Shown: piece by piece, positions 1 through 64,000 of the stretch
Layout: each line of letters begins with the position of its first letter
How positions within the stretch are numbered: position 1 is the stretch's first letter
Assembly (NCBI GenBank): GCA_002328075.1
Contig: DCVT01000044.1
Location: forward strand, 144,907-208,906
Length of the DNA stretch: 64,000 nt
Reading direction: 5' to 3'
DNA from: Anaerolineales bacterium UBA2181
GTDB taxonomy: Bacteria > Chloroflexota > Anaerolineae > Promineifilales > UBA4811
The notes under the pieces: model-generated
Seen by the model: only the letters and a program-made list of their open reading frames with translations
Database searches by the model: none
What the model was told of the DNA's origin: nothing
Translations under genes and position numbers: made by a program

Positions 1-660
1 CTGAATCGTCGCCGGCTCCCGACCGATCACCTCGGCCGCTTTGACCAGTTCCGTGGAGGCCTGCATCTCGCCCTGCGCGTGGATGATCTTGGCCCGTCGT
101 TCGCGCTCTGCCTCCGCCTGCTTGGCCATCGCTCGTTTCATGGTCTCCGGGAGTTCAACGTCTTTGATCTCCACGATGCTGACCTTGATTCCCCAGGGCT
201 CGGTTTGCTCGTCGATGATCTGCTGAAGCTCACTGTTGATCTTTTCCCGTTGCGCCAGCAACTCATCCAATTCCACCTGACCCAACACACTGCGCAGGCT
301 GGTCTGTGAAATCTGCCAGGTAGCTCGTCGGTAATCTTCCACCCGGATAACCGCGTCCGCTGGGTTCACCACTCGGAAATAGGCTACCGCATTCACCTTA
401 ACCGTGACGTTGTCCTTGGTTATGGCCTCCTGCGCCGGGATATCCAGTGTAACCACCCGCAGGTCAACCTTGATCATCTTGTCGACGATGGGGATGATAA
501 AGAACAAACCCGGTCCTTTCGCGCCCACCAGGCGCCCCAGCCGGAGAATGACACCGCGCTCCCACTCGTTGACAATCTTGACCGCCGACCAGAGGATAGA
601 CAATACGAAGAGACCAACAAAACAGATCAACGGAAGTACCGAACCGAAAATGTCGCCCAT
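1..660 (-). CDS. SPFH/band-7 (stomatin-like) membrane protein; C-terminus runs off the window
   Basis: Not in the ORF track because it has no stop inside the window. The reverse strand from ATG at 660 (GGAGGA 5 nt upstream) reads 220 open codons: [98 protein letters not shown]...[19 protein letters not shown]. This gives one N-terminal TM helix plus a canonical SPFH core and a charged coiled-coil tail. Confidence 0.9.
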
Positions 661-714
661 CACCGTCCTCCTTGCTAGGCTAACCGAACTCCAACCCGCA
701 TTATAACATGGCTA

Positions 715-2181
715 CTAGGCCGGGTCAACGACCGAGGTCGCCAACAGCCGTGCCGTTGCCGCTGACATCCCCACCAGGAGCCAGAAAATGGTCACCGAGT
801 GGTGGAAATCCAGATTAAAGAGAAAATGGTCAAAAATCCCGCCCACCAGGCCAGCACTCACGGCCGCATACAGTCCCAGCCATAGAGCTTCATGGCCGGG
901 GTCACTGCGGGCAGCCTCCCGAACACGCCACCCGGCGGCGAACAGCGTGGCGACAACCGCGACAAAGGCCGCCAAACCCAATATCCCCATCTCACCGCCG
1001 ATGGTCAGGTATACCATGGCAACCCCCAGGTAGAGGTCGATGTCGGGCGATCCGGCAAACCCGACTCCAAAGAGCGGGTAGCGAGCCATCAGCTTGAGCG
1101 CGTCCGTGTATTCGCCGATCCGCATCTGGGTGGCCAGGTCCTGCAGTTGCAGCCCCTCACCAAAGTGCAGGACATATTCGCGAGTCCAGGGCAACAGAAT
1201 GATCAGGACCCCCGCGGCCACCATTACCAGCAACAGCCTGGGATAACGCACAACCGCGATCAGCGTCAATCCCGCCGCAGCTGCCGCCATAGAGCCCCGC
1301 GAGAAGGTGAGCAACAGGCAGAGGCCCAGGCCGCCCACGATCACGATCACCAACCAACGCGGAAGCAGCGGCCGGGGAATGAACACCTGGGGAACAATCA
1401 GCGCGGTTGCCATGGCGAGCAGACCACCCAAGACATTGGGATCGACACTGGTGCTGATTGCCCGTTCGGCCAATTCCGGGTTGTCTTCGATGTAGCGAAT
1501 CACCATGCCCGCCGGATACCCAATCACACTCAACCTGGAAAGCAGTCGGTTGGTGAGTTCGTCGGGCAGAGCGTATAGCGCAATCCCCAACAGCGCAGCG
1601 GCGCCGGCGGCCAGTACCAGCCCTTGCACCAGCCCTTCCAGGCGCCTCCAATCCCGACAGTAATCCACCACCACCATCGCAAAGCCGACACTCAGCAACA
1701 TTTCGGCAAAGTGACGCAAGAGGTATGAGGTCAGCGCCCCATGCTGCAAACCCAGAATGAATGCGAACACGGCTACCAGCAAAAAGGCCAGCAACGGTAA
1801 CGTGATGGGCGAGGTGACAATGTCCCGCTGCCGCCCGGTGGCGATTCTTAACGCCCACACGCCCACCACTGCTGCCAAGGCCGCGTCCAGAAACGTTGGG
1901 GTGATGCCAATGTCCACTGGAAAGGCGGCAAAGGGAAGCAGGCTGACAATCCCAATCAAACCCAGGAAGCCGATCTGTAGATCGCGCAGGACCAGCAACC
2001 CAGCCAGGGTTGCCGCTGCCAGTGCGGCAGCGACCAGCGGTCCGCCAAGAGCTACAATGGCCCCTCCGAGAGCAGCCGCCAATGCACACGCCACAGCCAG
2101 CGTACCCGCAACAACCCAGGGATTCCCGGAGAACAAGGCTCGGTCCAAACGCCGGTCGAACATGTGCCTAGTGTAGCACAT
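715..2181 (-). CDS. O-antigen ligase/polymerase-like (Wzy_C-type) polytopic membrane protein
   Basis: 488-aa ORF with about 10-12 hydrophobic helices. It has the characteristic loop LLLTFSRGSMAAAAAGLTLIAV followed by RIGEYTDALKLMARYPLFGVGFAG, as in WaaL/Wzy_C family proteins. The start could instead be the internal Met (MFDRR). Confidence 0.7.
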   Translation of the reverse strand: MCYTRHMFDRRLDRALFSGNPWVVAGTLAVACALAAALGGAIVALGGPLVAAALAAATLAGLLVLRDLQIGFLGLIGIVSLLPFAAFPVDIGITPTFLDAALAAVVGVWALRIATGRQRDIVTSPITLPLLAFLLVAVFAFILGLQHGALTSYLLRHFAEMLLSVGFAMVVVDYCRDWRRLEGLVQGLVLAAGAAALLGIALYALPDELTNRLLSRLSVIGYPAGMVIRYIEDNPELAERAISTSVDPNVLGGLLAMATALIVPQVFIPRPLLPRWLVIVIVGGLGLCLLLTFSRGSMAAAAAGLTLIAVVRYPRLLLVMVAAGVLIILLPWTREYVLHFGEGLQLQDLATQMRIGEYTDALKLMARYPLFGVGFAGSPDIDLYLGVAMVYLTIGGEMGILGLAAFVAVVATLFAAGWRVREAARSDPGHEALWLGLYAAVSAGLVGGIFDHFLFNLDFHHSVTIFWLLVGMSAATARLLATSVVDPA

Positions 2182-2273
2182 GCCAGGCCGCGACTCAAAT
2201 CCGGTTGCCCGACGATAACGGTACGGTCGGTGCGCCGATACCGTTTAGCGGGTATTGAGCTATAATCCGACCC

Positions 2274-4283
2274 GTGACTCGGATCATCCACCGTCATCCC
2301 GTTAGGTGCTTGGGTCTGTTGGCGGCAACGGCGGCCTTGGCACTGTATTGGCCCGGCCTTCAGACCTCACTGATCTATGATACGCTGCTTCACATCCGCA
2401 TTGCGTCTGGCCTGGATTTCCTGTCTGTCTGGTTGCCCGCGGAGGAGTTTGGTTTCTACCGGCCGCTCACCTTCCTGCCGTTGATCGCAATTCGTGCACT
2501 CTGTGGCTACTACCCGGCGGTTCTGTTGAACGCGCTCAACATCGGCCAGCATGCACTCAACGCCGGGTTGGTGGTGGCCCTCTCGTGGCGATTGTGGCGG
2601 GATGGACTGCAGGCGCTGGCATCGGGCCTGCTGCTTGCCCTGTATCCGTTCGCGAGTCAGGCGGTTGCAGTGTACGGACACGCAACGCATCCGACAGCGG
2701 CCGGGATAATTCTGCTGGCGCTTCACGCCTTCCTGAACGCCCGGCGGACAGGTCGGTGGATCTGGTGGGTGACCTGTGCTTTGCTGTTCGTATTCGGTCT
2801 TCTGAGCCACGAGGCCGTGGTACTGCTGGGACCACTGGCTGCGCTGGTGCAATGGAATGCAGCCGCTACACCAGACCGGTCCACGGCAAGACAACCCGGG
2901 GATCTCCAGTCGCGTCGGGCTGACCATCCGTGGAGGCAGGCGTTACCCTGGGCGCTGCTGACGGTGTCAGGGTTTGTCTATGTGCTGCTGTACCAAACCT
3001 TCCCGCTCACCCGGGCTCCCGAGTCGGCTGGAGACGCCGGTTGGTGGCTGCGAGCGCTCTACCTGATGCAAGGCGCTGCTCACCCGTTGGCCTGGCTGGG
3101 TCGCAGGCTCCCCGGAGTCAGTTCTGAGGCGGCGGTGACGGGAGGCGTTGTCGCGATGGTGGCACTCACCGTCTGGGCAGGTCGCCGTCGGTCGCTGCAA
3201 AGGCCGCTCCTGCTGGGCTGGGGGTGGTGGGGTGCAGCTTCGCTGCTAGTTGCGCTCCCGCTATCGACCGACTATCTGCTGCATGGGCCGCGCCTGTTGT
3301 ACTTGGGTGGCGTCGGAGTGTGCCTGTTGTGGCCGCTGCTGCTTCATCCGTTGCGCCGTGTGGCGGCCGGATTACCCTGGATGCTCATCCTCGGCTTTGT
3401 GCTGCTAACAGGCGGCGTTTTTGTGCACCGCCAGCTGGGGCTATACGGGGAATTGACCGAACCGGTCAAACGCATGCAGCACGTTATGGCAGGGCAACCC
3501 GACGATGAGGGTGTCCTGCTGGTGAACCTGCCCGCCTGGTTATCCCCAACACAGAATACGTATCCGGTGGGTTCGGAGCATGTAGCCATGTTGGGATATC
3601 ACCTGTTTGTGGAGGAGTTGGTGGCGCACAACCTCCGGGGGGATCGGCCGACGCTGGCGATCCAGCTGCCCGAGGTGCTGACCGACCCCGGTTTTCCGCT
3701 TCAGGTGATTGGTGAAACGGACCTCAGTAGACCGATTTCCGCCGCCTGGGCAGCGGCCGGCAGCCAGGTACTTGTCGTCACGTACTCGAGCGATGCGGTC
3801 ACCACTCGGCACGCCGGAGCTCTCAGTCGGACCGGGGAAGAAACAGCGCTTCAGGCCCAGTTGGGCCCCTGGCAGTTGATTTCGACGCTGGCAACAGCGT
3901 GCGGCGAGGCGGTGGAGCTGGAAACTAGCTGGCGCTGGGACACCGGGAGCTCTCCGGCACCCACGTTTTCGCTTTCGGTGCAGATTTTATCTGAGGACGG
4001 CCGGTTGGTGGGGCAGGCCGACGGGCCGCCGCTGGGTCTGAGAGCCAATCTGGTGGATCTGGAGCCGGGCTGGCAAGCCCAGGACCGTCGCCAGGTGCCT
4101 CTGCTCGCGGGGGAGCTGCCAAGCCACCTGTATTTGGGCGCCTACGATTTTGCCTCTGGCAACCGCCTACCGGGCTACGGCCCCGATGGGACCCCATTGG
4201 CAGATGCCGTGCTGGTGGTACCGATTCACACGGACAGTGCTCATTGCACGGCGGGCCAAGTCACCGGCAACAGGATGCAGTGA
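2274..4283 (+). CDS. GT-C-fold membrane glycosyltransferase (third class, FYRPLT/TMTC-like) with one C-terminal ~90-aa module
   Basis: 669-aa ORF with a GTG start. The N-terminal ~400 aa are polytopic, with IYDTLLHI...EEFGFYRPLTFLPL...NIGQHALNAGLVV (the pattern I recall from TMTC/DUF1736-type PMT_2 relatives). The C-terminus VELETSWRWD...FSLSVQILSEDGRLVGQADGPPLG...LYLGAYDFASGNRLP matches the module repeated in the neighbouring genes. Confidence 0.7.
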   Translation: MTRIIHRHPVRCLGLLAATAALALYWPGLQTSLIYDTLLHIRIASGLDFLSVWLPAEEFGFYRPLTFLPLIAIRALCGYYPAVLLNALNIGQHALNAGLVVALSWRLWRDGLQALASGLLLALYPFASQAVAVYGHATHPTAAGIILLALHAFLNARRTGRWIWWVTCALLFVFGLLSHEAVVLLGPLAALVQWNAAATPDRSTARQPGDLQSRRADHPWRQALPWALLTVSGFVYVLLYQTFPLTRAPESAGDAGWWLRALYLMQGAAHPLAWLGRRLPGVSSEAAVTGGVVAMVALTVWAGRRRSLQRPLLLGWGWWGAASLLVALPLSTDYLLHGPRLLYLGGVGVCLLWPLLLHPLRRVAAGLPWMLILGFVLLTGGVFVHRQLGLYGELTEPVKRMQHVMAGQPDDEGVLLVNLPAWLSPTQNTYPVGSEHVAMLGYHLFVEELVAHNLRGDRPTLAIQLPEVLTDPGFPLQVIGETDLSRPISAAWAAAGSQVLVVTYSSDAVTTRHAGALSRTGEETALQAQLGPWQLISTLATACGEAVELETSWRWDTGSSPAPTFSLSVQILSEDGRLVGQADGPPLGLRANLVDLEPGWQAQDRRQVPLLAGELPSHLYLGAYDFASGNRLPGYGPDGTPLADAVLVVPIHTDSAHCTAGQVTGNRMQ

Positions 4284-6508
4284 TCGGACTGGGGAACCCC
4301 GGCCGAGTCCCATACAGGTAACCGCTGCCCGCTCTCCAACCCGTACAGTCCTATCGCCACTTGATATAGGCCGGGTTGGATACCGGGTGGAACCTCTACG
4401 CGGTGGAGGTCTACAATCGTTTCACCCGGTTCCCAGAAGGTGGTAGGATAATCGCCGTTGGCCGGCGGCCCATCTCCCTCGCCAATCGGTTTGCCGTCGC
4501 CGTCCAACAGGTGAACAAACACCATCAGGTCGTCTTTTGTCTCGGCGACGGGTTCCCAAAACAACGTCAGATCCAGATAGCTTCCCTGCCCGGCAACCGC
4601 ATAACCCGCCAACCGGGCCAGGTCGCCCACTGAGAATTGGACCGGGTTGGGGATGGCGACCGAACGGCCGGGAAGTGCGGTTAGCTTGACCCGGCTGGCA
4701 ATCAGCAGATCGACGGGGTTTCCCTCGGGCGAGATCGGAATCAACGACTGATCGGTCCCCGGGTCGAATACGCCCACCGCCACACGTCCAGCGATGGGCG
4801 CGTAGGCGTCGCGGCTCACCCGAAGCCATTCCGACGCTGCCACTACTTGACCAACCGGCCACAGACTGGCCGGGAACGAGCCCGAACCCGGGTAACCGGT
4901 TTCCTTGGCGACCGGTTCGTAACCGACCCCCAACAGGTGATGGAAAAAGAACCAGTCCCGTGGAAGCGGGGCCAATGCTTCCCAATAACACGTGATCTGG
5001 AGGGTGTCACCGGGTCTTGACTGCTGTGGATCGGTCAGGCATCCGTATAGCACGAGACGATCGTCGTAGGTGACGTTGAGGCGGTTCAGGTCGATCGGAA
5101 TCGCATCCCGCTCCAAAAGCTCCGGCAGGGCATACGCTGGGGCTATGATCCAACCCGGGACTGCCGCCGAGAGCATCATCAACCCGCCGGCAATCGCCAA
5201 GGGGACCAAGTCGCGGACCTGCGGCCATCGTTGCGGCGCAAGCTGGCTCCAACCCAGAGCCAACCCCAGGACGACCGCTGAAATCGCGGGAAAGAGCAAC
5301 CTCCCCTGCGAGGAGGCGATAACCAGCGTCCATCGCGCCAAAAAGATGGCAATCATGCTCAGCCAAAGGACGGGCAACGCCGCCGCCGGCTGGATTTTGG
5401 GCCGACAGAAGACGACCCGGGTTACGAGCCCGGCCAGCGCCAGTCCGGTCAACACGTCCAGAAGCGCATAGATCCACTGGGGCATCAGTATCCCGAACCA
5501 GCCAAACAGGCCCCAGAATGATGCCCGGAGGCCGACCAGTTCCCCAAGCACCGATGCCAGTGTGAAGGGAAACGAGGTACGCGGATTACCCAGGGCATCC
5601 AGCATTGGCTTTGTTGCCGTCCAGTCACCATACAGCGTCAGGTTGCGCCAATACCACCAGCCGGCGACGGCCCCTGCCACCACTACGGCAATAGCCAGTC
5701 CCGCCAGCGGACGTCTACTCCGTTGTTGCCAGCCTAGACGGGTCAGGGCCAGGACGGCTAGGCCCACCAAAGCCAGGCCACTATGTTTTGCCAGGCTGGC
5801 CAACCCCAGGGTAAGGCCAAGCCACAGATACGGCACCCAACCCGTGCTGTGAAACCGGCTATTTTCGGACTCGGGTCGCCCCGCGAGCAGGGTAACCAAC
5901 TGGAGCAACACACACGACGCCAGGAGGGTGATGAGGCTGTCGTTGCTGACGGAACTGCCGATAAAGAGATACTGGGGGATAAACGCCTGGACCGCTGCCG
6001 CCCCGGAGGCCAATAACGGACGTTCGGGAATGAGGATCCGCACCAGGCGAAACGTGACCCAGACCGCGCCGGCGCCGAATACCAGCGACAGGCACCGAGC
6101 CACGTAGACTGCCAGCGCCGCGCCGTGAAACGGCCAGGACTCAAGATCGGTGTGCACCACCGCGTTCTTGTTACCGGGTTCGCCCGGATTTCCCAGGTTA
6201 CGTTGCGGGTTTAGCCACAACAACTCACTCGCATTCGAGGTGTCGACCCACGAAACGGCTGCCGCCGCCAGCAAGTAGTAGAGCGGCGGTTGACTGGCCT
6301 CCTGTTCCCAAAACGCATCATCGGCGCCGCCATGGATAGGCAAAGCGCGCTCATCCAGCACGTGCTGAATGAAATAGTAGTGCATGTATTCGTCGGGCTT
6401 TTCAAAGAGCGGCACCCTGACCGCATAAAGGACGCCCAGCACCAGAAAGGCCACCAGGGTCAGCGCCAGTATACGGTGGGCAGTGCGGGTCAAAGATGCC
6501 TCGATCAT
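4241..6508 (-). CDS. GT-C-fold membrane glycosyltransferase, class A paralog 1 (two C-terminal modules)
   Basis: The ORF track gives 4241..6529. I prefer ATG at 6508, which forms an ATGA overlap with the upstream stop (6505-6507). First-loop motif LFEKPDEYMHYYFIQH and QEASQPPLYY; about 430 aa polytopic; two C-terminal modules (LQITCYWEAL...; LDLTLFWEPV..VFVHLLDGDGKPIGEGDGPP..YPTTFWEPGE..GLYQVAIGLYG). Confidence 0.75.
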   Translation of the reverse strand: MIEASLTRTAHRILALTLVAFLVLGVLYAVRVPLFEKPDEYMHYYFIQHVLDERALPIHGGADDAFWEQEASQPPLYYLLAAAAVSWVDTSNASELLWLNPQRNLGNPGEPGNKNAVVHTDLESWPFHGAALAVYVARCLSLVFGAGAVWVTFRLVRILIPERPLLASGAAAVQAFIPQYLFIGSSVSNDSLITLLASCVLLQLVTLLAGRPESENSRFHSTGWVPYLWLGLTLGLASLAKHSGLALVGLAVLALTRLGWQQRSRRPLAGLAIAVVVAGAVAGWWYWRNLTLYGDWTATKPMLDALGNPRTSFPFTLASVLGELVGLRASFWGLFGWFGILMPQWIYALLDVLTGLALAGLVTRVVFCRPKIQPAAALPVLWLSMIAIFLARWTLVIASSQGRLLFPAISAVVLGLALGWSQLAPQRWPQVRDLVPLAIAGGLMMLSAAVPGWIIAPAYALPELLERDAIPIDLNRLNVTYDDRLVLYGCLTDPQQSRPGDTLQITCYWEALAPLPRDWFFFHHLLGVGYEPVAKETGYPGSGSFPASLWPVGQVVAASEWLRVSRDAYAPIAGRVAVGVFDPGTDQSLIPISPEGNPVDLLIASRVKLTALPGRSVAIPNPVQFSVGDLARLAGYAVAGQGSYLDLTLFWEPVAETKDDLMVFVHLLDGDGKPIGEGDGPPANGDYPTTFWEPGETIVDLHRVEVPPGIQPGLYQVAIGLYGLESGQRLPVWDSAGVPQSDHCILLPVTWPAVQ

Positions 6509-9237
6509 GGTTCCAGCCGTAGTACCCAAACCTGAATCTGGTCATCCGGTTGCCTGACACCCTCCTGAAAGGCGGGCAGCCGACCCTGGGCCGAATATAG
6601 ACCTGTCAACAGCCGGTACTCGCCCGGCGGCAAGTCAGCTGGGAGCGGGACGGTATGGGTGTCAATTATGATTTCGCCTGGTCGCCAGGTCGGCGTGGGG
6701 CGGTCACCTTTTGCTGGCGTGTCATCGCCCTGGCTCACGATCTGGCCTGCCTGGTCGGTAAGGTGGACCAGTACCCGGTAGTGGGTAGTGGTAGTACTCG
6801 ATACCCGCCAATAAAGGATCAGCGACAGCTCTTGAGCCGACGCCACGAGATCGTAACCCTCAACCTCGGCCAGCGGTTGTTCGCCCAGCGTCGCATGAAG
6901 CGGATGCTGCACTGGCGGCAACTGACTGAGGAAAGGCCATTCGGTCACTTTTATCTGGCCCAACGTCAATGACGTTCGCCCCCACGGCCAGTCTCCGAGC
7001 CGGATAGGCGTTTCGCGGCCGGTCTGTGGCTCAAGGAGCGCGATGCGGACGGTATACTGCCCGGCTGCCGTTTGGGCAGGAATCAGGACGCTGGTCTTGC
7101 CCAGCAAGACCTCCCCCGCGCGCCAGCTGCTGGAAGGATAATCGGCTCGGGTCGGCGACGAGATGCGCTCTGCGACCACCTGTCCTAGCGAGTCCATCAA
7201 TTGCAGCTGCAGCCGGAGATCGGAAGTGGGACGTCGGTGCACCCGCCAGGTTGTCTCCAGCGGGAGCGGATGGCCGGGGCGGTACTCAGCTTGAGGCCAC
7301 TGGTAGGTCAGGAGACCGACCGCACTGCCGAGCAGTGCGTCGCGTTTGGGCGTCACTCCCACACCGGACTGGATGTCAAGCTCAGGCAGAAGCACAATGT
7401 AATCCTGGCCCTCGGCGGTGCGCAGTGGCTGTCGGTCCAAGGCGCGCAACAGCCGAAGCGAGACCTGGTATTGACCAGGTGGCAGACCTTCGGGCAGCAT
7501 GACCTCCTGGTCGTGGCGCATCAACACGCCAGGAGCCCAACCCGACGGCGGGTACAGAGTCCAGAACGGTGGTTCGATCTCCATCCAGGGGTTGCCCTCA
7601 GAATCGGCCAGCCGCAGCGAGATGAGTAGCTCGCCAACGTCTGGTTGCAGACACGTCCAATACAGAACTAACCACCACGGTTCGCCCGGCCGGGCACTGG
7701 TCACAATGTCGTGCCCTTCCAAAAGCAAGTTACCCTCCCATTGGATTGATAGCGGAACAGCCCCCTCCGGTAAGGACTCGACCGCTGGCTGCGGCAGGAA
7801 GGCTTCCAGTCGGATATTGTGCCAGAGCCAGTCAAACTGCCGGATGTGGAGGCAGGGCCAATGCTCACGTGCCCATTCCACCAATAACTGGCGCGGAAAA
7901 CCCGTGCGGGGTTCGGGCATCACCAAAAACCAGACCCGGCCCGTGATTTGGCGACCCAACTCATCCAACTGGTGTGTGGCAGCCTCAGGATCCGATTCGC
8001 CATACTGGGGGATTGCGAGCCAGGGTGCGTCCCCGTTGTAGTAATGCTCAAACGCAAACCCAATCAGCGAGTCGTGCAGGACCACCACGTCCTCCGCCAG
8101 AGCCACCTGGTTCAGATAATGCGCCGCGCTCTTGATGTCATCTTTGATTAGATCCGTTGAATACGTCTGTACCGCCAGTCCGTGAACCTGGCTGAGCATC
8201 ACGCTTGCCCAAAGGACGAGGGAGATCCACCGGAAACGTGCCGACGTCCATGCCGGGGCAGCGGAGATCAGAATCACGAAAGGAGGCAATCCCATCAGGA
8301 GATGGCGCGGCCCGTTGTACAGCGGATTAAAGGCGGAAAGGACAATCAGCAGGCCAATTGGGATAGCTTGCCAGGACAGCAGGAGACCGGCGACTGTCCG
8401 GTTCCTTCGCCATGCCAGAACCAGACCCGTCGCAGCCAGCACAAGCGCGGGCAGCACCCGCCACCAGGGCTGAATGACCAGGGGAACAAAGCCAGCGCTG
8501 TAGACACTGGCCGCGTGAGCCAGGACGTGATGCCAGGGTACCGGAACGTAATCTACCTGCCTTCCCGCTAAAAATCGGCCAGCCGCACTGAGAAGGATCG
8601 GCAATGCCGCCAGGGCAGATCCGATCAGTGCCCACCACAACCACCGACGCCGGCGGTAAAGCCAGATCAGGCAGACCGCGCCGAAGGCCAGCACAAAAAA
8701 ACCAAAATAGTGGGTGTATGCGCCCGCCACCCCGGCCGCTGCCCACAACACCAACCACCGCGCGCGATTCTTCTGCAGCACAAACCGAAATAGCCCATAG
8801 GCGGATAAAAGGTTGATCAAAAGGAGCAGGCTATAGTTTCGCATCTCCTGGCAGTGCCACACGTGGAGGGGTGAAACTGCGAGCACCACGGCTCCGGCCA
8901 GACCCGCCTTCCGTCCAAGACCAGTTGCACCCACTGCGAACAGCAGCGGCACCGAAAGCACACCGGCCATCACCCCCAATAAGCGCATCGCCCAAACTGA
9001 ATCATCGACCAGGCTGCGCCAACCGTGAAGGAGCAGGAAATAGAGTGGGGGATTGGTGTCCCTCGTCACCACTCCGTCCACCACGATCGTGTTGCGCATG
9101 ATCTCGATCGGGCCCTGAGCCGCGCGATACATCGTGAGACCTTCGTCGCTCCACAGCGATTGAACATCGAGCCGGTGTATACGGACAGCAAGAGCCAGAA
9201 AAACAAACAGCAACAGAACTGGCCGGTGCCGCTTCAC
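6505..9237 (-). CDS. GT-C-fold (PMT_2/ArnT-like) membrane glycosyltransferase, class B paralog 1 (three C-terminal modules)
   Basis: 910 aa, GTG start forming GTGA with the upstream stop. N-terminus MKRHRPVLLLFVFLALAVRIHRLDVQSLWSDEGLTMYRA has the DE motif in the first extracytoplasmic loop, typical of GT39/GT83-type enzymes. Three C-terminal modules, for example LSLILYWRVS..YRVLVHLTDQAGQIVSQGDDTPAKGDRPTPTWRPGE..GEYRLLTGLYS. Confidence 0.8.
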   Translation of the reverse strand: MKRHRPVLLLFVFLALAVRIHRLDVQSLWSDEGLTMYRAAQGPIEIMRNTIVVDGVVTRDTNPPLYFLLLHGWRSLVDDSVWAMRLLGVMAGVLSVPLLFAVGATGLGRKAGLAGAVVLAVSPLHVWHCQEMRNYSLLLLINLLSAYGLFRFVLQKNRARWLVLWAAAGVAGAYTHYFGFFVLAFGAVCLIWLYRRRRWLWWALIGSALAALPILLSAAGRFLAGRQVDYVPVPWHHVLAHAASVYSAGFVPLVIQPWWRVLPALVLAATGLVLAWRRNRTVAGLLLSWQAIPIGLLIVLSAFNPLYNGPRHLLMGLPPFVILISAAPAWTSARFRWISLVLWASVMLSQVHGLAVQTYSTDLIKDDIKSAAHYLNQVALAEDVVVLHDSLIGFAFEHYYNGDAPWLAIPQYGESDPEAATHQLDELGRQITGRVWFLVMPEPRTGFPRQLLVEWAREHWPCLHIRQFDWLWHNIRLEAFLPQPAVESLPEGAVPLSIQWEGNLLLEGHDIVTSARPGEPWWLVLYWTCLQPDVGELLISLRLADSEGNPWMEIEPPFWTLYPPSGWAPGVLMRHDQEVMLPEGLPPGQYQVSLRLLRALDRQPLRTAEGQDYIVLLPELDIQSGVGVTPKRDALLGSAVGLLTYQWPQAEYRPGHPLPLETTWRVHRRPTSDLRLQLQLMDSLGQVVAERISSPTRADYPSSSWRAGEVLLGKTSVLIPAQTAAGQYTVRIALLEPQTGRETPIRLGDWPWGRTSLTLGQIKVTEWPFLSQLPPVQHPLHATLGEQPLAEVEGYDLVASAQELSLILYWRVSSTTTTHYRVLVHLTDQAGQIVSQGDDTPAKGDRPTPTWRPGEIIIDTHTVPLPADLPPGEYRLLTGLYSAQGRLPAFQEGVRQPDDQIQVWVLRLEP

Positions 9238-11429
9238 GGAGACACCTCCACCATGCCCAGGCCGTATTCGGGGCCCAGGAGCTCGCCAGTGGAGACCAGG
9301 TACAGTCCCACAAACAGGGGGTAGGTTCCGTTCTCAATAGCGGCCGGAACCGGTACGGCGTGCACGTCGGTCACGGCCTCACCAGCCATCCACCACGAAG
9401 TTGGGTACCAACCCCCGACCGGCGGTCCGTCACCCTGCGCCACCATCTCACCGGTCTCCGGATGACGCAGATGGACAAACACCGTATAGTCCTGTGCTAC
9501 CGGCTCGGCCGACCACCAGACAAGCTGGATGGTCTCGGTTACACCCGCCTGCCATTGGACCGAAAACGAATAGTCGGCCAACCTAATCGGCGCAGTCCCG
9601 TCAGGAGCAGTCACGTTGGACGGATCATTTACGGACAGCCGAACTGCGCCTGCAAACGACGGGTTCACCAGTGCTCCACCTGCATCCTGAATTGGCAGCC
9701 GTTCTCGTGTCTGCCAGTCCATCATGCCAACTTCGATCCAATATCGCAGCGTTCGCGAAAGATCGGCCGGAATGTCCAACCTCACTCGATCACAGAAAGG
9801 CCGATCCGGATCCCAGACGCTGGTCGGATAACTGCCCAGACCCGGATAGCTGTATCGCCGGGCGACAATCGCATTTTCAGGTCCCACCAGGTGAACAAGG
9901 AAGGAATAGTCCCGTTCCGCCAACCTCAATGGCCTCCAGCACAGGTCCACCTCCAGGACTCCTCCGGCCGCCACGGAGCGTGTGCGCGGTTCGACGTGCG
10001 ACAACTCTGCCACCTCGCCGATCCGCCAGCCCAGGCTGGGTTCCACAGAGGGCGGTGCGGTAGCGGGTTGTTCAAAAGCCGGACCGATCAACAAGGGAGG
10101 TGACAGGAGAGCCGTCGCCCCCAAATAGCCCACGCCCAACCAGGCCAGCCCGCGGTGAACGGTTTGCCAACCGGCAACTAATAGCACTGCAATTGCCGGG
10201 AGGCCAACAAAGAGCAGGCGCCCGTGCGGCGCCCTGACCTGGCCCATCCACATCTGCAGCGCCACGGTCAGGCCCAGCACGTTGAGCGCCAGAAGCCCAA
10301 GCACAACGCCAGCCCAACCTGGGCGTCGCCGCTGCTGCAGCCGGACAACCACCTTGAAAGCCAAACCGGCCAACGCTGCCAGCAAGAGGATTCCCAGCGG
10401 CACGTAGACTGCGCCCTGGAACTTGATGTTGCCCCAACCAAACGCAGCCCAGAATGAGGTAAAGACCTCACGCCACTCGGCCGCCAATCCGGCTCGCTCC
10501 ACCCCACTAACTATTGACCACGGTGCCACATAGTGCGTGCTCAGCCCAAGCGGCGCGCCGTAGAGCACCCAATTGCGGAGATGCCACCAACCGGCCGTGC
10601 CAACAGCGCCCAACGCGACCCAAAGGGCGCTGGCCCCAGCCCAACGACAGCCTCGCCGGTGCCAGAGCCATCCCACGCCGCCCAGAACGGGGAGGACCAA
10701 CACCAGGTTGCTGCTCTTGCACAACGTCGCCAGCCCGAACCACAAACCCAAAAACAGCGCGGCGCGCTGGGTTGGTTCTCGCTTTATCAATCGAGCCAAC
10801 ACCCACAGCGTGAGTCCGGCCATAGCGGCCGCAGGAACGTCGTTGGAGACAACGCCACTGGTAAAGATCACCTGAGGGTTTAGCGCCACCACAGCAGTGG
10901 CGGCTGCGGCAAATGTCCACCGACCCGGAGCAAGCTCGCTGGCCAAACCGTACACCGAGACCAACAACAGAAATCCGAACGCCAACGTCACCGCGCGCGC
11001 CAGGTACAGGGCCAGCCATCCGCCCACCAGAGGCCGGGTGTCGGCCGGGTAATGAATAGCGAAATTCTTGTTATCCGGGACATGGCCTGGTGCGTTCGAT
11101 GGAAAATGAGGGTTGGGTCGGAACGATGCAGGGGCATCGTTCACTCCCACCATCCTGGCGGGGATGGAAGCCAGCCAATAGTAGAGTGGGGGTTGGCTCG
11201 CTTCTTGGCGCACTGACGTTTCCCACGCAGCCTCATCCTGGGGAGGCAAACCCTGACCACGTGCCAACCACTCGACATAAGCAGTGTGCTGCGGCTCGTC
11301 TGCTCCCTCAAAGGGGGGCGTGAGAGCGCTGTACCAGACCACCAACCCGGCATACAGACCCAGTGTCAGGGTCAATACCAAGGGGGGCCGTCTTCGTCGG
11401 TGTGTCATCCCCAACCCGGGACTGGTCAT
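9234..11429 (-). CDS. GT-C-fold membrane glycosyltransferase, class A paralog 2 (two C-terminal modules)
   Basis: 731 aa. Contains PFEGADEPQHTAYVEW and RQEASQPPLYYW, colinear with the other class A genes. C-terminal modules LEVDLCWRPL..FLVHLVG.. and IQLVWWSAEPVAQDYTVFVHLRHPETGEMVAQGDGPPVGGWYPTSWWMAGE. The ATG shares one base with the upstream stop (TGATG at 11429). Confidence 0.75.
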   Translation of the reverse strand: MTSPGLGMTHRRRRPPLVLTLTLGLYAGLVVWYSALTPPFEGADEPQHTAYVEWLARGQGLPPQDEAAWETSVRQEASQPPLYYWLASIPARMVGVNDAPASFRPNPHFPSNAPGHVPDNKNFAIHYPADTRPLVGGWLALYLARAVTLAFGFLLLVSVYGLASELAPGRWTFAAAATAVVALNPQVIFTSGVVSNDVPAAAMAGLTLWVLARLIKREPTQRAALFLGLWFGLATLCKSSNLVLVLPVLGGVGWLWHRRGCRWAGASALWVALGAVGTAGWWHLRNWVLYGAPLGLSTHYVAPWSIVSGVERAGLAAEWREVFTSFWAAFGWGNIKFQGAVYVPLGILLLAALAGLAFKVVVRLQQRRRPGWAGVVLGLLALNVLGLTVALQMWMGQVRAPHGRLLFVGLPAIAVLLVAGWQTVHRGLAWLGVGYLGATALLSPPLLIGPAFEQPATAPPSVEPSLGWRIGEVAELSHVEPRTRSVAAGGVLEVDLCWRPLRLAERDYSFLVHLVGPENAIVARRYSYPGLGSYPTSVWDPDRPFCDRVRLDIPADLSRTLRYWIEVGMMDWQTRERLPIQDAGGALVNPSFAGAVRLSVNDPSNVTAPDGTAPIRLADYSFSVQWQAGVTETIQLVWWSAEPVAQDYTVFVHLRHPETGEMVAQGDGPPVGGWYPTSWWMAGEAVTDVHAVPVPAAIENGTYPLFVGLYLVSTGELLGPEYGLGMVEVSP

Positions 11430-14197
11430 CAGTTTGCCAAAGGCTCTACTACCAGAATGTCAAGTAACGTACGATCAGACGGTTGCCCGGCGGGGGGCTG
11501 GTCGACGGGAAGACGACCGCTGCCATCCGGTGCGTAAAGGCCTACCCACACGTAGACCGGACCTTGTGGAGCATCGTCCGGAATGACCAGGGTATGTTCA
11601 TCAAGAATGTGCTCGCCCGGCCGCCAACTGGATGTGGGGCGAGTCCAGCTCGCTGGCATCCCATCGGATTGTGTCAGCAGCACGTCGTTTCCATCCATGA
11701 GGTGAACAAAGACGTGGTAATCCTTGTCCAGCGCCATTTCGGATCGCCAGGACAGGCTAACCTTGAGCGATTCACCAGGAGCAGCGATTCCCTGGATGTC
11801 GGCCCCTGCCAACCGGACGGCATTGCCAAACAGCGTGTCCGGCCGGTGAGGCATAAGCGCCGGTGTGGCCACAAACAGCCAATCGTCCAGGCGCATCGGC
11901 CCGGCCATAACCGCCTGCGCGACCTCTGATCTCCACATCTCAGTGGCGGGCACGGTAGCGCCGTTCGGTTGAAGCAGAGCCACCTCCAGCTTGTACTCAC
12001 CAGCCGGCATCTGACCCGGTAGCTGCAGGTAGGCGCGCCGCCACATCAGGTCGCCTCTGCGGCAGTCTGGCAGGCTGAGCGTGGCCAGGCCTAACGAACC
12101 GACCGTTTCTGCCCACACTTTTCCATCCCGGCCCACCAGGCGGGTTCGCTGCTGCCAATCCTCGGTTGGCTGCACCAATACTTGCCAGTAAAAATCAACA
12201 AACGCCGAATGCCCGGGTCGGGGATTGTCCAACGGTAGGTTGTAGCCCAATAACCGCAGCGTCTCACCAAAATCGGCATCCGTGCGGTGAGACAGCGACA
12301 GCGCAGTCGCTTTGATCGGAGCCGCCGGTCGCGAAACCTGTACCCGACCCAGTTCACGGGAAGTCTGATCGGCGTCATCCCTGAGGCGCTGTCCGGTGGC
12401 TTGGTCCTCCAACCCCAACGACACTATCATTTCGGTCGGCGGCAGAGCTGGGGAAAGAGCGATCTCGACGGTCTGCTGAAGGATCCGGTTGGTTGGCCAG
12501 CGGGTCACCGGGTAGAAGCGGAGCACAGACTCACTCCGCTCGACATACGGCGGAGAATCGTCCGGACCGATGGCCAGATAGACCTTGTACTTGGTGGCGG
12601 CTGGATCGCGCAGCATCCAGTAGAATGTGAGCTGAGCACTGTCTCCTGGAACTAGGTTGGAGGCTGACCATGCTTGCAGACACAACCCACCGGCCCAGCA
12701 GATATTGGTAGGGGTAGCCGCCGCCGGGACGGTCACGACGATCGGCGGTTCGGCTGTGTATCCTTCGACCTTGACCTTCAGCCAGGGTGACGTGAAATCC
12801 TTGGCTTCGAACTTGACCCAGCGTGACTCGGCATGATAGGGCAAGAGACCCGGATCGAAGGTGTTCGCGGGCGTCGGCTCGCTCACAAACCATACCCGGC
12901 AATGACTATCGGCGACCGATTGAAAGCGCTCCAGAACTTGCCCGATTTCGCCACCTTCGGCCGGGGGGATGACCTCGACGGATGCTGAGCCATGATAGTA
13001 GTAGCGCCAGACCGGCAACACCCGTGCGTTATGCAGCACGACGATATCTTGTTCCTGCACCCGGTCAGTCAGGTACCGGGCTGCTGCCCGTAGGTCGTCG
13101 CGAGCAAAGGACGGATGGTGAAACTGGTGCACAAGCCAACCGGCGTTCACCGCGGCCGCCCCCAACAGAATCATGACCGCCCCAACCCTCCAGTCACGCC
13201 ATAGAGCCCCCCCACCGGCACCCGCCAGCAGTCCAGCCGGCACCAGGAGCAGCACCCAGTCCGGATCGTTGCCCGGCAGGTTGCGCGCCACCATCGCCAA
13301 ACACGGCACCAGCAGCAGGGAGAACACGAACACCCATTGACGTGCCCGTCGCGGGCGACTGGTGAGCCAGGCTAGCGATGAGACGCCCAGCGCCACCAGC
13401 GGGGCCAAGCGCAAGGCCACCAGGATCGTGGAGGTTCCACCGGCAACCGAAGGACGGATCACCTCGCGGACCTGGGTCCAGGTTGGACGGAACAGGTCGT
13501 AGTTGGCGACAAGCACCCCACTGGCCACGGCGGTGAGTGCAATCACCGTGACAGCCAGGAGCATCCATGGCAGATAGGGGCGCCCGAGCTCCTTACGGAG
13601 GGCCCACGTCGCCAGTGCCAACAATTCGACCAACAGCATCCAGAAAGCGGCCGGCGCGATGGCAACCACCAAGATGCAGGACGCTATCCAGATAGCAGCC
13701 CGGCCGGCGTTAGGCTGCCGGCCGCTTATCAGCCTGGCCAAGGCCCAGACCGATAGGACCGCGGCTGCCAGACCCCACGTGTGCGGGTTCGCGGCTTGCG
13801 CGTTCCACACCCAATACGGCGAGACTGTGGCCACCAGGGCAGAGCCCAAACCCGCGGCGCGACCAAAGAGGCGGCGATTGGAAACATACAACAACGCCAC
13901 GGTCATGGTGGACGCCCAGACCCCGACCAACCGGATAGCCAGGACCGAATCCCCGGCCGTCAGTCTGGTCACTGCAAGCCCGGAATAATAGAGCGATTGC
14001 TCCCCTGCCGAGAGACAGACCGAGGGGTTTTCCTGGTCATCGCCGCCGGGCAACTCGGAGCGGCACAAACTGACGCCCTCGTCGATCCAAAGAGGTTGGC
14101 TGTCAAGACGGTAGATCCTGAGAGCAAACGCCAACCAAACAAGCGCCAGCACCGTAATCCCGGCCACCCGTCTCTTATGAAAACGCCATGATCTCAC
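11429..14197 (-). CDS. GT-C-fold (PMT_2/ArnT-like) membrane glycosyltransferase, class B paralog 2 (three C-terminal modules)
   Basis: 922 aa, GTG start. MRSWRFHKRRVAGITVLALVWLAFALRIYRLDSQPLWIDEGVSLCRS is colinear with the 6505..9237 product. The last module is LKVSLSWRSEMALDKDYHVFVHLMDGNDVLLTQSDGMPASWTRPTSSWRPGEHILDEH..VYVWVGLYAPDGSGRLP. Confidence 0.8.
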   Translation of the reverse strand: MRSWRFHKRRVAGITVLALVWLAFALRIYRLDSQPLWIDEGVSLCRSELPGGDDQENPSVCLSAGEQSLYYSGLAVTRLTAGDSVLAIRLVGVWASTMTVALLYVSNRRLFGRAAGLGSALVATVSPYWVWNAQAANPHTWGLAAAVLSVWALARLISGRQPNAGRAAIWIASCILVVAIAPAAFWMLLVELLALATWALRKELGRPYLPWMLLAVTVIALTAVASGVLVANYDLFRPTWTQVREVIRPSVAGGTSTILVALRLAPLVALGVSSLAWLTSRPRRARQWVFVFSLLLVPCLAMVARNLPGNDPDWVLLLVPAGLLAGAGGGALWRDWRVGAVMILLGAAAVNAGWLVHQFHHPSFARDDLRAAARYLTDRVQEQDIVVLHNARVLPVWRYYYHGSASVEVIPPAEGGEIGQVLERFQSVADSHCRVWFVSEPTPANTFDPGLLPYHAESRWVKFEAKDFTSPWLKVKVEGYTAEPPIVVTVPAAATPTNICWAGGLCLQAWSASNLVPGDSAQLTFYWMLRDPAATKYKVYLAIGPDDSPPYVERSESVLRFYPVTRWPTNRILQQTVEIALSPALPPTEMIVSLGLEDQATGQRLRDDADQTSRELGRVQVSRPAAPIKATALSLSHRTDADFGETLRLLGYNLPLDNPRPGHSAFVDFYWQVLVQPTEDWQQRTRLVGRDGKVWAETVGSLGLATLSLPDCRRGDLMWRRAYLQLPGQMPAGEYKLEVALLQPNGATVPATEMWRSEVAQAVMAGPMRLDDWLFVATPALMPHRPDTLFGNAVRLAGADIQGIAAPGESLKVSLSWRSEMALDKDYHVFVHLMDGNDVLLTQSDGMPASWTRPTSSWRPGEHILDEHTLVIPDDAPQGPVYVWVGLYAPDGSGRLPVDQPPAGQPSDRTLLDILVVEPLAN

Positions 14198-14411
14198 GGT
14201 CCAAAGCGCCTTGGCGCCGTTGCACCGCTTGTCGCACGTCCGTCAGACGGGTCAGCGGTTGCCCCTGGGATAACCAGTGAGCCGTTCAACTCTCCCGACC
14301 GAGATCCGTTCGCCAGCCTCACCCGCGCCGTCCGCTCTTGGCCGTCGTCGAGAGACCCGGTTCCGGCAGACCGTGGCTTCGAACTGGGGTCGTTTGCCAT
14401 TACGTTAGCTT

Positions 14412-16682
14412 TCAATCCACCCGCACCTTGCTGAGAATCAGATAATCGTCAACTAGTCGGCCGTCCTCGGTCCTCAATTGGAGGCGCCGCAACGCGCCGG
14501 CCGGGGTCCAATAGTACACTCCCACCTCCACCTCGTGAACCGAAGCGGGCGTGTCAGCTGCCACCTGTAACTCGTAGACCGCTTCTACCAGCTGACCTGA
14601 CAACCAGTTGGACGTGCCGCCGGGTGCAGGGGCATCCAGTTGCGCATAAATGCGGTTCGAAGGGTCCTCCAGGTCACGAACATGGGTAAACACTGTGTAG
14701 TCGATATCCATGTCGGCCAGCGCCTCCCAATACAGCGTCAGTATCAACGTGTCACCCGGCCGCAGCCGACGCGGTACAACCTTGTAGCCGCGCAGTGCCA
14801 TTTGGTTGCCGAAATTGTAAAACACGGGATTCTCTATTGTGGTCTGCTGTTCCCGAGCCACCGAAATCGGCGCCAGAAAGACGGCATCCGCTCCATCCAC
14901 AGTGTGCAACCGCTCCCCGGTCTCAAAACTGTACATTCCCACAACCAGCTCGGCTTGGGTAGGTGAATAGGTAGTCCCGGCTACTTGAACCACGTAACGG
15001 TTGCGCACTTGCTGGCCCGGCGTCAGCAAGGATGTCGGTTGAAGTCCCTGGCCCAGATACATGTCCCGTTGGGCTACCGGCGCACCTATCACAGGATCAT
15101 TCAGGTGGACAAACACGCTCCAATCTTGTTCCATCGGAGCCAGAACCTCCCAATACAGTGTGATCTCTAGCTGGCCCCCTGGCGCGGCTTTTTGCACCGG
15201 CAGATCGTAGCCCAACAAACGCATCGGTCCCAGGTCCACCGGCTTTGGGTGAGAGATCGATGACACCTCGGCCGGCGAAGGTGGGGTTGGCGGTCGATAC
15301 GCCGGCGCTATCCATGCCAGCGGAGCGGCCGCGGAGATGACAAACAGGAAAGCAGCCAGCAGGATGCTGCCCAGCCCACCTACACGCCGCGGCAGCCAGC
15401 CAAAGAGCCCACCCACCAGAAGGATGGAAATGGCCGAAATCGCCGGAAAAACCAAGCGCCCCTGAGAGGACCAGGTGACGGTAGCCCAGCGAACCAGACC
15501 AACCATCACCGCCACGGTCCAACCCGATAACAGCGCGGTCGGCCATAGCCGCTCAACCGCCACCATGATTTGCACCGGCAACCGGCCAGGTCGCGGTACA
15601 GCTCGCCATACCTGGCGGCCGACCCAGACCAACAGCCCGAAAGCACCAACCACCGCGATGGTATTGAGCGTCCGATAGATCCAGTCAGCCATCGGAACGT
15701 TGACGCCACCAAAGAGGCCCCAGTATGAGAGCGAGAATCCCCATCGCTCGCCCCACAATTGCACTGGATTGGCCGGTTGAGCCCGCCGGCCCAGCACTTG
15801 AATGAATGCGTTCCACCCCAACCAGTCGCCGTACAATCGCACGTTGCGAGCATACCACCAGCCTGCAATGACAAGCGTCGGGATCAGCAAGGCTGCTCCG
15901 CGCCTCAGGAATTCGGGCAGCCAACGCCGCCGGCCCTTCTCGCTCCATTGGCGCCATCTCGACACCAAGCATGATACGAGAGCCAGCGGAATGAGCCCCA
16001 GCGCGCTGGTCTTGGTCAGCGCACCGAAACCCATCACGATTCCCAGCGCCAGGCTGCGGCGCAGTGGCAGACTACCGTTGCGCTGGCTGAACTCCCAGTT
16101 CCGCAGCATGAGAAGGAGGGCAGACGAGCAGAGCAGCACCGCCAGATTGTCATTGTTCACTGCCCCGCTGATGAACAAAAACATGGGCGTGAACGCATTG
16201 ACCGCTGCTGCTGCCAGCGGCAAATCCGGACGGCCAGGAAAGACGATTCGCGCCAGGCACCAGGTCAGCCATACCGTTCCAACACCCATGAGCACCGACA
16301 CAAGTCGAACGATGCGAACTGCCAGGATCGTCCCGCGCCAGGCAGGTAGCGAAGGATGGACTGCCAGATTGGTGTTGCCATCCATGGTGATGACCCCATT
16401 ATCCACATGTGGATTCAGCCATCGCACCTCGTCCATGTCCCGTGTGTCAACCCAGGCAGTGAGCGCAGCTGCCAGGGCATAATACAACGGCTGCTGACTC
16501 GCTTCTTGCTTCCACGGCCCCGGATTGCCAGGATCCTGAACTGGAAGGGGATTTCCGTCCGCCAGGTGTTTCACCAGAGGATAGTGCCACAATTCATCGG
16601 ACGCTTCGAAAACTGGCGTGGTGAGGGCGTAGGACACCCCCAGCAGGAGAAAAAGTGCGAGGATCAGGATGAGCGAGCGCAT
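14412..16682 (-). CDS. GT-C-fold membrane glycosyltransferase, class A paralog 3 (two C-terminal modules)
   Basis: 756 aa. Contains VFEASDELWHYPLVKH and KQEASQQPLYYA. C-terminal modules LEITLYWEVLAPMEQDWSVFVHLND.. and LILTLYWEALADMDIDYTVFTHVRD... Confidence 0.75.
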   Translation of the reverse strand: MRSLILILALFLLLGVSYALTTPVFEASDELWHYPLVKHLADGNPLPVQDPGNPGPWKQEASQQPLYYALAAALTAWVDTRDMDEVRWLNPHVDNGVITMDGNTNLAVHPSLPAWRGTILAVRIVRLVSVLMGVGTVWLTWCLARIVFPGRPDLPLAAAAVNAFTPMFLFISGAVNNDNLAVLLCSSALLLMLRNWEFSQRNGSLPLRRSLALGIVMGFGALTKTSALGLIPLALVSCLVSRWRQWSEKGRRRWLPEFLRRGAALLIPTLVIAGWWYARNVRLYGDWLGWNAFIQVLGRRAQPANPVQLWGERWGFSLSYWGLFGGVNVPMADWIYRTLNTIAVVGAFGLLVWVGRQVWRAVPRPGRLPVQIMVAVERLWPTALLSGWTVAVMVGLVRWATVTWSSQGRLVFPAISAISILLVGGLFGWLPRRVGGLGSILLAAFLFVISAAAPLAWIAPAYRPPTPPSPAEVSSISHPKPVDLGPMRLLGYDLPVQKAAPGGQLEITLYWEVLAPMEQDWSVFVHLNDPVIGAPVAQRDMYLGQGLQPTSLLTPGQQVRNRYVVQVAGTTYSPTQAELVVGMYSFETGERLHTVDGADAVFLAPISVAREQQTTIENPVFYNFGNQMALRGYKVVPRRLRPGDTLILTLYWEALADMDIDYTVFTHVRDLEDPSNRIYAQLDAPAPGGTSNWLSGQLVEAVYELQVAADTPASVHEVEVGVYYWTPAGALRRLQLRTEDGRLVDDYLILSKVRVD

Positions 16683-16701
16683 TCGGGGTAGCTACAGCTT
16701 A

Positions 16702-17859
16702 CTAGTCCCGGATCTCCAGGGTTGCCAGAACATCCAACGTCGTGCGGGCGATGGAGTCCCACTCAAAGCTGCGCGCCAGCTCGCAGGCGCCCGCTGCCAG
16801 CGTCTCACAGAGCTCCCGGTTCTCGCGCAGAGTCACTACCGCCTCCTCCAAGGCATTCGGAGCCGCCGGGGGCACCAGATAGACGTTCTCGCGGTGTCTC
16901 AGCTCCGGCAGATCAATGGCCGGGGTGGTCGTGACGATTGGCCGGCCGTGGGCTAACGCCGCCATGAGGCTACCCCGTCGGAACGAGGCACCGTCGCGGT
17001 ACGGCAAGACACAGATATCCAACGTCAGAAAGTGAGCAGAAACCTCTTCCGGACTGACGAAACCCGTCCAATGCACCTGCTCTTCGATACAAAGACGTTT
17101 GACCAGCCCATCTATCGCATCCGAGTAGGCCTGGATGGTGGGATCGCTACTGCCGGTGCGCCCGCCAATCATGACCAGCCGGACGGGGACACCCCGTTTG
17201 TTGAGCCGTTGCACGGAGGCCAGAAGGTCTTCCGCGCCTTTTCCGGCATGAAGAAACCCAAAAAAGCCCAATAGGGTCTCGTCTTCCAGCGTCCCCCAGC
17301 GCTTGCGCCACAGGGCGCGATCGTAACGGGCTGGCGGCGCCGGCGCAATATTGCTGCCGATAGGGATCAACGCCAGACGGTGTGCGGCTTTTCTGGTCCG
17401 GAGCAGGAGCAGGTCCTCCTGGTTGGTGACGATCACCAGGGAGGCACGTCGGGCTAGCGCAGTCAGGGCCACGTGGCGGAGCCGGCCCGCTTTTGGGAAG
17501 AGGTAAGGAGCCTTCAGATCGTGAAAGGTGACCGCTAGCGGTGCGCGCGCCAACCGGCCGGGAAGCAGGTTAATAGCCGGATGCATTTGGTAAGCAGCCG
17601 CCTGATACTGCAGGTTCACAACGGATACCCCGGTATCGCGGACCCACCGTCGGATTTGGCGCGCGGTTGACCAGTTCCAGCGCGCCACTTCCGGATAGAC
17701 GAAGCAGTTGGCTGGCAAACCTTCTGCATGACAGCCACGACGCGTGAGGATGTAAACCTGATGACCCAGGTTGGCAATCGATTTGGACAGTTCGCGAGTA
17801 TAATCCCCCACTCCGCCCTGCATAGGGGGATACTCCCCAGTGACAATCCCAAGTTTCAC
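16702..17859 (-). CDS. GT4-family (GT-B fold, Glycos_transf_1) glycosyltransferase
   Basis: 385 aa. N-terminus MKLGIVTGEYPPMQGGVGDYTRELSKSIANLGHQVYILT. C-terminal half LLGFFGFLHAGKG...LVMIGG...LPYRDGASFRRGSLMAALAHGRPIVTT is typical of retaining GT4 enzymes. The GTG start overlaps the upstream stop (GTGA at 17856-17859). Confidence 0.85.
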   Translation of the reverse strand: MKLGIVTGEYPPMQGGVGDYTRELSKSIANLGHQVYILTRRGCHAEGLPANCFVYPEVARWNWSTARQIRRWVRDTGVSVVNLQYQAAAYQMHPAINLLPGRLARAPLAVTFHDLKAPYLFPKAGRLRHVALTALARRASLVIVTNQEDLLLLRTRKAAHRLALIPIGSNIAPAPPARYDRALWRKRWGTLEDETLLGFFGFLHAGKGAEDLLASVQRLNKRGVPVRLVMIGGRTGSSDPTIQAYSDAIDGLVKRLCIEEQVHWTGFVSPEEVSAHFLTLDICVLPYRDGASFRRGSLMAALAHGRPIVTTTPAIDLPELRHRENVYLVPPAAPNALEEAVVTLRENRELCETLAAGACELARSFEWDSIARTTLDVLATLEIRD

Positions 17860-18806
17860 GGCACCTCGATCGGTTCGTCCGGGGAAGCGGGGGGCAAGCC
17901 ACTCTTGAGGACCTGCCAGTATGCCGATACGCGCTGTTTGCGCAGTGAGGATTTGTGACCCACCAGCGCCTTGGCTGCTTCTATCCCTAACTGCCAGGCA
18001 TAATTGCCCAACAGGAACACCCGTAGCGCGGCCGCGGCGGCGCGGCCATGGTACGTGCGGAAATAGCGAAGCTTGCTCCGTTGGAAACAGATATGACGGC
18101 GTACCAGCACCTGCTCACTGCTCTTTCCCTCGTGGTGTACCACCTGAGCATCGGGGTAGTAGACCACCCGCCAACCAGCGTCCTTGATCCGGTGCTGCCA
18201 TTCCATCTCTTCCGAGTACATGAAATATCCGGGGTCCAGCGGACCCGTCTGCTCGTACGCCTCACGCCGTACCATGAGACAGGCCCCCACAACCCAATCC
18301 ACGTCCGCGGCAACGTCATCTGGATGGTCCAGGACATAGTAATGAGCCAGCAGCCGGCGGGGTGCCCACGATTGTATCCAGGTGCTCTCAAAGAACCCAG
18401 TAGCCAGGGTGGGAAAACGCCGCCGCGATGATTGCACCCTTCCGTCAGCATAACGCAACTGGGGACCCAAGGCGCCCACGCTCTGGTTCCGGTCAAGAAA
18501 TTCGACCATCTGGCTTAATGCGGCCCCCACTATCTCCGTGTCTGGGTTTAGCAGCAGCAGATAACGACCATCGGCCTTAGCGAGGCCGAGGTTGTTACCT
18601 CGGCTAAAACCGACGTTTTCATTCAGAGCCAGCGTACGCACCGCTGGGTAATCGGCCGCAACCATTTCCATGCTGCCATCACTGGAGCCGTTGTCCACCA
18701 CAATGACCTCCAGCGTCAGCGAACCGCGTCCGGAATGTACCGATTCCAGGCACTGCCGCAACAGAGGCCGGACGTTCCAGCTGACAACGATGATTGAAAG
18801 ATCCAA
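17856..18806 (-). CDS. GT2-family (GT-A fold) glycosyltransferase
   Basis: The ORF is open up to 18935, but that start would overlap the upstream gene by 92 nt. The in-frame TTG at 18806 gives MDLSIIVVSWN.., the usual GT2 N-terminus. Motifs: VIVVDNGSSDGS, NVGFSRGNN, LLLNPD, GACLMVRREAYEQTGPLDPGYFMYSEEMEW. The exact start is uncertain. Confidence 0.85.
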   Translation of the reverse strand: MDLSIIVVSWNVRPLLRQCLESVHSGRGSLTLEVIVVDNGSSDGSMEMVAADYPAVRTLALNENVGFSRGNNLGLAKADGRYLLLLNPDTEIVGAALSQMVEFLDRNQSVGALGPQLRYADGRVQSSRRRFPTLATGFFESTWIQSWAPRRLLAHYYVLDHPDDVAADVDWVVGACLMVRREAYEQTGPLDPGYFMYSEEMEWQHRIKDAGWRVVYYPDAQVVHHEGKSSEQVLVRRHICFQRSKLRYFRTYHGRAAAAALRVFLLGNYAWQLGIEAAKALVGHKSSLRKQRVSAYWQVLKSGLPPASPDEPIEVP

Positions 18807-18843
18807 AGCGCAGTGCAGCCGATCTCGCGCTCCGGGCTCCGAG

Positions 18844-19803
18844 CTACAAGCTGCGATGAACAGTGTACTCGGCCAGGTCGATGAGCGCTTGGCGACAAAC
18901 GTTGTCAGGCAGGTTTTCCAGGGCCTGCCGGGCAAGCTGGGAATGCCGCGCCGCTTCCTCCCTGACTCGATCCACGACGCCGGAGTCCCGTATAGCGTCC
19001 ACAGCCAGTCGGATAGGTGCGGCTCCCCGCTGGCCCTCCAGAACCGCCAAAATCCGCTGATCTCCTGGACTCTGCTCCAGGAAAAGAATCACCGGCAGAG
19101 TGACCAGACCCTGGGCCAGATCACTTCCCAAGGGCTTGCCCACTTGAGCCTCGCTGCCGGCAAAGTCCAATAGATCGTCCACTATTTGGAACGCCAGGCC
19201 CAATTCCGCACCATACTGGTGCAAATCAACCCTGATCTCCGGCGAGACCTGGGCCAGTACGCCAGCCGCCTCAGTTGCCAGTACGAAAAGCGAGGCGGTT
19301 TTGGCAGAGATGCGCTGCAAGTAGCTTTCCCGGTCAACAGCATGATGTTGAGTGGCGAACATCTGCTGCAACTCGCCGTTGCAGATATTCATCAGCGCCT
19401 GCGAAAAAAGCCGCATCACCGCCACGTTTTCGGTCTGAGAGGCGAGATCGGCCGCCCGGGCAAAAAGATAGTCACCGGTGAGTATAGTAGCTCCAGGGCT
19501 CCAAGTCGCATTGAGCGTTGGATTGCCCCGCCGGATCAATGAACCATCTATGATATCGTCATGAACCAACGTGGCGGTGTGCAACATCTCAACGGCGGCT
19601 GCCAGGTTGACCGCTAGCCGGCAGTCCGCACCCAGCATTTGGCAGGTTAGGAGCGCTGTAACCGGTCGAATGCGCTTACCTCCGCTGCGAATGAGATGCA
19701 CAACCGCCCGGGTGACGACCTCGTGCTGGCGAGGGTCTTCCTCAAGCATCCGCGCTTCGACCAGAGCCAGTTCCTGTGCCACCAGTTCCAGTGATCTCTG
19801 CAT
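18844..19803 (-). CDS. trans-polyprenyl diphosphate synthase (medium/long-chain, IspB/HepT-like)
   Basis: Both aspartate-rich motifs are present: LHTATLVHDDIIDGSLIRRG and LAFQIVDDLLDF, plus GGKRIRP. Start is ATG 19803 or TTG 19809. Confidence 0.9.
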   Translation of the reverse strand: MQRSLELVAQELALVEARMLEEDPRQHEVVTRAVVHLIRSGGKRIRPVTALLTCQMLGADCRLAVNLAAAVEMLHTATLVHDDIIDGSLIRRGNPTLNATWSPGATILTGDYLFARAADLASQTENVAVMRLFSQALMNICNGELQQMFATQHHAVDRESYLQRISAKTASLFVLATEAAGVLAQVSPEIRVDLHQYGAELGLAFQIVDDLLDFAGSEAQVGKPLGSDLAQGLVTLPVILFLEQSPGDQRILAVLEGQRGAAPIRLAVDAIRDSGVVDRVREEAARHSQLARQALENLPDNVCRQALIDLAEYTVHRSL

Positions 19804-20596
19804 GTTCAAGCGTCTTACCTATCTTCGTAAAGAGCTCCAATACGTTCTCTGTTGTTTGCCGGCCCACCTCAGCCGGCGACAAGCCGCGCAGATTCGCCAC
19901 CCGCTCCGTTACGTACCGCACGTAGGCCGGTTGGTTGCGTCGACCGCGGTGCGGCGCAGGTGTCAAATAGGGTGCATCCGTTTCAACCAGCAACCGGTCC
20001 AGCGGAATCTGTTTGGCCACCTCCTGTAGCCCGATGGCGCCAGGAAACGTGACCGGGCCGCTCAGGCCGACATAGAACTGCAGGTCCAGAACGGCCGCCA
20101 GATACTCGGTGCCGCCGGCGTATGAGTGCAGCACGCCGCGGCCATGGCCATCATCGTCGGTCCACTGGGTCAGGAGCGTCATCGTCTCCTCAGTGGCGTC
20201 CCGATTGTGAACGATAACCGGCAGCGCCAACTCGGCTGCCAACTCCAATTGTGCCGCAAAAGCACGACGCTGAGCATCGGCCGGCGAGAGGTTGCGGAAA
20301 AAGTCGAGGCCGATCTCGCCGACCGCCACCACCCTTGGATGGCAGGCCAGCCGGCGCAACTCAAGGAGTGTTTTCCGGTCAAGACTCTCAGCATGGTGAG
20401 GATGGACCCCAACGGCCGCCACGACCGACGAGTGTCTCTCCGCCAACGCCACCGCCGCCTGACTGCTTTCCAGATCAACACCCGGATTTACTATCGCTAT
20501 GACGCCCACCTCTTCGGCCGCCGCAATGACGCCGTCTCGATCCCGGGCAAAAGCCGGCATGTCCAAATGGCAGTGGGAGTCAATCAACCTGATCAC
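19742..20596 (-). CDS. tatD: TatD-family metal-dependent hydrolase/DNase
   Basis: [16 protein letters not shown]..., [29 protein letters not shown] and [10 protein letters not shown] give the TatD His/Glu/Asp metal-ligand pattern. The GTG start overlaps the upstream stop (GTGA). The 3' tail overlaps the next gene by about 62 nt. Confidence 0.85.
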
Positions 20597-22020
20597 GCCT
20601 GGGTGAGGCCTGCAAGGCGCATCCCATCTCGAAGGATAGCCTGCACCTTATTCTCATGGGTGGTCTCACAGTACACGCGGATGATGGGTTCGGTGCCGGA
20701 AAACCGGACCAGCATCCAGCCGCCATCTTCCATCAGAAATTGGTGCCCATCGACCGTGACCAGACCGGTGACCGCCAGGCCGCCCAAGGTGGCAGGCCGG
20801 GCCGCATTCACGCGGTTCAGGATCGCATCACGCTCCTCGGCCGGGAATTGGCTGTCGATCCGGTCGTAGTAATGAGGACCCACCCTGGAAAACAGCAGCT
20901 CGATGAGCTCTGAGGGCCGTTTGCCCAGCCGCACCATCATGTCCAACAAGTACAAACCGGCCAAAATGCCGTCGCGCTCGGGCACGTGACCACGGAAGGC
21001 GTACCCGCCGCTCTCTTCACCTCCCAGCAGTGCGCCCGTTTCGGTGAACTTGGGTGCAACATACTTGAAACCGACGCCGGTCTCGATGATGGGAACCCCA
21101 TACTGCTGCCCCAGGATGTTAAGCATCTTGGTGCTTGAGATGGTTTTGACGATCGCGCCACGCTCGCCACGCACCTCCAGGAAATAGTACCCGAGCAGCG
21201 CATAGACTCGCAGCTGGTCCACGAATCGGCCGTGCTCATCTCCCAGCCCGACCCGATCGGCGTCACCATCGTTGATGATGATTACATCAGCTCCCAACTC
21301 ACGTCCCCGAGCGAGAGCCGGGTCCACGTTGGGCGGGATAGGTTCGGGCCGGAGCATATCCGGAAACAGCGGATGACGCTGGTTGTGAATTTCTATGATC
21401 TCAGTCCTGCCCCCACCCAGAATACGCGGGAACCAGCCGATGCCGTTGCCCCACATGCAGTCAACCAGTATCCGCAGGCCGGCCTCTTTGATTGGCCGGA
21501 CATCGATCAGCAGTTCCAGTTGGGCAAGATAATCGGGATTGGGGTCCCAGTACCGGACAAGACCCTGCTCGATGCCAGTGGAGAGGTTCAACCGCTTCAC
21601 CTGGTCAATATCTGGGATCAGGGCTTCTATACGGGTGAGATCCGCAGGAGCAACGGCACCTCCGGTAGCATCCCGCACCTTGAAACCGTTGTCCGTGTTG
21701 GGGTTATGGCTGGCGGTGATGTTCACCGCGCCGGCGGCGGCCTTGGCCACGACCGAGTACGAGATGACCGGCGTTGGCGACGCGCCCTCTATAAGCCAAA
21801 CCGGGATTCCGTTTCCGGCCATCACCTCGGCCGCGGCCGCGCCAAAGTCCTCGCCGCGGTAGCGTTGATCGTGTCCTATGACAATGCCCCGCTGCGCTCC
21901 GCCGCACTCGAGCAGATAGGAGGCAAACCCCTGTGCACAACGTCGGACATTATCAAAGGTATAGTCCTCACCGACTGAACCCCGCCAGCCGTCTGTTCCA
22001 AACTGGATCTTGGCACCCAT
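20593..22020 (-). CDS. alpha-D-phosphohexomutase (phosphomannomutase/phosphoglucomutase)
   Basis: FGTDGWRG, phosphoserine loop [14 protein letters not shown], Mg loop [10 protein letters not shown] and sugar loop [10 protein letters not shown]. Confidence 0.9.
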
Positions 22021-22046
22021 CTGGTCTCCTCGTTTTCCAGTGCCGG

Positions 22047-23060
<1,014 letters not shown>

Positions 23061-23079
23061 CTACTGACATGCGGCTGGA

Positions 23080-23108
23080 ATTATAGCGTACATCGGTACC
23101 CCTAGCAA
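23080..23108 (-). promoter_or_regulatory. sigma70-like promoter in front of gmd (candidate start of the long minus-strand glycan operon)
   Basis: The minus strand reads TTGCTA-N17-TATAAT (-35 at 23108..23103, -10 at 23085..23080). It is followed about 20 nt later by AGGAG and the gmd ATG (23051). Confidence 0.4.
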
Positions 23109-23167
23109 CCGCCTTCCACGGTCGGACGACGCGACCGTTGCCAACCGGGGCCGGCACGAGCGGCTAT

Positions 23168-23196
23168 TTGTAGGGTCCTGGCGGATATGATATGAT
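23168..23196 (+). promoter_or_regulatory. possible sigma70-like promoter for the sensor kinase/response regulator pair
   Basis: TTGTAG-N17-TATGAT on the plus strand (the -10 lies within an ATATGATATGAT tandem), about 33 nt upstream of the TTG start at 23229. The -35 match is weak. Confidence 0.25.
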
Positions 23197-23228
23197 GACC
23201 AAGTCACCAGGCACGACAGGCAATCCAG

Positions 23229-25262
23229 TTGAAACGGGCGCACGGTCTCTCGGCTCAGATGGTCACCGGCATGATTGGACTGGTTCTGTTGTCAGCGGTC
23301 GCGGCGGGACTCTCGGCGATCTGGCTGCTCCAACAAGAACAGCAGAGGCACGGGTCGGCTCTGCTAGACCAGGGAATCCGCGCCTCACGGACGTTGTACG
23401 CTGCTGCTGTCAATGAGGTGGACCGGTTAGCTATGCTCACTGCCCAACGCCCCACGGTGCGCTCGCTGGTTGCCAACGACCCGGATCACCTCCTGACTGC
23501 CTATCTGGAGCAGCTCCTGGTCGGAACAGATCTGGACATGATTGTGCTTTGCGACGCGGCCGGCAAACCATTGGCCAGCTCCGGCCAGGACGCCAGCACC
23601 GATTGGTGTGCCCAAACCCGATCGGTGGGCTGGCTGGCAGCGACCGAGCCGATCCTTGGACCGGACGGCGGGCACATGGGCATCGCCTGGGTTGGGATCC
23701 GGTTGGATGACCAGTGGGCCAGGCAGATGAGACTCCAGACGGGTCTGGAACACACGCTTTTTGCCAATGACGTTGCTTTGGCAACCAGCCTGACAGGCCA
23801 AGAGCCAGCCGAACCTAATTCTGGCTCGGAGCAGACCACCTATCTGACCTCTCGTTTCAGCCTGGGCGACAGGCATCTTGAGTTTGAGGTGGCGCTGGAT
23901 GTGACAGCTGCAGTGGAACGCCAGCGCAGGTTGGCCTGGTCCCTGGCAGGATTCATCTCTGCGATCGCGTTGGTGACCACGTCGGCCGGCGCGCTGCTGG
24001 CGCATCGCATTGGCCGCCCGCTGAAAGAGCTGGCGGAGGCAGCCACCCGGCTCAGCAACGGTGACCTTACACGGCCGGCTGCAGTGGACACTCGCGTGCG
24101 TGAGGTGGACCTGGCGGCCCGGGCTCTGGAGGGCGCGCGCGCCGACCTGCTGCAGACACTCACCGAGTTGAGAAACGAGAAAGAGTGGACCGATCACCTG
24201 CTCGAAGCGATCGTGGAAGGTATCATGACACTGGACCATCACGGTCGGATCACGTTCTTTAGCCACGGCGCAGAACGGGTCACCGGCTGGCAGCGAGATC
24301 AGGTGGTCGGCCGGCCGTGCGACCAGGTATTTCCGGTGAGCGACACCACACAACCCTTCAGCCAGTTCATACCGGCTCCCGGTTTGAAGCGCAAGATACC
24401 GGTCAAGCTGCCTGCCGGACGAGAGGCCGTCCTGGCGTTTACGGGCGCCCGATTAACTCCGGTCGCCGGTGGCGGGGATAGGGTCGCCCTGGTTTTTCGC
24501 GATGTCAGCGAGGAAGAAGCCGTCCGGCGCTTGCTGGCCCATTTCCTGGCCAACGTATCGCACGAATTCCGCACCCCGCTCTCGGCGCTCGCAGCCTCGG
24601 TCGAGCTCCTGTTGGACCAGGCAGCCTATCTGAGCGCCACCGAACTGGGCGAGTTGCTGACGACGCTTCACCTGGGTGTGCTCGGCCTGCAGACGCTCGT
24701 TGATAACCTGCTGGAGACGGCTAGTATTGAGGCTGGTCGTTTTCGCGTGGCCGCCCGCCCGACCGATCTGAAGGACATCATTGCTGAGGCCGTAGGAATG
24801 ATGCAACCACTCCTGCGAAAGCACTATCAGCGTCTGGCGGTGGACTTGCCTGCGGCGATACCGATGATCGAGGCCGACCCCAGGCGAATAGCGCAGGTAC
24901 TGGTGAACCTACTGTCGAACGCCAGCAGATACGGGCCGGATCATGCAGAGATCACGGTGAACGTCACGTCCACTGATACGCATGCGCGAGTGGCGGTCAC
25001 CGACCAGGGCGCGGGCATTCCGCCGGGAAGACTCGGGGATCTCTATCGCGGTTTTGCCCTCAGCGGCGAGGGAAATGACCAAATACAGGTCGGCGTCGGC
25101 CTGGGGCTTTCGGTCGTAAAGGCCATTGTCCAGGCGCACGACGGTCAGGTTGGAGTTTCCGGAAGCACCTTCTGGTTCACTCTTCCACTTCACCGACCCG
25201 CATCGGGTGCGGCCAATCGGGCGGACGAAACGGCCGCTGAGGAAATCGGGAGTTCGCGGTGA
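23229..25262 (+). CDS. sensor histidine kinase (PhoR-like by context)
   Basis: 677 aa. Two TM helices flank a ~220-aa extracytoplasmic domain, followed by HAMP (RIGRPLKELAEAATRLSNGDL), PAS (LLEAIVEGIMTLDHHGRITFFSHGAERVTGW), H-box FLANVSHEFRTPLSAL and ATPase boxes LLSNASRYG / DQGAGIP / GVGLGLSVV. The start could be ATG 23259. Confidence 0.9.
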   Translation: MKRAHGLSAQMVTGMIGLVLLSAVAAGLSAIWLLQQEQQRHGSALLDQGIRASRTLYAAAVNEVDRLAMLTAQRPTVRSLVANDPDHLLTAYLEQLLVGTDLDMIVLCDAAGKPLASSGQDASTDWCAQTRSVGWLAATEPILGPDGGHMGIAWVGIRLDDQWARQMRLQTGLEHTLFANDVALATSLTGQEPAEPNSGSEQTTYLTSRFSLGDRHLEFEVALDVTAAVERQRRLAWSLAGFISAIALVTTSAGALLAHRIGRPLKELAEAATRLSNGDLTRPAAVDTRVREVDLAARALEGARADLLQTLTELRNEKEWTDHLLEAIVEGIMTLDHHGRITFFSHGAERVTGWQRDQVVGRPCDQVFPVSDTTQPFSQFIPAPGLKRKIPVKLPAGREAVLAFTGARLTPVAGGGDRVALVFRDVSEEEAVRRLLAHFLANVSHEFRTPLSALAASVELLLDQAAYLSATELGELLTTLHLGVLGLQTLVDNLLETASIEAGRFRVAARPTDLKDIIAEAVGMMQPLLRKHYQRLAVDLPAAIPMIEADPRRIAQVLVNLLSNASRYGPDHAEITVNVTSTDTHARVAVTDQGAGIPPGRLGDLYRGFALSGEGNDQIQVGVGLGLSVVKAIVQAHDGQVGVSGSTFWFTLPLHRPASGAANRADETAAEEIGSSR

Positions 25263-25948
25263 AGGCTCTGATTGTGGATGATGACCGGGTACTGGCCGAC
25301 GTGTTGGCCTTTACGCTACGCCGTGAGGGTTATCAGGTGGTGCAGGCCTTTGACGGAGAGACGGCTCTAGAGCGCTGGCAGGCGGACCGACCCGATCTGA
25401 TCATCCTGGACGTCAATCTGCCTCGATTGGATGGTTTTTCGGTATGCCGCCGAATCCGGGCGCAGGCGGACACACCGATTCTCTTGCTGACCGTCCGGGA
25501 TCAGGAAGAGGATATCCTTCGCGGGTTGGGGCTGGGCGCGGACGACTATATCACCAAACCCTTCAGCCCGCGCCAGTTAGTAGCCCGCACTCAAGCAGTC
25601 TTGCGCCGCTCCGGTCAGCGACCGACCAGTTCAATCCGAACGGTAGGAGATATCCAACTGGATCCCAGTCGCCGCGAACTTGGCGTAGGGCAGGGCCCGA
25701 CGGTTTCGTTGACACCGCTCGAGTGTCAGTTGCTCGAGTGCCTGATGATAAACGCCGGTCACGTGTTGACGTATGATGCAATCATGGCCCACGTTTGGGG
25801 TCCTGAGGGCGGAGACCGCGACATGCTCCGTCAGTTAGTCCGCCGGCTACGCCAGAAATTGGACCAGGCTTGCCCGGGTGAATCCAGTCGCGTGGAGACA
25901 GTCCCTGGCCTGGGTTACGGACTGGTGCTAGCCTCTGTGCATTCGTGA
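25259..25948 (+). CDS. OmpR/PhoB-family response regulator (PhoB/PhoP-like by context)
   Basis: Receiver domain MKALIVDDDRVLADVL...DLIILDVNLPRLDGFSVCRRIR...ITKPF plus a winged-helix C-terminus (LTPLECQLLECLM...LRQLVRRLRQKL...VETVPGLGYGL). The GTG start overlaps the kinase stop (GTGA). Pho boxes lie 30 nt downstream of its stop. Confidence 0.92.
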   Translation: MKALIVDDDRVLADVLAFTLRREGYQVVQAFDGETALERWQADRPDLIILDVNLPRLDGFSVCRRIRAQADTPILLLTVRDQEEDILRGLGLGADDYITKPFSPRQLVARTQAVLRRSGQRPTSSIRTVGDIQLDPSRRELGVGQGPTVSLTPLECQLLECLMINAGHVLTYDAIMAHVWGPEGGDRDMLRQLVRRLRQKLDQACPGESSRVETVPGLGYGLVLASVHS

Positions 25949-25977
25949 GCTCCTGACGGGTGCCGTGTAGGCCCCAT

Positions 25978-26034
25978 TTGTCACAGCTCTGTCATAGCTT
26001 TGTCACATGGCCTGTCATCTCGACGGGCTATAGT
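25978..26034 (+). promoter_or_regulatory. Pho-box array (four 7-nt direct repeats at helical-turn spacing) plus -10 element
   Basis: TTGTCAC (25978), CTGTCAT (25989), TTGTCAC (26000) and CTGTCAT (26012) have start-to-start spacing of 11, 11 and 12 nt. TATAGT (26029-26034) begins 10 nt after the last repeat. This matches the E. coli-type Pho box CTGTCATAWAWCTGTCAY and its usual position replacing the -35. Confidence 0.7.
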
Positions 26035-26091
26035 GTCTGTTGAACGCCGCAGCTGGTTCTGCACGCCAGTGCACCGCTTGGAGACCCGCTG

Positions 26092-27054
26092 ATGACACTG
26101 ACCCAGTCCGGAAATTGCCTGGAACTCGATGAACTGACAACCACCGTGTCACTGGCTCGGCGATTGCCTCGCGAACTGGCCTGTGAGTGCCACGCGGTCC
26201 CGATTGCAGCGGAAGACAATCGCCTGACCGTGGCCATGGCAGACCCACTTGACCAGCGGGCTCAGGCTGCGGTGACGGACGCCCTTGGCACGAAACCTTA
26301 CATCGTGCGGGCCAGCCGCGTTGCGATAGATCGTGTTTTGGCCCAGGTCTGGCAGCCAGACGAGTCATCGCTCGGACTGCGAATTGGCGACGGCAATGTG
26401 CCGTATACGGAATCCGCCCTGGCTTACGGCCGCCGGCTGGCGGGTTTGTTGGGCGCCCGCCTCGAGATCTCGGCCGCTGCCAGACCAGCCGAACTTCCGG
26501 CCGGCCCAGGTGACGCACCACTGCCACAGGATCAACAAAGGTGGTCAAAGTACGAACCTTGCAGCGATGCGGATGCCCCTTCTGGCGTCATGCTGATCAT
26601 ATACCAACCAAAATGGCCGCTCCAGCAATTGCTGCTACTGATCACGGCTGGCGAACCGCCTGGCGATGCGGTGAAATGGACCACCTTGCTGGCGCGCGCG
26701 GTCAACGCTAGCGTCAACGTGCTGGCAGTGGTGCCCACCAAACCAGAAGGACTTGCCGCACTGCTGGACTCGCGGTCAGAGCTTGGCAGCCAGTTGCATC
26801 ACCTGGCACGCGAACTAGCCGTCGAGAACGTCCAGGCGACCCTCCGACTGCGGGAGCAAGATCCAAGTCAGGAGAGTTGTTTCGACGCGGTGGTGGGCGA
26901 GTCGTACGATCTGATGCTGGCGACCCGGGCCACATGTGAGCGGTGGCTTTGCGGTTGGAGACGCCCGTTTCTGATCATGGGCGCGACATCAGATGGATCT
27001 CCGTGGCAGACAAGTGACGCGGCGCTCGTTGGCGAACCAACAGGAGGAATGTGA
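26092..27054 (+). CDS. hypothetical protein with a GspE/PilB N-terminal (T2SSE_N-like) domain; first cistron of the pst operon
   Basis: 320 aa, with GGAGA 6 nt before the ATG. Residues ~15-85, LARRLPRELACECHAVPIAAEDNRLTVAMADPLDQRAQAAVTDALGTKPYIVRASRVAIDRVL, fit the T2SSE_N pattern (lP..lA..y.vlPl..ed..l.vAmadP.d......l....g..v..v.a....I...l). I could not assign the C-terminal ~200 aa (possibly USP-like alpha/beta). The stop overlaps the pstS start (GTGA). Confidence 0.6.
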   Translation: MTLTQSGNCLELDELTTTVSLARRLPRELACECHAVPIAAEDNRLTVAMADPLDQRAQAAVTDALGTKPYIVRASRVAIDRVLAQVWQPDESSLGLRIGDGNVPYTESALAYGRRLAGLLGARLEISAAARPAELPAGPGDAPLPQDQQRWSKYEPCSDADAPSGVMLIIYQPKWPLQQLLLLITAGEPPGDAVKWTTLLARAVNASVNVLAVVPTKPEGLAALLDSRSELGSQLHHLARELAVENVQATLRLREQDPSQESCFDAVVGESYDLMLATRATCERWLCGWRRPFLIMGATSDGSPWQTSDAALVGEPTGGM

Positions 27055-28019
27055 TGCATCTTGTCAGACGCGTCGTACTATGGTTGGTCATTCTGACGTG
27101 TTCCACCACAATCACCGGCTGCGCCACTCAGCCGAGATACAACCAGCAAGGGGGCCCTGAAGGCACGATCAGCATCTCTGGAGCGTGGGCGCTCTACCCC
27201 ATGATGGTGCGGTGGGCCGAGGAGTATCAGTTAGCCTATCCGGGGATCCGCTTTGACATCTCGGCCGGAGGAGCCGGAAAGGGCATGGCGGATGCGTTGG
27301 GCAACGCGGTTGACATTGGGATGGTTTCTCGCTCCATCTATCCAGAAGAGATCAAGAAAGGCGCTTTTGCGGTTGCAGTGGCCAAGGACGCGGTCATGTT
27401 GACCGTCAACCAGGATAACCCGGTGTTGGCTGATCTTCAGAGGCGCGGAGTCACCCAAGAGACCCTGGTCGGCATCTATATCACGGGCGAGGTCACCACC
27501 TGGGGGCAGGTAGTTGATCGCTCTGAGGTTACCGAACCCATCCATGTCTTCACACGCTCCGACGCTGCCGGCGCCCCAGCCACCTGGGCTGAATACCTTG
27601 GCGGACAACAAGAGGACCTATTGGGCGTCGGGGTATACGGCGACCCAGGTCTGTTGGATGCCGTCATCAAGGACCGTCTCGCAATCGGGTTCAACAACCT
27701 GAACTATGCTTACGACCTTGAGAGCGGCAGACCAGTAACCGGGGCAACAGTCATTACGCTGGATGCCAACTCAAACCAGAGAGTCGACCCGGACGAGCAG
27801 TGCACCACCAAGAACCAGGCGGTGGAGTCTGTCAGCCTGGGCCACTACCCCTCGCCGCCGGCGCGACCGCTCTATCTGGTCACCCGGGGAAAACCGACCG
27901 GCCTGGTCCAGGGTTTCATCCAGTGGATTCTGGAAGAGGGTCAGCAGTACCTGGACGAGGCGGGCTATATTGCACTGCCCCGGGACACAATTTCCCGGGA
28001 GCTGGAACGGATCAGGTGA
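27051..28019 (+). CDS. pstS: phosphate ABC transporter substrate-binding lipoprotein
   Basis: Signal peptide plus lipobox (LTCSTTITGC). ISISGAWALYPMMVRWAEEY...ISAGGAGKGMADALGNAVDIGMVSR and FTRSDAAG are typical of PstS/PBP-like-2 proteins. Confidence 0.9.
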   Translation: MMHLVRRVVLWLVILTCSTTITGCATQPRYNQQGGPEGTISISGAWALYPMMVRWAEEYQLAYPGIRFDISAGGAGKGMADALGNAVDIGMVSRSIYPEEIKKGAFAVAVAKDAVMLTVNQDNPVLADLQRRGVTQETLVGIYITGEVTTWGQVVDRSEVTEPIHVFTRSDAAGAPATWAEYLGGQQEDLLGVGVYGDPGLLDAVIKDRLAIGFNNLNYAYDLESGRPVTGATVITLDANSNQRVDPDEQCTTKNQAVESVSLGHYPSPPARPLYLVTRGKPTGLVQGFIQWILEEGQQYLDEAGYIALPRDTISRELERIR

Positions 28020-29011
28020 GGAGAATCGCAGCCAAGCTGTTCAACCCCAAGTCGGACCGTGCCGGGTCAGACCCGCGACGGTCACGGCGTTGGTGGAAAC
28101 GGGTCGCCTTGGACAAATCGGCCCACTATACGATGCGTTTGCTGACCATGGCGACCGTGGGTCTGGTTCCCCTCATCGCGGGTGCTCTCCTGTGGCGAGC
28201 CTGGCCCATTCTTGCCACCCATCGGCTGACGTCGCTGCTGTTCTCCCAGGCCTGGCACCCTTTGCGCGGAGAGTTTGGGTTTCTTCCGTTCATCATGGGC
28301 ACCCTCTGGGTGACCACGGTGGCAATGCTGCTGGCCGTCCCGCCGTCACTGCTGACCGCCATTTACCTGGCGGAATATGCGCCGGTGCGGGTCCAACGGC
28401 TCGCCAATCCGGTGATCGACCTCTTGGCCGGTATTCCGTCGGTGGTCTATGGGGTTTGGGGGGTGCTGGTGATTGTGCCGCTTGTCGGCAACCAGATTCT
28501 CCCGTTTGTCAGCCGTCACCTGGGCGCGTTGGCCCTATTTCGAACCGACAATCCGACCGGGTTCGGCGTGTTGGCCGGTGGCGCGGTGTTGGCAGTGATG
28601 ATCTTTCCATTGATCATTGCCGTTGCCCAGGATTTGATCCGAGCTGTGCCACAGGGATTGCGAGAGGCCTCGTTGTCACTGGGAGCCACCCGTTGGCAGA
28701 CTGTCAAGCACGTGGTGCTGCGAAGGGCACGCGCGGGGGTTGTCGCGGCTGTCGTGCTGGGCTGTTCCCGCGCCTTGGGCGAGACGATGGCTGTGCTCAT
28801 GGTGGTGGGCAACGTGCCCCAGATCCCACGCTCGATTTTCGACGCAGCCTATCCTTTGCCAGCACTCATCGCCAACAACTATGGGGAGATGATGTCGGTT
28901 CCTCTGTATGATGCCGCTCTTTTAGGCAGCGCACTGGTCTTGCTGCTGGTCGTGCTAGGATTTAACGTGGCGTCCCGCCTGGCAGTCATGCGTCTGGTCG
29001 GAACCAATTAA
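28016..29011 (+). CDS. pstC: phosphate ABC transporter permease PstC
   Basis: The ORF track opens at 27800 inside pstS. GTG at 28016 overlaps the pstS stop (GTGA) and gives a 331-aa product with 6 TM helices and the EAA-type loop LREASLSLGATRWQTVKHVVL..ALGETMAV. Confidence 0.9.
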   Translation: MRRIAAKLFNPKSDRAGSDPRRSRRWWKRVALDKSAHYTMRLLTMATVGLVPLIAGALLWRAWPILATHRLTSLLFSQAWHPLRGEFGFLPFIMGTLWVTTVAMLLAVPPSLLTAIYLAEYAPVRVQRLANPVIDLLAGIPSVVYGVWGVLVIVPLVGNQILPFVSRHLGALALFRTDNPTGFGVLAGGAVLAVMIFPLIIAVAQDLIRAVPQGLREASLSLGATRWQTVKHVVLRRARAGVVAAVVLGCSRALGETMAVLMVVGNVPQIPRSIFDAAYPLPALIANNYGEMMSVPLYDAALLGSALVLLLVVLGFNVASRLAVMRLVGTN

Positions 29012-29022
29012 GGGAGGCTCTC

Positions 29023-29880
29023 GTGAAACAGCACCGACGCCGGCGGTTAGAGGAACGCTTCTTTTTGGTTCTCATGGTTTTTTCCACCGTGACCGTGTTA
29101 GGCAGCCTGTTTCTTATCTTGTACACTATCATCCGCCGCGGTATGCCCGCCCTTTCGGTGGATATGCTGACAAAGGTCCCCAAGGGAGGCTACTATCTCG
29201 GCAAAGAGGGCGGTATCCTGAACGCGATCGTTGGGTCACTTTATCTGGCGGGCGGCGGCACGCTGATAGCGCTGGTTCTCAGCCTTCCCATCGCGCTCTA
29301 CCTGCACAGTCATGCCCGTCACTCGCGGGTGGTGCACGTAACACGGCTGGCACTTGACGTGCTCTGGGGAGTGCCAAGTATTGTCTACGGGGCGTTCGGT
29401 TTTATCATCCTCCTCGCGCTGGGTATGCGGGCTTCTCTGCTCGGCGGGATCATTGCCCTTGCCTTGCTGGAACTGCCCATCATGACCCGCGGCATGGACG
29501 AGGCCATCGCGATGATACCCGATGCGCTCAAGGAGGCGTCGTATGCGCTGGGGGCAACCCACCTGGAGACGGCCGTGAAAGTCATCCTGCGTCAGTCGGC
29601 GCCAGCTCTGTTGACAGCAGTTCTGTTGGCGTTTGGTCGCGGCATCGGGGACGCGGCATCAGTGCTTTTTACTGCCGGTTACACTGATCGGCTGCCTGAT
29701 TCGCTGCTTTCTCCGGCCGCTTCTCTGCCATTGGCCATATTCTTCCAGCTGGGCACTCCCTTTCCTGCGGTTCAACAGCGGGCTTACGCCTCCGCGTTGG
29801 TGCTGACTGTGATTGTGCTCGCCCTCTCAATTGCGGCGAGATATTTCGCCAAAAGACTCACCCGTAACGTCGTAAAATAG
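29023..29880 (+). CDS. pstA: phosphate ABC transporter permease PstA
   Basis: 285 aa, 6 TM helices, LKEASYALGATHLETAVKVILRQSAPALLTAVLLAFGRGIGDAASVLFTAG. Confidence 0.9.
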   Translation: MKQHRRRRLEERFFLVLMVFSTVTVLGSLFLILYTIIRRGMPALSVDMLTKVPKGGYYLGKEGGILNAIVGSLYLAGGGTLIALVLSLPIALYLHSHARHSRVVHVTRLALDVLWGVPSIVYGAFGFIILLALGMRASLLGGIIALALLELPIMTRGMDEAIAMIPDALKEASYALGATHLETAVKVILRQSAPALLTAVLLAFGRGIGDAASVLFTAGYTDRLPDSLLSPAASLPLAIFFQLGTPFPAVQQRAYASALVLTVIVLALSIAARYFAKRLTRNVVK

Positions 29881-29890
29881 GTAGAGAGTC

Positions 29891-30646
29891 ATGGAAGCAA
29901 CCCAGATCCGCATCCAGGATCTCAACGTATGGTACGGATCACAGCACATCCTCCGCAACATCAACGCAGCCATACCGGCTCGCGGCATAACCGCGATTAT
30001 CGGACCTTCCGGCTGTGGCAAGACCACGCTCCTTCGTAGTATCAACCGGCTGTTGGAGGAGACTGAGGGAATGCGCGTTTCAGGCCAGGTTCTTTTGGGC
30101 GGAGTCGACATCTACAGGCCCGGAGCAGATGTCACCGCCGTCCGCACGCGGATCGGTTTGCTGGCGCCCAAGCCATTTCCCCTGCCCATGTCAATCTATG
30201 AGAACGTGGCTTACGGACCGCGCATTCATGGCTGGCACAGCGGTCACCTGTACGAAATCGTGCAGCGCAACCTTGAGGCGGCGGGGTTGTGGGACGAGGT
30301 CAAAGATCGGCTGCGCACGCCCGCTTCCCGGTTGTCGACCGGCCAACAGCAGCGGCTCTGCCTGGCGCGAGCCCTGGCAGTGGAGCCCCAGGTGCTGCTG
30401 TGCGATGAACCGACTTCAGCACTAGATCCCATCTCTGCCCAAGGTGTCGAATCCCAGCTTCAACGGTTGAAACAGGACCACACCGTGGTGGTGGTGACAC
30501 ATATCCTGCGCCAAGCGCGCCGGTTGGCCGACAATGTCATGTTCATGTGGCTGGGCGAGTTGGTTGAAGAAGGAACAGCCGTTCAGTTGTTCACATCGCC
30601 CAACGATCCCCGCACCAAAGCCTACCTGGCGGGCAGCATCGGCTAA
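29891..30646 (+). CDS. pstB: phosphate import ATP-binding protein PstB
   Basis: Walker [10 protein letters not shown], signature [15 protein letters not shown], Walker [13 protein letters not shown]-loop VTHIL. The N-terminal IQDLNVWYG and C-terminal [15 protein letters not shown] are typical of PstB. Confidence 0.95.
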
Positions 30647-30845
30647 GCAGATAACTGCGGCGCTGTGATTCCGGACCGCCAGTTGGTTCACTTGTTCCAT
30701 CATGAGCGGACCACCGGCCCCGGCACCGCCCCGCCATTGTCTGTCGCCAACGTTGTGTCGGTTTAGCACGGGTGCCGTCGTTACCGGCAGCCACTGCGCA
30801 CCATCGGAAATACGTAGAGGTGGCGTTCCCATCAACGGAGGTACC

Positions 30846-33776
30846 ATGCGCGTGTTCGTTCGGCTGGTGGCCATCACCCTGGCATTGACAACACTGGCTG
30901 GCAACCGTTCGTGGATCACGCAGGCCAGCGTCAACGGTTTTACGGGCGTCCTCTCTGGCAAGGGGCCTCTCATCCGGTTACAGGCGGGCACATTTGACCC
31001 GTTGACCCAACCGGAGCCAGATGGCTTGCCGGCCCTCCTTCGAGCCGCGTCCGAGGCCAACGGAAGCGCCGAGTATTGGATCGTGCAGTTTGGTCGGCCC
31101 GTCGGATCAGCTGACCGCGAGGCACTCGCCCAAGTGGACGCCACCGTACTGGATTACCTGCCCGACTATGCTTTTGTCGTCCGGATGGATACGTCGCCGG
31201 GATCAGTCGTGCAACGCGTGCCGGGTGTTCGGTGGATCGGAGAATACCAACCAGCCTATCGGGTTGCACCGGAACTGCACAGTTTGATCTCGCAGCACGG
31301 CTCGGAGCGGACACGGGACCTGGTAGTCAGCGTCTTTTCCGGCGCCGCCCTTGAACCGATCATCGAAAAGATCCGGGACTGGGGGGGTGCAGTTCAGCAG
31401 CAGAGCCAGTCGGAGTGGAAGAGCAAGCTCCATGTTTCATTGGATGTCGGGCAGTTGCCGCACCTGGCGGCTTTGGCAGGGGTGCGATGGATCGAGCCTG
31501 CGCCGCGGTGGGAACTGATGAACAATCAGGCAGCCACGGTAATGGAGGTTCGGCCCGTCTGGACCACGCACGGCCTGTACGGTGCCGGTCAGATACTGGG
31601 TATCTGCGACACCGGCCTGGACCGGGGCTCAACCAACCCGACCCAACTGCATGACGATTTCGAGGATGGAAGCGGGTCTTCACGCGTCATAGCCATTTTG
31701 GACACAGCCGGAGATGGAGACACAGCAGACCGAATCAGCGGCCACGGCACGCACGTGTCCGGGTCCGTCCTGGGCAACGGAGTCCGCTCGGGCGCGAATC
31801 CATCCACCCACACCTACCCAGACACGGCATACGCGGGGATCGCTCCTGAGGCCAGCCTGGTCTTCCAGGCGGCCGAAGCCGGGCCAGTCGGCGGTCTCGT
31901 GCTGCCGCCGGACCTCAATGACCTTTTTTCCCAGGCCCAACGCTACGGTGTCACCATCCACACCAATAGTTGGGTCAGCGAGGTAATCGGGCAGTACACG
32001 GAGAGCGCGGCCGAAGTGGACGAATTCGTTTGGAGTCATCCGGGCTTTACAATCGTGTTCGCCGCCGGCAATTCAGGTCGGGACACGAACCCGACCAACG
32101 GCATGGTGGACCTTTCGTCCGTCAACAGCCCGGCAACGGCCAAGAACTGCATAACCGTCGGTGCGTCCGAGAACAATCGGCCGGGAATCACCAGCACATG
32201 GGGAGGCCTGTGGCCGTCGCGCTTTCCCGTCGATCCAATCCGGAGCGACCGGGTAGCTGACCGGACCGACGGGATGGCGGCCTTTAGCAGCCGCGGACCC
32301 ACGCAGGACGGCCGGACGAAACCGGACCTAGTGGCGCCAGGAACATACGTCGCATCCACCCGGTCTTCGGTAGCCTCCGAAAACGGGTGGGGCGTGGTCA
32401 ACGACCACTACATGTACAATGGCGGCACCAGCATGTCCGCCCCCCTGGTGGCTGGCGCTGTCGCGCTCACCCGGGAGCACCTGACCGACGCGCACGGTCA
32501 TACACCCTCGGCCGCGCTACTCAAAGCGATTCTGATCAACGGTGCAAACGACATCTCGCCCGGGCAGTATGGCACAGGGGCCTTTCGCGAGATTCCAGGC
32601 ACCCGACCCACTCTGGTCTCAGGTTGGGGCCGAGTTGACCTGGGTCAGAACCTTTTCCCTGACGCAGGACGAATCTTGAGCTACCGCGACGAAAAGACCG
32701 GTCTCAACACAGGGCAGGTGGCCATGTACTCGTACCAGGTCATCAGCTCGGCCGCGCCCCTGAGAATCACGTTGGCATGGAGTGATTATCCCGGTGCCCC
32801 GGCCGCGCAGACCGCGCTGGTGAACGACCTCAACCTGCAGGTGACAGGTCCGGGCGGCGTGATCTACTACCCAACCGGCGGTCGGGGGCCGGACGCCGAT
32901 CATACCAACAACGTGCTGGGCGTGGATGTCGTCAGTCCGCCAATCGGCACCTACGAAATAGCGGTGTCCGCCTTCAATGTGCCGTTTGGTCCCCAACCCT
33001 ACGCGTTAGTCCTCAGCGGAATCGTCGGGAACACTCCACCGGTAATCGCCACCCTTCCCAACCCAATCATCCAAGCCAGTCAGTTCGCTGACGATCTGAT
33101 TGACTTGTGGGCTTACACATGGGATCCTCAGACGCCCAATCCGGGTCTCACGTTCCAGATCACCAACCTCAACGACCCACCTGTGATCAATTCGGGCGTG
33201 TTTGTGGATGGCAATCGGCACATTGACGCCAATCCGGTCCCGGGCTGGATCGGGCAGGCTACAGTCGGCGTGATAGCAACCGACCCGGACGGACTGCTCG
33301 GCAGCGGTAGCTTTCTGGTGACGGTTACCAATATCCAATCCATGTACCTGCCCATCATCGCTCAGACCAATCCGCCGCCGCCCAGAATCAGCGTCAATCC
33401 ACCGTCCGGACCTGTCGGGACGCCGTTCTATTTTACCGGAGCGCATTTTGCTCCCAATGAGACCATCTCACACTGGATCATCGCGTCCGACAACTATCGG
33501 GCGGACTTGGACGTCTTTCAGACAGGGAGCTCGGGCAGTTTCATCTACGGCGTCACCCTGATCGGTGGTTGGCCCAGCGGCATTTACGCCTATTATGCCC
33601 GCGGTTTTGTGACTCAGATCACTGCGCAGGTCCTTTTCACCGTTACTCCCGGCGGGCGAACCCCTACACTGGGCAGCAGACTCGCGCTGGAAAGCCAGAT
33701 CGTCTTCAGGTGGAGCGACAACGATCTGCCGGGCTTTGCCGGCACTGGCCCGACCACCAACTCTGTGGTACACTGA
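30846..33776 (+). CDS. secreted subtilisin-like (S8) serine protease with I9-type propeptide and long C-terminal Ig-like/beta-rich extension
   Basis: The ORF opens at 30702, but ATG 30846 (GGAGG upstream) starts a signal peptide, MRVFVRLVAITLALTTLAG. Catalytic triad motifs: ICDTGLD (Asp), SGHGTHVSGSV (His), GTSMSAPLVAGAVAL (Ser). Propeptide-like EYWIVQFGRPV...AFVVRMD. Confidence 0.9.
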   Translation: MRVFVRLVAITLALTTLAGNRSWITQASVNGFTGVLSGKGPLIRLQAGTFDPLTQPEPDGLPALLRAASEANGSAEYWIVQFGRPVGSADREALAQVDATVLDYLPDYAFVVRMDTSPGSVVQRVPGVRWIGEYQPAYRVAPELHSLISQHGSERTRDLVVSVFSGAALEPIIEKIRDWGGAVQQQSQSEWKSKLHVSLDVGQLPHLAALAGVRWIEPAPRWELMNNQAATVMEVRPVWTTHGLYGAGQILGICDTGLDRGSTNPTQLHDDFEDGSGSSRVIAILDTAGDGDTADRISGHGTHVSGSVLGNGVRSGANPSTHTYPDTAYAGIAPEASLVFQAAEAGPVGGLVLPPDLNDLFSQAQRYGVTIHTNSWVSEVIGQYTESAAEVDEFVWSHPGFTIVFAAGNSGRDTNPTNGMVDLSSVNSPATAKNCITVGASENNRPGITSTWGGLWPSRFPVDPIRSDRVADRTDGMAAFSSRGPTQDGRTKPDLVAPGTYVASTRSSVASENGWGVVNDHYMYNGGTSMSAPLVAGAVALTREHLTDAHGHTPSAALLKAILINGANDISPGQYGTGAFREIPGTRPTLVSGWGRVDLGQNLFPDAGRILSYRDEKTGLNTGQVAMYSYQVISSAAPLRITLAWSDYPGAPAAQTALVNDLNLQVTGPGGVIYYPTGGRGPDADHTNNVLGVDVVSPPIGTYEIAVSAFNVPFGPQPYALVLSGIVGNTPPVIATLPNPIIQASQFADDLIDLWAYTWDPQTPNPGLTFQITNLNDPPVINSGVFVDGNRHIDANPVPGWIGQATVGVIATDPDGLLGSGSFLVTVTNIQSMYLPIIAQTNPPPPRISVNPPSGPVGTPFYFTGAHFAPNETISHWIIASDNYRADLDVFQTGSSGSFIYGVTLIGGWPSGIYAYYARGFVTQITAQVLFTVTPGGRTPTLGSRLALESQIVFRWSDNDLPGFAGTGPTTNSVVH

Positions 33777-33839
33777 AAATGCTGATGAAAATAAATACGC
33801 CCCGTCCACCTGCCGGCCGGGACAGAGGGAGAGAGAGCA

Positions 33840-34706
33840 ATGACCAAGGTTGCGGTAGTTACGGATAGTGCCGCCAGCATCCCGGACGAGCTGATCCAAT
33901 CATTGAACATCCATTGGGTCCCTTACTACATCCATCGGGGAAAGGAGACCCTGTGGGATCTGGTGACCGTCCATCGCGACGCCTTTTACCGATGGCTTCC
34001 CATGGCCACCGAACTCCCCAAGACCGCCAGCCCGGGCCCGGGCGACTATGTGACCATGTACCAAGGCCTGGCCAAGGAGGGAGTCCAGGAGATTATCAGC
34101 ATTCACATGACATCCAAAGGCAGCGGCGCCTATCAGGCTGCCATGGCGGCCAAGTCGATGATGCTGGAGTGGCTACCAGAGTTGCGTCTGGAGGTGGTGG
34201 ACACCCTCAACGTCTCGATGTGCCAGGGATGGATGGTGATCGAGGCGGCCCGCTCTGCGTTGGCGGGCAAATCGCTTTCCGAAATTGTGGGCCTTGTCAA
34301 GCGCATCATACCCACCGCGCGCATGATCCAGACGGCCGATTCCCTCAAATACCTCTACATGGGAGGCCGAATAGGCCAGGCCAAACGAATGGTCGGGTCG
34401 CTGCTCAACATCAAGCCACTGATCGGTATGGAAGACGGGGTCATCGTCGCGCTAGGGCAGGCGCGCAGCCGGAACAAGGCCTACCAGGCCATGGCGCAGA
34501 TGGTTGAAACCGCCGCCGGCAAGATGGGCAAGATCAAGATTGCCTACGTCCACGCCGCGGCGCTGGAGGAAGTGGACAAGATCAGAACGCTGGTGGAGGA
34601 ACGCCTAACATGTGTCGAATCCCTGGTTGCCGAGCTATCGCCAGCCTTGGGAGTTCACACTGGCCCCGGCACTTCCGGGCTCTGCTTCTACCCCGTGGCG
34701 GACTGA
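33840..34706 (+). CDS. DegV-family fatty-acid-binding protein
   Basis: MTKVAVVTDSAASIPDELIQSLNIHWVPYYI, TASPGPGDY, SIHMTSKGSGAYQAA and LYMGGRIG are colinear with the DegV family. Confidence 0.85.
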   Translation: MTKVAVVTDSAASIPDELIQSLNIHWVPYYIHRGKETLWDLVTVHRDAFYRWLPMATELPKTASPGPGDYVTMYQGLAKEGVQEIISIHMTSKGSGAYQAAMAAKSMMLEWLPELRLEVVDTLNVSMCQGWMVIEAARSALAGKSLSEIVGLVKRIIPTARMIQTADSLKYLYMGGRIGQAKRMVGSLLNIKPLIGMEDGVIVALGQARSRNKAYQAMAQMVETAAGKMGKIKIAYVHAAALEEVDKIRTLVEERLTCVESLVAELSPALGVHTGPGTSGLCFYPVAD

Positions 34707-34744
34707 CCGGCCGACCACAACCGGTCACTCTGCCAACTACCGGC

Positions 34745-34763
34745 CTCGCCGTTATTCGGCGAG
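34745..34763 (+). terminator. stem-loop between the convergent degV and hydrolase genes (possible terminator)
   Basis: CTCGCCG-TTATT-CGGCGAG is a perfect 7-bp stem with a 5-nt loop, followed by TCTT. The U-tract is poor, so its function is uncertain. Confidence 0.35.
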
Positions 34764-34792
34764 TCTTGACCGGTACCGCCTCTATCTACCGG

Positions 34793-35584
34793 TCAGACAA
34801 TTGCAGCCATCCAGTCGCGGATGGCACCCAAATACTGGCTCATGCCTACGGCCAGCAGGTCGTTGTGACCAGCCTCAGCAACCACCAGCAACCGTTTGCG
34901 CACGGCGCCGCACCGCTCATAGAGCGCGCGGCCGTCCACAACCGGAACAAGCCGGTCTTCCTCGCCGTGGATCACCAATGTTGGCGCGTTAACCCGGCTT
35001 ATCTTGCCCAGGTTGTCAAAGCCGTCACGCGCCTCATCAAACCCGGCCATACGCACCCCCATGCGGGTTAACAGGCCGCCCGTGTCGGCAAATCCGGACT
35101 CGATAATCAGTCCATCCAGGTTCTCCGTGACCTGGCAGGCTACCTGGATGGCAGCCGCACTGCCCAGCGAGCGACCCATCACCACCTGCCGCGTCGGTTC
35201 CAAACCGTGCTCCCGGGCCACCGCGCCGGTCGCCTTGAACGCCAGAACCGCATCGCCAAGCAGCGTCCGGGCGCCAGGCTGCCCGCCACTCCGGCCGTAT
35301 CCGCGAAAGTCCATCACCAGCAAGGTGACGTCCAACCAGGTGAACAGTGGGGCCAGCTCGTCGTAATCGGCCGCAATTTCGCCGTTGCCGTGAAAAAACA
35401 CCAGCAACGGCGCATTGGGGCTGGCGGGAAACAGCCGGCCGCCCACGGTCACGCCCGGTGCCACCTCCACCGCCACCAGGCGGACTCCCTTTCCAGGCTC
35501 AACCCACCCACCTGCCTCGGGTCGGGGGCGAAAAAGGGCTCGCAGAACGTGTGGTGCTTCCAGCCGTTCCAGAGGGTTTTCCAC
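34793..35584 (-). CDS. alpha/beta-fold hydrolase
   Basis: 263 aa. Contains LLVFFHGNGE, the nucleophile elbow VVMGRSLGSAAAI (G-x-S-x-G), PTLVIHGEEDRLVP and a C-terminal GHND (His). Confidence 0.75.
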   Translation of the reverse strand: MENPLERLEAPHVLRALFRPRPEAGGWVEPGKGVRLVAVEVAPGVTVGGRLFPASPNAPLLVFFHGNGEIAADYDELAPLFTWLDVTLLVMDFRGYGRSGGQPGARTLLGDAVLAFKATGAVAREHGLEPTRQVVMGRSLGSAAAIQVACQVTENLDGLIIESGFADTGGLLTRMGVRMAGFDEARDGFDNLGKISRVNAPTLVIHGEEDRLVPVVDGRALYERCGAVRKRLLVVAEAGHNDLLAVGMSQYLGAIRDWMAAIV

Positions 35585-35666
35585 TTGTGCCGGCTACCGG
35601 TTGGCTGTGTCGCCCAGACGGCGCAGACACCGCGCCAACGGGCTAGAGCGCGCCGCGCCGCACCCT

Positions 35667-37055
35667 TTACCCGAAATGCGCCGCCAATCGGTCCTGGAGC
35701 GCCTTCTCCTCGCGATACGCTGGACTGTCCAGCAGCTCTTGCACCGCGCCGGCCGTTCGCTGAGTAGCCGGCCAGTGCTCCTCGGCCGCCATCCGCAACA
35801 GCAATCGGGCCGCCAGAGCAGCCGCCTCACGCATGTCGGCCAGGTCCACTTTGTCCACCGTGTCGTATTGGGTGTGGCCGTAGCCTCGACCCTCGAGCGA
35901 CCGGCCAGCCGACTGAATCCCACCGGTGGGTACGCCGGCCAGGAAGAACGGATAGTGATCTGAATGGGCGTTGACCGACTGCCCCACCTCAAATGTGGCC
36001 GCCATCTCTTCGCGCCACCGCTCAAAGAGCGGTTCCAGAACCGGCCACTCGTTCAGGACCAGGTCGCGCCGCATGTCGCGGGCACCGGCGGCATCCATGT
36101 TGAGGTAGAACCGGATTGTCGGCAGGTCGACGGCATGGGCCGCCGCATACGCTTGCGAACCCAAAAGACCAATCTCCTCGACCCCCCACAAGGCAAAGCG
36201 CACGGTGCAGCGCAGCGGCGGGGCGTGGGAAGCCAGCACTCTCGCTGCCTCCAGCAGGGCGGCCACGCCAGAGGCGGGGTCACCCGCTCCCTGCGAGATG
36301 TCGTGCCCATCATAGTGGCACCCCACCAACACAGAGCGCTCTGGTTCCTCCCGGCCGGGGAGGTCACCCAAGACGTTCCACGACGTCTTGGGTTGGCTGC
36401 TGTCGGTGGTAGTGAGGCGGAATTGGATCTGGCCATGCTGCTTGGCCAATCGCCTAATGGCAGCGCCGTCTTCATAACAGACCGCGACACCCGGGATAGG
36501 CGCCAACTGATTTCGCCCGATGCTGCCGGTGGCTGGACCGTAGGCGGGGTAATGGTTGACAAAGATGAAACCGGTCGCCCCGGCCAACAGACTACGGCCG
36601 TACTTTTCGTTGCGGTGGATCCAGCGGTTGGCCCCCTTGGGGTTGACGACGCTGGTGGTCATAACGATGTTACCATGGATCTCCTCCGCCCGCAGATCAA
36701 AATCCTCCGGCGCACCATCGCCCATATCCACCAGTCGGCCAGTCAGCTCTCCAGCCGGCGAGTGTGGCAGGCTGATGCATGGGATGTTGCGTTCCACGGG
36801 GCTGACCACCTCTAGCCGGGCATCTCCCCGTATCCAAGCCTTGAAAGGCACCGGTTCCAGGCGGACGTTGCGCAGTCCGTACCCCTGCATCTTTTCCACC
36901 ATCCACTGCGCCGCCTGGCGTTCACCCTCGGTGCCGCCGAACCGGGAGCCAAAACGGTCGCACAGGACAATCAAGTTGTCCATCGCTTCCATGCTTGTGT
37001 ACAGATCACCGACGATTCTGCTGTCTAGTTCGGAATACGGATTCGTGTGGTCCAC
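35667..37055 (-). CDS. M28-family metallopeptidase (aminopeptidase) with PA-like insert
   Basis: The ORF opens at TTG 37130. GTG 37055 has AGGAG 5 nt upstream. Metal and catalytic motifs: GCHYDGHD, GAGDPASGVAALLE, ALWGVEEIGLLGSQAY, LNMDAAG, HSDHYPF. Confidence 0.8.
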   Translation of the reverse strand: MDHTNPYSELDSRIVGDLYTSMEAMDNLIVLCDRFGSRFGGTEGERQAAQWMVEKMQGYGLRNVRLEPVPFKAWIRGDARLEVVSPVERNIPCISLPHSPAGELTGRLVDMGDGAPEDFDLRAEEIHGNIVMTTSVVNPKGANRWIHRNEKYGRSLLAGATGFIFVNHYPAYGPATGSIGRNQLAPIPGVAVCYEDGAAIRRLAKQHGQIQFRLTTTDSSQPKTSWNVLGDLPGREEPERSVLVGCHYDGHDISQGAGDPASGVAALLEAARVLASHAPPLRCTVRFALWGVEEIGLLGSQAYAAAHAVDLPTIRFYLNMDAAGARDMRRDLVLNEWPVLEPLFERWREEMAATFEVGQSVNAHSDHYPFFLAGVPTGGIQSAGRSLEGRGYGHTQYDTVDKVDLADMREAAALAARLLLRMAAEEHWPATQRTAGAVQELLDSPAYREEKALQDRLAAHFG

Positions 37056-37188
37056 ATGTTCTCCTGTTACTGGGCAAACCCGCCGGCACCCCAAGCCATG
37101 GATCGTCTCCGATGGGTACCAGAGTGCCAATCTCGAGCAGGGCGGTTATTCGACGTCTGGCGCCAAGTGGCCAACATTCTGGGGCGCC

Positions 37189-37217
37189 ATTTTACCCAAA
37201 CCTGCCCAAGTCGGCAA
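37189..37217 (-). promoter_or_regulatory. possible sigma70-like promoter for the M28 peptidase gene
   Basis: The minus strand reads TTGCCG-N17-TAAAAT within the 330-nt gap that follows the ATP-grasp gene stop (37385). Confidence 0.25.
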
Positions 37218-37384
37218 CCAGATCGAGCCTGACCGGCCGCATGTCAGGCGCTGACAGTCTTGGGAACGGCCAGTTCGAGGCCAACCAAGTACGCCGGACG
37301 CTCGCAGAAGAGGGGTGGCCTCAGTCGGAGCGTTTACCGAGTCAGTGCGCAGGTTTGTGAGCCGACTGCTCGAGGTGCCCGGCG

Positions 37385-38449
37385 TCAATCCATTCCGTAT
37401 CGCGTCAGGGCCTCATCCAGGATCATGTTTACCAGTTCTGCGTGACCGATACCGGCCGCGTTGGCCTCCAGGACCAGGTCGCTGATGCCCGGCGCCAGTC
37501 CGGGCAAGGGGTTGACCTCCAGGATGTACGGTCTGTCACCATCGGATGCATCCAGCCGAAAGTCGACGCGCGCCACATCCAGGCAACCGGTGACCCGAAA
37601 CGTCGCCGCCGCCAACCAGTTCAGGTCCTCCACCAGCCCCGGAGATAGCGGCGCCGGGCAAAAGTACGCCAATTGGTCGGCCAGGACAGTCTTGGCCCGG
37701 TTGGTGTACACGCCGCCCTCCTCATGGCTGTACTCACCCAGGCTGATCTCCAGTGGTGGCAGAAAGCGCAGGCCACGGATAATGCGGGGCGCGTCTTCGT
37801 CATCCGGCAGACGTCGCGCCACCGGTGGAACCAGGTTACCCACCAGGCCAACGGTGATATCCCGTCCGTCGATGAACCTCTCCACCAACACAGGCTCATC
37901 GTACGCCTCCAACATCTGTGTCACCTGCTCCCGCAGCTCGGCTGCGTTATGAACGACGGATTGGGCGCTGATGCCGATGCCGGTACCTTCCCGGCTTGGC
38001 TTGACAAACAGGGGAAAGGTCAACGCCGGATCCAGGGGCTCATCGATCCGTTCAAAGGTCTGAAAAGCCGGTGTCGGCAGGTCATGGTAAGCCAGGACAC
38101 GTTTGGTCATCGGCTTGTCCAGGGTCACGGCCAACGCCAGCACCTTCGAACCGGTGTACGGGATGCGCAACATCTCCAGCATCGCTGGCACGTGCGATTC
38201 CCGACTGTCACCCCAGTGACCCTCACAGATGTTAAAGCAGATGTCCGGTCTGACCTCTCGCAGGCGGTCATACAAGGTGACATCCCCCTCCAGAAAAGTA
38301 ACCCGGTGTTCGCGTTGGCGCAGGGCGTCGGCGATAGCCTCGATGGTACTTGACGAATCCAGGTCGGCCCAATAGTCCGTCGGCATGCCGGGCACTTGGG
38401 GTGCGTTTTTCTTGAGGTTAGCCAGCAATGCGATGTGCAGCAAAGCCAT
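37385..38449 (-). CDS. ATP-grasp ligase of the D-alanine--D-alanine ligase family
   Basis: The ORF opens at 38533. ATG 38449 is preceded by GAGGAGAAAAGGA and starts MALLHIALLANLKKNAP.... It shows an ATP-grasp layout: LDKPMTKRVLAYHDLPTPAF, LFVKPSREGTGIGIS, VLVERFIDGRDITVGLVG, RVDFRLD...PYILEVNPLPGL. The start lies 32 nt inside the 3' end of kamA. Confidence 0.8.
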   Translation of the reverse strand: MALLHIALLANLKKNAPQVPGMPTDYWADLDSSSTIEAIADALRQREHRVTFLEGDVTLYDRLREVRPDICFNICEGHWGDSRESHVPAMLEMLRIPYTGSKVLALAVTLDKPMTKRVLAYHDLPTPAFQTFERIDEPLDPALTFPLFVKPSREGTGIGISAQSVVHNAAELREQVTQMLEAYDEPVLVERFIDGRDITVGLVGNLVPPVARRLPDDEDAPRIIRGLRFLPPLEISLGEYSHEEGGVYTNRAKTVLADQLAYFCPAPLSPGLVEDLNWLAAATFRVTGCLDVARVDFRLDASDGDRPYILEVNPLPGLAPGISDLVLEANAAGIGHAELVNMILDEALTRYGMD

Positions 38450-39839
38450 TCCTTTTCTCCTCAACTGGCTGGTCAGCCGTGAGACCCAAACCTTGCCAGC
38501 GAGCGGGAGCCGGTCGCCGGTGGCTCTTGTCATATCCCTCTGGCGCCATCGCCAGACGGCTACCCGACAGGAGGGCGGCGACCCCTTCCTGCCCCGCTTC
38601 GTCCTGTCGACGTTGGCAGGCTGAGCAGGTGGCAGGGTCGTGCGGCCGATAGTCGGTCGGCTGGGTGTAGGTGGTGATGAGCCCTTCGAAATTGCGCACC
38701 ACGACGCGTTGTTCCGACTGACTGATCAGGTATTGGGGCATTACCGGAACCTTGCCGCCTCCCCCGGGCGCGTCCACCACAAACGTTGGAACGGCAAAAC
38801 CCGACGTGTGGCCCCGCAGTGATTCGATGATTTCGATCCCCTTGGCTACGGGCGTTCGAAAATGGCCTGCCCCTGCCACCAGGTCACACTGATAGAGGTA
38901 GTAGGGCCGGACGCGGATTTTGACCAGTTCGTGAACCAGCTCTTTCATGATGTTGGGGCAGTCATTGACACCCGCCAAGAGCACGGATTGGCACCCCAAC
39001 GGTATGCCGGCATCCGCCAACATGCCAACCGCCCGCTTGACCTCCGGAGTGATCTCCTTGGGGTGGTTCACATGCACGTTCATCCAAAGTGGATGGTAGC
39101 GCCGGAGCATAGCTACCAGGCCTTCGTCCACCCTTTGGGGCAGGAAAACCGGCACTCGCGATCCAATCCGCAGCACCTCAACGTGGGGTATAGCCCTAAG
39201 CCGGCGGAGCAGGTGTTCCAGCATGGCCTGGGGTAACATGAGAGGATCACCGCCCGAGAGCAGCACATCGCGGATGGCCGGTGTCTGGGCGATATAGTCA
39301 ATCTGGGCGTCATAGTCCGCCCGGCTGAATTGGGCCTGGCACGTTCCGACAATCCGGCTGCGAGTGCAATAGCGGCAATAGCTGGCACATTGGGTCGTGA
39401 CCAGCATCAAGACCCGATCCGGGTAACGATGAACCAGCCCCGGTACCGGCGAATGTGCTTCTTCCCCCAACGAGTCCGCCATACCCGCCTCGAAATGGGT
39501 CAGTTCCTCGCCGGTTGGTATGACCTGACGACGGATCGGGCAGTTTGGGTCGTCCGGGTCCATCAATGAGGCAAAGTATGGGGTGATGTCGAGGCGGAAC
39601 CGCTGTTGTGCGTTGACGCCGGCCCGTTCTTCGGGCGTCAAGCGGATGATCTTCTGCAGTTCGTCGAAGGTGTTGAGGCGGTGGCTGAGTTGCCAGCGCC
39701 AGTCATTCCACTGGGCATGGGGAATGTCGGCCCAGACCTGAGGTCTGGGCGTACTTGGGGGAGGCTCCTCCGGTTCGGCGATTTCCAGTTCGCCCAGGAG
39801 TTCCTGACCAAAAGAGTCAAGACGAGCACGATGGTCCAT
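38418..39839 (-). CDS. kamA: L-lysine 2,3-aminomutase (radical SAM, KamA/AblA family)
   Basis: Near full-length colinearity with Clostridium LAM as I remember it: WNDWRWQL, SPVPGLVHRYPDRVLMLVTTQCASYCRYCTRSR (CxxxCxxC), VLLSGGDPLML, HVNHPKEIT, SVLLAGVNDC, RVRPYYLYQCDLVAGAGHFRTPV, VPTFVVDAPGGGGK. The acidic residues in GVND and QCDL, associated with binding the lysine epsilon-amine, are both present. This argues for lysine rather than glutamate aminomutase. Start chosen at ATG 39839 (MDHRAR...); the ORF is open to 39929. Confidence 0.9.
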   Translation of the reverse strand: MDHRARLDSFGQELLGELEIAEPEEPPPSTPRPQVWADIPHAQWNDWRWQLSHRLNTFDELQKIIRLTPEERAGVNAQQRFRLDITPYFASLMDPDDPNCPIRRQVIPTGEELTHFEAGMADSLGEEAHSPVPGLVHRYPDRVLMLVTTQCASYCRYCTRSRIVGTCQAQFSRADYDAQIDYIAQTPAIRDVLLSGGDPLMLPQAMLEHLLRRLRAIPHVEVLRIGSRVPVFLPQRVDEGLVAMLRRYHPLWMNVHVNHPKEITPEVKRAVGMLADAGIPLGCQSVLLAGVNDCPNIMKELVHELVKIRVRPYYLYQCDLVAGAGHFRTPVAKGIEIIESLRGHTSGFAVPTFVVDAPGGGGKVPVMPQYLISQSEQRVVVRNFEGLITTYTQPTDYRPHDPATCSACQRRQDEAGQEGVAALLSGSRLAMAPEGYDKSHRRPAPARWQGLGLTADQPVEEKRNGFAAHRIAG

Positions 39840-40112
39840 CTCGGTCTGTTTCCGTTCCTCTCTTACTCCAAACGTTAACAATAACCCGGGACGGCCTTTG
39901 GGTCGGCACAGGGCCCACCAGTCTGCCATCCCGTATCACGACGATCCTGTCCGGCGATTCCCCAGCCCCGGTTGCTCACCGACCGGCACCCCGTGCCAGC
40001 CCTGGTCGCGCGAACACGACTTTAGGATTCGGCACTCGTGAGGCATCCGGCTATCGGTCAGCCGACTGTGGTGTCTGAGGTTCCCGCCCGTTCACACTAA
40101 TCAATGACCTCA

Positions 40113-40140
40113 ATAATAACAGATTCTACGCAATTGTCAG
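40113..40140 (-). promoter_or_regulatory. sigma70-like promoter upstream of kamA
   Basis: The minus strand reads CTGACA-N16-TATTAT (-35 at 40140..40135, -10 at 40118..40113). It sits in the only AT-rich patch of the 39930-40174 gap, about 270 nt upstream of the kamA ATG. Confidence 0.35.
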
Positions 40141-40174
40141 GGGTATGTTGCTCCTTTTTTGGGTCAAATCCACA

Positions 40175-41092
40175 CTACTCTACCGGTGGCTCCTGCTGCA
40201 GCTGGTGACGGCCCGCTGACCATAAACCGGCGCCCACGATCAGGCTGCCTCCCAACAGGTGCGCCGGACCAATCGGTTCGCGCAGCAACAAGTACCCGAG
40301 CAGCGCGCCGTAAAGCGGCAGCGTGTTGTAGAACACCATGGCTCCGCTGGCTCCCAGGCGCCGGATGCCGGCATTCCAGGAGAGAAAGCCCACCACGGTA
40401 GGCACCAGCCCGATGTACATCACCGCCAAACCCAGCACAGGTCTAAAAGCCAGGCCGTGAACCTTCAGCTCGCAGGTCGCGCCAAGAAGCAGCATGGGCA
40501 GCCCCAGGAACGCGGAAAACGCGGTGGCCGAAAGCGCCGACCGGCCGAGCATGACCCGACGCGCGAGGACCGAATACAGGCTCCACAAGAGCACTGCAAT
40601 CAGCGCAATCAGGTCGCCGGGGTTGACTTGACCGCCCGGTTGCCCGCTTGAGGCGCCGGCTGAAACCAGCACTCCGACACCCGCCAGGGCCACCACCGCG
40701 CCCACCACCTGGCGGCGCGTCATCGGCTCCCGTATGAGCCAACCGGCCAAGAGCCCGGTCATCAGCGGTGCCAAACCGTTGATCAACGTAGCGTTCACCA
40801 GGCTGGTGTAACGGAGCGCCAGGTAGAGAGTGGGTCCAAAAACCGCCACGCCCAGGAGACCCATGCCGACCAAACACCAACGGTCCGCGCCTAAACGCCG
40901 ATCAACCGTCGGCTGTCCCCGCAGCAGCATCACAAAGCAGAGCGACGCGATGACAAATCGGGCAGCCGCAAGGGTGATGGGGCCGATGTCGTCGCGCAGC
41001 CAGCGACCCAACAGCATGTTGGTCGACCACGAGAGGGTCGCCAGGTTCACCAGGCCAATTCCAGCCAGTTGGCTGGTACGAAACCTCTGCAC
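40175..41092 (-). CDS. DMT-superfamily (EamA-type) transporter
   Basis: 305 aa with ten hydrophobic helices arranged as two similar halves (LVNLATLSWSTNMLLGRWL... / ...LLWSLYSVLARRV...), typical of EamA repeats. Confidence 0.85.
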   Translation of the reverse strand: MQRFRTSQLAGIGLVNLATLSWSTNMLLGRWLRDDIGPITLAAARFVIASLCFVMLLRGQPTVDRRLGADRWCLVGMGLLGVAVFGPTLYLALRYTSLVNATLINGLAPLMTGLLAGWLIREPMTRRQVVGAVVALAGVGVLVSAGASSGQPGGQVNPGDLIALIAVLLWSLYSVLARRVMLGRSALSATAFSAFLGLPMLLLGATCELKVHGLAFRPVLGLAVMYIGLVPTVVGFLSWNAGIRRLGASGAMVFYNTLPLYGALLGYLLLREPIGPAHLLGGSLIVGAGLWSAGRHQLQQEPPVE

Positions 41093-41103
41093 CCCTTGTC
41101 AGT

Positions 41104-42168
41104 TCACCAGCGGGCGTGGTGCTCTTCGGCAAATCCGACCAGGCCTTCCAGCCGGATCTGCTCGCCGTCGTCCGCCAAAACCGTGCCGTGGTACCGGCCA
41201 AACAGCTGGTGCACCTCGCTGGTGATGAGCAGTAGATTGGCAGCCGCCACCCGCTCCAGAAACGGGACAAATTCCAGTTGCACCCGGCCGTCGGGCGAGG
41301 CCATCTTCCATGGCTTCCGAAAATCCCTAGGGTCGTAGGTGAAATCAACCTGGGCCAGCTTGTGAACCCGGCCGTCGAGAATCAGCGCGTTCTCCGTGGC
41401 GGCCGACGTGTCGCCGAAACCAAATCCCAGGTTCAGCCCGAGAGACCGCCCATCAGCCGCCCGACCGCTGGCGCTGGCCCACACCCAGAAAGAGCGATAG
41501 GGCCACACCCCCCGGCCCCAGTCCAGGTTGCCCAGGCTCTCGGCAGGCTGCACCGGGTAGCGCTCCTCGCCGTAGGTCATCCACCCTTCGGCCGGAATGC
41601 AGTTCACCTTGCGGTTGTGATAGAACCGCTTGCCGGCGATGGGAATCACAATGGTCATCGATTCATGCTCCGGTGGCAACGCCAGGCGAAGTTCGGCTGC
41701 CAAACCGCGGCCGTGAAAGCCGGGCCAGGCGACCGAAACAACCCGGGCGTCCGTATCCGCTCGAAACGACAACCGGTGTTTCCCGTCGTCAAAGCAACTC
41801 TCGCCCCGTTCGCTGTTGCGAGGCAGTTGGATGCCCCGGCTGAACGGGAGGGTCAGGGTCTCCTCGTGATACCAACCAGAGTGAAAGTCCAGCAGGTAGA
41901 TGAAAGCCTGCCCGGCGTAGCCCAGATCCGCCAGCGTCACGGAAAAGTAGTGGGAAGGCGTGGTGAGCCCGTAATAGTCCCACCGCTTGATGCGCAGACG
42001 CTGCCAGGGACGGAACCAGCAAAAAGCCGCCTGCTCCAGATTGCAGTCCAGCACCGGTTGGCGCGCCCAACCCACCTGAACCAGGTTGCCGTTGGTGTCC
42101 AGCAAAGCCGAGGGTTGGGTCAATTCACGTTGTCCCAGATCGTTTCCGCTCACGGTCCATCCTTTCAC
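41104..42168 (-). CDS. DUF2804-family protein (function unknown)
   Basis: 354 aa, soluble and beta-rich. The N-terminal pattern ...GWARQP..DCNLEQA...RLRIKRWDYYGLTT..YFSVTLADLGYAG matches my memory of DUF2804. Not verified by search. Confidence 0.6.
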   Translation of the reverse strand: MKGWTVSGNDLGQRELTQPSALLDTNGNLVQVGWARQPVLDCNLEQAAFCWFRPWQRLRIKRWDYYGLTTPSHYFSVTLADLGYAGQAFIYLLDFHSGWYHEETLTLPFSRGIQLPRNSERGESCFDDGKHRLSFRADTDARVVSVAWPGFHGRGLAAELRLALPPEHESMTIVIPIAGKRFYHNRKVNCIPAEGWMTYGEERYPVQPAESLGNLDWGRGVWPYRSFWVWASASGRAADGRSLGLNLGFGFGDTSAATENALILDGRVHKLAQVDFTYDPRDFRKPWKMASPDGRVQLEFVPFLERVAAANLLLITSEVHQLFGRYHGTVLADDGEQIRLEGLVGFAEEHHARW

Positions 42169-42180
42169 GTTGCGAGCAGG

Positions 42181-43809
42181 TCACCGACGGAGCACCCGCC
42201 CGCACCTGCCGTTCTGCTCCACCTTGCCATCTCGGGCCACGACCCGCCCGGATATCAGGACAGCGTGAATACCGCTGGGAGGCGCGTCGGGCCGATCCGG
42301 CGTCGTGTGGTCGGCCACCGTTTCTGGATCGAACAGCACCAGGTCCGCCCAGTGGCCAGTCGCAACCCCGCCCATGTCAGCCAGTCCCAGCCGGGCGGCC
42401 GGCCAGGAGGTCATCCGCCGCACCGCTTCTTCCAGCGTGAAAAGACCCAGCTCGCGAGAGTAACGCCCCAACACCCGCGGGAACGTGCCGAATGACGCCG
42501 GATTGTGCACCCCCTGATCGGTGAGGATGGTGTCGGTCATGAACGCGCAGAGCGGGTGAGCCAGTACTGCCCGCAACGGCTCTTCGCGGGCACCGTCGCC
42601 CGAATAGGTTCCCAGGAGCACGCGAGCGCGCCCCTGACTGGCGCGGGCCACATGCATGTAGGCCTCAAAGGGCGGTTGCCTCAGACGGCGGCCGATGGCT
42701 GCGAAATCCAACCCCTCCAGCTCGGCGAGTTCCGGCCGGCGGGCCCACAACAGCGTAATGTCCCGATAGTCCAGTCCAAGCCCCAGGCGCAACACATCCA
42801 TCTCTCGTTTCAGCCGGCGCAGCGAACCGGGATCGTCCACCTGGCGCTCGAAATCGTCCAGAAACCAGTCTGGAAAGACCACATTTATCGTGGAATTGCC
42901 CACAGTGTAGGGAAAGGCATCCATGGCCACGTCTACCCCGCTGGCAGCGGCCGTTTCGATCTCGCGCAGCACCGCCCGGTGGGTCCGCCATGTCCGCCGT
43001 CCGACAAAGATCTGATGCGATAGCTGCAGTTTGACGCCGCTCGCACGCGCCAGCCCCAGCAACTCGCGCACCGACCGTAGGTTGTGAGCAGTGCCACCGA
43101 TCATCGGCCGATACAGCGGCGAGACCCAACTGTAGGCCCGGCCGTGCACCGCAAACAGGGCGGCTCGGTCAGCGACCACCCGCAGCAAGCTGAGCAGTTC
43201 TGGGTTGCCGGCAAAGACGCCGGGGGCATAAGCGAGACCCGCCGAGAATCCCCAGGCGCCTCCCTCCAACGCTTGGCCGACCTGCAGCGCCATCGCGGCC
43301 AACTCTCGTTCGGTCGGTGTGCCTGAGCGCCGGCCCATCGCCAGGTAGCGCAGTGTGCCGTGTCCTACCAGCAAAGCTGTGTTCAAGAGCACCCCCTGGC
43401 TCTCCAGCACGTCCAGGAAATCGGACATGGTCCGCCACGTATAAGCGAAAGCTCTCTCCCGCAACATCTCGGAGAACCCGTCCAGCAGCGGAGCCACCTC
43501 CTCGGTTGCTGGAGCGGGCGAAAATCCGCATTGGCCCGCGACCACAGTGGTGATCCCCTGCATAACCAACGGCGTCAGGATTTCATCGTGATCCGCCAGG
43601 GGGAGAATCCAGTCGCTGTGCGAGTGGACATCCACGAAACCGGGAGCCACCACCAAACCGGTGGCGTCCAGCTCCGTCCGGCCGGCCAGCGGCTGGTCCC
43701 GCGAAATGGCAACGATCCGCCCCTTTTCTATCCCCAGATGGGCGCGATAGCGGGGCGCGCCCGTGCCGTCGACCACCAACCCATTGTTGACAACCAGTTC
43801 GAATTCCAT
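42181..43809 (-). CDS. N-acyl-D-amino-acid deacylase (D-aminoacylase, amidohydrolase family)
   Basis: The ORF opens at 44124 inside dinB. ATG 43809 (GAGGAGGG upstream) gives MEFELVVNNGLVVDGTGAPRYRAHLGIEKGRIVAIS...APGFVDVHSHSD, the canonical D-aminoacylase N-terminus and HxH metal motif. C-terminal part: FMTD...G.HNP..FGTFPRVLGRY. Confidence 0.8.
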   Translation of the reverse strand: MEFELVVNNGLVVDGTGAPRYRAHLGIEKGRIVAISRDQPLAGRTELDATGLVVAPGFVDVHSHSDWILPLADHDEILTPLVMQGITTVVAGQCGFSPAPATEEVAPLLDGFSEMLRERAFAYTWRTMSDFLDVLESQGVLLNTALLVGHGTLRYLAMGRRSGTPTERELAAMALQVGQALEGGAWGFSAGLAYAPGVFAGNPELLSLLRVVADRAALFAVHGRAYSWVSPLYRPMIGGTAHNLRSVRELLGLARASGVKLQLSHQIFVGRRTWRTHRAVLREIETAAASGVDVAMDAFPYTVGNSTINVVFPDWFLDDFERQVDDPGSLRRLKREMDVLRLGLGLDYRDITLLWARRPELAELEGLDFAAIGRRLRQPPFEAYMHVARASQGRARVLLGTYSGDGAREEPLRAVLAHPLCAFMTDTILTDQGVHNPASFGTFPRVLGRYSRELGLFTLEEAVRRMTSWPAARLGLADMGGVATGHWADLVLFDPETVADHTTPDRPDAPPSGIHAVLISGRVVARDGKVEQNGRCGRVLRR

Positions 43810-43816
43810 ACCCTCC

Positions 43817-44881
43817 TCACCACAACGAAAGCTGGCCCGAAGGCCGCGCCAGTTCCCGGCCGGCAACTCCCAACAGCCGGACCGGTCGTCCCGCCTGCCA
43901 GGCCCGTTCCAGCAGCAGCCCGGCCGCACGATACACCCGTTTTTCGTCACACGTGGGCTCGTCCAGACGCATCTGCCGCGTAAGCGTAGTGAAATCGGCA
44001 TAACGCAGTTTGATGGCCACCGACCCCGCCTCCAGACCCACCTTGCCCAGCCGCTGAGCGACTGCCTGGCACAGCTTCCAGAGCTGCCTTTGCAGCACCT
44101 GACGGTCGGCCACATCCCGGGCAAACGTCCACTCCTGGCTGACTGACTTGCAGACGTGCTCGGTCACCAGCGGACGGTCATCCAATCCGCTGGCCTGCCG
44201 GGCCAGCTCGGCGCCATGCCGGCCGAATCGCGCCCGCAACACCTCTTCCTCGGCTGCCGCCAGGTCACCCACCGTCTCCAGCCCCATCTCAGCCAGCCGG
44301 CCAGCGGTGACCGGACCGACCCCCCACAGCACGTGCACCGGCAACGGCGCCAGAAAACCACGCTCCTCTCCCGGCTGGACCACGGTCAGCCCGCCCGGCT
44401 TGTCCCGATCCGAGGCTATCTTGGCCACCAGCTTGTTGGCTGCCACCCCCAGCGAAGCCGACAGCCCAACCTCGTCCCGCACCCGTTGCTGCAACCGTCG
44501 GGCGACCGCCACCGACTCCTGCCAGGATGCCAAGCTATTTGTCAGGTCCAGAAAGGCCTCATCAATGCTCATCTGCTCGACCAGCGGCGCCGACTGATGG
44601 AGGATCTCCATCACCCGATGCGAGTAACTTTGGTAGAGCGAGTGCCGCACGGGCAACACCACCGCCACCGGGCATAGCCGGAGAGCTCGGGTCATGGGCA
44701 TGGCCGACCGAATGCCGTAATGCCGGGCGGGATAGGAGGCGGCCGAGACCACGCCCCGTTCCGCCGGCCGGCCTCCCACCACCACCGGCTTGCCGGCCAG
44801 GGCGGGATTCTCCAACACCTCCACGGCCGCAAAAAAGGCGTCCAAGTCCAGGTGTACGATGGCTCGCGGTTGGTCGGCCAT
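43817..44881 (-). CDS. dinB: DNA polymerase IV (Y-family)
   Basis: IVHLDLDAFFAAVEVLENPALAGKPVVVGG, SYPARHYGIRSAMP, MSIDEAFLDLT, LGVAANKLVAKIASD, VLWGVGPVT. Confidence 0.92.
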   Translation of the reverse strand: MADQPRAIVHLDLDAFFAAVEVLENPALAGKPVVVGGRPAERGVVSAASYPARHYGIRSAMPMTRALRLCPVAVVLPVRHSLYQSYSHRVMEILHQSAPLVEQMSIDEAFLDLTNSLASWQESVAVARRLQQRVRDEVGLSASLGVAANKLVAKIASDRDKPGGLTVVQPGEERGFLAPLPVHVLWGVGPVTAGRLAEMGLETVGDLAAAEEEVLRARFGRHGAELARQASGLDDRPLVTEHVCKSVSQEWTFARDVADRQVLQRQLWKLCQAVAQRLGKVGLEAGSVAIKLRYADFTTLTRQMRLDEPTCDEKRVYRAAGLLLERAWQAGRPVRLLGVAGRELARPSGQLSLW

Positions 44882-45034
44882 TGCCTTGTTCCCACCGGAG
44901 AATCAGCCGCTCCACGTAGGTTGACCTCGGTGTATTATAGCGCATTGAGCGATAGGCTGCGAATCGATGTTGCCGGCTTGGTCATTTTGTGGCAACAGAG
45001 TACAATCCATATTCACAAACAGCAGGAGGTGCCG

Positions 45035-45670
45035 ATGCCAACCGAGTCCGCCCGACAAGCGCTGTCCATCCTGCGGGACGGCAGCCAGTTTCAATGGTAC
45101 CTGATTACGCTCTTTGCCCTGGTCGTCTATGTATACGCCGTGGAAGTGGAACGCAAGAACTGGAACCTGGTCCTGGCCGGATTGGCCTATTGGGGAATGG
45201 ACTGGTTCAACGAGATCTGGAACGGGCTGGTCTTTCACCTGACCAATCGCGCTCCGGTGTGGGGCGCGCCCGGCCAAACCGCCTACCTGATCCTGATCGG
45301 GTTGAACATCGAGATCTGTTTCATGTTCGCCATCGCCGGGATCACCTTTGCCAAGATGCTGCCGGCTGACAAGCACCTCAGACTGCTGGGACTCCCCAAT
45401 CGGGTGGTGCTGGCGGTGGCTGGCTCGGTATTTTGCGTATTCGTGGAGGTTCTGTTGAACGCCGTGGGTGCGCTCACCTGGGACTATCCCTGGTGGAGCG
45501 CCGGTGCGCCGTGGCTGATCTTCCTCATCGGCTACCTGCCCTTTTTTGCCGTGTCGTTCTGGGTGCACGACATTATCAACACCCGGCGCAAGCTGACGGT
45601 GGTGGGCACTATCTATGCCGTAAACCTGTTGGCTGTGCTGGTTTTTGGGGTGGGCCTGAACTGGCTCTAG
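45035..45670 (+). CDS. hypothetical polytopic membrane protein
   Basis: The ORF opens at 44720 across the dinB promoter region. ATG 45035 has AGGAGG 7 nt upstream. The 211-aa product has about 6 hydrophobic helices (WYLITLFALVVYVYAV, LILIGLNIEICFMFAIAGI, ...). No family recognised. Confidence 0.6.
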   Translation: MPTESARQALSILRDGSQFQWYLITLFALVVYVYAVEVERKNWNLVLAGLAYWGMDWFNEIWNGLVFHLTNRAPVWGAPGQTAYLILIGLNIEICFMFAIAGITFAKMLPADKHLRLLGLPNRVVLAVAGSVFCVFVEVLLNAVGALTWDYPWWSAGAPWLIFLIGYLPFFAVSFWVHDIINTRRKLTVVGTIYAVNLLAVLVFGVGLNWL

Positions 45671-45690
45671 AAACCTCAGAGTCGAGCACG

Positions 45691-46203
45691 GTGGCTGCCG
45701 GCGACGATCGCCGCCCGATTCGCCGTACCCGCGTGTTGGAGGCGTTGGAGGGGTCCGGGGTTTCCTTTCGCCTGTTGACCCATTCCGAACCGGTGTACAC
45801 CGTGGCAGCGGCGGCCCGCCAGCGAGGCGTGGCCCTGGAGGACATGGTCAAATCCATCCTCCTCCGGGACCGCGACGGCCGTTATGTGCTTGGCTGCGTG
45901 ACCGGCGACGCGCAACTGGAGCCACAGGCAGTGCGCGCCGCCCTGGCAGGCAGCTGCAAACGGCTTTATTTCGCCTCGTCCGATGAGGTGAAGGCAGTCA
46001 CCGGCTGTGTGCAGGGCGCGGTGGCGCCCATAGGTCTGCCGGCCGACGTGCCGGTGGTGTGCGACTCATCCATCGCCCGGTGCCGCCGGGTGACCATCAG
46101 CAGCGGCGACCCCATGGCCGGGATAGAGTTGGACCCTATTGATCTGATCCGCCTGTCCGGCGCCCAGTTGGCCGCAATAGCCCGCAAAGCGACAAGGGAC
46201 TGA
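45691..46203 (+). CDS. YbaK/ProX-type aminoacyl-tRNA deacylase (editing domain) protein
   Basis: The ORF opens at 45433 inside the previous gene. GTG 45691 follows its stop. VLEALEGSGVSFRLLTHSEPVYTVAAAA...MVKSILLRD...YVLGCVTGDAQLE...VTGCVQGAVAPIGL...RVTISSGDP fits YbaK/EbsC-like domains. Confidence 0.75.
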   Translation: MAAGDDRRPIRRTRVLEALEGSGVSFRLLTHSEPVYTVAAAARQRGVALEDMVKSILLRDRDGRYVLGCVTGDAQLEPQAVRAALAGSCKRLYFASSDEVKAVTGCVQGAVAPIGLPADVPVVCDSSIARCRRVTISSGDPMAGIELDPIDLIRLSGAQLAAIARKATRD

Positions 46204-46221
46204 CCAGAGTCCCCGGTTGGC

Positions 46222-46938
46222 TCATCCCGGCTTGCACAGACGAACCACCAGCACCTGACCACCGGGCGTAGGCACCCAACCGGCCGCGCCGCGCAAACCA
46301 GCCACCTCGAATTGTGTCGGCACGCTCAACCCGTCCGCGGCGCTGTGGCCCGCCAACCGGAACAGACGGGTGAGCAGCCACCCGGTCCGGTCGGCTCCGG
46401 CCGGAACGGCTGCCAACACCACCACCGCGCGACCCCCGGGCGCCAGCACCCGCTCCAGTTCGGCCAGCGTTTCCGGTTTGCCGCCAAACTCGGCCGGAAA
46501 GGTGCAAACGACCGCGTCAAAGCAACCGGCAGAAAACGGGAGCTGCTGCGCCCGGCCGCAGACCAGACGGGCGGGCAGGTCGTGCCCCTCCAATCTCCGG
46601 CGTGCAAGCCGCCCCATCGCGTGCGAGAGGTCGCACCCAAAGGCGTGGTAACCAGCCGTCCATAGGTCAACCAATAGCTGGCCGGTTCCGTGACCCAGGT
46701 CCAGCACCCGGCGGCCGGGAAGATCCACCAGCACAGTCCGCCCCCAGTCCCGCCAATAGCCTCCGCTGACCAGCCAGGCCACCGCGTCATAACTCCAGGC
46801 CATCTGATGGTAGAGGAGGCCGAAAACCCGGCGCATCAACGCCAGCCGGAGGTTTTCGAGGCGGCTAAGGCGCCTCAAACCGAGCCGGGAAGGTTCTGAC
46901 GGTGCCGTCCGCCCGGACCTAGAGCGCATCGCATCCAC
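46222..46938 (-). CDS. class I SAM-dependent methyltransferase
   Basis: Motif I RVLDLGHGTGQL, then GCDLS..M, LPFSAGCFDAVVCTF and LAPGGRAVVV. The start is uncertain; internal Met and Val codons are available. Confidence 0.75.
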   Translation of the reverse strand: MDAMRSRSGRTAPSEPSRLGLRRLSRLENLRLALMRRVFGLLYHQMAWSYDAVAWLVSGGYWRDWGRTVLVDLPGRRVLDLGHGTGQLLVDLWTAGYHAFGCDLSHAMGRLARRRLEGHDLPARLVCGRAQQLPFSAGCFDAVVCTFPAEFGGKPETLAELERVLAPGGRAVVVLAAVPAGADRTGWLLTRLFRLAGHSAADGLSVPTQFEVAGLRGAAGWVPTPGGQVLVVRLCKPG

Positions 46939-47787
46939 CCCAGGCTGCCAGTTCTGCGAACATCACCAACGGGATGCCCCTATCTTTCAACCGAGCATTG
47001 ACCGTTGGATGGCAGAGAATCGCCAACTCGGCGCGACACAGGCTGATGTAACTGCTCCCCAGGAGCGGGTCGGCATACCGTGGATAGCACATCAACTCGA
47101 TAACGCCCGGCAGTATAGAATTCATGATGTCAAGCAGTCGCTCGAGCGTAGCTCCGGGGCCGCAACAGGCATTGGCAAACGCATCCGGGAAACGCAGGAG
47201 AGCCGGGTTATGGGGCTGCACGCTGACCGGAACCCAGGTCGCAGCCAGCTCCAGGGATGACCGTGTCCCTGAAGCAACCTTCCGAACGATGCCCGTCGAG
47301 CGCGAACGGCATCCGGACCGCCAGATGGTACTCGGCCGCCGACTGCAGCATGATCCCGAGCAGCGCGGAATGCAGGTGGGTGACATGGCGATGGCTGTCC
47401 AGGTGGTCGGGCTGAACACCGGGCGTCCTTGCGGCTGCCGTCTGCGCCCGCAATTCGGCGCGCACCTCTTCCGCGTCCAGGTTCACCAGTCGGCTGATCA
47501 AAGCCGGGCGCGCAAGAAAAGGTATGTGCGTCGACCAATGAAGGGATCTGGCGCCCTGGCAGGATGGGATGGCCGGCAGCGAGACACAGATGCACCCCCA
47601 ACCCATGGAGGGGGTTTCTGACCGGGCCAGGGTTGCCTCGACGAAGGAGCCGGGTTGCTGGATCATCACCGAGGCGCTGGTGACGATACCTGCACGGTGC
47701 GCCTGTCGAATGCCGGATGCCGGCGCTCACCGCAGCGCTGCGGCCATAGTCGTCGGAATTTGCGATGAGGTTGCAGCCGGCTCGCAT
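46919..47787 (-). pseudogene. YdjC/ChbG-family carbohydrate deacetylase, disrupted by at least four frameshifts
   Basis: Family-typical segments are spread over three minus-strand frames. Frame of ORF 47122..47892: MRAGCNLIANSDDYGRSAAVSAGI and LGVHLCLAAGHPILPGRQIPSLVDAH. Frame of 47208..47669: (IRQAHRAGIVTSAS)VMIQQPGSFVEATLARSETPSMG and LVNLDAEEVRAELRAQ...PDHLDSHRHVTHL...AVRMPF. Frame of 46919..47419: LRFPDAF...LPGVIELMCYPRYADP...RAELAILCHP...GIPLVMFAEL. The order is colinear with an intact YdjC protein. Confidence 0.7.
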
Positions 47788-48029
47788 CGGCTCTGCATGG
47801 TCAAGCCGCACGACCGCCCCGGTCCAGTCGCACGCTGAATTCTGAATCCCTAATAGTGGCACCAATGCAGACCAGTATAGCACCCCGGCCAAAGCGTCGC
47901 AAGGTTCCGCCGGAGTCGCTCACCGCAGGTGGTCAGCAATCAGTCCGCGTCACGTTCGATAGGAATGCATCGCCACAACGCCCAAACCAGCCAGCGCTCG
48001 CAATTCTGCCTGTAACTTTGTCCGGATGC

Positions 48030-48058
48030 TTGACAAACAACGATGGGCGTGCTATTAT
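48030..48058 (+). promoter_or_regulatory. strong sigma70-like promoter for the ROK regulator gene
   Basis: TTGACA (48030-48035), N17, TATTAT (48053-48058), followed by AAGGA and GTG at 48096. Confidence 0.5.
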
Positions 48059-48095
48059 TCGGACCACCTACAGGGAAAACCATCAAGGAACAACG

Positions 48096-49307
48096 GTGAA
48101 CGGCACCGAGTTAATACGAGGCCCGAACAAAGCTACTGTGCTGAACTTGGTGCGCCAGGCGCAGTCCATATCGCGCACCCAGATCGCCCGGCAGACTGGG
48201 CTCAGCCGGTCGGCTGTGTCAACCATCGTCGCAGAATTGCTGGAGGCGGGATGGATCGTGGAATGCGGCTCGGGCAAGTCGTCCGGCGGTCGCCGCCCAA
48301 TCCTCCTTGCCCATCGGCCTCAGGCGGGATACGTGCTGGGTCTGGATGTGGGTGCTAGTCACCTCTCGGCGCTGGTCACGGACCTGGACGCCCATGTTCT
48401 GGCCGAGGTACGGCGTGCATTTGACGTCAGTCGGGGTCCTGGGGTGGGCCTGCCGGCCATTGCCAGCATCGGCGAGGATGTTCTGGCCCAGGGCGACGTG
48501 GATCGGCAACAGCTACTGGCCGTTGGCATAGCGGTGCCGGGCCCGCTGGATTACCAGCGCGGTACGGTGATTGCCCCACCCATCATGCCCGGTTGGGACG
48601 GATTCCCGATCCGCAGCCATTTGGAGGTTCGTTTTGGAGTCCCGGTCTATCTGGACAATGACGCCAATCTGGGAGCCCTGGGCGAGCTCCGGTACGGGGC
48701 GGGCCGGGGTCTGCAAAACCTGGCATTCATCAAGGTTGCCACCGGCATCGGGTGCGGAATCGTGATTGACGGGCGGATCTATCACGGTCAGACGGGCGCT
48801 GCCGGAGAGATCGGCCATGTGGTCGTCGATCCGGACGGCCCTCCTTGCACCTGTGGAGGTTTCGGATGCCTGGAGGCAATGGCCGGTGGCCCGGCGATTG
48901 CCGCTCGCGCCGGTTTGGCTATCCAGGCCGGTCAGTCCACGATCCTGAGAACCGGTCAAGCCAATGGCAACCTTTCCGCCCGCGACGTGGCGGAAGCGGC
49001 GCGCCGCGGGGACCCGCTGAGCCGACAGCTTTTTGCTGACGCCGGCCGTCTGATTGGGTTGGCTGCGGCCGATGTGATCAACCTTCTGAACCCAGGCCGG
49101 CTCATCATCGGCGGAGGAGTCTCACAGGCCGGTGATCTCATCCTGGAGACGTTGCGGGAGACGGTCGACCGACGGACGGTGCGAGCAGCCATTGAAAACG
49201 TGGACGTGGTACAATCCGAGTTGGGTGTTCGGTCAACCGCTTTGGGCGCAGTCGCCCTTGCGCTTCAGGAAACCTTCAAGAGCTCTGCCGTGGATTTCGG
49301 TTTCTGA
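48096..49307 (+). CDS. ROK-family transcriptional regulator (NagC/XylR-like)
   Basis: The ORF opens at 47856, but the promoter at 48030 and the usual family length favour GTG 48096 (403 aa). N-terminal wHTH NKATVLNLVRQAQSISRTQIARQTGLSRSAVSTIVAELLEAGWI, sugar-kinase fold LGLDVGASH, and the ROK zinc motif EIGHVVVDPDGPPCTCGGFGCLE. Confidence 0.88.
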   Translation: MNGTELIRGPNKATVLNLVRQAQSISRTQIARQTGLSRSAVSTIVAELLEAGWIVECGSGKSSGGRRPILLAHRPQAGYVLGLDVGASHLSALVTDLDAHVLAEVRRAFDVSRGPGVGLPAIASIGEDVLAQGDVDRQQLLAVGIAVPGPLDYQRGTVIAPPIMPGWDGFPIRSHLEVRFGVPVYLDNDANLGALGELRYGAGRGLQNLAFIKVATGIGCGIVIDGRIYHGQTGAAGEIGHVVVDPDGPPCTCGGFGCLEAMAGGPAIAARAGLAIQAGQSTILRTGQANGNLSARDVAEAARRGDPLSRQLFADAGRLIGLAAADVINLLNPGRLIIGGGVSQAGDLILETLRETVDRRTVRAAIENVDVVQSELGVRSTALGAVALALQETFKSSAVDFGF

Positions 49308-49451
49308 CATCCATGTCCATACAGTGTGGCAATCTGCCCGGCCGGCGCGGTTGGGCGGCAAATGAAAGCAAGGGAGGTGGTGCGCAAATCAATAGTGTGA
49401 GTCACGACAACCAATTTTGGCAAGAGTGCTGAGAATGTTTTCAAGGAGACT

Positions 49452-50735
49452 ATGGAGATGAAGAAGAGTTTGTGGATTCTGTTAACTGTCATTTTGGCCA
49501 TCGGCCTGTTGGCGGCCTGCTCTCCCAAGGAGCCCGCAGCAACAGCGACCGCGCCTGCTGTGACTGCCCCGACCGCGGAGCCCGTCGTGCAGGACCAACC
49601 GGTGACCATTTCTATCTGGCATCAGTGGAGCGGTGACTATCTCAACGCCATCACCGAGGCGTTCAACGAGTACACGGTGGCCCACCCCAACGTCACCATC
49701 GACCTCTCCAAACCCGAGGACACCTCTAATGCCCTCAGCGTGGCCATCCCCGCTGGCGAAGGCCCGGACATCATCGGCTGGGCTAACGACCAGATCGGTA
49801 CGCAGGCCCTCGCCGGCAATATCGTCCCCCTCGGTGACTATGGCATTGACCTCACCTTCCTCAATAGCACCTACGAGCCCGCCGCCGTCCGCGGCGTCGT
49901 CTGGCAGAACATGATCTGGGGCCTCCCCGAAAGCCAGGAAGGTATCGCCATGGTCTACAACAAGGACCTGGTCTCTGATGAGTACCTCCCCACCAACCCC
50001 CTCGACTTTGAGGAACTCCTCACCAAGGCCCAGGCCTTCTACAATGCAACCGGCAAATACCTCGTCTGCAACCAGGGCCTCGGTAACCCGGATGCCTACC
50101 ACGTCGCGCCCATCTACTTTGGCCACGGCGTCTCCGAGTACGTCGATGACCAGGGCATGGTCCACCTCAACTCCCCCGAAGCCCTGGCCGCTGGCGAGTG
50201 GATGGTCCGCTTTAAGGCCTTCGCCCCCGCCGAAACTAGCCACGATATCTGCAAGGCCATGATCGTCGAGGGCAACGCAGGCGCCTGGTGGACTGGCCCC
50301 TGGGCCATCGCTGACCTTGAAGCCGCCGGCATCAACTATGGCATCATCCCCATGGGCAAGCCGTTCGTCGGTATCAAGGCTCTCCTCCTCAGCAAAAACG
50401 CCGTCGACCGCGGCAACCAAGCCGTCGCCATCGACATCATGAAGTACTTTACCAGTGGCTCCGTCCAGGCCAAGATCGCCGCCGCCAACAAGACCATCCC
50501 CGCCCCCACCGCCGCCCTCATGGACTCCGCGGTACAGGCTCTCCCCTCCCTCCGCGGCTTTGGCGCATCCCTCAACCTCGGCGTGCCTATGGCTAACACC
50601 CCCTACGCTGGCGCCCAGTGGGGCCCAGTAGGGGACGCTACCACCGCTATCTGGAACGGCGCCCAGACCCCGCAAGAGGCTCTCGACGCTGCCCAGGCAG
50701 CAGCTGAAAAGGCCATCGACGATATGGGCGGATGA
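49452..50735 (+). CDS. MalE-like sugar (maltose/maltodextrin-type) ABC transporter substrate-binding lipoprotein
   Basis: Signal peptide plus lipobox MEMKKSLWILLTVILAIGLLAAC. TGPWAIADLEAAGINYGIIPMGKPFVGIKALLLS...AIDIMKYFTS...MANTPYAGAQWGPVGDATTAIWNGAQTPQEALDAAQ is colinear with E. coli MalE as I recall it. Confidence 0.88.
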   Translation: MEMKKSLWILLTVILAIGLLAACSPKEPAATATAPAVTAPTAEPVVQDQPVTISIWHQWSGDYLNAITEAFNEYTVAHPNVTIDLSKPEDTSNALSVAIPAGEGPDIIGWANDQIGTQALAGNIVPLGDYGIDLTFLNSTYEPAAVRGVVWQNMIWGLPESQEGIAMVYNKDLVSDEYLPTNPLDFEELLTKAQAFYNATGKYLVCNQGLGNPDAYHVAPIYFGHGVSEYVDDQGMVHLNSPEALAAGEWMVRFKAFAPAETSHDICKAMIVEGNAGAWWTGPWAIADLEAAGINYGIIPMGKPFVGIKALLLSKNAVDRGNQAVAIDIMKYFTSGSVQAKIAAANKTIPAPTAALMDSAVQALPSLRGFGASLNLGVPMANTPYAGAQWGPVGDATTAIWNGAQTPQEALDAAQAAAEKAIDDMGG

Positions 50736-50752
50736 CGCCCCAGTGAACAAGT

Positions 50753-50780
50753 GTGGGGAGAGAGCAAGCTCTCTCCCCAC
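50753..50780 (+). promoter_or_regulatory. intercistronic stem-loop after the binding-protein gene (mRNA stabiliser/attenuating hairpin)
   Basis: GTGGGGAGAGAG-CAAG-CTCTCTCCCCAC is a perfect 12-bp stem with a 4-nt loop, starting 18 nt after the stop at 50735 and ending 33 nt before the permease ATG (50813). No U-tract follows. Confidence 0.5.
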
Positions 50781-50812
50781 TTGCTGTGCAGCGCAATACA
50801 AGGAGACGCACT

Positions 50813-52027
50813 ATGGTTGGTTGGTCTGGACGCCGCAAGACGCTGACCATTCTGATGTTCATTGCCCCCACACTGCTCGGTATCCTGGTTTTTAGCATCT
50901 ACCCGCTGGTCCTCAACACGTTCATCTCTCTGACCAATCGGGGAAAATTCCGACCCAACCCTGACTGCTCCAGCCCCATCTGGAACATCGTGGAGCCCAC
51001 GTGCTGGTTGGGCGAGCCGCCCAAAGGCCTGGCAGAACCTTATGCGTTTAATGATCCGATCCTAAAGAACTACACTGACCTGCTAGGTGGGCTTTTCACC
51101 GGCGCGGCCCTTGTCGCCGTGGCGCGGTTGGTCCTGATCCTGCTACCACTCTGGATTGCCTGGTACGTGAACCGCCGTCTGGATCGACAACTGACCCGCC
51201 CGGTGTCCTCTGGGCTGATATGGTTGGCGGGATTGGTCGGCGCGGTTCTGCTCGGATGGCTGATAAACGCGCCCGCCGCCTATTCGGCGCTGCTCAAGTC
51301 AGGCGACTTTATCATGGTGAATGTTCGCACCGTCCTGTACGTACTGGTGTGCATGCCGCTCTTTTTTGTCACTGGGCTGGTGTTGGCGCTTATCCTGCAC
51401 AACCAGAATCTGCGTGGCGTGCCATTCTTCCGGGTGGTGCTCATCATCCCCTGGGCGGCCTCCACCGTTGCCATCATGATGACCCTGATCTGGCAGTTCT
51501 TCTTTCGGCAGCAGGGCACCATCAATCAGTTGATCGGTTCCGCGCTCAACAATTACCGCCCAGTCACCTTCCTAAACAGCGCTGGCTGGGCCTTTGCCAT
51601 CGTCGTACTGGTCAATCTCTGGTACACGTATGGGTTTTTCATGGTCACGCTACTGGGTGGCCTGCAATCCATTCCCCTGGACATGTACGAGGCGGCCGAG
51701 GTGGACGGCGCTAACTGGTGGAAACAGCTGACCTCCATCACGCTGCCATTGCTTCGGCCGGTGGCCATGCCGGTCATTGTCCTCAGCTCGCTGACTACCT
51801 ACAAGATCGACGCCATCGTCTGGGCACTCACCCAGGGCGGCCCGATTGCCGGGGCTGGCACGCCCGGCGCCACCGAATTCGTGATGGTACACGCCTACAA
51901 GCAGATCTTTCAAACGCAGGCATTCGGCCGCATGGGCGCGTTTGCCGTGATTCTCTTTATTGCGCTTTTTGCGGCCACGCTGTACAGCCTGCGGCTCACC
52001 CAGATTACGAAAGGAGCCACCGAATGA
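50813..52027 (+). CDS. sugar ABC transporter permease (MalF-like)
   Basis: ATG 50813 with AAGGAG upstream (the ORF track opens at 50753, inside the hairpin). The 404-aa product has an extra N-terminal TM pair plus an extracytoplasmic loop as in MalF, and the EAA loop YEAAEVDGANWWKQLTSITLPLLRP. Confidence 0.85.
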   Translation: MVGWSGRRKTLTILMFIAPTLLGILVFSIYPLVLNTFISLTNRGKFRPNPDCSSPIWNIVEPTCWLGEPPKGLAEPYAFNDPILKNYTDLLGGLFTGAALVAVARLVLILLPLWIAWYVNRRLDRQLTRPVSSGLIWLAGLVGAVLLGWLINAPAAYSALLKSGDFIMVNVRTVLYVLVCMPLFFVTGLVLALILHNQNLRGVPFFRVVLIIPWAASTVAIMMTLIWQFFFRQQGTINQLIGSALNNYRPVTFLNSAGWAFAIVVLVNLWYTYGFFMVTLLGGLQSIPLDMYEAAEVDGANWWKQLTSITLPLLRPVAMPVIVLSSLTTYKIDAIVWALTQGGPIAGAGTPGATEFVMVHAYKQIFQTQAFGRMGAFAVILFIALFAATLYSLRLTQITKGATE

Positions 52028-52869
52028 ACCGGCCTCCTGCGCTAGGCGCCAAAATCCTCATGTACGCGATCCTGGTGACCATGTCGCTGATCGCGCTCTA
52101 TCCCATCTGGTTCGCCATCCTGGCCTCTGGACGGTCGGGCGGCCGGCTGTACACTTTGAACCTTCCGGGCATGTTCATCCCAACTGAATGGACCTGGGAG
52201 AACTATCAGACGCTGCTGAACAACACGCCGTTTCTCACGTGGCTCAAGAACAGCCTGATGGTCGCGTCACTAACGTCGGTGTTCTCGGTCAGTCTGGGCA
52301 CAACGGGCGCGTTTGCCTTTAGCCGGTTCAAGTTTCGCGGGCGGGAAGCCGGGCTGATCCTCTTTTTGGCCATACAGGCCTTCCCTGGCATCCTGGCATT
52401 GGTTCCCATTGCGCAGATCCTGAGCGCGTTGGGGCTGTACCGCAGCCACTGGGGCCTGATCATGGCCTACATGGCCGGTCAATTGGTCTTTGCCACATGG
52501 ATGCTCAAGGGGTATTTCGATACCATTCCCATTGACCTGGAAGAGTCCGCAATGATAGACGGCTGCGGCCCGGTCCAATCGTTTATACACGTCGCCCTGC
52601 CGCTGGCCCGACCCCAATTGGCAGTGACCGCGCTGTTTGGGTTCATGGCCGGATGGGGCGAGTTCTTTCTAGCCAATATCCTGATTCCGGCGCCAGATGC
52701 GAAAAAGACGGTGATGGTCGGGATGTACCAGATGGCGGCCGAGGTCAATATCCCGTGGGGCCGGTTTGCCGCCGGTGCGGTTATGGTGATTATGCCTATC
52801 GTCCTGATCTTTCTGTGGCTCCAACGTTACCTGGAGTCCGGCCTGACTGTGGGCGGCGTCAAGGGCTAG
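52024..52869 (+). CDS. sugar ABC transporter permease (MalG-like)
   Basis: ATG 52024 overlaps the upstream stop (ATGA). 281 aa, 6 TM helices, EAA loop EESAMIDGCGPVQSFIHVALPLARP. Confidence 0.88.
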   Translation: MNRPPALGAKILMYAILVTMSLIALYPIWFAILASGRSGGRLYTLNLPGMFIPTEWTWENYQTLLNNTPFLTWLKNSLMVASLTSVFSVSLGTTGAFAFSRFKFRGREAGLILFLAIQAFPGILALVPIAQILSALGLYRSHWGLIMAYMAGQLVFATWMLKGYFDTIPIDLEESAMIDGCGPVQSFIHVALPLARPQLAVTALFGFMAGWGEFFLANILIPAPDAKKTVMVGMYQMAAEVNIPWGRFAAGAVMVIMPIVLIFLWLQRYLESGLTVGGVKG

Positions 52870-52914
52870 CCTCAGGATTAAGGTTGACCGGGCAAGTAAT
52901 CTGCTTTCCGGTCA

Positions 52915-55101
52915 TTGACAAGCCCGACCGCTGACCCATGCGGCCAACAGCGGTCGGGCGCCCGTTCTTCCGAGGGGTCTGGTGCGGTGTCTGGTAGCGG
53001 ACGCAAACGGCTCTACCTCCTGATCACCATCACCTTCCTGGCCGCGGTGTTGCGCGGGTGGGCAGCGCTCCGGCTGCCAACCGATTTCGACGAGCCCGTC
53101 TACCTGCAAGCCGCCTTCGACTACGCCCGCGCCATCCAGGAGGGAGATTGGCGCGCCGTGGCGGATTATGCCGGCAATCGAGAGCACCCTGCGCTGGTCA
53201 AACTGCTCTACGGCGGGGTGACCGCGTTGCTCGGTCCGGATCCAGACTGGTTGGCTGCCGGGTTGGCCAACCGTTTGCTTTCTGCCTTGTGGGGAACGGT
53301 GGCCGTTCTGGTCTTGTCCCTGCTCAGTCCCCTGGCCGGCGGCTTGCTGGCGGCACACACGCTGACCATCAAATACACCGGCCAGGTCTACCTGGAGGCG
53401 CTACCTCACCTGACCTCGTTGGTAGCGGTTCTGGCCCTGGTTAAAGCCAGAACCGCGGGCAGCCGATGGTTCTGGATCTCGGCCGTCGCCCTGGGAGCGA
53501 CCGCTGCCAGCAAGTTCACCTACCTGCCGGTCGGTCTGGTCATCCTCTACCTGGCAACCTGGGAGAAGCGTTGGCGCTGGCAGCACTTGCTTTTCTATGG
53601 AGCTGCGGCCGGGGCCGTGTTTTGGCTGCTCAACCCCACGCTGTGGCATGACCCGTTGAACCGGCTGCTAGAGTTGGCCTCCTTTCATGTGCGCTATTCC
53701 CAAGGAGCACACGTCCAGCAGGTAGGCTACCCCTGGTATCAACCTCTCTATTGGATCTCTCGCTCGCCGCCATCACTGTGGCACCCGGAGGTGTTTTTTT
53801 ACCCGGGAATTGACGGCGCCGTCGCCCTGCTGGGCCTGGTCGGCCTCAACTGGGAGTGGAAAGAACGCCGGTGGGTGGTGGTGTGGGTCCTCACGAGCCT
53901 GCTCTTTCTTCTGCTCTGGCCCACAAAATGGCCGCAATACACGCTGGTGCTGATACCCGCTCTTTGCCTCTCGGCTGGGTCCGCGGTTTACCATGGGCTG
54001 ACCTGGCTCCGGCGACAGGACACTCTTTTGCAGTGGCTAAAAACCATGGTGCCGGCTCCCCCGCGTGCATTTTGGTACCTATCCGGCTCCCTGGTGTTGG
54101 TGATAGCCGCCAGTTACACGGTCGGCACGTTGCAGATGACGCTCGGCCGGTTGGGGTGGTCCCAGATCACGGCGCAGAACTCGTTCCTTCCCAGTAACCT
54201 GGTTCATGCCATTGAGCTGGGTCCCGCAGACCAGATGGTGTTTGCGACCGAACGCGGCGTGGTCATGTGGCCGCTGGAATCGGCCACCGAGACCACCCAG
54301 AACGTCGCGGTATGGACAACGGAGAACTCGGGTTTGATCAGCAACCGGGTGCGGGCAGTCCTCTGCGACCAGGCCGACCGGCTTTGGTTCGGCACCGAGG
54401 CTGGCCTGTCGCAACTGGATGGCGACGTGTGGACCAGCTTTCGCGGTGTGGACCTGGGCCGGGTGGGGAACGAGATCTTGGCGCTAGCTGAAGGGAGCCA
54501 AGGTGAGATATGGGTGGGCACCGGCTTCGGCGCCGCCGTGCTCGACGGCCAATCCTGGTTCAGCTACAGTCAGGACAGCAGCGGTTTGTTGGACAATCGG
54601 GTGCTATCGCTGGCTGTCAGGCATACCCCGGCCGGCGACCAGGTCTGGTTTGGTGCGCCCGGCGGTCTCAGCCGCCTTGATACGGCCACCGACAATTGGT
54701 TGCGCTTTTCCAGCGACGAACTCGGCCTGCCATGGGGCGGCGTGATCGACCTGACGGTTGACTCGGACGGTAACCTCTGGTGCGGTACCGTCGGCGGCGG
54801 CCTGGGATTGTGGGATGGCAGTGGCTGGAGGTTTTTCCGCACCAGCAACTCGGACATTCCGTTCAATACGGTAAACATCGTCCGCGAGGTGGAACCGGGC
54901 GTCCATTGGGTGGGCGTGGCCCTTCCCAACGCCGCCGGTGGGGTATTGGCGGAATTCAACGGCGAGACCTGGCGGGTACTCAATTCGCGCAATTCGGGTT
55001 TCCCTGAGGTCGAAGCTCTGACCTTGGCTATCGACCCCACCGGTCGCCGGTGGCTCGGAACTCGAACGGCCGGGGTGATCATCTATCAACCCCGGCGGTA
55101 G
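52915..55101 (+). CDS. fusion protein: N-terminal GT-C (PMT_2/ArnT-like) membrane glycosyltransferase plus C-terminal beta-propeller (two-component-regulator-propeller-type repeats)
   Basis: 728 aa. RKRLYLLITITFLAAVLRGWAALRLPTDFDEPVYLQAAFDY has the DE first-loop motif, followed by about 11 TM helices. The C-terminal ~300 aa carry six or more repeats of the type VWFGTEAGLSQLDGDVWTSF / IWVGTGFGAAVLDGQSWFSY / VWFGAPGGLSRLD / LWCGTVGGGLGLWDGSGWRFF / RWLGTRTAGVIIY. The start may be GTG ~52987. Confidence 0.75.
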   Translation: MTSPTADPCGQQRSGARSSEGSGAVSGSGRKRLYLLITITFLAAVLRGWAALRLPTDFDEPVYLQAAFDYARAIQEGDWRAVADYAGNREHPALVKLLYGGVTALLGPDPDWLAAGLANRLLSALWGTVAVLVLSLLSPLAGGLLAAHTLTIKYTGQVYLEALPHLTSLVAVLALVKARTAGSRWFWISAVALGATAASKFTYLPVGLVILYLATWEKRWRWQHLLFYGAAAGAVFWLLNPTLWHDPLNRLLELASFHVRYSQGAHVQQVGYPWYQPLYWISRSPPSLWHPEVFFYPGIDGAVALLGLVGLNWEWKERRWVVVWVLTSLLFLLLWPTKWPQYTLVLIPALCLSAGSAVYHGLTWLRRQDTLLQWLKTMVPAPPRAFWYLSGSLVLVIAASYTVGTLQMTLGRLGWSQITAQNSFLPSNLVHAIELGPADQMVFATERGVVMWPLESATETTQNVAVWTTENSGLISNRVRAVLCDQADRLWFGTEAGLSQLDGDVWTSFRGVDLGRVGNEILALAEGSQGEIWVGTGFGAAVLDGQSWFSYSQDSSGLLDNRVLSLAVRHTPAGDQVWFGAPGGLSRLDTATDNWLRFSSDELGLPWGGVIDLTVDSDGNLWCGTVGGGLGLWDGSGWRFFRTSNSDIPFNTVNIVREVEPGVHWVGVALPNAAGGVLAEFNGETWRVLNSRNSGFPEVEALTLAIDPTGRRWLGTRTAGVIIYQPRR

Positions 55102-55126
55102 ATTTCGGTTGAAAACAAGGAGTAAC

Positions 55127-58100
55127 ATGAAGAAGCGATTTCCTGCATATACCCTGTTTCTTTGCCTGGCTGTCTGCCTTGCGGCCTGTGGAACACCAAC
55201 GGCCACGCCTCAGCCTGACGCTTTGACCACACCGGCAGCGTCGGCGCCCGCCGCGGTTGAGCCAGGGTCGGCAACAACCGCCACCCAGTTGCCAGCAGTC
55301 GGGCCGGTGGCGGTCGGCGAGCCCATCTACCTGGCCATCATCTGGCACCAGCACCAGCCGCTCTACTTTCGGGATCCGGTCACCAGGATCTACCAAAAAC
55401 CATGGGTCCGTGTCCACGCTGCCAAGGATTATGTGGACATGGCGGCGATCCTGGAGCAGCACCCGGGCATCCAGGTGACTTTCAACCTGACTCCTTCGCT
55501 GTTGCGGCAGCTGCTGGACCTAGAAAACGGAGCCACCGACCTCTACTGGGTACACACAGAGGTGCCGGCCGACGAGTTGACTGAGGAGCAACAGGCATTT
55601 ATCCTCAGTCGCTTTTTTGACATCAACCCCAAGATCATCGCCCGGTTCGCGCGTTATCAAGAGATCGCAGGTGATCGCGAGAACAGCTCAAACTGGGATG
55701 TCCAGACCTGGCGCGACCTGCAGGTGCTCTTCAACCTGGGGTGGACCGACCCCGACTGGCTGGCGGCCGAGCCGCTGGCAACCGTGATGGCCAAGGGCAA
55801 GAACTGGACCGAGGAGGACAAGCAGATTGTCTTGCAGGAACACGCGCGGTTGGTCGCCGAGGTCATTCCGCTTCATCAGCGGCTGCAGGATGAGGGCACC
55901 ATCGAGGTGACCACGACACCCTTTTTCCACCCCATCCTGCCGCTGTTGTTGGACAGCAACCTGGCCAACGTGGCAGTTCCTGATATTGACCTGCCCCCGC
56001 GGTTTACCTATGGCTTTGACGCGGTGGAGCAAATCCGCCTGGGCGTCGAGTTCTATCAGCAACAATTCGGCCGAGCGCCACTGGGTATGTGGCCGGCCGA
56101 AGGCGCAGTTGCCCAGGGAATCGTCGGAATGGTCGCCCGCGCCGGAATTCAGTGGATGGCCAGTGACGAGGAGGTCTTGGCGCGCAGCCTTGGCATGAGC
56201 ACGTTTACCCGCAACAGCCAGGACACCGTCCAACAGCCAGATGCCCTGTATCGGCCGTACATTGTCAAGAGCCGGGACGACCAGATGTATATTGTCTTTC
56301 GTGACAAAGTGATCAGCGACAAGGTGGGATTCACCTACAGCGGCTCGAGCGGCGCAACAGCGGGTCAGGATTTTGTCCAGCGCATCCTGGCCATTCGCGA
56401 AAGTTTGCAGGCTTCTGGTGCCGCGGGACCGCACCTCGTCAGCGTGATCCTGGACGGTGAAAACGCATGGGAGCACTATCCTAACGACGGCAAGGAGTTC
56501 TTGCACACCATGTACCGGCTGCTGGCGGACGAACAGGACAAGGGAACCATCCAAACCATCACTCCCAGCGCATTCGTCTCCCAGTTCCCGGATCAGCCCC
56601 AAATCGACGAATTGTGGGCCGGAAGCTGGGTCAGCCCTGACTATCTGACCTGGATCGGCGAGGAGGAGGAAAACCGAGCCTGGGATTACCTATATCAGGT
56701 CCGCAACATGGTGGAGCGCAAGAAACACACGCTGTCGGAGGAGACCCTGGCAGCGGTGATGGATGCCATCTATACAGCGGAAGGCAGTGACTGGTTCTGG
56801 TGGTACGGCGCAGACCAGAACAGCGGGGATGACGCCAGTTTTGATCTTCAGTTCCGCCTGACGCTTCAGCGGGTGTACGAACACATGAACGAGCCGATAC
56901 CGAGCTTTCTCAAGGTGCCGGTGATCCCTCAGACCGCCCAACCCCCGGCCGCCGGTGCCTCGGCTCTCATCTCGCCACAGATCGATGGTAAGGCAGACGA
57001 AGGCGAGTGGGCGGGCGCGGGTTACTATCTGGAGGAAGGTGGCGTGCAGGCCACTCCTTCTCAGGTTGTTTCCCAACTCTGGTACGGGTTCGATCAGCAG
57101 AACCTCTTCCTCAGGCTCGACGCACGGCGGCCCTGGAACGACATTGGAGCCGAGACCCGCGTCGGATTCTACCTGACCCGCCCGGGTGGTGGCAACGAGC
57201 AGCCCTTCAGCCGGATAGGCGGCGACGAGACATTGCTCGGCTTCCTGGCCCACGCGCTGTTGGAGGTGACCGTCACCCGTGACGGACTCGATGCGACGCT
57301 GTACCGCGTTGACGAAACCGGTCGTTATGCCCTTCAGAGCAGTGACCTGCCGGTTGGCGTGGCGGCTAGCACGATGGAGGTGGCCTTGCCCTATGCCGAG
57401 TTTGGCAAACCGGACGCGGGCGATACCTTTAGACTGCGGACGGTTATCAGCGAAGCGGAACAGCGAGACATACAGGTTGTACCCGCCGTCGGTCCGGGCG
57501 CATTGGTCGTGCCCGACCTGGGTTTGACCACGCCCATCCTCACCGTTGCCGACCCAGAAAGGGACGATCACGGACCTGGAAGCTACGAGTATCCCAGCGA
57601 CGGGGTCTTTGCCGCCCGCGCCTATGACCTGGTGGAATTTGCTGTGGCCGAAGACGACAACAATCTGATCTTTCGGTTCACGTTTGCCGGCCCGCTTAAC
57701 AACAGCTGGGGAGCACCCAATGGGATGGGCATTCACACCCTGGACGTCTATGTCGACGCAGCCCCTGGCGGTGAGCGCAAATTACTACCCGGCCGCAACG
57801 CGGCATTGGCAGAGAGCGATGGTTGGGAGTTTGCCATCTGGGCGGAAGGCTGGACGCCAGGGCTTTATGGTCCCCCCACATTGGATGTGCCCAAACCGAT
57901 CCCGATAGGCGACGCCAGCACGCTCAACATCGTCAGCGACCCAGGCCAGAACAAAATCACCATACGGGTGCCCAAGGCGGCTCTGGCATCGGCGTTGGGT
58001 TCGACGGTTGATGCGCTTCGACCGGCCGAATGGGGTTATGTGGCTGCGGTCTTGGGTCAGGAGGGTTACCCGGCCAGCGGCGTCTGGCGGGTACGCGATG

Positions 58101-58303
58101 TGGAGCCAAGCGCGCAGCAATGGCGGTTTGGCGGAGCCCCAACCGATATCAATCATACGCGCATCATCGACCTGGCGTGGCCGGCCGACAAGGCCCCCAC
58201 CCAGGAAGAGATGTTGAGTACCTATCTGTCGGTTGCGCAAGGAGACATCGACGAAATCGGGCCCGATGACCTGGCACAGGTGAGCCTGATGCGGGTGCAG
58301 TAA
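55127..58303 (+). CDS. GH57-family alpha-glucan-active lipoprotein (amylopullulanase/alpha-amylase-like) with glucodextranase-C-like C-terminal domain
   Basis: ATG 55127 (AAGGAG upstream) gives the lipoprotein signal MKKRFPAYTLFLCLAVCLAAC. GH57 conserved regions: LAIIWHQHQPLY, MWPAEGAV (nucleophile Glu region), VILDGENAWEHY (acid/base Asp region). The C-terminal ADPERDDHGPGSYEYPSDGVFAARAYDLVEFAV...WGAPNGMGIHTLDVYVD resembles the glucodextranase C-terminal module. Confidence 0.85.
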   Translation: MKKRFPAYTLFLCLAVCLAACGTPTATPQPDALTTPAASAPAAVEPGSATTATQLPAVGPVAVGEPIYLAIIWHQHQPLYFRDPVTRIYQKPWVRVHAAKDYVDMAAILEQHPGIQVTFNLTPSLLRQLLDLENGATDLYWVHTEVPADELTEEQQAFILSRFFDINPKIIARFARYQEIAGDRENSSNWDVQTWRDLQVLFNLGWTDPDWLAAEPLATVMAKGKNWTEEDKQIVLQEHARLVAEVIPLHQRLQDEGTIEVTTTPFFHPILPLLLDSNLANVAVPDIDLPPRFTYGFDAVEQIRLGVEFYQQQFGRAPLGMWPAEGAVAQGIVGMVARAGIQWMASDEEVLARSLGMSTFTRNSQDTVQQPDALYRPYIVKSRDDQMYIVFRDKVISDKVGFTYSGSSGATAGQDFVQRILAIRESLQASGAAGPHLVSVILDGENAWEHYPNDGKEFLHTMYRLLADEQDKGTIQTITPSAFVSQFPDQPQIDELWAGSWVSPDYLTWIGEEEENRAWDYLYQVRNMVERKKHTLSEETLAAVMDAIYTAEGSDWFWWYGADQNSGDDASFDLQFRLTLQRVYEHMNEPIPSFLKVPVIPQTAQPPAAGASALISPQIDGKADEGEWAGAGYYLEEGGVQATPSQVVSQLWYGFDQQNLFLRLDARRPWNDIGAETRVGFYLTRPGGGNEQPFSRIGGDETLLGFLAHALLEVTVTRDGLDATLYRVDETGRYALQSSDLPVGVAASTMEVALPYAEFGKPDAGDTFRLRTVISEAEQRDIQVVPAVGPGALVVPDLGLTTPILTVADPERDDHGPGSYEYPSDGVFAARAYDLVEFAVAEDDNNLIFRFTFAGPLNNSWGAPNGMGIHTLDVYVDAAPGGERKLLPGRNAALAESDGWEFAIWAEGWTPGLYGPPTLDVPKPIPIGDASTLNIVSDPGQNKITIRVPKAALASALGSTVDALRPAEWGYVAAVLGQEGYPASGVWRVRDVEPSAQQWRFGGAPTDINHTRIIDLAWPADKAPTQEEMLSTYLSVAQGDIDEIGPDDLAQVSLMRVQ

Positions 58304-58487
58304 TGCCACCCCACCGGAGGGCCTGGCATTTGCGGCGTGCGCCGCAGTTGTAACGCTCGGGCATGTCCGATGACGTATGTCACTGGGCGGCAATCACATA
58401 TGGGGCTTGCCCGACCGGAGTAGTCTGGCAGAATTGGTGGCAGCGTTGAGACTAGTCCACCAACATGCAATACCAAGGAGACAATAA

Positions 58488-59000
58488 ATGAACGACATGA
58501 CCAAGGATCACCTCAAGGCCGCGTTTGCTGGCGAGAGCCAGGCCTACATGAAATATACGATATTCGGCGAACAGGCCGATAAGGAAGGCAAACCACGAAT
58601 TGCCAACCTGTTTCGGGCCATTGCCTATGCCGAGAAGGTGCATGCGTCAAACCACCTCAAGGCATTGGGGATGGTGGGCAGCACCGCCAATAACCTGCTC
58701 GCCGCCAAGGGAGGCGAGGACTATGAAGTGGACCAGATGTACCCCGCCTTTCTGGCGGTAGCCGAGATGCAGTCGGAAAAGGCCGCCGTCCGCGTGATGA
58801 ACTATGCCCTGGAGGCGGAAAAGATTCACTCAGATATGTACGCGGCCGCCAAGGCGGCGGTCGATGCCGGCGAGGACATCTCCGAAGTCAAAGCCTGGGT
58901 CTGCCCGGTCTGCGGCTTCACGGTCCTGGGCGATGACCTGCCGGACCGCTGCCCCGTGTGCAACGCGCTCAAGAAGGTCTTTATCGAGTTTAACGTCTGA
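58488..59000 (+). CDS. rbr: rubrerythrin
   Basis: The N-terminal ferritin-like four-helix domain has paired E..H ligands (AGESQAYMKY, AYAEKVHASNH, LEAEKIHSDMY). The C-terminal rubredoxin site is CPVCG...CPVCN. Confidence 0.92.
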   Translation: MNDMTKDHLKAAFAGESQAYMKYTIFGEQADKEGKPRIANLFRAIAYAEKVHASNHLKALGMVGSTANNLLAAKGGEDYEVDQMYPAFLAVAEMQSEKAAVRVMNYALEAEKIHSDMYAAAKAAVDAGEDISEVKAWVCPVCGFTVLGDDLPDRCPVCNALKKVFIEFNV

Positions 59001-59097
59001 TCTCTGCCCGCAACCCGGCTGTCGCCGCCTGCCAGCACCGAATCAAGCACGGGGCGCAGGCGGCGCCGGCTTGGGTCAGATCAGGGTCGAATCGGTC

Positions 59098-59730
59098 ATG
59101 AGCAGTCTGTTCCGCCTCAACCGGTTCTACGACCAAGTGGCGCCCATCTATGCCGGAGCTGTTCAGTTCTTGCCAGTATGGCGTCGCTACATGCAGGCCG
59201 TATTGCCTTGGATTTCGCCCGGCGCCAGCGTGCTGGAGCTCGGCCCGGGACCGGGCGTGCTGCTGGCGCAGATTTCGCAATGCCAGCCCCTCGCCACGGG
59301 GTTGGACCGGTCGCGCGGCATGTTACGGCAGGCCCGGCGGCGGCTGGTGCGTGCCGGGCAACCGATCCGACTCGTCCAGGGCGACGGCACGTGTCTACCC
59401 TTTCCCAGCCAATCCTTCGACTGCGTTGCACTCACCTTCACCCTGAGCGCGGTGGCAGACGGCGAACGCGCCGTCCAGGAGATGGCACGGGTCCTCCGCC
59501 GGGCGGATCCCTCCCGAGGTCACGCGGGCGGAATCCTGGCGTTGGTGGATGCGGGATACCCGGCCGACCGCAACTGGGCGGGTTCGGCGCTGGCCAGGCT
59601 TTGGGAATCGGGCGGGGATCGCATGCGCTGCGAGGCCGCGTTGGTTGAGGCCGCCGGTCTATGCGTGATTCACCAGAAGGAGTTTGGCGCATTCAATAGC
59701 ATCCACCTGATGGTCGCTCGGCGAAAGTAG
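59098..59730 (+). CDS. class I SAM-dependent methyltransferase
   Basis: The ORF opens at 58804 inside rbr. ATG 59098 gives 210 aa with motif I VLELGPGPGVL, GLDRSRGML, LPFPSQSFDCVALTF. The architecture resembles the 46222..46938 product. Confidence 0.75.
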   Translation: MSSLFRLNRFYDQVAPIYAGAVQFLPVWRRYMQAVLPWISPGASVLELGPGPGVLLAQISQCQPLATGLDRSRGMLRQARRRLVRAGQPIRLVQGDGTCLPFPSQSFDCVALTFTLSAVADGERAVQEMARVLRRADPSRGHAGGILALVDAGYPADRNWAGSALARLWESGGDRMRCEAALVEAAGLCVIHQKEFGAFNSIHLMVARRK

Positions 59731-59741
59731 CAGCCAACCGC

Positions 59742-60410
59742 GTGGTCATCTTGGATCAGTCCGTGGGGAGCACAACCATGCCAAACGAGTTGCCGTCGGC
59801 AGAATCCACCCTGGCGCTCCTGATGAGTCGCCGCAGCATACGGCGCTACCGACCGGACCCGGTGCCCGAGGAGATGCTGGAGCAGATACTCGAGGCCGGC
59901 CGGTGGGCGCCGTCCGCCAGCAACCGGCAGCCCTGGTCTTTCGTGGTCATTCGTGACCCGTCGATCCGGCGTGAGGTGGCTCAGAATGCAGCCGCGGTTG
60001 TCATCCGCTGGGCCCATGCGGCCGAAGCGCCGCTCCTCATCGCCCTCTGCGGCCATGCGGGAAACCCATTGTACCGCCAATTCCTGCACGAAGATATCGG
60101 ACTGGCGGGCGGCCAAATGATGCTCCAGGCCAAGGCCTTGGGATTGGGAACCTGTTGGCTAGGAGGAGTGGACCGAGAGGCTATTGCAGCCATTCTCCAT
60201 CTGCCATCAGACATTGAGGTGATCGGTGTCCTGACCGTTGGGTTTCCGGCCGAAGAGCCGCCCGCACCGCAGCGGAAACCACTCGCCCAGGTCGTCCATC
60301 ATGACGTCTACGGCAACCAGACTGCCGGGGCCGCAGTCAGCGCCGGGCACGTTCGTGGCGGCCCCTTGTCTATCATGCTCCGTCGCCTTCGGTTGCCATT
60401 TCGAACCTGA
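59742..60410 (+). CDS. nitroreductase-family protein
   Basis: LLMSRRSIRRYRPDPVPEEMLEQILEAGRWAPSASNRQPWSFVVIRD, then GQMMLQAKALGLGTCWLGG. Start is GTG 59742 or ATG 59778. Confidence 0.85.
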   Translation: MVILDQSVGSTTMPNELPSAESTLALLMSRRSIRRYRPDPVPEEMLEQILEAGRWAPSASNRQPWSFVVIRDPSIRREVAQNAAAVVIRWAHAAEAPLLIALCGHAGNPLYRQFLHEDIGLAGGQMMLQAKALGLGTCWLGGVDREAIAAILHLPSDIEVIGVLTVGFPAEEPPAPQRKPLAQVVHHDVYGNQTAGAAVSAGHVRGGPLSIMLRRLRLPFRT

Positions 60411-61546
60411 TGGACGCCGACACAATCATCGTGGGAGCCGGACCGGCCGGCCTGTCCACCGGCCTTTTCCTACAACAGGCAGCCCCCAATCTGGCGCGCC
60501 GAACCTTGATCCTGGAACAGGCACATCACCCGCGCCCCAAACTGTGCGCCGGCGGCTTGCTTCCCTCGGTTGATGTCTATCTGCGCTTGCTGGGGCTGGA
60601 TCCGGATGCGATCCCCTCAGCACCGGTGCGAGAAATCGTCCTTCAGTTCGAACAAAGGACGGCGGTTATCCGCCGTTTGCCCCTGGTATTTCGCACTGTC
60701 CGGCGCGAGGACTTTGATGCGTGGTTGGCCCGTTGTGCCCGCGAGCGCGGCATCCAGATCCAAGAGGGTGTGCGGGTCCGCCGCGTTGAACGGCGCGAGG
60801 GCTGGATGGTCGCCGTCACTGATCGCGGTCCCTTGTGCGCCCAGGCCATTGTTGGCGCCGACGGTTCCAAGAGCGTGGTCCGAAGCGCTATCGTAGGCGG
60901 TGCCGAACCCAAGCACCTGGCGCGCCTGATCGAGGTTCGTTGCGCCGGAGCCGCTCGCAGGAGCCCGGACCAGGCCAATTTTGACTTTTCGCACATTCCG
61001 GCCGGTGTCCAGGGCTATGCTTGGGATTTTCCATCACCTGGAATTGGCGACAACCTGCGCACGTGGGGGGTATATGACAGCCGCATTCGGTCCGGCAGGC
61101 CCCATCCGTCTCTCAAGCCGTTCCTGGACGAAAGCTTGCGACTGGACAATGGCCAGGCCAGGGACCTTGGGGTCCAGGGCCATCCGCTGCGCTGGTTTCA
61201 TCCGCGCGCGGTGTTGTCGGCGCCGCGGGTGTTGCTGGTAGGCGATGCGGCCGGTACCGACCCTGTTGTGGGCGAGGGCATCAGTTTCGCGCTCGGCTAC
61301 GGGCAAGTGGCGGCAGCAGCGTTGCAGGACGCTTTCGAGCGGGACGATTTCTCTTTTGCGGGTTACCGCCGACAGGTGCGGCGCCACCGGATCGGCCGTT
61401 TTCTCATGCGTCGGTACGTGGCGGCCGTCCTCCTGTACGGTCTGCAGAGCCGAACAGCTTATCGCCTGGTATGGCCGGCTTTGGGGTTGCTGGCGCGGGC
61501 GCTCTTTGTTGATTGGGGTGACCGGCGGGCTGCAAGAACCGGCTGA
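60410..61546 (+). CDS. FAD-dependent oxidoreductase (geranylgeranyl-reductase-like family)
   Basis: MDADTIIVGAGPAGLSTGLFL (dinucleotide-binding GxGxxG), IVGADGSKSVVR, LLVGDAAG. The ATG shares one base with the upstream stop (TGATG). Confidence 0.8.
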   Translation: MDADTIIVGAGPAGLSTGLFLQQAAPNLARRTLILEQAHHPRPKLCAGGLLPSVDVYLRLLGLDPDAIPSAPVREIVLQFEQRTAVIRRLPLVFRTVRREDFDAWLARCARERGIQIQEGVRVRRVERREGWMVAVTDRGPLCAQAIVGADGSKSVVRSAIVGGAEPKHLARLIEVRCAGAARRSPDQANFDFSHIPAGVQGYAWDFPSPGIGDNLRTWGVYDSRIRSGRPHPSLKPFLDESLRLDNGQARDLGVQGHPLRWFHPRAVLSAPRVLLVGDAAGTDPVVGEGISFALGYGQVAAAALQDAFERDDFSFAGYRRQVRRHRIGRFLMRRYVAAVLLYGLQSRTAYRLVWPALGLLARALFVDWGDRRAARTG

Positions 61547-62193
61547 CATCAGCCTCGGCGTTCAACCGACCCAGAATCCACACACACGCCACGCCGTCCG
61601 GCAACCAATGACCCATACCACGCCGGTCAGGTGGGCCGGCCCGATGCCAGCGCGGTTCACCGGTCTGCCACAATATACGTTGCCCGGGTCTGGATCGCCG
61701 CCGTGGCGGGTTGCACGTGGCGGAGGTTTTCAGGCCGTGGGCACAGATTCGTGCGCCTTTCGGTTGTACACCTTTCAGTCTGCCCTGCAGTCCGGGCGGA
61801 CGCCACCCTCCAAGAACCTGACGTGTATGAACGCTGAGCCGCGCTGTTTTTCGCCGGTTTGGCGGCAGACAGTGTATGCGACACACGATTGAGCGCCCTA
61901 GCCGTCCTGACCGGTGCCCGTAACTCCGGCAATACCCCAGTTGCCTATTTCGGGATAAGTGCTTTTGCTGTTGCCATGCGATGCCCCCAACAACCGCCTG
62001 CAGGCGGTCTGGTCTACACCTGACCCGGGCATCTGGTTGCAGGTCCTGGAGATTTATTCCCGCCGTGTTGGGATGTTGGTGGCACTCCAGGGACTTGACC
62101 GCGAATTCTGGCGCAAAACGGCCGACCGCGGTATGATCAGATTGTGAAGCCAAGTGAACTGGGAATAGTCACAAACTTTGTGGAGAGGAACAC

Positions 62194-63171
62194 ATGCTAA
62201 CGAACCAGGTGCTTTATCTTTCGCAGGCCGACGTTGCATCTGCCGGTGTGACAATGGCCGAGATCATCGACCTGCTGGAAATCGCTTTCCAAGAAAAAGG
62301 GCAAGGGCGCGTCGAGGCACCACCCAAACCGGGCATTCACCCTGGCGGGGGCGACAATTTCATCCATGCGATGCCAGCCTATATTCCCGGTCTCAACTCA
62401 GCAGGGATCAAATGGGTCAGCGGTTTCCCGGAGAACCACCGCCGGGGGCTTCCGTATATCACCGGCCTGCTCATCCTGAACGACGTAGAAACCGGTCTAC
62501 CGCTAGCGGTGATGGATTGTGTCTGGATCACTGCCATGCGAACTGGCGCGGCAACAGCGGTGGCTGCACGTCGACTGGCGCGCCCCGACTCCTCTGTAGC
62601 AGGCATCCTGGGTTGCGGCGTTCAGGGCCGAACCAACACGGAGGCCTTGAACGTGCTGTTTCCTTTGAAAAAGGTCATGGCGTACGATGTGAACCGCGAG
62701 GCTGCCCAACGGTTTGCTCGTGCGATTTCTGACCGCTTCCAGCTGGAGGTCATCGCCGTGGATCACCCACAGCAGGCGGTCACCGGTTGCGACCTGGTGG
62801 TGACGGCCGGCCCGATTCTCAAACAGCCCCACCAGACCATACTGCCCGGCTGGTTGGAACCTGGAGCGTTTGCTTCGCTGGTGGACTTTGACTCTTATTG
62901 GCATCCCGCCGCCATGAAACAGGCGGACAAGTTCTGCACCGATGATACCCCCCAATTGCGCCATTACCAGCAGGTGGGCTATTTCCAGGAGATACCCCCC
63001 GTGCATGCCGACTTGGGCGAACTGGTCACCGGTCGCAAACCGGGCCGCCAAACAGAGCACGAGCGGACCATGACGGCCAATCTGGGCCTGGGGATGGATG
63101 ACATGGCGGTGGCTCCAACCCTGTATCGCCGCGCCCAAGAGCAAGGCATCGGCACCTGGCTTCCGCTCTAG
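62194..63171 (+). CDS. ornithine cyclodeaminase/mu-crystallin-family NAD-dependent enzyme
   Basis: 325 aa, GGAGAGGA upstream. IKWVSGFPEN, ITAMRTGAATAVAARRLARPDS, Rossmann GILGCGVQGRTN, VVTAGP. The family pattern holds throughout. Confidence 0.85.
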   Translation: MLTNQVLYLSQADVASAGVTMAEIIDLLEIAFQEKGQGRVEAPPKPGIHPGGGDNFIHAMPAYIPGLNSAGIKWVSGFPENHRRGLPYITGLLILNDVETGLPLAVMDCVWITAMRTGAATAVAARRLARPDSSVAGILGCGVQGRTNTEALNVLFPLKKVMAYDVNREAAQRFARAISDRFQLEVIAVDHPQQAVTGCDLVVTAGPILKQPHQTILPGWLEPGAFASLVDFDSYWHPAAMKQADKFCTDDTPQLRHYQQVGYFQEIPPVHADLGELVTGRKPGRQTEHERTMTANLGLGMDDMAVAPTLYRRAQEQGIGTWLPL

Positions 63172-63505
63172 TGGCTTTCGCCAACGCCGGAATCGCGCAA
63201 ATCGCCCAGCGGCAAGGCTATGCTATCGCTTCGGCGGCGCGAAGGCTGCATGTTCCCCCTGGGCCGCAGCTTGATACGTTGGGCCGTAGTCCCAAGGAGT
63301 GGCCCTACAGGAAGGGGCTGGCATCGGCCTCGCCAGGGTCTCACGTGGCGCGCTCGCGCGGCGGGGTATGTCTGCAGCTCAAGCCTACAGTCGCTGAGGG
63401 GTGAGGGTTCGATGAACCGGACGGTTTGGCGTGGGCGCGAGCTGGTGGATTTGACGTATAATTGGCTCTTGTCGGCCATTTCTGTAGGCCGGGCACTGTA
63501 GGACG

Positions 63506-64000
63506 ATGAGTACCGCAGAGACGGGCACAGATCTCACCCCAACCAACGCAGAAAAACTGCGTGGCCTTCCCTGGGGCGTGGCATGGAGCGTAACTAACTC
63601 AGTCTTCGCTCAGTACACGTTCTTCGGATCCGTTTTTGTTCTTTTCCTGAACACGCTGGGCCTGGACAAGATCCAGATCGGCGGTTTGCTGTCCCTCTTT
63701 CCGTTTCTGGGCATTGTGGCGGTCTTTATCGCGTCGGCCATCGCCCGGTATGGGTACAAGCGAACATTCATCACCTTCATGTCTGCTCGCTGGCTCACGG
63801 CCGCCGGGTTCTTGCTGACACCCTGGTTGCTGTCGCGTTTCGGCCCGCGGGTAACACTGGGTTTTATCATCTTTGCAGTCAGTGCCTTTAGCCTGTTTCG
63901 CGCCGTCGCGTTCACCGCGTTTTACCCATGGCTCCAGGAACAGGTGCCCGACTCGATGCGCGGCAAATACTCGGCAGTCAAGAATGCGCTGGCCAGTCTG
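63506..64000 (+). CDS. MFS-type transporter, N-terminal 165 codons only (runs off the window)
   Basis: Not in the ORF track (no stop). ATG 63506 opens 165 stop-free codons: MSTAETGTDLTPTNAEKLRGLPWGVAWSVTNSVFAQYTFFGSVFVLFLNTLGLDKIQIGGLLSLFPFLGIVAVFIASAIARYGYKRTFI..., i.e. four or more TM helices with the loop 2-3 basic motif typical of MFS. A TATAAT lies at 63457-63462. Confidence 0.6.
   Translation, partial: MSTAETGTDLTPTNAEKLRGLPWGVAWSVTNSVFAQYTFFGSVFVLFLNTLGLDKIQIGGLLSLFPFLGIVAVFIASAIARYGYKRTFITFMSARWLTAAGFLLTPWLLSRFGPRVTLGFIIFAVSAFSLFRAVAFTAFYPWLQEQVPDSMRGKYSAVKNALASL

What the first reader, a model, noticed from the sequence alone, without database searches (positions are those of the whole stretch)
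37385..39839. Lysine 2,3-aminomutase translationally overlapped with a Ddl-like ATP-grasp ligase instead of the usual acetyltransferase
Seen: kamA (38418..39839) retains the CxxxCxxC cluster and both acidic residues (GVND, QCDL) that distinguish lysine from glutamate 2,3-aminomutases. The next gene, an ATP-grasp enzyme of the D-Ala--D-Ala ligase family, starts 32 nt inside the kamA 3' end behind its own GAGGAG. Established: KamA/AblA makes (3S)-beta-lysine. Known fates are acetylation by the GNAT AblB/YodP (the compatible solute N-epsilon-acetyl-beta-lysine), fermentation (kamDE etc.), transfer to EF-P (EpmA/B), or NRPS use. ATP-grasp enzymes form amide bonds through acyl-phosphates. Inference: the pair may make a beta-lysine-containing amide such as a dipeptide, oligo-beta-lysine or an osmolyte. 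That chemistry is not covered by the known beta-lysine pathways. An M28 aminopeptidase and an alpha/beta hydrolase follow on the same strand but seem to have their own promoter, and could be the turnover side.
Basis: partly seen in the sequence, partly recalled or inferred. Interest (0 to 1): 0.6.

Follow-up and report, generated by a model that had tools for sequence, protein, structure and literature searches.

The report
Beta-lysine synthase paired with amide ligase
An Anaerolineae bacterium has a lysine 2,3-aminomutase gene overlapping a D-Ala-D-Ala-ligase-like gene; the same pair recurs in many genomes and is fused into one protein in several phyla, which points to an undescribed pathway that joins beta-lysine to something by an amide bond.

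Summary
kamA (38418-39839, minus strand) is a lysine 2,3-aminomutase by sequence: E 4e-161 to the solved Clostridium enzyme, with all catalytic and lysine-specificity residues kept. The next gene (37385-38449) starts 32 nt inside kamA, behind GAGGAG. It has the D-Ala-D-Ala ligase (Ddl) fold and keeps the ATP/Mg residues. It scores below every Ddl family cut-off, and the D-Ala pocket residues are replaced.

The pairing is not chance:
- 32 of 74 species-level relatives of the ligase have kamA directly upstream.
- 11 of 12 of the closest KamA relatives have the ligase directly downstream.
- At least 37 distinct proteins from several phyla fuse the two domains, in both orders.

So this is a dedicated beta-lysine ligation module, and I found no paper describing it.

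The M28 peptidase recurs only weakly. The alpha/beta hydrolase does not recur.

New lead: in 14 related loci a small LysW-like zinc-ribbon protein with a very acidic tail sits beside the ligase. This suggests beta-lysine is attached to a carrier-protein tail. The window itself has no such gene, so the acceptor here (protein tail or small acid) is unresolved.

The parts
38418..39839 (-). kamA, lysine 2,3-aminomutase (473 aa): radical SAM, PLP-dependent, makes (3S)-beta-lysine
   Evidence: TIGR03820 563.9 bits against a cut-off of 525.4. E 4e-161 to 2A5H, with C125/C129/C132, R134, D293, D330 and K337 conserved.
37385..38449 (-). Ddl-like ATP-grasp amide ligase (354 aa), the consumer of beta-lysine
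   Evidence: Pfam Dala_Dala_lig_C 1.5e-28. Best Ddl NCBIfam model scores 173 bits, below its cut-off of 243. AlphaFold2 model pLDDT 93.4; the best structural matches are Ddl at 25-28% identity. Catalytic residues are kept and D-Ala pocket residues are changed.
38418..38449 (-). 32-nt overlap of the kamA 3' end with the ATP-grasp start (translational coupling)
   Evidence: Sequence. Identical gene calls on public copies of the contig. A 4-nt overlap in relatives L006 and L170.
38457..38462 (-). Shine-Dalgarno GAGGAG, 7 nt upstream of the ATP-grasp ATG
   Evidence: Read directly from the sequence.
40113..40140 (-). Promoter-like site (CTGACA, 16 nt spacer, TG-TATTAT) upstream of kamA. It would give a leader of about 270 nt.
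   Evidence: Consensus scan, 10 of 12 matches. This is a consensus match only.
35667..37055 (-). M28 peptidase, a possible but weakly supported accessory hydrolase
   Evidence: PF04389 4.6e-38. M28 genes also lie beside the module in L080, L081, L094 and L096. They are absent from the other ~95 related loci.

Best explanation
SHOWN by sequence and comparative genomics:
- kamA encodes a true lysine 2,3-aminomutase that converts L-lysine to beta-lysine.
- The overlapping gene encodes an ATP-grasp ligase of the D-Ala-D-Ala ligase fold.
- The two form a dedicated, translationally coupled module that is conserved as a gene pair in Chloroflexota and Spirochaetota and fused into one polypeptide in several other phyla.

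INFERRED from ATP-grasp chemistry: the ligase phosphorylates a carboxylate with ATP to give an acyl phosphate. An amine then attacks it to form an amide. Beta-lysine is one of the two partners, most likely the amine. Acidic residues (E76, D291 and D324, numbered from Met1) replace neutral D-Ala pocket residues of Ddl, which fits a cationic substrate.

INFERRED, my preferred acceptor: the carboxylate belongs to Glu/Asp side chains or the C-terminus of a small LysW-like zinc-ribbon protein whose long acidic tail carries repeated [DE][DE]W[GDE][DE] motifs. By analogy with LysX loading LysW, beta-lysine would be carried or displayed on that tail, then processed or released. In richer loci further ATP-grasp paralogues, a RimI-like acetyltransferase, and M28, HDAC-like or S51 hydrolases would do that. 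In this genome the carrier gene would lie outside the 64-kb window.

Probabilities: functional coupling of the two enzymes about 0.85. The LysW-like tail as the acceptor about 0.45.
For: KamA identity.

Ligase:
- Ddl fold.
- K144, K215, R255, D257, E270, N272 and S281 equivalents are conserved.
- H63 becomes E, Y216 becomes a variable residue, and L282 becomes D.

Linkage:
- 32 of 74 GTDB species loci have kamA directly upstream on the same strand.
- By KamA identity to the window, the ligase lies directly downstream in 11 of 12 loci at 67% or more, and in 3 of 8 at 65-66%. Below 65% it lies beside kamA in 4 of 48 (2 downstream, 2 upstream).
- On the NJ tree all deep clades are linked, and unlinked loci are nested among linked ones.
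- 37 fusion proteins, 39-79% identical to one another, in both domain orders, from Deltaproteobacteria, Magnetoovum, Omnitrophota and an archaeon.
- The ligase domain of the fusions shares the family signature (N73, E76, R83, E84, D291, S323, D324). Every KamA domain keeps D293 and D330.

LysW-like partner:
- PF21344 hit at 2.8e-14.
- An HMM finds it in 14 of about 101 ligase loci and in 0 of 62 kamA-only loci (Fisher p = 8e-4).
- In 12 of those 14 it lies within about 1 kb of the module (binomial p = 2e-7).
- It is also present in loci where the ligase has no kamA (L013, L018, L019, L025).
- L032 links LysW-like proteins with a MATCAP-type carboxypeptidase and a second ATP-grasp.
Against: - No LysW-like ORF exists in the window, even at E up to 50, nor in the three fusion loci examined.
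- Only about 14% of related loci show the LysW-like gene.
- The closest characterised relatives of the ligase act on small molecules, whereas known carrier-loading ligases (LysX) are RimK-type.
- The ligase family is acidic overall (median pI 4.9). That suits a cationic small substrate better than a poly-acidic tail.
- The C-terminal residue of the tails is not conserved, unlike the EDWGE of LysW.
- Amino-acid transporters flank the module in some close relatives (L170, L171). This suits a small-molecule substrate or product.
- 42 of 74 orthologues are not next to kamA. Co-occurrence of the two genes in the same genome could not be tested.
Confidence: 0.45

Rival explanations
1. Free small-molecule product. 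The ligase joins beta-lysine to a common small metabolite such as Glu, Asp or another beta-lysine. The result is a dipeptide-like amide used as a compatible solute, nitrogen store or secreted metabolite. Extra ATP-grasp paralogues and a GNAT in richer loci would extend and cap it.
For: - The ligase is closest to small-molecule ligases (Ddl profile E 1e-54; BL00235 L-amino-acid ligase also hit).
- The minimal conserved unit is two genes or a single fusion.
- kamA-grasp-grasp-GNAT operons occur in L092, L093, L101, L105, L112, L130 and L088.
- Transporters are adjacent: permease-kamA-ligase-permease in L170 and permease-ligase-permease in L171, an Atg22-like MFS in L014, L017 and L041, and EamA in the window.
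- The enzyme is acidic.
- Two-component regulators lie beside many loci.
Against: - It does not explain the highly non-random adjacency of LysW-like acidic-tail proteins, including beside ligases that have no kamA.
- Transporters are common genes, and the recurrent cases trace to only two or three clades.
- No gene supplying a co-substrate is conserved with the pair.
Confidence: 0.35
2. Polymer synthesis. The ligase builds or decorates a cyanophycin-like or oligo-beta-lysine polymer, which a dedicated peptidase then turns over.
For: - One fusion protein (P0279) carries a Peptidase_S51 domain (cyanophycinase / dipeptidase E family) ahead of the ligase and KamA domains.
- There are weak sequence hits to the cyanophycin synthetase ATP-grasp domain.
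- Several loci hold 2-3 ligase paralogues.
Against: - S51 was seen in a single protein and in no other fetched locus.
- No Mur-ligase-like second domain, as in CphA, is present.
- The ligase has the size and architecture of Ddl.
Confidence: 0.07
3. Beta-lysylation of a housekeeping protein such as EF-P, with the ATP-grasp replacing EpmA.
For: KamA-family enzyme plus a ligase forming a beta-lysyl amide on a protein is the logic of EpmB/EpmA (established knowledge).
Against: - KamA passes the AblA/KamA model but reaches only 260 bits against EpmB, cut-off 369.
- No efp gene appears in any annotated neighbourhood.
- Multiple ligase paralogues, a GNAT and two-component regulators do not fit a housekeeping modification.
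Confidence: 0.04
4. Coincidental neighbours. The ATP-grasp is simply this organism's cell-wall D-Ala-D-Ala ligase, and kamA serves another pathway.
For: Automated annotation calls the protein 'D-alanine-D-alanine ligase'. The fold and catalytic residues are those of Ddl.
Against: - It falls below the cut-off of all 40 Ddl-type NCBIfam models that hit.
- The H63, Y216 and L282 equivalents are changed, and the N-terminal GGxSxE region is replaced.
- No mur or fts genes are nearby.
- The conserved linkage and the 37 fusions with KamA cannot be coincidence.
Confidence: 0.03

Closest known systems
AblA/AblB (KamA/YodP): N-epsilon-acetyl-beta-lysine synthesis
   Same: A KamA-type lysine 2,3-aminomutase is the first gene of a two-gene unit. 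Its product is immediately consumed by an amide-forming enzyme. The window's KamA passes the AblA equivalog model.
   Different: The second enzyme here is an ATP-dependent ATP-grasp ligase, not an acetyl-CoA-dependent GNAT. No AblB-type GNAT is in the window. The GNATs seen in richer related loci are RimI-like, not AblB.
D-alanine--D-alanine ligase (Ddl, VanA family)
   Same: Same three-domain ATP-grasp fold (TM about 0.75-0.87). The ATP, Mg and transition-state residues K144, K215, R255, D257, E270 and N272 are conserved.
   Different: 25-28% identity, below all family cut-offs. H63 becomes E, Y216 becomes T or variable, and L282 becomes D. There is a new invariant Arg (R83) with a 2-residue insertion in the GEDG loop, and a ~40-residue insertion in the omega-loop region. 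There is no cell-wall gene context.
LysW/LysX (ArgW/ArgX) amino-group carrier protein system
   Same: An ATP-grasp ligase is encoded next to a small zinc-ribbon protein of the LysW family with an acidic C-terminal region in 14 related loci. The tails contain EDWGE-like motifs.
   Different: - The ligase is Ddl-type, not RimK/LysX-type.
- The tails are long and repetitive, and their last residue is not conserved.
- No LysZ, LysY, LysJ or LysK genes are present.
- The partner enzyme is KamA.
- The window itself has no LysW-like gene.
EpmB/EpmA: beta-lysylation of elongation factor P
   Same: A KamA-family aminomutase supplies beta-lysine to a ligase that forms a beta-lysyl amide.
   Different: EpmB is a separate subfamily (260 bits against a cut-off of 369). 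EpmA is a lysyl-tRNA-synthetase paralogue that works through an adenylate, not an acyl phosphate. No efp gene is nearby.
NAGGN synthesis (Ngg: GNAT plus ATP-grasp) and other ATP-grasp dipeptide ligases (carnosine synthase, MfnD, BL00235)
   Same: ATP-grasp ligases make small amides from amino acids or amines, sometimes with an acetyltransferase, to give osmolytes or cofactor parts (established knowledge). BL00235 is a weak sequence hit.
   Different: None of these uses beta-lysine or is linked to a radical SAM aminomutase.
Tubulin-tail ligases and carboxypeptidases (TTL/TTLL with MATCAP)
   Same: In related locus L032, acidic-tailed small proteins are encoded with ATP-grasp ligases and a MATCAP-family carboxypeptidase. 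This is the same logic of writing and erasing amino acids on an acidic tail.
   Different: This is only an analogy, seen in one related locus. It is not present in the window.

Membership tests
Lysine 2,3-aminomutase (KamA/AblA, TIGR03820) | Score at or above the curated equivalog cut-off | tested here: met
   563.9 bits against a cut-off of 525.4. The glutamate, arginine and EpmB models all fall below their cut-offs.
Lysine 2,3-aminomutase (KamA/AblA, TIGR03820) | CxxxCxxC radical SAM cluster, the PLP lysine (K337) and the carboxylate-binding R134 | tested here: met
   C151/C155/C158, K363 and R160 of the window protein align to C125/C129/C132, K337 and R134 of 2A5H.
Lysine 2,3-aminomutase (KamA/AblA, TIGR03820) | Asp293 and Asp330, which bind the epsilon-ammonium group (Lys and Asn in glutamate 2,3-aminomutase; recalled from the literature) | tested here: met
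   D319 (in QCDL) and D356 (in VVDAPGGGGK) are conserved here, in all 37 fusions and in all but one of the 108 locus-encoded KamAs aligned.
Lysine 2,3-aminomutase (KamA/AblA, TIGR03820) | Catalytic conversion of L-lysine to (3S)-beta-lysine | not testable with these tools
   Needs an anaerobic enzyme assay.
D-alanine--D-alanine ligase (EC 6.3.2.4) | Score above a curated Ddl family cut-off | tested here: not met
   The best model, PRK01372, gives 173.4 bits against 243. All 40 hit models are below cut-off.
D-alanine--D-alanine ligase (EC 6.3.2.4) | ATP-grasp catalytic residues (K144, K215, R255, D257, E270, N272 in E. coli DdlB numbering) | tested here: met
   All are conserved in the profile alignment to the Yersinia and E. 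coli-type Ddl and across the family.
D-alanine--D-alanine ligase (EC 6.3.2.4) | D-Ala pocket residues (E15 in the GGxSxE motif, H63, Y216, L282) | tested here: not met
   H63 becomes E, Y216 becomes T or variable, and L282 becomes D. The N-terminal motif region does not align and is replaced by NLK...D..[DE].DS..T.
D-alanine--D-alanine ligase (EC 6.3.2.4) | Cell-wall (mur/fts) gene context | tested here: not met
   The neighbours are kamA, an M28 peptidase, EamA, DUF2804 and an amidohydrolase. The conserved neighbour elsewhere is kamA.
AblAB-type N-acetyl-beta-lysine pathway | AblB/YodP-type GNAT encoded next to kamA | tested here: not met
   No GNAT of the type found beside related modules is in the window (tblastn). 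GNATs in related loci hit only RimI weakly and do not hit an AblB model.
EpmAB EF-P beta-lysylation | EpmB-type aminomutase with EpmA and efp | tested here: not met
   EpmB model 260.3 bits against 369.3. No EF-P or EpmA domains appear in the annotated neighbourhoods.
Lysine fermentation (kamA-kamDE-kdd-kce-kal) | Beta-lysine 5,6-aminomutase and downstream genes near kamA | tested here: not met
   None appears among the Pfam-annotated genes of the window that I scanned, nor in related loci. Not every ORF of the window was scanned.
LysW/LysX amino-group carrier system | LysW-family zinc-ribbon protein encoded beside the ligase | tested here: not met
   It is absent from the 64-kb window. It is present in 14 related loci. 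So the window cannot be filed under this system, although the ligase family may still work like it.
LysW/LysX amino-group carrier system | RimK/LysX-type ATP-grasp, C-terminal EDWGE, and LysZ/Y/J/K processing enzymes | tested here: not met
   The ligase is Ddl-type. The tails end in W, G, Q, Y, L, E, S, D, A or R. No LysZ, Y, J or K domains are in the neighbourhoods.

The most novel reading that the evidence does not exclude
The KamA/Ddl-like ligase pair is the core of an undescribed protein-templated beta-lysine system. The ligase attaches beta-lysine to several Glu/Asp side chains of the repetitive acidic tail of LysW-like zinc-ribbon proteins. These would act as multi-site amino-group carriers, or as a ribosomally encoded analogue of cyanophycin. 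Extra ATP-grasp ligases, a GNAT and M28, HDAC-like, S51 or MATCAP hydrolases would then write and erase the decoration.
Probability: 0.3. Interest if true: 0.85.

Novelty: new variant of a known kind. Interest (0 to 1): 0.68.

Why it matters
Four fates of beta-lysine are established: acetylation to an osmolyte, fermentation, transfer to EF-P, and use in non-ribosomal antibiotics. A conserved ATP-grasp route would be a fifth. It is found as gene pairs in Chloroflexota and Spirochaetota, and as single fused proteins in Deltaproteobacteria, Nitrospirota, Omnitrophota and an archaeon.

It would assign a function to thousands of proteins now annotated as 'D-alanine-D-alanine ligase' or 'KamA family radical SAM protein'. 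It would give a new amide-forming enzyme for beta-amino acids. If the LysW-like link holds, it would extend carrier-protein-mediated metabolism beyond lysine and arginine synthesis to a new ligase class and a new type of multi-site acidic tail.

The hypothesis is directly testable with two or three genes in E. coli.

Tried and rejected
- **Riboswitch or leader upstream of kamA.** No Rfam hit at gathering score in the window, or at E up to 1 in 39780-40220. The leader folds somewhat better than shuffles (z = -2.45) but is not conserved in any related locus. Dropped.
- **M28, alpha/beta hydrolase, EamA, DUF2804 and amidohydrolase as conserved partners.** tblastn found none in 80 related genome loci. 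A more sensitive search recovered M28 in only four other loci.
- **Second ATP-grasp, or a GNAT of the type found beside related modules, in the window.** None.
- **LysW-like ORF in the window.** None, by regex or by HMM at E up to 50.
- **Housekeeping Ddl, EF-P modification, lysine fermentation.** Rejected; see the membership table.
- **S51 peptidase as a general partner.** Found only in P0279.
- **c11 (an ORF of about 370 aa downstream of the ligase in four loci).** No Pfam hit and clade-restricted.
- **Literature.** Eight full-text searches that ran, combining beta-lysine, aminomutase, ATP-grasp, LysW, gene neighbourhood and compatible solute, found no description of this pair (one search was read). 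Two searches using the phrase 'lysine 2 3-aminomutase' probably failed on the comma. The 2009 amidoligase survey by Iyer et al. (PMC3268129) is not held, so I could not check whether it mentions the pair.
- **Technical failures.** Alignment A1 was too diverse for the locus scan. The afdb50 fold library was unavailable.
Full report
**What is in the window**

All genes discussed are on the minus strand. kamA runs 38418-39839 (473 aa). The next gene runs 37385-38449 (354 aa). Its ATG at 38449 lies 32 nt inside kamA. GAGGAG at 38462-38457 precedes it by 7 nt.

Gene calls on three public copies of the same contig give exactly these two genes and this overlap. The closest database relatives are named Anaerolineae or Chloroflexi metagenome-assembled genomes.

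A note on numbering. I first queried 37385-38452, which adds one residue at the N-terminus. Residue numbers below are from Met1, that is, tool-output numbers minus 1.

Downstream on the same strand are an M28 peptidase (35667-37055) and an alpha/beta hydrolase (34793-35584). Upstream are EamA, DUF2804 and an amidohydrolase. A promoter-like site at 40140-40113 would give kamA a leader of about 270 nt.

**KamA**

The protein passes the lysine 2,3-aminomutase equivalog model (563.9 bits, cut-off 525.4). It fails the glutamate, arginine and EpmB models. It aligns to the solved Clostridium subterminale enzyme 2A5H over 410 residues at E 4e-161.

From that alignment, the cluster cysteines C125/C129/C132, R134, D293, D330 and the PLP lysine K337 are all conserved. 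The real second specificity Asp is in VVDAPGGGGK. The assignment of D293 and D330 as the lysine-specific residues is from my memory of the literature. It is consistent with the numbering recovered here.

**The ligase**

- Pfam sees only the Ddl C-terminal domain.
- Forty Ddl-type NCBIfam models hit, and all fall below their cut-offs. The best is 173 bits against 243.
- An AlphaFold2 model built from a 30-sequence alignment is confident (pLDDT 93.4).
- The nearest solved structures are all Ddl enzymes, at 25-28% identity.

A profile alignment to Yersinia Ddl, which appears to share E. coli DdlB numbering (both are 306 residues), maps the key residues:

| Ddl residue | Window ligase | Status |
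|---|---|---|
| K144 | K150 | kept |
| S150 | T156 | conservative change |
| K215 | K253 | kept |
| R255 | R294 | kept |
| D257 | D296 | kept |
| E270 | E311 | kept |
| N272 | N313 | kept |
| S281 | S323 | kept |
| H63 | E76 | changed |
| Y216 | T254 (variable in the family) | changed |
| L282 | D324 | changed |

In addition, the GEDG loop gains an invariant Arg (R83), and the N-terminal GGxSxE region is replaced.

So the acyl-phosphate machinery is intact but the D-Ala pockets are not. The enzyme is a ligase with a different, probably cationic, substrate. That last step is inference.

**Is the pairing conserved?**

*From the ligase side.* I scanned one genome per GTDB species with a ligase alignment. 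The scan returned 80 loci, almost all Chloroflexota, plus a few Spirochaetota and one proteobacterial or myxobacterial genome.
- Of 74 loci with enough upstream sequence (71 from this scan plus three fetched earlier), 32 have kamA directly upstream on the same strand. The other 42 have none within 8 kb.
- No other gene of the window recurs at this sensitivity.
- On a neighbour-joining tree of the ligases, all deep clades are kamA-linked. The unlinked loci sit inside two crown Anaerolineae clades, intermixed with linked ones. Linkage is therefore ancestral and was lost secondarily.

*From the KamA side.* I scanned metagenome contigs with a KamA alignment. The fraction of KamA loci with the ligase beside kamA depends on identity to the window's KamA:
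- 67% or more: 11 of 12, directly downstream.
- 65-66%: 3 of 8, directly downstream.
- Below 65%: 4 of 48 (2 directly downstream, 2 directly upstream).

The remaining KamAs are stand-alone genes followed by unrelated genes, not by an AblB-type acetyltransferase.

**Fusions**

An exhaustive representative search and a follow-up search found 37 distinct proteins (644-944 aa) that contain both a KamA domain and this ligase domain. They are 39-79% identical to one another. They come from Deltaproteobacteria, Candidatus Magnetoovum, Omnitrophota and an archaeon.

Both domain orders occur, so fusion happened more than once. The fused ligase domains carry the same signature residues as the window protein. 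A neighbouring paralogue does not. Every KamA domain keeps D293 and D330.

This is classical Rosetta-stone evidence that the two enzymes act in one pathway.

**Richer versions of the module**

- Some Chloroflexota loci have kamA followed by two or three Ddl-like paralogues and a RimI-like GNAT.
- A deltaproteobacterial fusion is followed by two more ligases. The Magnetoovum fusion is followed by a ligase and a GNAT.
- One protein fuses a Peptidase_S51 domain, the ligase and KamA.
- Response regulators and GAF histidine kinases are frequent neighbours.
- An HDAC-like amidohydrolase directly follows the ligase in L094 and L096.
- M28 peptidases recur in L080, L081, L094 and L096 as well as in the window.
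- In two close relatives of the window's ligase, large amino-acid permeases flank the module. In one of them kamA is absent.

**The unexpected partner**

In L080 the ORF between the regulator and kamA matches Pfam Zn_ribbon_LysW at 2.8e-14. Its mature part reads CPNC...CPSC...PLELDF, followed by a tail of Glu and Trp.

I built an HMM from seven such proteins and searched all six-frame segments of 169 loci plus the window.
- It finds them in 14 of about 101 ligase-containing loci and in none of 62 kamA-only loci (Fisher p = 8e-4).
- In 12 of the 14 the gene is within about 1 kb of the module (binomial p = 2e-7).
- They occur beside kamA-linked ligases (L039, L080, L081, L093, L095, L098, L105, L146).
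- They also occur beside ligases that have no kamA nearby (L013 on both sides, L018, L025, and a tandem array in L019).
- Their tails are 14-47 residues long with net charge down to -34. They contain repeated [DE][DE]W[GDE][DE] motifs resembling the EDWGE end of LysW, but the last residue varies.
- In L032 three more copies sit in a gene string with an N-formylglutamate-amidohydrolase-like gene, a MATCAP-family carboxypeptidase and a GshB/RimK-like ATP-grasp.

The only known role of LysW proteins is to be loaded by an ATP-grasp ligase on a Glu gamma-carboxylate. So the simplest reading is that this Ddl-like ligase loads an amine, beta-lysine, onto these tails.

**Cautions on the carrier model**

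- The window has no LysW-like ORF, and neither do the three fusion loci.
- Only about one locus in seven shows the LysW-like gene.
- The ligase family is acidic (median pI 4.9).
- Its closest characterised relatives use small substrates.

I therefore give about 0.85 to the claim that KamA and the ligase form one pathway that makes a beta-lysine amide. I give about 0.45 to the protein-tail acceptor and about 0.35 to a free small-molecule product. The remainder goes to a polymer, another protein target, or coincidence.

**Known or new**

I searched the open-access full text with combinations of beta-lysine, aminomutase, ATP-grasp, LysW and related terms. No paper describes this pair. One relevant survey (Iyer et al. 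2009) is not held, so it could not be checked. Databases name these proteins generically, and no curated NCBIfam model covers the ligase.

The enzymes belong to known superfamilies and the chemistry is conventional. The combination is not among the established beta-lysine routes. That makes it a new variant of a known kind. It would become more than that if the carrier-tail reading is right.

Noticed in passing
L032:9322-15424 (related genome locus): A same-strand gene string downstream of the ligase: response regulator, N-formylglutamate-amidohydrolase-like, MATCAP/DUF1704 carboxypeptidase, GshB/RimK-like ATP-grasp, a double LysW-like protein, a YitT membrane protein, and another LysW-like protein. 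It looks like a write-and-erase system for acidic protein tails.
   Followed up: partly
L019:6441-7415 (minus strand): A tandem array of three LysW-like genes, one with two zinc-ribbon domains. It is followed by a PAS-GAF histidine kinase and a LuxR-type regulator, and it diverges from an unlinked ligase gene.
   Followed up: partly
L089:7001-9835 (protein P0279): A single 944-aa protein fusing a Peptidase_S51 domain (cyanophycinase / dipeptidase E family), the Ddl-like ligase and KamA. It is preceded, with a 4-nt overlap, by a 440-aa protein weakly similar to adenylate-forming enzymes.
   Followed up: partly
Proteins P0122, P0125, P0126, P0136 and others: Many 560-730-aa relatives are tandem double ATP-grasp proteins with two Ddl-like domains. 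Their gene context was not examined.
   Followed up: no
window 40175-43809 (minus strand): A tightly spaced amidohydrolase (D-aminoacylase-like, PRK09061), DUF2804 and EamA transporter lie directly upstream of kamA, with dinB before them. They are not conserved with the kamA-ligase pair in other genomes.
   Followed up: partly
window 39840-40112 (minus strand): The candidate ~270-nt kamA leader folds somewhat better than shuffled sequence (z = -2.45). It has no Rfam match and no sequence conservation in related loci.
   Followed up: yes
window 38418-38449: The ligase frame is +1 relative to kamA within the 32-nt overlap. Homologues elsewhere are true fusions. Whether a frameshift could ever produce a fused product here was not examined.
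   Followed up: no
window 4241-16682 (minus strand): A row of five large ORFs (731-922 aa). Two have only a PMT_2-type membrane glycosyltransferase hit and three have no Pfam hit. They sit next to glycosyltransferase, GDP-mannose dehydratase and phosphomannomutase genes (16702-23051). This is probably a cell-envelope glycan cluster.
   Followed up: partly
window 55109-58303 (plus strand): A 1064-aa protein combining a GH57 domain with a glucodextranase-type SLH-like C-terminal module. A propeller-repeat protein lies just upstream.
   Followed up: no
L170:1-12912: In a close relative, permease-kamA-ligase-permease follows a block of CoA-transferase, thiolase, class-III aminotransferase, AAT-family (PF03417) and enolase-superfamily (MR_MLE) genes. 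This may be an amino-acid catabolic context.
   Followed up: no
L094:7056-8084 and L096:7408-8442: A histone-deacetylase-family amidohydrolase gene directly follows the ligase, with an M28 peptidase on the opposite strand after it. These are candidate release or turnover enzymes.
   Followed up: partly
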